Shown piece after piece: positions 1 through 64,000 of a stretch of 64,000 bases of DNA. Position numbers and translations under genes: made by a program. Under the pieces are notes generated by a model that had not been told where the DNA came from, ran no database searches, and worked only from the letters and a program-made list of their open reading frames with translations. Every line of letters starts with the position of its first letter. Position 1 is the stretch's first letter. Source of the DNA: Isurus oxyrinchus (lineage: Eukaryota); the NCBI GenBank assembly GCA_026770705.1, contig JANJGN010000052.1:1054001-1118000 (forward strand), written 5' to 3'.

Positions 1-1007
1 GAATTCAATTATTTCTCAAACGGTAGATTTGATGTCATTTTATTGAAAACTTCCTCAGTGCCTCCCTGAAGGGTTTACACTCTCTGGGAAGCAGGAATAG
101 GCTGGATGTTGGGGAGTTCATCTTTTCCCAGAGAGTAGTGATCCTCGGGAATGTGCTGTCAGTGGGAGTGGTGGTTGCTGATTCTCTGTCGCCTTCAAGA
201 GGGATCTGGAGTCGTTACTGACTGGGGGAGAGATCATGGAAACGGAGAATGATACAGCACAGGAGGAGGCCATTCAGTCCATTGTGCCTGTGCCAGGTCT
301 TTCAATGTTCTATCCAATCAGATCCACTAACCACCATTCCAATTTGCCCCCATCTTCCTCCTTTAAGTATTTATCCAATTTCCCTTTTGAAAGTTCCTAT
401 TGAATCTGCTTCCACCGCCCTTTCAGGCAGCACCTTCCAGACCACAACAACTCGCTCTGTCAAAACAAATTCTCCTCATCTCCCCCTCCGGTTCGTCAAT
501 CTGTGTCCCTCTGGTTACCGACCCTCCTGCCCCTTAAGTACATTGATACTGTTCACCTCAACCACTCCCTGTGGGAGCGAGTTCCACATTCTCCCGTCTC
601 TCTGGGTAAAGATTGGAACTGTTTATTAAGCGGGGGGTGTAAGTCCGTGAGGGAGTCCATCTCGATCCTGCCCGATTCGCACACGCGTCCGAGATGGATT
701 TCCACCCTGCACTAAACGTTTCCAGAATTTTCTACAGCACAATCCTGTACACAGCGATGGAGAGAAACATTGGACAGGGAGTCCAACAGCACAATGATCC
801 ATTCTCACCAATGTTCCACGCTAAGGGGAAAGTTCCGATTGTCCACTCTTAGAGTGTTTACAATGAAAACATTCATTCCACATTGAATCCCAGTAAATGG
901 CTCAATATTACAGCAAATGTTGCAGTGATATGAAGCTTGATTGTTCAGCCAGAGTGAGAGATTGAAAGCGGAGAGTCAGTGATGATTTCTTTCTGTGTGT
1001 TCTCTAG

Positions 1008-1147
1008 ACAGTGGAGGAGAGATTCTGCACGTGATCCTGATCCTGGGAATACGAGCTGTGATATTCCTTGTGGCTGTGGTTATCACTATCGCTGGAGTCT
1101 GTGTCTGGGAGAGACAAACACTGAAAGGAAGTCGACAGACTGTTTGA
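1008..1147 (+). CDS. Terminal coding exon of an activating-type Siglec-like receptor (TM with Arg + short tail); upstream exons lie left of the window
   Basis: Acceptor ttctgtgtgttctctAG at 1006-1007. The phase-1 frame reads xSGGEILHVILILGIRAVIFLVAVVITIAGVCVWERQTLKGSRQTV*. The hydrophobic TM contains one Arg, and the exon is paralogous to 56079-56218. Confidence 0.8.
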
Positions 1148-1261
1148 AGCTTTGTACAGCAACAATCTGGTCAGTCAGTGCGGACAAATAACGTGTGATG
1201 TTGGGTTAAGTTGTAAAGAAACTGGTCAGTGTCCTGGTTAGAATCACCTTCGTATCAGAGA

Positions 1262-1870
1262 GGCATTCCAGCACAGTAGGAGTCCATTCAGCCCATTGAG
1301 TCCATGCTGTCTCTGTGTAGAGCAATCCACTCAGTCCCATTTCCCCCTCTCTATCCCCGTATCTCTGCAAGTTTATTTCCCCTCAAGTGTCCAACCAATT
1401 TCTGTTTGATATCGTTCATCGTCTCCACTTCCACCATCCTCGTAGGCAGCGAGTTCCAGCTCATTACCACTCGCTGTGTAAAAAAGTTCCTCCTCACATC
1501 CCCCCTCTGCCCAAAACCTTCAATCTGTGTCCCCCAGTCCTTGTACCATCAGCTAATGGCAACAGCTTCTCTTTGTCTGCCTTATCTAAACCCATCATCA
1601 TCTTGTACACCTCGATCTGATCCCCCCTCAATCTCCTTTGCTCCAAGGAGAACAACCCCAGCTTCTCCAACCCAACCTTGTAGCTAAAATCCCTCATCCC
1701 TGGACCCATTCTGCTCAATCTCCTTCCCACCCTCTCAAGGACCCTCACTTCCTTCCCAAAGTGAGGAGACCAGAACTGGGCCCAATACTCTAGTTGTGAC
1801 CTAACCAGTGCTTTATAAATGTTCAGCATAACCTCCCTGTGTTTGTACTCAATCCCTCGATTTATGAAAA
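1262..1870 (-). mobile_element. CR1-type LINE 3' fragment (RT C-terminus)
   Basis: Minus ORF contains RGIEYK..VML.IYKALVR..LEY..QFWSPH and LGLFSLEQRRLRGD.IEVYKMM, typical of the CR1 ORF2 end. Confidence 0.9.
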
Positions 1871-2223
1871 GCTTATTCTTTCCATCAGCACAAACAGCAA
1901 TTTCCAAGCGGACTCCCATCAGCAGACAGTGCAATGAAACATCGGCATGCCTGCTTCTTAATGTACGGAGAGAAACCTGCAACGAGAGATTCTCCTTCTT
2001 CTCCTCAGCAAGCTGAAACTTTTCCTTATACCTGGTGCTCCCCAGTCCTGCTGTGTGGACACATCATAACCACGGCATTGTCTGGCTGTGTGCAGCCAAC
2101 ATGGTCGAATAGGAATGAACAGAAATGTGACGTTGCTAAACTCTGTTCTCTGATTGGAATGTGCTTTCTGAATGCTGCACCTTTTTCATGCTGCGATAGA
2201 TTGTAAGAAGCATTTGGGTTATG

Positions 2224-2229
2224 AATAAA
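2224..2229 (+). terminator. Putative polyadenylation signal of the left-edge activating Siglec-like gene
   Basis: AATAAA ends a block (2083-2260) homologous to the 3' UTR behind the ITIM exon at ~31375-31510. Confidence 0.5.
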
Positions 2230-2574
2230 ATTACATTGATTAACACAAGTGATTAAAATGCTCAGGCTGTTCTGTAGCTATTTATAGATTAAAATTCTTA
2301 TTTTGCTGCCAAATTCTTGCCTCAAAGACATTACTTCATGTTGTCACGTTTTCCAATCAGATGAATTCCTGTGCCCATCTTTATAATAGAAATTTCCAAA
2401 GTAAACATGTCACATTGCAGCTGCACACACTCCTGCCAGTGGGTGGTGCGATATGAAGGCTGCCTTGCTGCTCAGAAACAGCGAGAAATATTCCTGTTTT
2501 TGCATGAACTTCATGTGTGCATGAGACACAGGCATCAGATGCAATTTTGTACAATTTGTACAATGTTCTTTAGA

Positions 2575-2825
2575 CAGCGCAGCACTGCCTCTGTTCAAAC
2601 CCTCCAACAGTGCAGCACTCCCTCAGTTCAAACCCTCCGACAGTGCAGCACTCCCTCAGTTCAAACCCTCCGACATTGCAGCTCTACCTCAGTTCAAACC
2701 CTCCGACAGTGCAGCACTCCCTCAGTTCAAACCCTCCGACAGTGCAGCACTCCCTCAGTTCAGACCCTCTGACAGTGCAGCACTCCCTCAGTACTGATCC
2801 TCCGACAGTGCTGCACTACCTCACT
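2575..2825. repeat. 33-bp minisatellite (CAGTGCAGCACTCCCTCAGTACTGACCCTCCGA family)
   Basis: Direct tandem units are visible in the sequence. Confidence 0.95.
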
Positions 2826-2974
2826 AATTAGCGACTGGAAGGTTTATGTTCATTTATCTTTATTTTCCATTCCTATTGAGCTATGGAGCTCCTGATTTGT
2901 CACCTTTCTGTACCTCGTCCAATGCTTCTGTTATCAGGACTTCCACATCGATGTGAAAGAGCCATGATGATAGC

Positions 2975-3110
2975 AGACAGTCGCACAATGGGAATGGCAC
3001 TAGGCCAGTGATCCAGAGGCCCAGGTGAATGCTTTGGAGGTAAGGGTTCAAATCCCACCACGGCAGCTGGAGGAATTTAGATTCGATTAATCAATAAATT
3101 TAATTGATTG
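2975..3110 (+). mobile_element. HE1-like SINE, 5' (tRNA-derived) part
   Basis: B-box-like GGTTCAAATCCCACCACGGCAG followed by GGAATTT..ATTC. The matching 3' part is at ~5700-6030. Confidence 0.65.
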
Positions 3111-3199
3111 ATACATTTTTTTCTTATTCATTTCAGGGATGTTGGTGTCGCTGACTAGGCCAGTATTTGTTGCCCATCCCCAATTGCCTTTGAGAACAT

Positions 3200-4145
3200 A
3201 TGGATATCTGAGTTAGGATCAGGAGTAGGTCACTCAGCCCCTCGAACCTGCTCCGCCATTCAGTAAGATCATGGCTGATCTGATTGTCACCTCAACCTCA
3301 CATTCCTGTCTATCCCCAATGACCTTTCACCCCCTTGTTAATGAAGAATCTATCTAGCTCTGCCTTAAAAATATTCAAAGACCCTGTTTCCACTGCCTTT
3401 TGAGGCAGAGTGTTCCAAAGACTTACTACCCTCTGAGAGAAAACATTTCGCCTCATCTCTATCTTAAATGAGCGACCCCTTATTTTTAAACCATGACCCC
3501 CTAGTTCTAGATTCTCACACAAGAGGGAACATCCTCTCCATATCCACCCTGTCAAGACATTCCCTGGATCTTAAAGGTTTTAATTAAGTCGCCTCTTACT
3601 CTTCTAAACTCCAGTGGATACAAGCCTAACCTGTCCAACCTGACCTCATAAGACAAACCACCCATTCCTGGTATTAGTCTAGTAAACCTTCTCTGAACTG
3701 CTTCTAATGCATTTACATTTTTCTTTAAGTAAGGTGACCTTACTGCACAGAGTACTCCAGATGTGGTCTCACCAGTGCCCTGTACAACTGAACGTAACCT
3801 CCCTACTTTTCTATTCAATTCCCCCACAGTAAATTATAACATCCCATTAGCTTTCCTCATGACCTGCTGTATCTGCAAACCAGCCTTTTGTGATTCATGC
3901 ACGAGGACACCCAGATCCCTCTGCATCTCAGAGCTCTACCATTTTAGTTACCTTTTAGATAATAATCTTCCTTCTTGTTCTTTCTGACAAAATGAACAAA
4001 TTCACATGCGCCCACATTATACACCATTTGTCAGATCTTTGCCCACTCACTTAACCTATCGATGTCACTTTCTAACCACCTTACATCCTCTTCACAATTT
4101 ACTTTCCAACCTATCTTTGTGTCAGCAGCTCATTTAGCCGCCATT
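3200..4145 (-). mobile_element. CR1-type LINE 3' fragment
   Basis: Minus ORFs contain LEAVQRRFTRLIPGMGGLSYE.RLDRLGLY.LEFRR.RGDLI and RRN.FSQRVV.LWN.LPQKAVE. Confidence 0.9.
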
Positions 4146-4617
4146 CCTGGGCAGTCCAGGTGCTTCTCCACCGAGGTTCAAATGAGCACAGTTTATATAT
4201 TTTTACTCTCAGTTACAAGGTAATGGTATTAGTTAGACAAAGGCCACAGCACAATGACCCTCCGGTGGGCTGATAATTGTGTGCTTGTACAGTAATTACA
4301 GGGCAGAAACTGGCTATTGTCCTTTTGAGACAGCAAAGAATCTATGTTTGTTCAATACAAAAGGTTTCCGGAGGCTGACTGGATGTGGTTCAAGGCCATC
4401 GGACGGTGTGAAATAACCCTCCCCATTTCTTGATTGAGTCACCCTGTGTCCTTGTGTGTGTGTCTCCCATTTCCTCATTGCAAATTTACAGCTGAACCCT
4501 TTGTACAGGTTTTTAGCTTTCACGTAAGGATGTGATTGTCTGTGTACGCTTTGTCACCCTAGCTGCTGGTCCTGGCTGGCTCTTTAAGATAAATCCAAAT
4601 TTTCTGCACCTTCAATG

Positions 4618-5695
4618 AGATTCTCTCTTGTTGAAGCTGGTCATTGCCTGGCACTTGTGTGGCATGAATGTTACTTATCACCTGTCAGCCCAAGCCTGGA
4701 TGTTGTCCAGGTCTTGCTGCATTTGGACATAACTTGCTTCAGTATCTGAGGAGCCGTGAATGGTGCTGAACATTGTGCAAACATCAGCAAACATCCCCAC
4801 TTCTGACCTTATGATGGAAGGAAGGTCATTGATGAAGCAGCTGAAGATGGTTGGGCCTAGGACACTACCCTGAGTAACTCCTGCAGTGATGTCCTGGAAC
4901 TGAGATGATTGACCCCCAATAATCACAACCATTTTCCTTTGTGCTGGGTATGACTCCAAGCAGCAGAGAGTTTTCCCCCGATTCCCATTGACTCCAGTTT
5001 TGCTCGGGCTCCTTGATTTGCCACACTCAGTCAAATGCTGCCTTGATGTCAAGGACAGTCACTCTCACCTCACCTCTGGAGTTCAGCTCATTTGTGCATG
5101 TTTGAACCAAGGCTGTAATGAGGCCAGGAGCTGAATGATCCTGGTGGAACACAAACTGAGCGTCAGTGAGCAGGTTCTTGGTAAGCAGGTGCTGCTTGCA
5201 AGCGCTGTTGATGACCCCTTCCATCACTTTAGTAATGATCAAGAATAGACTGCTGGGGAATTGGCTGGGTTGGATTTGTCCTGCTTTTTGTGTACAGGAC
5301 GTACCCCATAGCCGGGTAGTTGCCAGTGTTGCAGCTGTACTAGAAAATTCCAGAAAAGCTTGGCTAGGGGCGCAGCAAGTTCTGGAGCACAAGTCTTCAG
5401 TACTATTGCCGGAATAATGTCAGGGTCTGGAGCATTTGCAATATCCAGTGCCTTCAGCCCTTTCTTGATATCACATGGAATTAATCGAATTGGCTAAAGA
5501 TTGGCATCTGTGATGCTGGGGACCTCAGGAGGAGGCCGAGATGGATCACCCACTCAGCACTTCTGGCTGAAGGTTGTTGCGCATGCTTCAGTCTTGTCTT
5601 TTGCACCGATGTGCTTGGCTCCTCCATCATTGAGGATGGGGATTTTTGTGGAGCCTCCTCCTCCAGTGAGTTGTTTAATTGTCCACGACTGGATG
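4618..5695 (-). mobile_element. CR1-group LINE RT fragment (degenerate)
   Basis: Motifs LDIKAAFD, GVTQGSVLGPTIFSCFINDLP, MFAD and DLDNIQAWAD. Confidence 0.9.
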
Positions 5696-5699
5696 TGAC

Positions 5700-6030
5700 A
5701 TCTGGAATGCGAAGCTAGTCTCAGTAATGGTGACCATGAAACTAAGGCCAATTGTTACAAAAACCCATCTGGGTCACTAATGCCCTTTGGGGAAGGAAAC
5801 CTGCCGTCCTTACCCATTCTGGCCTACGTGTGACTCCTGACCCACAGCAATGTGGTTGACTCTTAACTGGCCCCTGAAATGGCCGAGCAAGCCACTGAGT
5901 TATATCAAAACCCGCCACAGACCAGTCAAACCAGGCGAACTGCAGCACTTCGAAAAGGCAGCTCAGCACCCCCTTCTCAAGGGGTCAGTCAGGAACAGGT
6001 AACAAACGCTGTCCACATCCCGTGAAAGAA
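5700..6030 (+). mobile_element. HE1-like SINE, 3' part
   Basis: GACCATGAAAC...AAAACCCATCTGG.TCACTAATG.CCTT..GGAAGGAAA.CTGCCGTCCTTACC...CCACAGCAATGTGGTTGACTCT. The same text occurs inverted at 15310-15670. Confidence 0.7.
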
Positions 6031-7536
6031 TTTTGGTAAAAAGGTAGCCGTGTATCACCACCCACGGCCAGCGCCAACCCCCCCACCCCTACCTGATTGC
6101 ACCAGTTTCAGATTACACCAGGTCAATGAACGGATAGAAACTCAAACCAATGAGATGAGCACAGAGCAGGATCAAGCCAGAGAGAGTTGGTGGGAAGAAT
6201 TGGGAAAGCAACAAAAAAGGCAGAGCGGACACTAACACTATAACAAAGTAAAGACCAGAGGAGGAAGGAAGCAAGTGCGAAGAGGAATTGAGAGTAGAGC
6301 TGGTAGGCTGCTTGTCGAAGCCAAGGAACCTCCATAGGTCACACCCACAGTGCTGTTGGGGAGGGAGATACATGATTTTGACCCAGGATCATCAAGTTTT
6401 GCACTGGCAGAGCCTTTAAAGTAAAGGAACCTTCACTACCCGTGTCCCCCGCCCAACAAAGCTGTTGACATGCCGAGTCCACCTGTACAGGCAACCTCCA
6501 GACAGTTGACTACAAAGGCCATTGCAGCTGCTGAATATGACTTCCAGTTTCAAAACCTTCATGAATACAAGGATGGGGGATTCAGCAGGAATATTCCTGC
6601 ACATCCTGTGGCAGATCCTGTAAATAAAAGGGACCTTCACTCACTCCTCAAAGCTGCTGACCTGCTGATTCACATCTACAGGCAACCTCCAAACAGTCGA
6701 CTAGAGAAGACAATGCAGCTGCTGAATGTGACTCCTAGTTTCAAACCCTTCACTCTGGAAAGAAGGAATCCAGAGCAATGGGCCTCACTATGATACTTGA
6801 CAGAAACTGATTTTAACTCTCATCTCTAAGTATTATTTTTCCTTTGCTTACATTTTAATCCCTGCACCTGATGGCTTTATCGCTTCAACTTAAATAACTT
6901 TCAGCAGGAGCCAGGTTCAAATTGAATGGACAAGCAGGCTTGGGGGGCCAAAAGGCCTACTCCTGCCTCTGTTTATTTATGTTTGTGTTGTTATGTAGTG
7001 GAACTAGAGAGGTTATAGCAGTTATGAGAGCATTAAGCAAACAGCAGCAAGAATTGAACACCTACGTTGTGGTTTATGAAAAGGTTTTCAACCTGGTCAA
7101 CTGGTAAAATCTGTTGAAAGTGGGCTATCATGGCGTGTGCCCTTTGTGAGATATTTGTAACAACGTTCTCGATGTCGGAACAGTTTGCATTGAACAAAGC
7201 TGATCTTTACCCAGAACTTCAGAGGAAGGGGGGACAATTGTTCCCTGGTGTGGGGGGCATGGTGGGGGGGGAGGGTGAGGGGGAGACAAGTAGCCTGAAA
7301 TACCAAGCCAGACACTTTGTGAAGACAAAAGTTGTTTGTTCATTTTTTTTTACAAATCATAATCTTTACAATTAAAGTCCCGACAAGATAATGGTGAATC
7401 ATGAACACATTGTCGGGGTGAATCTGTGCCCGGGAGCATAAAGCAGCAAAATCAGGAACCCGCTTTACATCTCTCTGAATTTTAACTATCATTAACCCCA
7501 GTAACATCCATTCAAATGACTTAGTCATAAGATTCC

Positions 7537-7965
7537 TCACACATTCACTTGCACACTCACACACCCACACCCACACAGACACACTGACACACTCACTCAT
7601 TCACATTGACACACACTGACACAGTCACACACACCCACACAGACACACTGACACACTCACTCATTCACATTGACACACACTGACACAGGCACACACACCC
7701 ACACAGACACACTGACACACTCACTCATTCACATTGACACACACTGACACAGTCACACACACCCACACAGACACACTGACACACTCACTCATTCACATTG
7801 ACACACACTGACACAGTCACACACACCCACACAGACACACTGACACACTCACTCATTCACATTGACACACACTGACAGTCACACACACCCACACAGACAC
7901 ACTGACACACTCACTCATTCACATTGACACACACATATTGACAGTCACACACACACACACACACG
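7537..7965. repeat. CA-rich compound tandem repeat (~66-bp unit)
   Basis: Repeated unit cacccacacagacacactgacacactcactcattcacattgacacacactgacacagtcaca. Confidence 0.9.
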
Positions 7966-8294
7966 CTCATAAAGACAGACACAAACACAGTCACGTGAGG
8001 TGAATAGTGTCGATGTATTTAAGGGGAAGCTGGATAAACACACGAGGGAGAAATGAATAGAAGGATATGGTGATGGGGTGAGATGGAGAAGGGGTGGGCG
8101 GAGACTCGTGTGGAGCAGAAACACCAGCATGGAGCAGATGGGCCGAATGGCTTCTTTCCCTGCTGTAAAACGCAGGTAAAGTTTCAGTTGGAATTAATGA
8201 ACAGGGCCTGTGTGAAATAGATTGCTAAGCAATGATAAGGAGGGGAGAGGCTGTGGCATGGTGCAGGATGACCTTGCGTGAATGAGGCCAGGGT

Positions 8295-8411
8295 CTAATA
8301 TCTACAGCAGAGACCACAAGTCTCATTTGATTCTCTCCAATTACAGCAGTTACAGCAGAATCTGCAGAGCTGCTGTCTGCCCATTCTCTTCTGGCGCTGC
8401 AGCAAGGAGCC
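8295..8411 (-). CDS. HAMP: Hepcidin exon 3: furin site + mature peptide
   Basis: Acceptor tgcttttccAG. Phase 0 reads GSLLQRQKR|MGRQQLCRFCCNCCNWRESNETCGLCCRY*. An RxKR furin motif precedes the hepcidin 8-Cys pattern C-x2-CC-x-CC-x(n)-C-G-x-CC. Confidence 0.93.
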   Translation of the reverse strand, partial: GSLLQRQKRMGRQQLCRFCCNCCNWRESNETCGLCCRY

Positions 8412-8494
8412 CTGGAAAAGCAGGAGCACAATAGGTGAGAACATTCCGGAAAGAAAGAAGGCATCATTTCAATCAGGCGCGTCATTGGAAGGAG

Positions 8495-8880
8495 GATGGC
8501 GCATTTCTATAGCGCCTTTCCCCTCCTCAGGATGGCCCAAAGTGTTCCACAGCTGAAGGAAGGACTTTTTCTGAAGTGGGCTCACCGCTGTAATGTAGGA
8601 AACGCAGCAGGCAATTCACGCACAGCAAGATCCCACAAACAGAAATGTGATAATGGCCCCGATTTTCAGTTTTTTACCAATGTCAGTTGAGGGATAAATG
8701 TTTGCCCCAGGAAAGTGGACATAACTCCACCCATCCAGCCCGCACCACCCCCTCCACACATACCCCCCAACTCCTGACGCACTTCATCTAAATTGTGGCC
8801 ATGGAATCCTCTATATCCACCTGAGAGGGCAGATTGGTTGCCCCAGTTTAATGTCTCATCTGAAAGACAGCGCCTTCAAC
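8495..8880 (-). mobile_element. Deu-domain (SacSINE1/AmnSINE-like) SINE; related copies at ~9320-9490, 10895-11200, 28270-28660
   Basis: Contains CACAGCAAGATCCCACAAACAG, GAGGGATAAAT and CCACCTGAGAGGGCAGA, and runs directly into the 33-bp minisatellite. Confidence 0.65.
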
Positions 8881-9210
8881 AGTGCAGCACCCCCTCAGTA
8901 CTGACCCTCCGACTGTGCAGCACTCCCTCAGTACTGACTCTGACAATGCAGCACATCCTCAGTACTGACCCTCCAACAGTGCAGCACTCCCTCAAGACTG
9001 ACCCTCTGACAATGCAACACTCCCTCAGTACTGACCCTCCGACTGTGCATCCCCCCGCCGGTACTGACCCTTCGACAGTGCAACACTCCCTCAAGACTGA
9101 CCCTCTGACAATGCAGCACTCCCTCAGTACTAACCCTCTGACAATGCAGCACTCCCTCAGTACTGACCCTCTGACAATGCAGCACACCCTCAATACTGAC
9201 CCTCCGATAG
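8878..9210. repeat. 33-bp minisatellite (hepcidin intron 2)
   Basis: Tandem CAGTGCAGCACTCCCTCAGTACTGACCCTCTGA units. Confidence 0.95.
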
Positions 9211-10740
9211 CTCGGTCATTCCTCAATTACGCCTGGTGGTCCTTTTAACTCAGAGCTGAGAGTTGCAGAGAATCGAGCAGACACCCTGAACTGACACTTG
9301 CAGTGCAAGTACTGGGAGCGCGCTGGTCATTATCATGCTGCTGTCTGTGGGATCTTACAGTGCGCCAATGGCTGATTCTTTTCCCACATTACATCAGTGA
9401 CCTCACATGAAAGAAAAAAGCACTTGATTGTCTGCGAAACACTTTGGGACGTCCTGATGTGTTGGAAGGCGCTAGAGAAATGCAAGTCCTCTTTGTCTTT
9501 CACTCGATCCTCTAAGGTGTCTGTTGATTAACCAGCCTCTCGGTGTATGATGTAGGCCTGGTTATAAACAGTTAGAAGGATCAAATATCAAAAGTGCTTT
9601 GGCTGACAGTCAAACCGATTGTGCATTCGGAGAGATTAGATATGGTCTGCACACAATGACTCCAGTCTCTGGCACTGAATGCCGCCTGGGGTCTCCCTTC
9701 CACATAACAATCACAACTTGCATTTACACAGCGCCTCTGACATTGCAAAATGTCCCAGCCCACATTACCGGAGCGTAAATCAGAGAGAAGTCTAACACTG
9801 AGTCACATATGGAGATATTAGGGTTAGGTGACCAAAAGCTTGGTCAAAGATGTCAGTTTTTAAGGAACGTCTTAAAGGAGAGAGAGAGAGAGAGGCAGAG
9901 AGGTTAAGGGAGGGTATTCCGGAGCTCAGGGCCCCAGGCAGCTGAAGGCACGGCCACCAATGGTGGAGCGATGGGAATCAGGGGGTCCCGGGAGATGCAG
10001 TAATGTCAGAGATTTTGGAGGAACATCGGGACCGGAGGAGGTGTTCTCCTGCTCCATATCTCTCTCTCTCTTCCTCTCATCCACTCCTCCTCTCCCTGTC
10101 TCTCTCTCTCCTACTCTTCCTCTCAATTGCCCTCTCTCCCAATCTTTCTCTCCTCTCTCCCTTTTCCTGTCTCTCTCCCTCTCTCTCCCCTGTCTCCTTC
10201 TCCCACTCTGTATCTCTCCCTCTCTCACACTATTTTTGTACCTTTCGCTCACTCTGTAACTCTCCCTTTCCTGTTAATTTCTCTCTCTTGGACAATCTCT
10301 CTTCCCTTTTCACTTTCCCTCACTCTGCATCTCTTCTTTAATTTCTCCCTCTGTCACTCTCTCCCACCTATGTTCTTTCCCTTTCACCCCTCCCCGTCCC
10401 ACTCTCTGTCTCTCTCTTCCAATCCCTCCCTCCCCCATTCCATCCCTCTCTCCGACTCTCGACTCCCAGCCTCTCTTTAACCCACTCCCAGGCTGGATCA
10501 GTCTCCCTCTCACTATTCCCGGCGTGGGTTACATTTAAAATTCCTGTGGGGATATGTTCACTTCCTTGGAATTGCCTCTTCCCAGCTTTGCAAAAAAAGG
10601 GGGGGGGGGCTCGATTTCAAACATGCCTCCTGAGTATAACCGAGACAGACTGCCACTGAAATCAGCTTGAAATCAGAAAACTTTCTGTGGAAGAAACGAG
10701 CAGGGAGAAACCTTAAAATAAGGAATGAATTTCCACCTAC

Positions 10741-10797
10741 CGTGTCCGGGGAATCCACAGATTTCTCAATCGTCGAAGAACCTAAAGCAGTGTCAAC
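10741..10797 (-). CDS. HAMP: Hepcidin exon 2 (pro-region)
   Basis: tttctttttgcAG|GTT...ACG|GTaggt. The exon is 57 nt, phase 0-0, and reads VDTALGSSTIEKSVDSPDT; the other two frames have stops. Size and phase fit the short acidic HAMP exon 2. Confidence 0.8.
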
Positions 10798-11204
10798 CTG
10801 CAAAAAGAAAGAATTTATCAGGGAGAAAGTGAGAGGAGGATTGAGGGAGAGGGAGAGAGAGAGAGAGAGGTACAGGAGAGAGAGGGGGAGGAGGACAGAC
10901 TTGCATTTCTCTAACGCCTTTCACCACATCCCAAAGCATTTCACAGCCACTGAAGGATGTTTTTGAAGTGCACTCACACTGTAGGAAATGTGGCAGCTGA
11001 TTTGTGCACAGCAAGATCCCACAAATAGCAATGTGATCATGGCCTAGATCATCTGTTTTTGGTGATGTTGGGTGAGGGATAAATATTGGTCCCAGGACAC
11101 CGGGGAGAACACCCCCTGCTCTTCCTCCAAATAGTGGCTGTGGGATCTTTCACACCCGCCCGAGAGGGCAGACGTGGGACTCAGTTTAATGTCTCATTCA
11201 ACAT

Positions 11205-11650
11205 TGTTGTGCTCCCTCAGTACTAACCCTTTGACACTGCAGCACTCCCTCAGTACTAACCCTTCGATAGTGCTGCGCTCCCTCAGTACTGTCCCTCCGT
11301 CAGTGCAGCTCTATTTCAGTACTAACCCTTCGACACAGCAGCACTCGCTCAGTACTGACCTCCGACAGTATAGCACTCCCTCAGTACTGTCCCTCCAATA
11401 GTGCAACACTTCCACTCTACTGACCCTGTAACAATGCAGCACTTCCTCAGTACTGACCCTCCGTCAGTGCAGCGCTCCCTCAGTACTGACCCTCCGACAG
11501 TGCAACACTTCCACAGTACTGACCCTGTAACAATGCAGCACTTCCTCAGTACTGACCTCCGACAGTATAGCACTCACTCAGTACTGTCCCTCCAATAGTG
11601 CAACACTTCCACACTACTGACCCTCTGACAGTGCAGCACTCCCTCAGCAC
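11205..11650. repeat. 33-bp minisatellite (hepcidin intron 1)
   Basis: Tandem units following a Deu-SINE fragment. Confidence 0.9.
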
Positions 11651-36371: not shown

Positions 36372-37092
36372 CTGCAATAACACAATATCACACTGTGGTT
36401 ATCATATAGCAGAGAGTCAGTGCAGCACAGACACAGAGCCCACTGTAACCTTACACCGACAACTGGACTCTCTCATTAAATTACATCTGCACAAAGCACA
36501 GAATCTAGAATCTCGACACCATCAACAACAAAGCAGCCCGATTGATCGACACCCCATCCACCACATTAAACATTCACTCCCTCCACCATGAACACACATT
36601 GGCAGCAGTGTGTGTACCATCTACAAGATGCACTGCAGCAACTCAGCAAGGCTCCTTCGACAGCACCTTCCAAACCCACGACCTCTACCATCTAGAAGGA
36701 CAAGGGCAGCAGACACATGGGAACGCCACCACCTGGAAGTTCCCCTCCAAGTCACTCACCATCCTGACTTGGAAATATATCACCATTCCTTCACAGTCGC
36801 TGGGTCAAACTCCTGGAACTCCCTCTCTAACAGCACTGTGGGTGTACCTACACCACATGGACTGCAGTGGGTCAAGAAGGCAGCTCACCAACACCTTCTC
36901 AAGGGCAATTAGAGATGGCATATTAATAGCGGCCTCATCAGTGACAGCCACATTCGATGTAAGAATTTAAAATCTCACAGCTCAGGAGGAAGCCACTCAG
37001 CCCATCATGCCTGTGCTGGCCCTTTGTAAAAACTGTCCAATTAGTCCTAAACAAATGTTTATATTAAAATCAAGTTAAATCTTCAGACTTAC

Positions 37093-37189
37093 TTTCTCAC
37101 ACAGATGAAGATGAAGATTTCAGCCAGTAAAACACTCAACATGATCCCAGCCGTGAACAATCCTACTGTCCATTTACTGGTGTCTCTAC
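37093..37189 (-). CDS. Gene B transmembrane exon
   Basis: tgtttttacAG|GT...AGA AA|GTaagt. Phase 1-2, reading RRDTSKWTVGLFTAGIMLSVLLAEIFIFICVRK. Confidence 0.9.
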
Positions 37190-37695
37190 CTGTAAAAACA
37201 GCCATGAATTACTGCACTACAGGTTTGGAATGATGCTCCGATGTATCTCTTCCTCCCTCCTCTCCATCTGTAAAGTGCCTAGTCTTAAGATGAGGNNNNN
37301 NNNNNNNNNNNNNNNNNNNNNNNNNNNNNNNNNNNNNNNNNNNNNNNNNNNNNNNNNNNNNNNNNNNNNNNNNNNNNNNNNNNNNNNNNNNNNNNNNNNN
37401 NNNNNNNNNNNNNNNNNNNNNNNNNNNNNNNNNNNNNNNNNNNNNNNNNNNNNNNNNNNNNNNNNNNNNNNNNNNNNNNNNNNNNNNNNNNNNNNNNNNN
37501 NNNNNNNNNNNNNNNNNNNNNNNNNNNNNNNNNNNNNNNNNNNNNNNNNNNNNNNNNNNNNNNNNNNNNNNNNNNNNNNNNNNNNNNNNNNNNNNNNNNN
37601 NNNNNNNNNNNNNNNNNNNNNNNNNNNNNNNNNNNNNNNNNNNNNNNNNNNNNNNNNNNNNNNNNNNNNNNNNGTTGAAGTTTGCATTAACTCAC

Positions 37696-37977
37696 GTTCC
37701 ACAGTGATGGTTATGAATCCCTCCACTGCTCCATATTCATTCTCTGCCACACACTGATAGTCTCCAGTGTCCCTGGATGTAACGTGAGGAATCACCAACC
37801 ACAGCTCATTGTTGGAACTTGTTCTGTTCATTGGGACATTAAGATGTCGCCACGTCAGGTTAGAAGCTGGGAAGCTATCGACAGAGCAGATTATCACTGC
37901 AGAATTCCGCTCAATTATATTGATCGATGAAGCGTTAATCATATCAAGAGAAGTAATTGAGAGATTCTGTGGTGCGT
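37696..37977 (-). CDS. Gene B Ig domain 3 (C2/I-set)
   Basis: 282 nt, phase 1-1. DAPQNLSI...ICSVDSFPASNLTW...DTGDYQCVAENEYG...ITVE. Confidence 0.92.
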
Positions 37978-38495
37978 CTGAAAACAAATAAAGATCAGTT
38001 GCTTACATTGACTGTGAAGCACTTTGAGAGACACTGAGAATGTGAAAGGTGTGACATCAATGAAGGTTCCTTCACCACAAAGCACATAATCCAGGCAGTC
38101 ACTTCAGTTCAGTACTGAGAGAGTGCTGAGGGAGAGCTGCACTGTAGCAGATGCAGTGCTGATGGAGTGCTGCACAGTCAGACTGTCAGTTCTGATTGAG
38201 AACTGCAATGTGGGAGGGACAGTACTGAGGGAGCATTGCACTGTTAGAGAGTCAGTAATGAGGGAGTGCTGCACTGTGGGTGGGTCAGTACTGAGGGAGA
38301 GCTGCACTGTAGCAGGTGCAGTGCTGATGGAGTGCTGCACAGTCAGACTGTCAGTTCTGATTGAGAACTGCAATGTGGGAGGGACAGTACTGAGGGAGCA
38401 TTGCACTGTTAGAGAGTCAGTAATGAGGGAGTGCTGCACTGTGGGTGGGTCAGTACTGAGGCAAACACACTGTTGGCTGTATACTTCAGGCCCTC

Positions 38496-40480
38496 TATGG
38501 TCAGGTGGAGCACCATGTACCTTTAAGAGAATGCAAGCGGACTAACCATGTGACAGTACTGACCAATCATCAGACAGGTTGGGCTACTGGGTAACTGTAT
38601 TTCTCGAGCTGGAGGTGGTTGTGGGGGTGCGCAAGGATTCAGTGTTCAGTCCTCTGCTGCAATAAATAATCACAGTTTGTTCTTGTGTCTGTCTCTGTCC
38701 GTTACTGATAGTAAGAATCAACTAGCGAGTGTATATGAAGGTGTGCAATTCGAGTTTACTCGACTGGTGAATTCAGAGACTCAAGACATAAAACTGGGGG
38801 TGAGGATGAACACAGCTAAAAACACAGCCCCTGAGTGAGGACCCACAAGGCCAGTGCGCAGAGCATTAGAAAGAGAATCTGTACGGTGGGTGTAAAATAG
38901 GCTGCAGTCCGAGCAGGAAGCAGTGCTGCACTGAGAATTTGGGGGAAAAACCCTGCAGAATCCTGATCACAGGGATCCCAGCAAAACTCAAAGAGAGCAC
39001 GAAACCCAGCACAGAAAAGACAAGAGCGACAGAGAGGGAGTTAACAAAGAGGTGACTGCTCTTAAAGCAACAATACATTTAAAGAGGTACATGCAAGGAC
39101 AATGGCTGTGGACAGAATGTTATAAGAGACCCCAGAGAGCGGGTAACTCTGCGGAAGGTAAAAGATGAATCAATCGACGGCAGTGAAGGAAGCTGCAGTA
39201 AGACAAACACCTGAATTGGACATTAACTGGGAAGACATCGGAAGTGCTGCCCCCTTGCAGTCGTCGACGATGCTGCAGTTCCGGCGTGTCGATCCATTCA
39301 ACCCCATTTCAGGTGACTGGTCTCAGTGTGTCGAACGCCTAGTGTTCTTTTTTACCGCTAATGACATCACGGGAGAGGAGAAGAAGAGGGAGATTCTTGT
39401 ATCCACATGTGGGAGCAAAACGTCCGGGCTGATCCTCAGCCTCACGTCACCGACCATCCCCGACTCGAAGACTGTCAACCAGTGAATAAAAATTGTTCCA
39501 AACCACCTGAGACCACAGCCCTCAGTTACTATTCAGCACTTCATCACCCATATCAAACCCTCACCCTACCGCCCAGCATCGAACGGCAGGGCTGAGCAGG
39601 GCATCCAAACCTTTAAATCCAGGGTGAGAATGATGGAAGGGGATTCCATCGGCATGAGATTGTCCTGGTTCCTCTTCACAAACTGGGCCAGGCCACAAAC
39701 AACGACCAGCATTGGCCCTGCAGAACTACTAATGAAGAGACATCTCCGCACCCACCTGACCCTTATCCAGCCGGATTTAAAGGGGAGGCTGGAGAAAAGC
39801 CAAGAGACGCAGGAGACCAGGCACGATGGTCGTGCTGGAAAAGAACTTTCACTGTGGGAGGTGCAGTCCTCGCGATGAACTATGGAGATGGGTCCAATTG
39901 GCTGTTAGGCGAGGTGAGTGCAGTAACTGGATCCCTCTCCTCTCATGTATCAGTAAACGACACGTGGATCATTTCCCCAAAATAACGCTGGTCCCACAAG
40001 AAGAAATGAAGTCTTCATCTCCACTTGAGTCTGGGCCACATGTAGAGGACAGGTCCCAAAATTTGGAAGGAGAAACATTCGAGAAAGCCTCCTGAGAGAC
40101 TTGATTTGTAAATAGTTATTAGTGTAATTAGTTCACTGGTTATTAAGTTTGTCAACTGCACTTTTTAAGTAAAGGGGGAAGGATGTGGTAAAGTGGAGTT
40201 CCATGTACAGTTAAGAGAATGCAAGTGGATAAACCATGTGACAGTGCTGTCCAATCATTGTACAGTGCGGGCTACTGGTTAACTGTAAGTCTAGAGCTGG
40301 AGGTGGGTGTGGGAACATGCAAGAATTTAGTGCTCTGCCCTCTGTTACAATAAATAATCAGCTTGTTCTAATGTCGGTCTCTCTTGGTTATTGATAGCGA
40401 GCATCAACTAACAAGTGTATATGAAGGAGTGCAATTTGAGTTTACTCAACCAGTGAACTCATAGACTCAAGATATAAAAC
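38496..40480 (+). mobile_element. Internally deleted Ty3/Gypsy element with two LTRs (38496-38794; 40184-40480)
   Basis: Direct ~300-bp repeats; PBS-like TGGGGGTGAGGAT at 38795; PPT AAAGGGGGAAGGA at 40171-40183. Gag DWSQCVERL.FFF.ANDI...STCG and integrase TTSIGPAELLM.RHLRT.L.LI.P. Confidence 0.85.
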
Positions 40481-40489
40481 CAACAAACA

Positions 40490-42200
40490 GTCAGGGAGAG
40501 ATGGACAATCCAACATGTGATCACATTTCAGAGATGTGTAAGAATAATAAAGCAGTAATACTCAGGGATTTTAACTACCCAAATATTAACTGTAACAGCT
40601 TTAGTGAGCAAGGTAGGGAGGGAGAAAAATTCTGAAGTTGCATCCAGGAGAAGATTTTTAGTCTGTGCATAGAAAGCTCAACAAGAGAGGGGACAGTTCT
40701 GGACCTAATATATGGAAAAGCGCCGGGAAAGGTGGAAAGCGTATCAGTAGGGGAGATAGTGACTGTAACTCAATTGGATTTAGGACAGTTATGGAGAAGG
40801 ATAAGTTTGTGCTGGGAATAAAAATTCTAAACTGGGGAAAGGCTAATTGTACTAAGATGAGATATGATTGGGCCTAAGTGGACTGGGAGAAGCTCTTTGC
40901 AGATAAAACTGTGTCAGAGCAGTGGGAGGCATTCAAGGAGGGAATAGCGAGAGTACAGAGCAGATATCTTCCTGTAAAGACAAAGAGGGAGACCAAGTCT
41001 GGAGAACCCTGGAAGAAAAGGAACATAAAGGTTAGGATTGAGGAAAAAGAGAAGCTTATGGCAGATACTGAGGGCTCAATACAGCAGAGTCCCTAGAGGA
41101 GTACAAATAGTGCAGAGGGGAACTGAAAAAGGACATTAGGAAAGATAAGCGAGTGCATGAGAAAGCACTGGTGGGTAGAATACAGCAAAACCCAGAGGGG
41201 TTTTTTAAATATGTAAAGAACAGGAGAATAACTCGGTAAAGAGTGGGGCCGATTAGGGACTATCGAGGTAATGTGTGTGTGGACCTGGAAGACGTGGGTA
41301 CAGTCCTCAATGAATACTTTGCATCAGTCTTCACAATGGAAAAGGATGATGCAGGTATAACATCAGGGTGGAGGGCAGTGAAATATGAGAGGAAATTAAC
41401 GCGGAGAAAGGAGGTACTAGTGGGTTTAGTGGCCTGAAAAGTGGATAAATCCACAAGCCCAGATGAGATGAATCCAAAGCTGTTGAGGGAGGCAAGGGAA
41501 GAGATATCAGGGGCCCTGGCAGTAATTTTCAAATCCTCTCTGGCCACAGGTGAGGTGCCAGAGGACTGGAGGATGGCTAATGTTGTCCCATTATTAAAAA
41601 AGGGAGGAAGGGATAGATCAGGAAATTACAGGCCAGTCAGTCTAACCTCGGTGGTGGGGAAGTTACTAGTAAGAATTCTGAAGGACAGAATGAATCTGCA
41701 CTGGGAGAGACAAGGATTAATCTGGGATATTCAGCATGGATTTGTTAAGGGAAGGTCATGTTTGACAAACCTGATCAAATCTTTTGAGGAGGTAACCAGG
41801 AGTGTTGATGAGAGTAATGCCTTTGTTGTGGTCGACATGGGCTGAGGAAGGCTTTTGATAAGGTGCCTCTTGGCAGAGAGGCCAAGAAAGTAAGAGCCCA
41901 TGGGATCCAAGGCAAAGTGGCACGTTGGATCCAATATTGGCTGAGGCAGGAAGCAGAGGGTGATGGTGGAGGGATGTTTCTGTGACTGGATGTCTGTTTC
42001 CAGTGGGGTTCCACAGGGCTCAGTGCTGGGGCACTTGCTGTTTGTGGTGTAAATAAATGAATTGGACTTAAATATAGGGGGAATGATCACGACGCAAATG
42101 GAATTCAACCTGGAAAAGTGTGAGGTGATGCACTTGGGGAGGGAGTTGCTGATCAGCATGGATATTGTGTGCTAAATGGCCTCCTTCTGTCCTATAAGTG
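40490..42200 (+). mobile_element. CR1 LINE (EN-RT remnants), shared with gene C intron
   Basis: DFNYPNI.W, TGEVPEDWR.ANVVPL.KKG...NYRPVSLTSVVGK, QHGFVKGRSCLTNL and GVPQGSVLG. Confidence 0.92.
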
Positions 42201-42389
42201 TCTATGAGTCTATGAGTCCATGATGCACTGTCGGAGAGTCAGTATTAAGGATGTACTGCCTGTCAGGAGTCACCTTTTACCAGTTAAAGACCAATGGTTT
42301 GTTGGTCAACAAAATGCAGTATGTGGGAGCTTGCTGTGCACATTTTATACTATTCCAGCTAACGTAGAATGAAGGATGTCCATACTTAC

Positions 42390-42686
42390 CTTGCACAGTT
42401 AGTACGAGGGTCCGCTCCGATGAAACAGATGGATATCTCACTCTGCAGCTGAGAGTGTGTCCGTGGGGTTTGAGTGATGGGATCAGGGTCAGAACAGAAG
42501 TATAGGTCAGAGTGACACCATGCTGAGTTACAGTGTTTGAGACTGATCCAGGTACGTCAGTGGGAGTGTCCCAGGTTAAGACAGGTGCTGCTGTTCCATT
42601 GCACGTTGTGTTGAAGGTGCAGCTTACATCCACACGCCTTCCTGCAATAATTTCAGCAGGGAATATCGTGGGTTTATCTGTGAAAT
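42390..42686 (-). CDS. Gene B Ig domain 2 (Siglec C2-set)
   Basis: 297 nt, phase 1-1. DFTDKPTIFPAEIIAGRRVDVSCTFNTTCNG...LTW...TSVLTLIPS..HGHTLSCRVRYP. Includes the extra Cys expected for the V-C2 interdomain bond. Confidence 0.93.
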
Positions 42687-43629
42687 CTAACAGACAGAGA
42701 ATGGATCCTTTTAGAGAAATATAATGTGAAGCATCAGTTCAAATAGAAACCACAGTCCCACAAGAGAAAGCACTTTTACAAGGATGATATCAGAACTGAG
42801 AGATTACAATGATCATTAAAGAATTGTCTATTTTTACACTTGTTGAATCTCTGTCACTCAGATTAATACACTCTCACTCAGTGACCCTTGATTTGACCAG
42901 ACTGGGTGAGGGTGGAGGAACAGCTCACAGCTCGGGGAGAACAGACTCAGCATTTGGAAAAGGATATCGAGACACTGGAGAGGGTGGTAAAAAGCTTCAC
43001 AAGGATGATCTCAGCAATGTGAGGCTTTACCTATCAGGAGAGGATGTACAGGCTGGGACTCTGTTCTCTTGAACAGAGAAGGTTGAAGGGTGACCTCATT
43101 TGACCTTTGAAGTAATGAAAGGTTTTGATCGAGTAGACATGGAGAGAGTGTTTCCACTCCTCACAATGAAGAAAACCAGAGGCTGACAATATAAGATCCT
43201 CACTAATAAATCCAATGGGGAATTCAGGAGAAACTTCTTTAACCAGAGAGTGGGGCGAATGTGTGCTTCAAGAATTTCTTCATTGCCTGTGAAATGATTT
43301 GAAGTTTGCTGAGGTGGTGTAAGGCGCTATAGGAATGCACATCCTTCTTTTGTCAAATTGTTAGACATTTAAAAAGCATTAGGTAGACTGATGTACGTGG
43401 ATAACCTGATAACATTGATGGACACAGTCAATACATTTAATCATTGATATTAAAGTAAGTATTAGAGGTTGCTTTAGGACTGAACTGGAAGCTATCACCA
43501 GGTTATTGAGAATCAGACAGTGTGTTATAATAAGCTGTGTTTTGTGTTAATATGTAAACGTCACAGATTGTGTTATTTCCCATTGAGTGTTGAATGTGAA
43601 TTGTTGAGTAATTATAACACAGCACTTAC

Positions 43630-43998
43630 CAGAAACGTGAAGCTGGGTTACAGGGTAATAGTTATGGCTCGGACCATTGTCAAATTCTATTCTGAAAAAA
43701 TAAGGTCCTTCATCGTCCCGTCTGATGTTGTTTATAATCAGGGAACAGTCGCCATCTTTCAGGTCTCCAGACAGCCGGGTCCGATGGTGGAACCGTGGTA
43801 ACTCGTGACTGTGATCCTTGGAGTGAAAGGCAATGGGAGGCCAGAATTTGTATTTCTCATTATTTAACCAGATTCCGACTTGTCGTTTGTTTTCAAGATA
43901 TGCTGGATAACTGTAGTGACACCGAATCTGTACACACGAACCTTCCTGCGCTGTCACCTCTCGTGGAGTGTCACCTTTCCACTCTTGTGACAGTCCAA
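43630..43998 (-). CDS. Gene B V-set sialic-acid-binding-type domain
   Basis: 369 nt, phase 1-1. W..AQEGSCVQIRC.Y.YP...GIW...RTRLSGDLKDGDCSLIINNIRRDDEGPYFFRIE. The Siglec B/E-strand Cys pattern and essential F-strand Arg are present. Confidence 0.95.
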
Positions 43999-44891
43999 CT
44001 GGGGAGAGAAATATCAATATTTAACCCTGGATCCTCATTGTCTAAGGAATCTCTTTGGATCCTCATTGTCTAGGGGATTATTTCTGATCCAGACCCCATA
44101 TTGTTGTATTGTTGATTCCGATGCAGCATTGTAGACTGACTTGTCCCCAAGCTCAGCACTGACCCTACTCCAGCAGACACTGTGAAACACACTAACAAAG
44201 TGCCTCTAGCCTGAGCTCTACATGTGTCGAGAGAAAGACAAATATACAAACTGAATATTGACCCCTTTACACACGGACAGCTTTACCTTCCTTCTCTCTT
44301 TCAGTTATCTTGCTCCCTTATTGAAGTATCTAGCAAGGTGAGAATGGACAGGAAGTGTGACACTGAACAGCCTGTCTATTCTAGGAGCTGCTGTGTTGTC
44401 TTTATGGGAAATTCTGACTAAAATCAGCAAAAGACACTAATTTCAGGCCATTGCTGTCAGAGTCCTAGCCACAAGATAGACTTCATCCCCTGAATTTTGT
44501 GTCCGATTTTCTACTCAAACTTTCACCTCCGCACACACCCACCCTGACCCCACAAGTCACTCGCTGACCTACACTGGCTCCCAGTCCAGCAACACCTCGA
44601 TGTGATTATTTTCACACTTGATTTCCAATCCCTCCATCACTCCGCTCCACTCCTTGTCTCTGTAACCGCCTCCAAACCTACAACTCTCTGTGATCTCTGC
44701 ACTCCTCCAATTCTGCTGTCAGACAGGGAGTCAGTGTATATCAGTGAGCAAAGGGGTGATAGGTGAATGGGACTTGGTGTGAGTTTGTACACTGGCTCAC
44801 TGCTGAATCAGTTCCCAGTCACAGCTCAATAAGAATGATCTTTTACGAAGACTATTAACCATAAATCTGTCTGAGCTGACGATGATATTAC

Positions 44892-44931
44892 CTTGGAGAA
44901 GTGACAGGAGGCAGTAATATTTCCCGATCAT
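44892..44931 (-). CDS. Gene B signal-peptide exon (exon 44892-44973)
   Basis: tttctctttcAG acceptor. MIGKYYCLLSLLQ G|GTaata is phase 1 and joins as ...LLQVGLSQEW. Confidence 0.85.
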
Positions 44932-45381
44932 TGTCCACTCCCAGATATTTCAACAGCTTCTCACTCTCAAACTCTGAAAGAGAAAGGAGTTAATGAGACC
45001 TCACCTCTTGTCCGACAGCTCTCGAGGGATCAGAACTGCTTTTAGACAATGTCTTCACAGATTAATTTGATTCTCTGTGGGATGATAGGTGCTCTGCAGA
45101 GAGTTACAAGGCTTTAAGAAAGTAAAACAATGAAGGACTTGCATTTCTATATCGCCTTTCACCTGCTCAGGACACCCCAAAGCTCATGTCCCTGCTCTTC
45201 CCTCATCCCTTGAGCTAGAAAGATGTTCTGTACAACAGACTTGAGCCTCACACCCAGATCTCAATAATCAGTAGAAATCTTTCAAAGGCATCAATCATTG
45301 GAATCTGTCTTTATAAAGTCACAACAACAACAAAGGACGGTGTTGGTGGTGGAAGTGAATTCCAATCGTTCCGTTACTTAC

Positions 45382-45525
45382 CCAGGACCTGTCCGACTGC
45401 TCGCCTGGGGAGGAACTGCCCACACGCTCTGCTTGGGCTGAATGACCTCTTCCTGTGCTGATCCCTCTGTGTATTTAATTAGAAAGGGTTGATGTGTCTC
45501 TGTGAGACAAAATGAGGAAGTAGCA
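45382..45525 (-). promoter_or_regulatory. Gene B putative promoter / non-coding first exon
   Basis: Strong donor GG|GTAAGT at 45381 and PU.1-type AAATGAGGAAGT at ~45510-45521. The same module precedes the signal exons at ~48583-48722 and ~53723-53862. Confidence 0.6.
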
Positions 45526-45719
45526 AAGGAGTGAGTAAACAGGCAGTAGGAACGAGTGCTTCATACCACAAAGCGTTACAACATAATCACACTTTTGACC
45601 TATTTATTGTGACTCTGTGATGCTTCTCTTCTGTTGTTTGCTATTTGGTAACGTCAGTTTTCTACCATGGCTCCGAGGGTTAATATTTAATTGTGCTGTT
45701 GCAGGGTAAATACTGAGCA

Positions 45720-46630
45720 AGTGCGGCACCATTAGGGGTCAGTACTGATGGGGTGCTGCTCTGTCGCAGGATCAAGTCTGAAAAAGTGCTGCTCTGTTGG
45801 AGGGTCAGCAGCAAAGGAGTTCTGCACTGTCAGAGTATTGTTGTATTGTTCCTGAGGGAGTGCTGCACTGTCAGAGGGTCAGTACTGAGGGAGTGCTGCA
45901 CTGTCAGAGGGTCAGTACTGAGGGAGTGCTGCACTGTCAGAGGGTCAGTACTGAGGGAGTGCTGTACTGTCAGAGGGTCAGTACTGAGGGAGTGCTGCAC
46001 ATTCAGAGGGTCAGTACTGAGGGAGTGCTGCACTGTTGGAGGATCAGAACTGAAGTAGTGCTGCACTGTCGGAGGGTTAGTCCTGAGGAAGTGCTGCACT
46101 GTCAGAGGGTCAGTACTAAGGGAATGCTGCACTGTCAGAGGCTCAATACTGAGGTAGTGCTGCACTCTTGGAGGGACAGTACTGAGGAGTGCTGCCCTGT
46201 CGGAGTGTCAGTACTGAGGGAGTGCTGCACTGTCAGAGTCTTGTTCCTGAGGGAGTGCTGCACTGTCAGAGGGACAGTACTGAGGGACTGCTGCACTGTC
46301 AGAGGGTCAGTACTGAGGGAGTGCTGCACATTCAGAGGGTCAGTACTGAGAGAGTGCTGCACTGTTGGAGGGTCAGAACTGAGGTAGTGCTGCACTGTCG
46401 GAGGGTCAGTACTGAGGTAGTGTTGCACTGTCATAGGGTCAGTACTGAGGGAGTGCTGCACTGTCGGAGGGTCAGTACTGAGGGAATGCTGCACTCTTGG
46501 TGTGTCAGTACTGAGGGAGTGCTGCACTGTCAGAGGGTCAGTACTGAGGTAGTGCTGCACTCTTGTATGGTCAGTACTGAGGGAGTGCTGCACTGTTGGA
46601 GGGTCAGTACTGAGGGAGTGCTGCACAATC
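45720..46630. repeat. 33-bp minisatellite
   Basis: Tandem units. Other arrays lie at 31960-32145, 35000-35250, 38105-38460, 48960-49560, 54055-54660 and 58335-58680. Confidence 0.95.
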
Positions 46631-46904
46631 TAAAGAACATTGTACAAGCTTCACAAATTTGCATCTAATGCCTTTGTCTCATTAACTTCATGTGTACAAC
46701 AGGAATATTTCTCGCTGTTTCTGAGCAGCAAGGCAGCTTTGATATCACACCACACACCAATGGCAGGAGTGCCTAACTACAATGTGACATGTTTACATGG
46801 GAAGTTTCCATTATAAAGATGGGCACAATAATTCCCATGTTTGGAAAATCGTCACAACATGAAGTAATGTCTTTGAGCCAAGATTCTGCAGCAAAATGAG
46901 AATT

Positions 46905-48725
46905 TTAATGTGGTGCTTGAGTGATGAGATCAGGGTCAGAACTGAAGTATAGGTCAGAGTGACACCATGCTGAGTTACAGTGTTTGAGACTGATCCAGGT
47001 ACGTCAGTGGGAGTGTCCCAGGTTAAGACAGGTGCTGCTGTTCCATTGCACGTTGTGTTGAAGGTGCAGCTTACATCCACACGCTTTCCTGCAATAATTT
47101 CAGCAGGGAATATCATGGATTTATCTGTGAAATCTAACAGACAGAGAATGGATCCTTTTAGAGAAATATAACGTGAAGCATCAGTTCAAATAGAAACCAC
47201 AGTCCCACAAGAGAAAGCACTTTTACAAGGATGATATCAGAACTGAGAGGTTACAATGATCAGGAAAGATTTTCTTGCTCTTTGGCAGTAGTGTTTCTGT
47301 CTCTCAGCTTAATACACGTTCACTCCGAGACATGTGAATTGAGAACACTGGATGAGAGAAGAGGCTCAGACCAGAGATTGGAGTTAAAAGCAGAATACTG
47401 CGGATGCTGGAAATCTGAAACCAAAAGAAAAATTGCTGGAAAGACTCAGCAGGTCTGACAGTATCAGTGGAGAGGAAGACAGGGTTAACGTTTCGAGTCC
47501 GTATGACTCTTCATCAGACCAGAGGTTTGAGTTCACTGGCTTCTCATTTCCTCAGTGATCTGGGTGATTTATTACATTGTGGTTTGTTGGATCTTGCTGT
47601 GCACAAACTGCCTGCTGTGTTTAACATCTGTGTCTATTCTGACTGCAGCTGTGATGTAGTCGTGGTGATTTTCAGTAAAATGAAACCCTCTGAGCTCCTC
47701 CATCCCCGAGGTTTAGCGAGTGAATTCCAGAGCTCAGGGCCCAGGCAGCTGAAGGCCCGGCCGCCAGTATTGGAGTGAAGGGAATCGGGGGATGGTCAAG
47801 AGGCCGGAATTGGAGTAACACAGAGATCTGGGACGTTGGTTGGGAGAGTTGCAGGAGATTACAGAGATAAGGACGCAGTGTGAGGCAATGGATGCATTTG
47901 AACAAAGAGATGTGAATTTTAAGTTTGAGATGTTGTAGGACCAGGAGACAGATAGTTTAGGGGTGATGGGTGAATGGGACTTGGTGTGAGTGTGTAAACT
48001 GGCTCACTGCTGAATCGGTTCCCAATCACAGTTCAATAAGAATGACCTTTTACAAAGGTTATTAACCATAAATCTGACCGAGCTGACGATGATATTACCT
48101 TGGAGAAGTGACATGAGGAAGTAAGATTTTCCAATCATTATCCACTCCCAGATATTTCATCAGCTTCTCACTCTGAAACTCTGAAAGCGAAAGGAGTTAA
48201 TGAGACCTCACCTCTTGTCCAACAGCTCTCGAGAGATCAGAACTGCTTTTAGACAATGTCTTCACAGAATAATTTGATTCTCTGTGGGATGATAGGTGTT
48301 CTGCAGAGAGTTCCAAGGCTTTAAGAATGAAAAACAACAAAGGACTTGCATTTCTATAGCACCTTTCACCACATCGGGACACCCCAAAGTATCTACAGTT
48401 CCCTCATCCCTTGAGCTAGAAAGATGTTCTGTACAACAGACTTGAGCCTCACACCCAGATCTCAATAATCAGTCGAAATCCTTCAAAGGCATCAATCATT
48501 GGAATCTGTCTTTATAAAGTCACAACAACAACAAAGGACGGTGTTGGTGGTGGAAGTGAATTCCAATCGTTCCGTTACTTACCCAGGACCTGTCCGACTG
48601 CTCGCCTGGGGAGGAACTGCCCACACGCTCTGCTTGGGCTGAATGACCTCTTCCTGTGCTGCTCCCTCTGTGTGTTTAATTAGAAAGGGTTGATGTGTCA
48701 CTGTGAGACAAAATGAGGAAGTTGG
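46905..48725 (-). pseudogene. Siglec fragment D: promoter exon + signal exon (48099-48138) + truncated domain-2 exon (to 47134); no V exon
   Basis: The signal exon reads MIGKSYFLMSLLQ. D2 is near-identical to its paralogs up to SLKHH, then fuses to sequence homologous to 54660-54940. There is no V-set sequence between 47134 and 48099. Confidence 0.85.
47385..47520 (-). mobile_element. Penelope-like terminal-repeat fragment containing a minimal hammerhead ribozyme motif
   Basis: The minus strand reads GGT CTGATGA A GAGTC-ATACG-GACTC GAAAC GTTA ACC (47520-47483). Related copies lie at 20550-20635 and 58940-59150. Confidence 0.6.
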
Positions 48726-50313
48726 ATCAAAGTGACAGAGCAGCTCATGTTTTGAGATGTTGGTGAACTGTTAACCCGTTGTATCCTGACCCTGTGGTGA
48801 TATTTCTGCTCACTGATGGACACTCATTAACCAGGAGTTTCTCCTGTGGGTAAGTGGTTTTCACACCCGAACTCAGGGAGTCAGTATGTTGTAGAATTTT
48901 GTGGGGTTCAAGACCCCATTCAGCAGATGCCTGCCCCACAGTGCAGACTGAAATTCCCCAGTGTCAGTACTGAGGGAGTGCTGCACTGTCAGAGGGTCAG
49001 GACTGAACGAGTGCTGCACAGTCAGAGGTTCAGTACTGAGGGAGTGCTATACTGTCAGAGGGGCAGTACTGAGGGAGTGCTGCACTGTTGGAGGGTCAGT
49101 ACTGAGGGAGTGCTACACTGTCAGAGGGACAGTACTGAGGGAGTGCTGCATTGTCGGAGGGTCAGTGCTGAGGGAGTTCTACACTGTCAAAGGGACAGTA
49201 TTGAGGGAGTGCTGCACTGTCGGAGGGTCAGTACTGAAGGGGTGCTGTGCTCTCGGAGGGTCAGTACTGAGAGTGCTGCACTGTCAGAGGGACAGTATTG
49301 AGGGAGTGCTAATCTGTCGGAGAGACAGATTTGAGGGAGTGTTGCACTGTCAGAGGGACAGTACTGAGGAATTGTTACACTGTTGGGGGGTCAGTACTGA
49401 GGGAGTGCTACACTGTCAGAGGGACAGTACTGAGGGCGTGCTGCACTGTCAGAGGGTCAGTACTGAGGGAGTGCTACACTGTCAGGGGGTCAGTACTGAG
49501 GGAGTGCTGCACTGTCAGAGGGTCAGTACTGAGGGAGTGCTGCACTGTCAGGGGGTGAGTACATTGCGATTCCTGCTCTGCTCTATCAGCCCCTTGGCTG
49601 GACATAAAAGCCCCTGTGTTAATGTTCAGAAACGGTTATTAATTGTATTCTGGTCACCATTTTATTTAAAAAACAGATTATCTGATTGTCATCAGAATAC
49701 CTTTCTATGGGATCCTGCTGTGCGTAATCTAGACTGTTCCAGCGAATGCATAATGAAGGGTGTCCGTTCTTACCTTGTACAGTTAGTACGAGGGTCCGCT
49801 CCGATGAAACAGATGGATATCTCACTCTGCAGATGAGAATGTGTCCGTGGTGTTTGAGTGATGAGATCAGGGTCAGAACAGAAGTATAGGACAGAGTGAC
49901 ACCATGCTGAGTTACAGTGTTTGAGACTGATCCAGGTACGTCAGTGGGAGTGTCCCAGGTTAAGACAGGTGCTGCTGTTCCATTGCACGTTGTGTTGAAG
50001 GTGCAGCTTACATCCACACGCTTTCCTGCAATAATTTCAGCAGGGAATATCGTGGTTTTATCTGTGAAATCTAACAGACAGAGAATGGATCCTTTTAGAG
50101 AAATATAACGTGAAGCATCAGTTCAAATAGAAATCACAGCCCTAAGATTAGAGATAGATGGGAGTGGATGACCTGATAACATTGATGGACACAGTCAATA
50201 CATTTAATCATTGATATTAAAGTGAGTATTAGAGGTTGCTTTTGGACTGAATGGAAGCTATCACCAGGTTATTGAGAATCAGACTCTGCGTTATACTAAA
50301 CTGTGTTTTATGT

Positions 50314-51037
50314 TGTGATGAAACTGTGATGTTTTTCAGAATAATATTGTCGGCTTATGGGAATGAATCTTGATGGTTCCGTCTGTGGGTCTGATTTAAT
50401 TGAATTCGAGTCAGATCAACTGTGAGGTTAAAATTATCAATAGAGTTTGGTGCAAAGCAGACTTCTGAAATGGGGATGGACAAGCTAGGATGAGGGTTCC
50501 ACAGAAAAGCTGTAAATGAAATTTTAGATCAGTAAAGAGAATGTTTGATTGTCAAAGGGTAGTTGGGTGTTTATAATTAACAAGATAACCAGGGCAAGGT
50601 TATTATGTGTGTACTTCCCAAAAGGAATGGGCCATATTGACAACATGAAAGATTTTTATATTATGGGAAAAGTGTATTTCCCAAGACAGGTGCAACAATG
50701 GGATTTTATACAATGGAGAGAGAGAAACCAACATAAAGAAGGATGGAATGTTATGTGGGAGGGGGACATGAATTTCATGAAAGGAACAGTAGGTGAAGCA
50801 GCCTTGGGTAAAACGTTTCTGTTCACTTTTGCTGCTCCAGTACTTAAAGGTGTGTTAAAAGACTTTGGAATTACACTGTCAAGTGGGTGCTGCAGTAACC
50901 TTGCCGGATTCCCATTTCCATTTAAGATTTATTGGGATTGTTGCCTTCAAGGGGGTGTGTAGTTGGAAATTATGCTTGGCCAAGTTCCCTTTGTGGATTC
51001 ACTCCACCTGGCACACATCACCTGCCATGTCATAACA
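50314..51037 (+). mobile_element. Solo LTR in pseudogene E intron
   Basis: TGTGATGA...GTCATAACA with a ~4-bp TSD (ATGT/GTGT). Absent at the homologous site in genes B and C. Confidence 0.8.
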
Positions 51038-52746
51038 GTGTTATTATGTAAACGTCAGAGTTTGTGTTCATTCCCATTGAGTGTTGAATGTGAATTGTTG
51101 AGTAATTATAACACCGCACATACCAGAAATGTGAAGCCGGGTTACAGGGTAATAGTTATGGCTCGGAGCATTGTCAAATTTTATGCTGAAAAAATAAGGT
51201 CCTGCATCTTCCCGTCTGATGTTGTTTATAATCAGTGAACAGTCGCCATCTTTCAGGTCTCCAGACAGCCGGGTCCGATGCTGGAACAGTGGTAACTCAC
51301 GATTATTATCCTTGGAGTGAAAGGCTATAAAGAATCTTATCAAGACTTTGTCATTAAATCAGATTCCAATTTGCGGTTGGTTTTCCAGACACGATGGGTA
51401 GCTGTAATGACATGGAATCTGTACACACGAATATTCCTGCGCTGTCACCTCTCGTGGAGTGTCACCTTTCCACTCTTGTGACAGTCCAACTGGGGAGAGA
51501 AATATCAATATTTAACTCTGGATGTTTTGTAGCTTCACTAGACTCGATATCCACCCCATCCTTCACTGGGGCACAGTGGCTGCTGTGTGGACCATCTACA
51601 GGACACACAAGGAACTCCCCAAGGTTTCACAATGGATGGAAGAGAATCCTGGACACAGGAGTGGACAATTTCATTCTACATTGGCTCATGGTTCTCAGGA
51701 CCCTGTTTAGTGAAGCCAGTCTTCCACCCAACACAGTGTCTACAAGATACACAGGGAAACTGTGTAAATATCTCATCTCTCTACACTGACGGTTTACCTT
51801 TCAGTTAATTCATTTCGTTATGGTGAAACTGTGCAAGAAGTGTGAGGGCTGGACCCTCTGTCTATTCTGAATGCTGCTGTGATGTAATCATGGCCTCTCA
51901 GGGAATGGACTATTGGAGTTTATTCATCCCTGAATTTTGATTTTGAATTCCAGAGCTCGGGGCCCAGGCAGCTGAAGGCACGGCCGCCAATAATGGAATG
52001 ATGGGAATCGGGGGATGGTCAAGACGCTGGAATTGGAGGAGTGCAGAGATCTCGGAGGGTTGTAGGTACTGGAGGAGATTACAGAAATAGGGAGGGTTGT
52101 AATGGTGGACGAGGTTACAGAGAAAGGGAGGTTTGTCGGGGCTGGAGAAATTAACAGAGATAGCGAAGGATATAGGGGCTGGAGTTGGTTATAGAGTTAG
52201 GGAGAGTGGGTAGGGGCTGGAGGAGGTTACTGAGATAGGGAGGATTGTAGGAGCAGGGCAAGGTTACAGAGGTAGGGAGTAATATATGTGCTGGAAGATT
52301 TTATAGAGATAGGGAGGTTGGTATGGGCTGGAGGAGGTAACATGGATAGGGAGAGTTGCAAAATTTTGGAGGGATTTCTACAGGATGACCTGGATTTTAA
52401 TTTTCTGTTGCTGTCAGACAGGGAGTCAGTGAATATCAGTGATCACAGGGGTGATGGGTGAATGGGACTTGGTGTGAGTTTATACACTGGCTCACTGCTG
52501 AATCGGTTCCCAATCACAGCTCAATAAGAATAATCTTTTACAAAGACTATTAACCATAAATCTGTCCAAGCTGACGATGATATTACCTTGGAGAACTGAC
52601 AGGAGGAAGTAAGATTTTCCAATCATTGTCCACTAGCATGATATTTCATCAGCTTCTCACTCTCAAGCTGTGAAAGAGAAAGGAGTTAATGAGACCTCAC
52701 CTCTTGTCCGACAGCTCTTGAGAGATCAGCACAGCTTTTAGATAAT

Positions 52747-53388
52747 GGGCAGAGTTTCGCTGTCGGTGAGCAGGGGGCAGGGGTGCAGTGAAATCAGCTG
52801 AGGGCCCGCCAACCTGTCAATGGCCAATTGAAGCCATTGACAGGAACATTTAAACAATGAACCGACCTGCCGGTCCAACCTTAAGGCTGGTGGGCAGGGC
52901 AGGATCTCCAGCGACAACTAGAGAAAACATGAAACCTCATCCACCGGCGGGACGAGGATTCATGTCGGTTTTAAAAGAGTTTATTAAAGTTTTGGTGCAG
53001 TTTATTAACATGTCCCATCTCGAGTGACATTGTCACGTGAGGGGGACATGTTGAGGATTTTTTTATTTTTCTATTTTGATTGTTTGAAAACCTTTCAGCG
53101 ATCTCCTTGAGGCAGCACTTAGCCTCAGGGTGATGTGGGCTTTATCATGCGCATGTGTGACAGAGCGCACTCTCGCATTTGGGGAATGTCCCCACCCCCA
53201 CCCCCACCCCCACCCCCGGCCCACACAGGAAGGGCATAGCGCTTCCCGCCGGACATCACGCTGGGTGGGCCTTAATTGGCACGCCCACTTAAAATGGCGG
53301 CGGGGCCCGCTTCTCCGGTGGGGATTGGCTCCCCGCCCGCTGGAGATTGGGTCAGGCCCACCCACTTGACAGGCTGGAAATTCAGCCC
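52747..53388. mobile_element. PIF/Harbinger-like MITE
   Basis: TIRs GGGCAGAGTTTC / GAAATTCAGCCC with a 3-bp TSD AAT. The empty site TTTAGACAATGTCTT is seen at ~45041 and ~48248. Confidence 0.8.
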
Positions 53389-55000
53389 AATGTCTTTACA
53401 GACTAATTTGATTCTCTGTGGGATGATAGGTGCTCTGCAGAGAGTTACAAGGCTTTAAGAAAGAAAAACAATGAAAGACTTGCGTTTCTATAGCACCTTT
53501 CACCACCTCAGGACGCCCCCAAGCTCATGTCCCTGCACTTCCCTCATCCCTTGAGCTAGAAAGATTTTCTGTACAACAGACTTGAACCTCACACCCAGAT
53601 CTCAATAATCAGTAGAAATCTTTCAAAGGCATCAATCATTGGAATCTGTCTTTATAAAGTCACAACATCAACAAAGGACGGTATTGGTGTTGGAAGTGAA
53701 TTCCAATCGTTCCGTTACTTACCCAGGACCTGTCCGACTGCTCGCCTGGGGAGGAACTGCCCACACGCTCTGCTTGGGCTGAATGACCTCTTCCTGTGCT
53801 GCCCCCTCTGTGTGTTTAATGAGAAAGGGTTGCTGTGTCTCTGTGAGACAAAATGGGGAAGTAGCAAAGGAGTGAGTAAACAGGCAGTAGGAATGAGTGC
53901 GTAATTTCACAATGCGTTACAACAGAATCAAACTGTTGGCAATTCATCATGACTCTGTGATCTTTCTGTTTGCTGTTTGTTAACTTCAAATTTCTACCAT
54001 GGCTCTGAGGGTTTATATTTAAAAATGCTGTTGGAGGATAAATACTCAGCATGTTCTGCACTGTCAGAGGGTCAGTATTGTTGGAGTACTACCCTGTCAG
54101 AGGGTCAGTATTGAGGCAGTGCTGCACTGTTGGTGCATCAGTACTGAGGTGTGCTGCACTGATGGAGGATAAGCAGCGAGGGAGTGCTGCCCTGTTTGAG
54201 GGACAGCTCTGAGGGAGTTCTGCACTGTTGGCGGGTCAGAACTGAGGGAGTGCTGCACTGTTGGTGGGTCTAAACTGAGTGAGTGCTGCACTGTCGGCCG
54301 GTCAGAACTGAGGTAGTGCTGCACTGTTGGAGGGTCTAAACTGAGAGAGTGCTGCACCATTGGAGGGTCTGAACTGAGGGAGTGCTGCACTGTTGGAAGG
54401 TATAAACTGAGGGATTGCTGCACTGTAGGAGGGTCTAAACTGACGGAGTGCTGCACTGTCGGAGGGTCTGAACTGAGGGAGTGCTGCACTGCTGGAGGGT
54501 CTAAACTGAGGGAGTGCTGCACTGTTGGAGGGTCTGAACTGAGGGAGTGCTGCACTGCTGGAGGGTCTAAACTGAGGGAGTGCTGCACTGTTGGAGGGTC
54601 TAAACTGAGGGAGTGCTGCACTGTTGGAGGGTCTGAACAGAGGGAGTACTGCACTGTCTAAAATACATTGCACAAATTGCACAAAATTGCATCTGATGTC
54701 AGTGTCTGATGCACACATGAAGTTCATGCATTTATCAGGAATATTTCTCTCTCTTTCTGAGCAGCAAGGCAGCTTTGATATCACACCACCTACTGGCAAT
54801 TGTGTGCAGCTGCAATGTGACATGTTTACATTGAAAATTTCCATTATAAAGATGGGCACAGGAATTCATCTGACTGGAAAAAGTGACAACATGAAGTAAT
54901 GTCTTTGAGCCAAGAATCTGGCAGCAAAATAAGAATTTTAATCCATAAGTATCTACAGAACAGGCTGAACATTTTAATCACTTGAGTTAATCAATGTAAT

Positions 55001-55006
55001 TTTATT
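55001..55006 (-). terminator. Putative polyadenylation signal of gene C
   Basis: AATAAA on the minus strand at the end of the conserved 3' UTR block. Confidence 0.5.
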
Positions 55007-55359
55007 CATAACCCAAATGCTTCTTACAATCTATCGCAGCATGAAAAAGGTGCAGCATTCAGAAAGCACATTCCAATCAGAGAACAGAGTTTAGCAACGT
55101 CACATTTCTGTTCATTCCTATTCGACCATGTTGGCTGCACACAGCCAGACAATGCCGTGGTTATGATGTGTCCACACAGCAGGACTGGGGAGCACCAGGT
55201 ATAAGGAAAAGTTTCAGCTTGCTGAGGAGAAGAAGGAGAATCTCTCGTTCCAGGTTTCTCTCCGTACATTAAGAAGCAGGCATGCCGATGTTTCATTGCA
55301 CTCTGTCTGCTGATGGGAGTCCGCTTGGAAATTGCTGTTTGTGCTGATGGAAAGAATAA

Positions 55360-55965
55360 GCTTTTCATAAATCGAGGGATTGAGTACAAACACAGGGAGG
55401 TTATGCTGAACATTTATAAAGCTCTGGTTAGGTCACAACTAGAGTATTGTGTCCAGTTCTGGTCTCCTCACTTTGGGAAGGAAGTGAGGGTCCTTGAGAG
55501 GGTGGGGAGGAGATTGAGCAGAATGGGTCCAGGGATGAGGGATTTTAGCTACAAGGTTGGGTTGGAGAAGCTGGGGTTGTTCTCCTTGGAGCAAAGGAGA
55601 TTGAGGGGGGATCTGATCGAGGTGTACAAGATGATAATGGGTTTAGATAATGTAAACAAAGACAAGCTGTTGCCATTAGCTGATGGGACAAGGACTGGGG
55701 GACACAGATTGAAGGTTTTGGGCAGAGGGGGATGTGAGGAGGAACTTTTTTACACAGCGAGAGGTTATGAGCTGGAACTCGCTGCCTACGAGGATGGTGG
55801 AAGTGGAGACGATGAACGATTTCAAAAGGAAATTGGACGGACAATTGGAAATAAACTTGCAGAGATACAGGGATAGAGAGGGGGAATGGGACTGAGTGAA
55901 TTGCTCTACAGAGAGACAGCATGGACTCAATGGGCTGAATGGGCTCCCACTGTGCTGGAATGCCT
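55360..55965 (+). mobile_element. CR1 LINE 3' fragment (paralog of 1262-1870)
   Basis: LEYCVQFWSPH and LGLFSLEQRRLRGDLIEVYK. Confidence 0.9.
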
Positions 55966-56078
55966 CTCTGATATGAAGGTGATTCTAACCAGGACACTGA
56001 CCAGTTTCATTACAACTTAACCCAACATCACACGTTATTTGTCCGCACTGACTGACCAGATTGTTGCTGTACAAAGCT

Positions 56079-56218
56079 TCAAACAGTCTGTCGACTTCCT
56101 TTCACTGTTTGTCTCTCCCAGACACAGACTCCAGCGATAGTGATAACCACAGCCACAAGGAATATCACAGCTCGTATTCCCAGGATCAGGATCACGTGCA
56201 GAATCTCTCCTCCACTGT
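56079..56218 (-). CDS. Gene C terminal coding exon: TM with Arg + short tyrosine-free tail (activating type)
   Basis: Phase-1 join to D3 (GAA T|AC) reads YSGGEILHVILILGIRAVIFLVAVVITIAGVCVWERQTVKGSRQTV*. The Arg codon is at 56172-56174. Confidence 0.85.
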
Positions 56219-57922
56219 CTAGAGAACACACAGAAAGAAATCATCACTGACTCTCCGCTTTCAATCTCTCACTCTGGCTGAACAATCAAGCTTCATATCA
56301 CTGCAACATTTGCTGTAATATTGACCCATCCACTGGGATTCAATGTGGAATGAATGTTTTCATTGTAAACACTCTAAGAGTGGACAATCGGAACTTTCCC
56401 CTTAGCGTGGAACATTGGTGAGAATGGATCATTGTGCTGTTGGACTCCCTGTCCAATGTTTCTCTCCATCGCTGTGTACAGGATTGTGCTGTAGAAAATT
56501 CTGGAAATGTTTAGTGCAGGGTGGAAATCCATCTCGGACGTGTGTGCGAATCGGGCAGGATCGAGATGGACTCCCCCATGGACTTACACACCCCGCTTAA
56601 TAAACAGTTCCAATCTTTACCCAGAGAGAGAGGAGAATGTGGAACTCACTCCCACAGGGACTGGTTGAGGTGAACAGTATCGATGTATTTAAGGGGCAGG
56701 AGGGTCGGTAACCAGAGGGACACAGGTTGACGAACCGGAGGGGGAGATGAGGAGAATTTGTTTTGACAGAGCGAGTTGTTGTGATCTGGAAGGTTCTGCC
56801 TGAAAGGGCGGTGGAAGCAGATTCAATAGGAACTTTCAAAAGGGAAATTGGATAAACACTTGAAGGAAGAAGATGGGGGCAAAGTGGAGTGGTGGTTAGT
56901 GGATCTGATTGGATAGAACATTGAAAGACCTGGCACAGGCTCAATGGGCTGAATGGCCTCCTCCTGTGCTGTATCATTCTCCGCTTCCATGATCTCTCCC
57001 CCAGTCAGTAACCACTCCAGATCCCTCTTGAAGGTGACAGAGAAACAGCAACCACCACACCCACTGACAGCACATTCCCGAGGATCCCTACTCTCTGGGA
57101 AAAGATGAACTCCCCAACATCCAGCCTATTCCTGCTTCCTGGAGAGTGTAAACCCTTCCCAGAGCGCGGATGAACCTTTCAATAAACTGTATCATCAAAT
57201 CTACCATTTGATATATAAGTTAATTTTGATGACCTTACAGCATGTGTAGCAAATTGTGAAGTGAAGTTGGCTGAAAAGCTGGGAGGTGCAAGGTTAAGCA
57301 CCACAGTGCCACCACTGGTGGGAGGATGTAAAGAAAGTGTGACGTTTACATAGGATGCCCCCATTATAAACAGGGTCATTGGACATGATGGCAAAACTGA
57401 ACACTGGAAAGGTGAGAAAATGAAGTAAGCTCTTCACTAACAGGAAATCCCTTGCTAAACTTTCTTATCTCTCCCTTTCTCTCAGATACACAAAATATTT
57501 GACACAGGGCATTATAAGGAGGAGTTAGGACAGGCAAGAGTTAGGGATTAGGAAGCTTCTTAAAGGAGGAGAGAGATACACGGAGAGGTGGGGAGTATCT
57601 GTTGGAATCTTTGTGCATGTGAGTTTCTGGAATAGACTTTGTAATTTGGATATTCTTCGATAAATATGAATGGGAACACAAATCCCAGAATCCAGGAGAA
57701 CTCTCCAGTGCAGTACTGAGGGAGGTCAGGTAACTCACAGGGGAGTGTGTACTACTGTGTTAGTGTGTGAGTGTGTCTTTCTGTGTGCTCATGAGTGTGG
57801 GATTGTGTGTGTGCATGCACTTTGGGTCTGTACATTTGTGAGTGCTTGTGTGTGTGTGTGGGAGAGCATCTGAGTATATGTGTTTGGAGATGAGAGAAAT
57901 ATTAAAGTCTGTGTACACTCAC

Positions 57923-58204
57923 ATTCCACAGTGATGGTTATGAACCCCTCCATTGCTCCATGTTCATTCTCTGCCACACACTGATATTCTCCAGTGTCCC
58001 TGGATGTAACATGAGGAATCACCAACCACAGCTCATTGTTGGAACTTGTTCTGTTCATTGGGACATTAAGATGTCGCCACATCAGGTTAGAAGCTGGGGA
58101 GCTCTCGACAGAGCAGATTATCACTGCAGAATTCCACTCAATTATACTGATTGATGAAGCGTTAATCATATCTGGAGAAGTAAATGAGAGATTCCGTGGT
58201 GCGT
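57923..58204 (-). CDS. Gene C Ig domain 3
   Basis: 282 nt, phase 1-1. YAPRNLSF...ICSVESSPASNLMW...DTGEYQCVAENEHG...ITVE. Confidence 0.92.
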
Positions 58205-58715
58205 CTAAAAACAAATGCAGATCAGTTAACTTAGACTGACTGTGAAGCACTTTGAAAGACACTGAGAATGTGAAAGGTGTGATGTCAATGTAGGTTCTTT
58301 CACCACATAGCCCGTAATCCAGGCAGACACTTCAGTTCAGTATTGAGGGCGTGCTGCACTGTCAGAGGTTCAGTACTGAGGGAGTGCTGCACTGTCAGAG
58401 AGTCAGTACTGAGGGAGTGCTGCACTGTCAGAGGGTCAGTACTGAGGGAGTGCTGCACTGTAGGAGGGACAGTACTGTGGGAGCGCTGCACTGTAGGAGG
58501 GACAGTACTGTGGGAGCGCTGCACTGTAGGAGGGTTACTGCTGAGGTAAAACTGCACAGTCAGAGCGTCAGTTCTGATTGACCAGTGCAATGTTGGAGGA
58601 GCACTACTGAGGGATCATTACACTATTAGAGAGACAGTAATGAGGGAGTGCTGCACTGTAGAAGGGTCAGTGCTGAGGAGGCAAACACGCTGTTATGTGT
58701 GTACTATAGGCCTCC

Positions 58716-59226
58716 TGTGATAATGTGGAGTGCCAGGTACCTTTAAGAGAATACAAGTGGATAAACCATGTGACAGTACTGACCAATCACTGGACAGTGT
58801 GGGCCACTGGTTAACTGTAAGTCTAGAGCTGGAGGTGGCTGTGGGAGCATGCAAGGATTTAGTGCTCTGCCCTCTGTTACTATAAATAATCAGCTTGTTC
58901 TAATGTCGGTCTCTCTTGGTTATTGATAGCGAGCATCAGGTAAGAAGAACTCAACAGGTCTGGCAGCATCGGGGGAGAAGAAAAGAGTTGATGTTTCGAG
59001 TTCTCGTGACCCTTCGACAGAACTGAGGTCATGAGGACTCGAAACGTCAACACTTTTCTTCTCCGCCGATGCTGCCAGACCTGCTGAGTTTTTCCAGGTA
59101 ACTCTGTTTTTGTATTGGATTTCCAGCATCCGCAGTTTTTTTGTTTTTATCAACTAACAAGTGTATATGAAGGAGTGCAATTCGAGTTTACTCAACCAGT
59201 GAACTCATAGACTCAAGATATAAAAC
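58716..59226 (+). mobile_element. Solo LTR at the site where gene B has the two-LTR Gypsy; interrupted by an inverted Penelope-like repeat (58940-59150)
   Basis: Same flanks (GCAAACAC.CTGTT... / CAACAAACAGTCAGGGAG) as 38496-40480 but only one LTR. Confidence 0.85.
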
Positions 59227-59234
59227 CAACAAAC

Positions 59235-60945
59235 AGTCAGGGAGAGATGGACAATCCAACATTTGATCACATTTCAGAGATGTGTAAGAATAATAAAGCA
59301 GTAATACTCAGGGATTTTAACTACCCAAATATTAACTGGGACAGCTTTAGTGAGCAAGGTAGGGAGGGAGAAAAATTCTGAAGTTGCATCCAGGAGAAGA
59401 TTTTTAGCCTGTGCATAGAAAGCTCAACAAGGGAGGGGACAGTTCTGGACCTAATATATGGAAAAGCGCCGGGGAAGTTGGAAAGCGTATCAGTAGGGGA
59501 GATGGTGACTGTAACTCAATTGGATTTAGGACAGTTATGGAGAAGGATAAGTTTGTGCTGGGAATAAAAATTCTAAACTGGGGAAAGGCTAATTTTACTA
59601 AGATGAGATATGATTGGGCCCAAGTGGACTGGGAGAAGCTCTTTGCAGATAAAACTGTGTCAGAGCAGTGGGAGGCATTCAAGGAGGGAATAGCCAGAGT
59701 ACAGAGCAGATATCTTCCTGTAAAGACAAAGAGGGAGACCAAGTCTGGAGAACCCTGGAAGACAAGGAACATAAAGGTTAGGACTGAGAAAAAAGAGAAG
59801 CTTATGGCAGATACTGAGGGCTCAATACAGCAGAGTCCCTAGAGGAGTATAAATAGTGCAGATGGGAACTGAAAAAGGACATTAGGAAAGATAAGAGAGT
59901 GCATGAGAAAACACTGGTGGGTAGAATAAAGCAAAACCCAGAGGGGTTTTTTAAATATGTAAAGAGCAGCAGAATAACTCGGGAAAGAGTGGGGTTGATT
60001 AGGGACCATCGAGGTAATGTGTGTGGACCTGGAAGACGTGGGTACAGTCCTCAATGAATACTTTGCATCTGTCTTCACAATGGAAAAGGATGATGCAGGT
60101 ATAACATCAGGGTGGAGGGCAGTGAAATATGAGATGAAATTAACACAGAGAGAGGAGGTACTAGTGGGTTTAGCGGCCTGAAAAGTGGATAAATCCACAA
60201 GCCTGGATGAGATGAATCCAAAGATGTTGAGGGAGGAAAGGGAAGAGATATCAGGGGCCCTGGCAGTAATTTTCAAATCCTCTCTGGCCACAGGTGAGGT
60301 GCCAGAGGACTGGAGGATGGCTAATGTTGTCCCATTATTAAAAAATGGAGGAAGGGATAGATCAGGAAATTACAGGCCAGTCAGTCTAACCTCGGTGGTG
60401 GGGAAGTTACTAGTAAGAATTCTGAAGGACAGAATGAATCTGCACAGGGAGAGACAAGGATTAATCTGGGATATTCAGCATGGATTTGTTAAGGGAAGGT
60501 CATGTTTGACAAACCTGATCAAATCTTTTGAGGAGGTAACCAGGAGTGTTGATGAGAGTAATGCCTTTGATGTGGTTGACATGGGCTTAGGAAGGTTTTT
60601 GATAAGGTGCCTCTTGGCAGAGAGGCCAAGAAAGTAAGAGCCCATGGGATCCAAGGCAAAGTGGCACGTTGGATCCAATATTGGCTGAGGCAGGAAGCAG
60701 AGGGTGATGGTGGAGGGATGTTTCTGTGACTGGATGTCTGTTTCCAGTGGGGTTCCACAGGGCTCAGTGCTGGGGCACTTGCTGTTTGTGGTGTATATAA
60801 ATGAATTGGACTTAAATATAGGGGGAATGATCACGACGCAAATAGAATTCAACCTGGAAAAGTGTGAGGTGATGCACTTGGGGAGGGAGTTGCTGACCAG
60901 CATGGACATTGTGGACTAAATGGCCTCCTTCTGTCCTGTAAGTGT
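59235..60945 (+). mobile_element. CR1 LINE (paralog of 40490-42200)
   Basis: Same RT motifs and near-identical sequence. Confidence 0.92.
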
Positions 60946-61133
60946 CTATGAGTCTATGAGTCCATGATGCACTGTCGGAGAGTCAGTATTAAGGATGTAC
61001 TGCCTGTCAGGAGTCACTTTTTACCAGTTAAAGACCAATGGTTTGTTGGTCAACAAAGTGCAGTATGTGGGAGCTTGCTGTGCACATTTGATACTATTCC
61101 AGCTAATGTAGAATGAAGGATGTCCATACTTAC

Positions 61134-61430
61134 ATAGCACAGTCATTACGAGGGTCCGCTTCGATGAAACAGATGGATATCTCACTCTGCAGCTGAGAGT
61201 GTGTCCGTGGTGTTTGAGTGATGGGATCAGGGTCAGAACAGAAGTATGGGTCAGAGTGACACCATGCTGAGTTACAGTGTTTGAGACTGATCCAGGTACG
61301 TCAGTGGGAGTGTCCCAGGTTAAGACAGGTGCTGCTGTTCCATTGCACGTTGTGTTGAAGGTGCAGCTTACATCCACACGCTCTCCTGCAATAATTTCAG
61401 CAGGGAATATCATGGGTTTATCTGTGAAAT
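61134..61430 (-). CDS. Gene C Ig domain 2
   Basis: 297 nt, phase 1-1. DFTDKPMIFPAEIIAGERVDVSCTFNTTCNG...LSCRVRYPSVSSKRTLVMTVL. Confidence 0.93.
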
Positions 61431-62741
61431 CTAACAGACAGAGAATGGATCCTTTTAGAGAAATATAACGTGAAGCATCAGTTCAAATAGAAATCACAGT
61501 CCCACACGAGAAAGCACTTTTACAAGGATGATATCAGAACTGAGAGGTTACAATGATCATTTTAGAATTGTCTATTTTTACACTTGTTGAATCTCTGTCA
61601 CTCAGATTAATACACTCTCACTCAGTGACCCTTGATTTGACCAGATTGGGTGAGGGTGGAGGAACAGCTCACAGCTTGGGGAGAACAGACTCAGCATTTG
61701 GAAAAGGATATCGAGACACTGGAGAGGGTGGTAAAAAGCTTCACAAGGATGATCTCTGCAATGTGAGGCTTTACCTATCAGGAGAGGATGAACAGGCTGG
61801 GTCTCTGTTCTCTTGAACAGAGAAGGTTGAAGGGTGACCTCATTTGATCTTTGAAGTAGTGAAAGGTTTTGATCGAGTAGACATGGAGAGAGTGTTTCCA
61901 CTCCTCACAATGAACAAAACCAGAGGCTGACAATATAACATCCTCACTAATAAATCCAATGGGGAATTCAGGAGAAACTTCTTTAACCAGAGAGTGGGGA
62001 GAATGTGTGCTTCAAGAATCACTTCATTGGCTGTGAATCAGTTTAGGATCGTCCTGAGGTGGTGAAAGGCGCTATGGAAATGCGAGACTTGCTTTTGTAT
62101 TTTGAAAGCAGGTTTCCAAGGATGAGATGGGAACTGAGAGGTAACAACAATCAGCAGCAACTTTCCTATTTTCAAACTTGGTGGGGAATGTGTCACTGAG
62201 CTGAATACACTTTCACTCCCAGACCCTTGAATTGCCAACACTGGGGTGTGGGTGATGGAGCAGCCCACAGCTCATGGAACCCTGGCTCATCATTCTCTCA
62301 GAGATCTGGGTCACTGATCCCATTGCTCTCTGTGGGAGCTTCCTGTGTACAAACTCACTGCCACGTTAGTGACTATACTTCAAGAATTTCTTCATTTTCT
62401 GTGAAATGATTTGAAGTTTGCTGAGGTGGTGTAAGGCGCTATAGGAATGCACATCCTTCTTTTGTCAAATTGTTAGACATTTCAAAAGCATTAGGGAGAC
62501 TAATGGGAGTGGATAACCTGATAACATTGATGGACACAGTCAATATATTTAATCATTGATATTAAAGTGAGTAATAGAGGTTGCTTTAGGACTGAATTGG
62601 AAGTTATCACCCGGTTATTGAGAATCAGACAGTCTGTTATAATAAACTGTATTTTGTGTTAATATGTAAACGTCACAGTTTGTGTTATTTCCCATTGAGT
62701 GTTGTATGTGAATTGTTGAGTAATTATAACACAGCACTTAC

Positions 62742-63110
62742 CAGAAACGTGAAGCCGGGTTACAGGGTAATAGTTATGGCTCGGACCATTGTCAAATTCT
62801 ATTCTGAAAAAATAAGGTCCCGCATCTTCCCGTCTGATGCTGTTTATAATCAGGGAACAGTCGCCATCTTTCAGGTCTCCAGACAGCCGGGTCCGATGGC
62901 GGAACCGTGGTAACTCGTGACTGTGATCCTTGGAGTGAAAGGCAATGGGAGCCCGCAATTTGTATTTCTTAATATTTAACCAGATTCCGACTTGTCGTTT
63001 GTTTTCAAAATATGCTGGATAACTGTAATGACATGGAATCTGTACACACGAACCTTCCTGCGCTGTCACCTCTCGTGGAGTGTCACCTTTCCACTCTTGT
63101 AACAGTCCAA
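62742..63110 (-). CDS. Gene C V-set sialic-acid-binding-type domain (signal exon expected just beyond 64000)
   Basis: 369 nt, open. SCVQIPC, GIW, GDCSL and EDAGPYFFRIE with the essential Arg. Confidence 0.95.
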
Positions 63111-64000
63111 CTGGGGAGAGAAATATCAATATTTAACCCTGGATCCTCATTGTTTAAGGAATCTCTGGATCTTCATTGTTTAATGAATCTCTTTGGATCC
63201 TCATTGCCTAAGGGATTATTTCTGATCCAAACCCCATATTGTTGTATTGTTGATTCCAATGCAGCATTGTAGACTGACTTGTCCCCAAGCTCAGCACTGA
63301 CCCTACTCCAGCAGACACTGTGAAACACACTAACAAAGCGCCTCTAGCCTGAGCTCTGCATGTGTCGAGAGAAAGACAAATATACAAACTGAATATTAAC
63401 ACCTTTACACACAGACAGCTTTACCTTCCTTCTCTCTTTCAGTTATCTTGCTCCCTTATTGAAGTATCTAGCAAGGTGAGAATGGACAGGAAGTGTGACA
63501 CTGAACAGCCTGTCTATTCTAGGAGCTGCTGTGTTGTCTTCATGGGAAATTCTGACTAAAATCAGCAATAGACACTAATTTCAGGCCATTGCTGTCAGAG
63601 TCCTAGCCACAAGATAGACTTCATCCCCTGAATTTTGTGTCCAATTTTATACTCAAACTTTCACCTCCGCACACACCCACCCCGACCCCACAAGTCACTC
63701 GCTGACCTACACTGGCTCCCAGTCCAGCAACACCTCGATGTGATTATTTTCACACTTGATTTCCAATCCCTCCATCACTCCGCTCCACTCCCTGTCTCTG
63801 TAACCTACTTCAAACCTACAACCCTCTGTGATCTCTGCACTCCTCCAATTCTGCTGTCAGACAGGGAGTCAGTGTATATCAGTGAGCACAGGGGTGATGG
63901 GTGAATGGGACTTGGTGTGAGTTTGTACACTGGCTCACTGCTGAATCAGTTGCCAATCACAGCTCAATAAGAATGATCTTTTACGAAGACTATTAACCAT

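What the first reader, a model, noticed from the sequence alone, without database searches (positions are those of the whole stretch)
8298..8384. Atypical mature hepcidin: no His/ATCUN N-terminus, 4-residue loop insertion and an N-glycosylation sequon
Seen: MGRQQLCRFCCNCCNWRESNETCGLCCRY (29 aa, net charge about +2). Cys7/10/11/13/14 match human hepcidin-25 positions. The hairpin loop is 8 residues (NWRESNET) rather than 4 (HRSK) and contains N-E-T. Established: the N-terminal DTHFP (fish HAMP1 QSHLS) segment is needed for ferroportin regulation, and teleost HAMP2-type peptides lacking it are mainly antimicrobial. Inference: this is an independently derived antimicrobial-type or glycosylated hepcidin, or one co-evolved with a divergent ferroportin.
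Basis: partly seen in the sequence, partly recalled or inferred. Interest (0 to 1): 0.75.

Follow-up and report, generated by a model that had tools for sequence, protein, structure and literature searches.

The report
Long-loop shark hepcidin gene copy
This is the last exon of a real hepcidin-family gene whose peptide has a doubled hairpin loop and lacks the usual iron-hormone start; the peptide is transcribed in the animal, but it is a side copy of the hormone, and this particular copy has a faulty first splice site.

Summary
On the minus strand, 8298-8384 encodes MGRQQLCRFCCNCCNWRESNETCGLCCRY, directly after an RQKR convertase site. It scores above Pfam's Hepcidin cut-off. Its loop is 8 residues, against 5 in bass and 4 in human hepcidin.

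Contigs of one run (X1) join three exons, 13452-13360, 10797-10741 and 8411-8295. No difference from the window is listed in the mature-peptide codons.

Two things temper the finding. First, the same run holds a contig that shares the pro-region but continues S-H-L-S-I-C-M-Y-C-C, a Hamp1-like start. The long-loop peptide is therefore a paralogue and not the animal's only hepcidin. Second, this copy has T, not G, at the first base of intron 1. It also has letters at 8232/8233, 8427, 9679 and 13759 that no laid run shares. The RNA therefore probably comes from sister copies.

Earlier notes of this scan describe the same peptide on many other stretches of this genome.

Function was not tested. 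A defence-type, "Hamp2-like" role is the most likely reading. Glycosylation of N-E-T is possible but unshown. I could fetch no orthologues from distant cartilaginous fishes.

The parts
8298..8384 (-). Mature peptide codons, 29 aa: MGRQQLCRFCCNCCNWRESNETCGLCCRY
   Evidence: Translation. Pfam Hepcidin hit. PDB alignments.
8295..8411 (-). Exon 3 coding part: 38 codons (GSLLQRQKR plus the mature peptide) and the stop codon. The acceptor ...ttttccag lies directly before 8411.
   Evidence: Splice joint 8410/8411 to 10740/10741 in 9 contigs of X1, and in 0 contigs of X3, X10 and X12.
8385..8396 (-). RQKR, an R-x-K/R-R convertase (furin-type) site before the mature peptide. A second, minimal R-x-x-R site (RMGR) ends three residues further on.
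   Evidence: That it is cleaved is an inference from the motif.
8319..8342 (-). Hairpin loop NWRESNET, 8 residues between Cys14 and Cys23. The N-E-T sequon is 8327-8319.
8046..8294 (-). 3' untranslated region covered by X1 contigs. At 8232/8233 the window differs from every laid contig. One X1 contig leaves the window sequence below 8046.
   Evidence: tables 2, 3, 4 and 7.
10741..10797 (-). Exon 2, 19 codons (VDTALGSSTIEKSVDSPDT), phase 0 at both ends.
   Evidence: Joints in X1.
13360..13452 (-). Exon 1 coding part as used in the transcripts: ATG at 13452, signal peptide MGSSQMKWRLVLFTLTLLLSLQLSHFFSLS, then AGG.
   Evidence: Joint 10797 to 13360 in 8 X1 contigs.
13358..13359 (-). First two intron letters at the junction used by the transcripts. 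They read TT in this copy, not GT. The only GT (13360-13359) gives a frameshift and a stop after 5 codons.
   Evidence: ends CT..AA on the plus strand, both = 1..
43547..44017 (-). Neighbouring Siglec-type V-set exon, for context. Sister exons lie at 62659-63129 and 51068-51343.
   Evidence: phmmer against PDB: myelin-associated glycoprotein 2.8e-13, Siglec-5 5.8e-12, CD33, sialoadhesin. ORFs.

Best explanation
This is the last exon of one copy of a multi-copy hepcidin paralogue of a probable shark, lying among Siglec/MAG-like genes.

The gene encodes a signal peptide, a short pro-region and an RQKR convertase site. Cleavage there would release a 29-residue, eight-cysteine peptide. Its hairpin loop is twice the usual length and its start is MGRQQL, not the His-containing start of iron-regulatory hepcidins.

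The animal makes this peptide's mRNA. It also makes a sister hepcidin with a Hamp1-like start (SHLSI). The long-loop form is therefore most likely a defence-type side branch, analogous to teleost Hamp2 but arisen separately, and the sister keeps the ferroportin-regulating role.

The copy in this window has T in place of G at the first intron base. It also carries private letters that are absent from all laid reads. It is probably a silent or unproductive duplicate, and the RNA comes from sister copies.

Shown: the sequence, family membership, splicing of the transcripts and the existence of the sister transcript.

Inferred: cleavage, the fold, the defence role and the silence of this copy.
For: - Family: Pfam Hepcidin 31.8 bits against a cut-off of 27. 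Eight Cys in register with the bass and human structures.
- Transcripts: GT-AG joint for intron 2 in 9 X1 contigs, and an intron 1 joint in 8 X1 contigs. Neither appears in the DNA-like runs X3, X10 and X12.
- Coding identity: no listed X1 difference in 8298-8384.
- Sister gene: X1 loose end at 8382 (1 contig, 38 letters) reads SHLSICMYCC after the shared ...QKR-M (table 7, translated by hand).
- Function by analogy: sea bass Hamp1 QSHLSLCRWCC... lowers ferroportin and Hamp2 HSSPGGCRFCCNCC... does not (PMC5665920, abstract and one passage). The window's core CRFCCNCC equals the Hamp2/1S6W core.
- Binding patch: His3, Phe4, Ile6 and Phe9 in human hepcidin (PMC7915682). Here only Phe9 is kept, plus a conservative Leu6.
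- This copy differs from the reads: all contigs of all four runs differ from the window at 8232/8233, 8427 and 13759, and all three runs that cover 9679 differ there. X1 intron contigs differ by 4 to 6 letters per 220-340 bases (table 8).
- Frame: spliced at its only GT, this copy's frame breaks.
- Many copies: notes of this scan (unchecked). X3 shows mixed letters, for example at 9359 (1011 of 1247) and 8579 (740 of 1448).
Against: - No function was tested.
- Phe9, Cys7 and Leu6 are kept, so some ferroportin binding is not excluded.
- The sister transcript rests on one contig and 30 printed letters.
- All runs were contigs, so expression level and the copy of origin cannot be measured. The tool itself warns that depth cannot rank genes or parts of a gene.
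- The DNA contigs that cover the donor (X3 13332-13601, 1 other letter, 0 gaps; X12 13242-13645, 9 other letters) show no inserted G. I could not see which letters differ, because 123 rows of differences were not shown. I therefore cannot show that any copy has a GT there.
- The private letters of the window could be assembly errors.
- No orthologue from a distant cartilaginous fish was seen here.
Confidence: 0.6

Rival explanations
1. This very copy is transcribed, and its first intron is cut at TT-AG (or GT-CA). That would be a rare non-canonical junction that keeps the frame. The copy would then be a working gene.
For: - The junction seen in 8 X1 contigs fits the window letter for letter, with TT..AG ends.
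- No inserted base at 13360 is listed for X3, X10 or X12.
- The exons match the RNA.
- TTAAGC keeps positions +3 to +5 of the donor consensus (sequence; the consensus is recalled).
Against: - A G-to-T change at intron position +1 normally abolishes splicing (established knowledge, recalled).
- The window differs from all RNA contigs at 8232/8233 (6 of 6 X1 contigs).
- Other notes of the scan report sister copies called intact (unchecked).
- A copy with GGGTAAGC would give the same mRNA.
Confidence: 0.17
2. The long-loop peptide is still an iron hormone. It would bind a ferroportin that co-evolved with it, for example the second ferroportin of cartilaginous fishes.
For: - Cys7, Phe9 and a hydrophobic residue at position 6 are kept.
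- In the docked model of the ferroportin-hepcidin preprint, called speculative by its authors, the disulfide-rich part faces outwards. A longer loop need not clash (bioRxiv 10.1101/2020.03.16.993006, passages).
- Some cartilaginous fishes have a second ferroportin without Cys326 (PMC8235187).
Against: - His3 and Phe4 are lost.
- A sister transcript with a Hamp1-like start exists.
- In sea bass, the peptide without that start did not lower ferroportin.
Confidence: 0.13
3. The loop carries an N-glycan on Asn20, and the mature product is a glycopeptide. This is compatible with either role above.
For: - N-E-T is present.
- None of the differences listed for the organism C run X12 lies in the loop codons.
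- NXT sites in the last 50-55 residues are glycosylated by STT3B about as efficiently as internal ones (PMC3613688, abstract and passages).
- Cysteine-proximal sites are served by MagT1 (PMC4137057, abstract).
Against: - The site must be modified before four disulfides form in a very small domain.
- A sequon arises easily by chance.
- The species compared are only about 3-4% apart, and 6 of the 16 differing letters of the organism C contig were not shown.
- There are no mass data.
Confidence: 0.3
4. The peptide itself is a decaying, functionless product.
For: This copy has a faulty donor. Exon 3 differs between organisms A and C at 4 listed places, 3 of them amino-acid changes.
Against: All eight Cys, the convertase site and the open frame are kept. 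The same coding sequence is in spliced RNA contigs with very high word depth.
Confidence: 0.05

Closest known systems
Human hepcidin-25 (HAMP; PDB 1M4F, 2KEF, 3H0T, 6WBV)
   Same: - Eight Cys, with the first five in the same positions.
- Six residues before Cys7.
- A convertase site directly before the peptide.
- Three exons with the peptide in the last one.
- Neighbours of the MAG/Siglec kind. That HAMP lies beside MAG and CD22 in mammals is recalled, not tested.
   Different: - Loop of 8 residues, not 4.
- Arg3 and Gln4 in place of His3 and Phe4, so no X-X-His start and half of the binding patch is lost.
- An N-E-T sequon.
- Many gene copies.
Sea bass Hamp2 / bass hepcidin (PDB 1S6W)
   Same: - The core CRFCCNCC is identical, and the end CGxCCR plus an aromatic residue is similar.
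- It lacks the Hamp1 start.
- It coexists with a Hamp1-like sister.
- Hamp2 does not lower ferroportin.
   Different: - Loop of 8 residues against 5.
- Probably a separate duplication, because the sister transcript shares the pro-region up to the Met codon.
- Orthology with teleost hamp2 was not tested.
- Activity was not tested.
Sea bass Hamp1 (QSHLSLCRWCCNCCRGNKGCGFCCKF)
   Same: The family and the Cys frame. The SHLSI sister transcript in run X1 resembles it.
   Different: The window's peptide has MGRQQL, not QSHLSL, and a longer loop.
Hepcidin gene expansions in teleosts (for example large yellow croaker, PMC6240063)
   Same: Many hepcidin copies with diverged mature peptides.
   Different: I saw only that paper's listing and the start of its abstract. 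Here the copies lie among Siglec-like genes, and their number rests on unchecked notes of this scan.

Membership tests
Hepcidin family (Pfam PF06446) | Profile match above the curated cut-off | tested here: met
   31.8 bits against 27, E 1.8e-7, profile positions 23-52 of 53.
Hepcidin family (Pfam PF06446) | Eight cysteines in the frame C-x2-CC-x-CC-loop-C-x2-CC | tested here: met
   Cys at 7, 10, 11, 13, 14, 23, 26 and 27. In register with 1S6W and 1M4F.
Hepcidin family (Pfam PF06446) | Secreted prepropeptide with a basic convertase site directly before the mature peptide | tested here: met
   A hydrophobic leader in exon 1 and RQKR at 8396-8385. Cleavage itself was not tested.
Hepcidin family (Pfam PF06446) | Three-exon gene that splices into one open frame | tested here: inconclusive
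   The transcripts of X1 do so. In this copy, however, the first junction falls on TT, and its only GT breaks the frame.
Hepcidin family (Pfam PF06446) | Four-disulfide beta-hairpin fold | not testable with these tools
   AlphaFold2 without an alignment gave two helices, pLDDT 74. I take this as uninformative for a disulfide-rich peptide.
Iron-regulatory hepcidin (HAMP / Hamp1 type) | N-terminal patch His3, hydrophobic or aromatic residue 4, Ile/Leu6, aromatic residue 9 | tested here: not met
   Arg3, Gln4, Leu6 and Phe9, so 2 of 4.
Iron-regulatory hepcidin (HAMP / Hamp1 type) | Causes ferroportin internalisation or lowers ferroportin | not testable with these tools
   This needs a cell assay.
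Teleost Hamp2-type (defence) hepcidin | Lacks the Hamp1 start while a Hamp1-type sister exists in the same animal | tested here: met
   MGRQQL here. An SHLSI contig in run X1 (table 7; one contig).
Teleost Hamp2-type (defence) hepcidin | Common descent with teleost hamp2 genes | not tested
   No tree was possible because no homologues could be fetched. The shared pro-region with the sister argues for a separate duplication.
Teleost Hamp2-type (defence) hepcidin | Antimicrobial activity | not testable with these tools
   This needs MIC assays.
N-glycosylated peptide | Occupied N-x-S/T sequon | not testable with these tools
   The sequon is present. Occupancy needs mass spectrometry.

The most novel reading that the evidence does not exclude
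Sharks have amplified, to many copies among Siglec-like receptor genes, a new structural class of hepcidin. It has a doubled loop, glycosylated at its tip, and is made in very large amounts. Its task is neither classical ferroportin control nor simple bacterial killing. It might, for example, be a ligand of the second, Cys326-less ferroportin, or a sialylated peptide read by the neighbouring Siglec-type receptors. A lesser but also unusual possibility is that its first intron is really spliced at TT-AG.
Probability: 0.12. Interest if true: 0.75.

Novelty: new variant of a known kind. Interest (0 to 1): 0.38.

Why it matters
Hepcidin and the ferroportin cysteine it binds are said to appear first in fishes, with Cys326 first seen in cartilaginous fishes (PMC8235187). 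How the hormone and its defence-type sisters diverged in that lineage bears on the origin of vertebrate iron control.

A long-loop, possibly glycosylated paralogue that arose separately from teleost Hamp2 would be a second, independent split into hormone and defence peptide. The gene also escapes ORF-based annotation.

In the five searches that required the word hepcidin I found no paper that describes a cartilaginous-fish hepcidin sequence. The only direct mention was hepcidin among nurse shark plasma proteins (PMC9207270, one passage).

The value of this locus is lowered by two things: its faulty donor, and the fact that the scan has already met the same peptide on many other stretches of this genome.

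Tried and rejected
- **Chance ORF:** rejected (Pfam; 0 pattern hits in 200 shuffles).
- **Plus-strand reading:** it has a stop.
- **A second hepcidin exon in the window:** none. CC.CC occurs twice in the six frames, and the other case is an unrelated stretch at 30887. The self-BLAST shows no copy of the three exons.

**Homologue searches led nowhere:**
- phmmer of exon 3 against 1.84 billion representatives gave 1 hit, a 1442-aa repeat protein matched on a short CRF-like stretch, which I take as chance.
- The search for homologous proteins found no candidate, twice.
- The protein atlas gave one hit at 0.76, below its own lead level.

I therefore could not test whether the long loop is usual in other cartilaginous fishes, which notes of this scan assert.

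**Structure:** AlphaFold2 on exon 3 alone gave helices. I did not search folds with it.

**Assembly error:** a GGG-to-GG contraction at the donor is unlikely, because the X3 and X12 contigs that cover it list no gap there.

**Cross-species conservation is only weakly shown:**
- Of the 16 differing letters of the organism C contig 8189-8578, 10 are listed.
- Of the 7 differing letters of the organism B contig 8215-8726, 3 are listed.
- Unlisted changes in the exon therefore cannot be excluded.

**Papers:**
- Searches were badly built. With min_terms 2 the word hepcidin was not required, and they returned almost nothing on hepcidin.
- PMC3225996 is not held.
- Supplements were not opened. Those of PMC9207270 may hold the nurse shark hepcidin sequence.

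**Left out:**
- Exons 1 and 2 were not searched at all.
- The N runs (25288-27884 in parts, 37296-37673) were left as they are.

Full report
**What is there.** The finding lies on the minus strand. The reverse complement of 8298-8387 reads RMGRQQLCRFCCNCCNWRESNETCGLCCRY, and the plus strand has a stop. Extending upstream gives a pyrimidine-rich tract and AG, then GSLLQRQKR, the 29-residue peptide and a stop at 8297-8295. RQKR is 8396-8385 and the loop NWRESNET is 8342-8319. The peptide has Cys at 7, 10, 11, 13, 14, 23, 26 and 27, one sequon (NET at 20-22), pI 8.2 and a charge of +1.4 at pH 7.

**Not chance.**
- The 44 residues around it hit Pfam Hepcidin at 31.8 bits, against a cut-off of 27 (E 1.8e-7).
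- The cysteine pattern occurs once in the six frames of the window and never in 200 shuffles.
- Against PDB chains, the only two matches are hepcidins: bass 1S6W and human 1M4F. Their gaps of 3 and 4 residues fall in the loop, and the first five Cys are in register. Those E-values (0.21 and 1.2) are weak by themselves.

The loop is 8 residues, against 5 in both sea bass peptides and 4 in man.

**Gene and transcripts.** Upstream on the minus strand lie two more exons:
- a 57-base exon, 10797-10741 (VDTALGSSTIEKSVDSPDT);
- an exon with an ATG at 13452 and a hydrophobic leader.

I laid contigs of four coded public runs on 8000-13900. In run X1 only, 9 contigs join 8411 to 10741 with GT-AG ends, and 8 contigs join 10797 to 13360. 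X3, X10 and X12 have 0 such joints, so they behave as DNA and X1 as RNA.

X1 contigs over the three exons have word depths of 1e5 to 8e5, against about 6e2 to 2e3 over unique intron stretches. The tool warns that contig depth cannot rank parts of a gene, so I take this only as a sign of strong transcription. Among the listed differences, X1 has none in 8298-8384. However, 123 rows were not shown.

**The first junction.** The transcripts hold one more G than a GT-AG cut of this copy would give. The skipped stretch has ends TT..AG or, shifted by one letter, GT..CA (both = 1). With that G the frame runs ...SLS-R-VDTAL. Spliced at its only GT, this copy reads ...SLSRLTLL and then a stop.

A copy with G at 13359 (AGG|GTAAGC) would give exactly the observed mRNA. 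The DNA contigs over this place list no gap (X3 13332-13601, 1 other letter; X12 13242-13645, 9 other letters). I could not see which letters differ.

**Is this copy the source of the RNA?** Probably not.
- At 8232/8233 all contigs of all four runs differ from the window (X1 6 of 6; X3, X10 and X12 1 of 1 each).
- The same holds at 8427 and 13759. At 9679 it holds for the three runs that cover the place.
- X1's intron contigs differ from the window by 4 to 6 letters in 220-340 bases (table 8).
- One X1 contig leaves the window sequence below 8046.
- X3 shows mixed letters at several places (9359: 1011 of 1247; 8579: 740 of 1448; 13754: 1236 of 1773). That fits several copies or two alleles.

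Earlier notes of this scan, which I did not check, say that the genome holds many such copies among Siglec-like genes. Some are called intact and some have this faulty donor.

**A sister hepcidin.** Table 7 lists one X1 contig that fits the window down to 8382, the last letter of the Met codon, and then goes on differently for 38 letters. I translated the 30 printed letters by hand. They give S-H-L-S-I-C-M-Y-C-C. After the shared RQKR-M, this transcript therefore has His3, Leu4, Ile6 and Tyr9.

That is close to sea bass Hamp1, QSHLSLCRWCC (PMC5665920), and to the human patch His3, Phe4, Ile6 and Phe9 (PMC7915682). This supports, from my own call, the claim in other notes that the animal also transcribes a hepcidin with the usual start. 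It rests on a single contig.

**What the peptide most likely does.** In human hepcidin, activity is traced to the first nine residues (PMC7915682, abstract and introduction). In the docked model of the ferroportin-hepcidin preprint, called speculative by its authors, the N-terminus enters the cavity and the disulfide-rich part faces outwards (bioRxiv 10.1101/2020.03.16.993006, passages). In sea bass, Hamp1 but not Hamp2 lowered ferroportin in fish and in mouse macrophages (PMC5665920, abstract).

The window's peptide keeps Cys7, Phe9 and Leu6. It has Arg3 and Gln4, and its core CRFCCNCC equals that of Hamp2. With a Hamp1-like sister present, the most likely reading is a defence-type side branch that arose separately from teleost Hamp2. 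This is inference. Weak or altered ferroportin binding is not excluded, and some cartilaginous fishes have a second ferroportin without Cys326 (PMC8235187).

[quoted passage not shown] Sites in the last 50-55 residues are glycosylated after translocation by STT3B. NXT sites are modified about as well as internal ones, but only before folding (PMC3613688, abstract and passages). Cysteine-proximal sites need MagT1 (PMC4137057, abstract). Glycosylation is therefore possible and unshown. I put it at about 0.3.

**Related species.** Run X12 (organism C) shows four listed changes in exon 3:
- one silent change (Arg8);
- Leu6 to Phe;
- Gln4 to His;
- Gln to Leu in the pro-region.

None of the listed changes lies in the loop or the Cys core. 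Only 10 of that contig's 16 differences were listed, the species are close, and in a multi-copy family the contig may be a paralogue.

**Surroundings.** The window holds Siglec-type exons. The V-set exon 43547-44017 matches myelin-associated glycoprotein at 2.8e-13, and also Siglec-5, Siglec-7, Siglec-8, CD33 and sialoadhesin. In mammals HAMP lies beside MAG and CD22. That point is recalled and was not tested.

**Searches that failed.** No homologue could be fetched, so there is no tree and no survey of loops in other cartilaginous fishes. The fold prediction was uninformative.

**Verdict.** This is a real hepcidin-family exon with the features described. The peptide is a transcribed paralogue and is neither the only hepcidin nor a decayed one. 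This copy is probably an unproductive duplicate. The scan has met the same peptide many times elsewhere in this genome. I rate it a new variant of a known kind, of moderate interest.

Noticed in passing
window 13358-13361 (minus strand): The transcripts place the first exon-intron junction on TT, one base past the only GT. Either sister copies have G at 13359, or this is a rare TT-AG intron.
   Followed up: partly
window 8382, run X1 (table 7): One RNA contig shares the pro-region and then encodes a Hamp1-like start (SHLSICMYCC). This points to a second, hormone-type hepcidin gene in the same animal, outside this window.
   Followed up: partly
window 8232-8233, 8427, 9679, 13759: Letters of the window that no covering contig of the four laid runs shares. 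They are private changes of this copy or assembly errors.
   Followed up: partly
window 9556/9557 to 10740/10741: One X1 contig joins the exon 2 donor to a site inside intron 2, with GT-AG ends, skipping 1183 bases. This is a minor alternative or cryptic acceptor.
   Followed up: no
window 11710-13158 and 15847-17677: A 37-base minisatellite of about 39 copies fills much of intron 1. The same repeat lies in inverted orientation about 2.4 kb upstream of the gene.
   Followed up: partly
window 7562-7961: A 64-base CA-rich tandem repeat, 6.2 copies, 96% matches, just downstream of the gene's 3' end.
   Followed up: no
window 8879-9207 and 11212-11647: 33-base tandem arrays of the same unit in opposite orientation within introns 2 and 1, next to SINE-like sequence. 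The DNA runs pile up here with depths above 1e6.
   Followed up: no
window 40403-44862 and 59149-64000: A direct duplication, 95-97% identical, that carries Siglec-type V-set and C2-set exons. Further C2-set copies lie at 46811-47116 and 49619-50017.
   Followed up: partly
window 2-2823 and 54408-57225: An inverted repeat of 2.8 kb, 94.8% identical, that bounds most of the window.
   Followed up: no
window 13516-13712: X1 contigs still cover 13515-13556 at word depths of about 1.5e4 to 2.2e4, upstream of the TATA-like gtataagagc. Some transcripts may start further upstream than that motif suggests.
   Followed up: no
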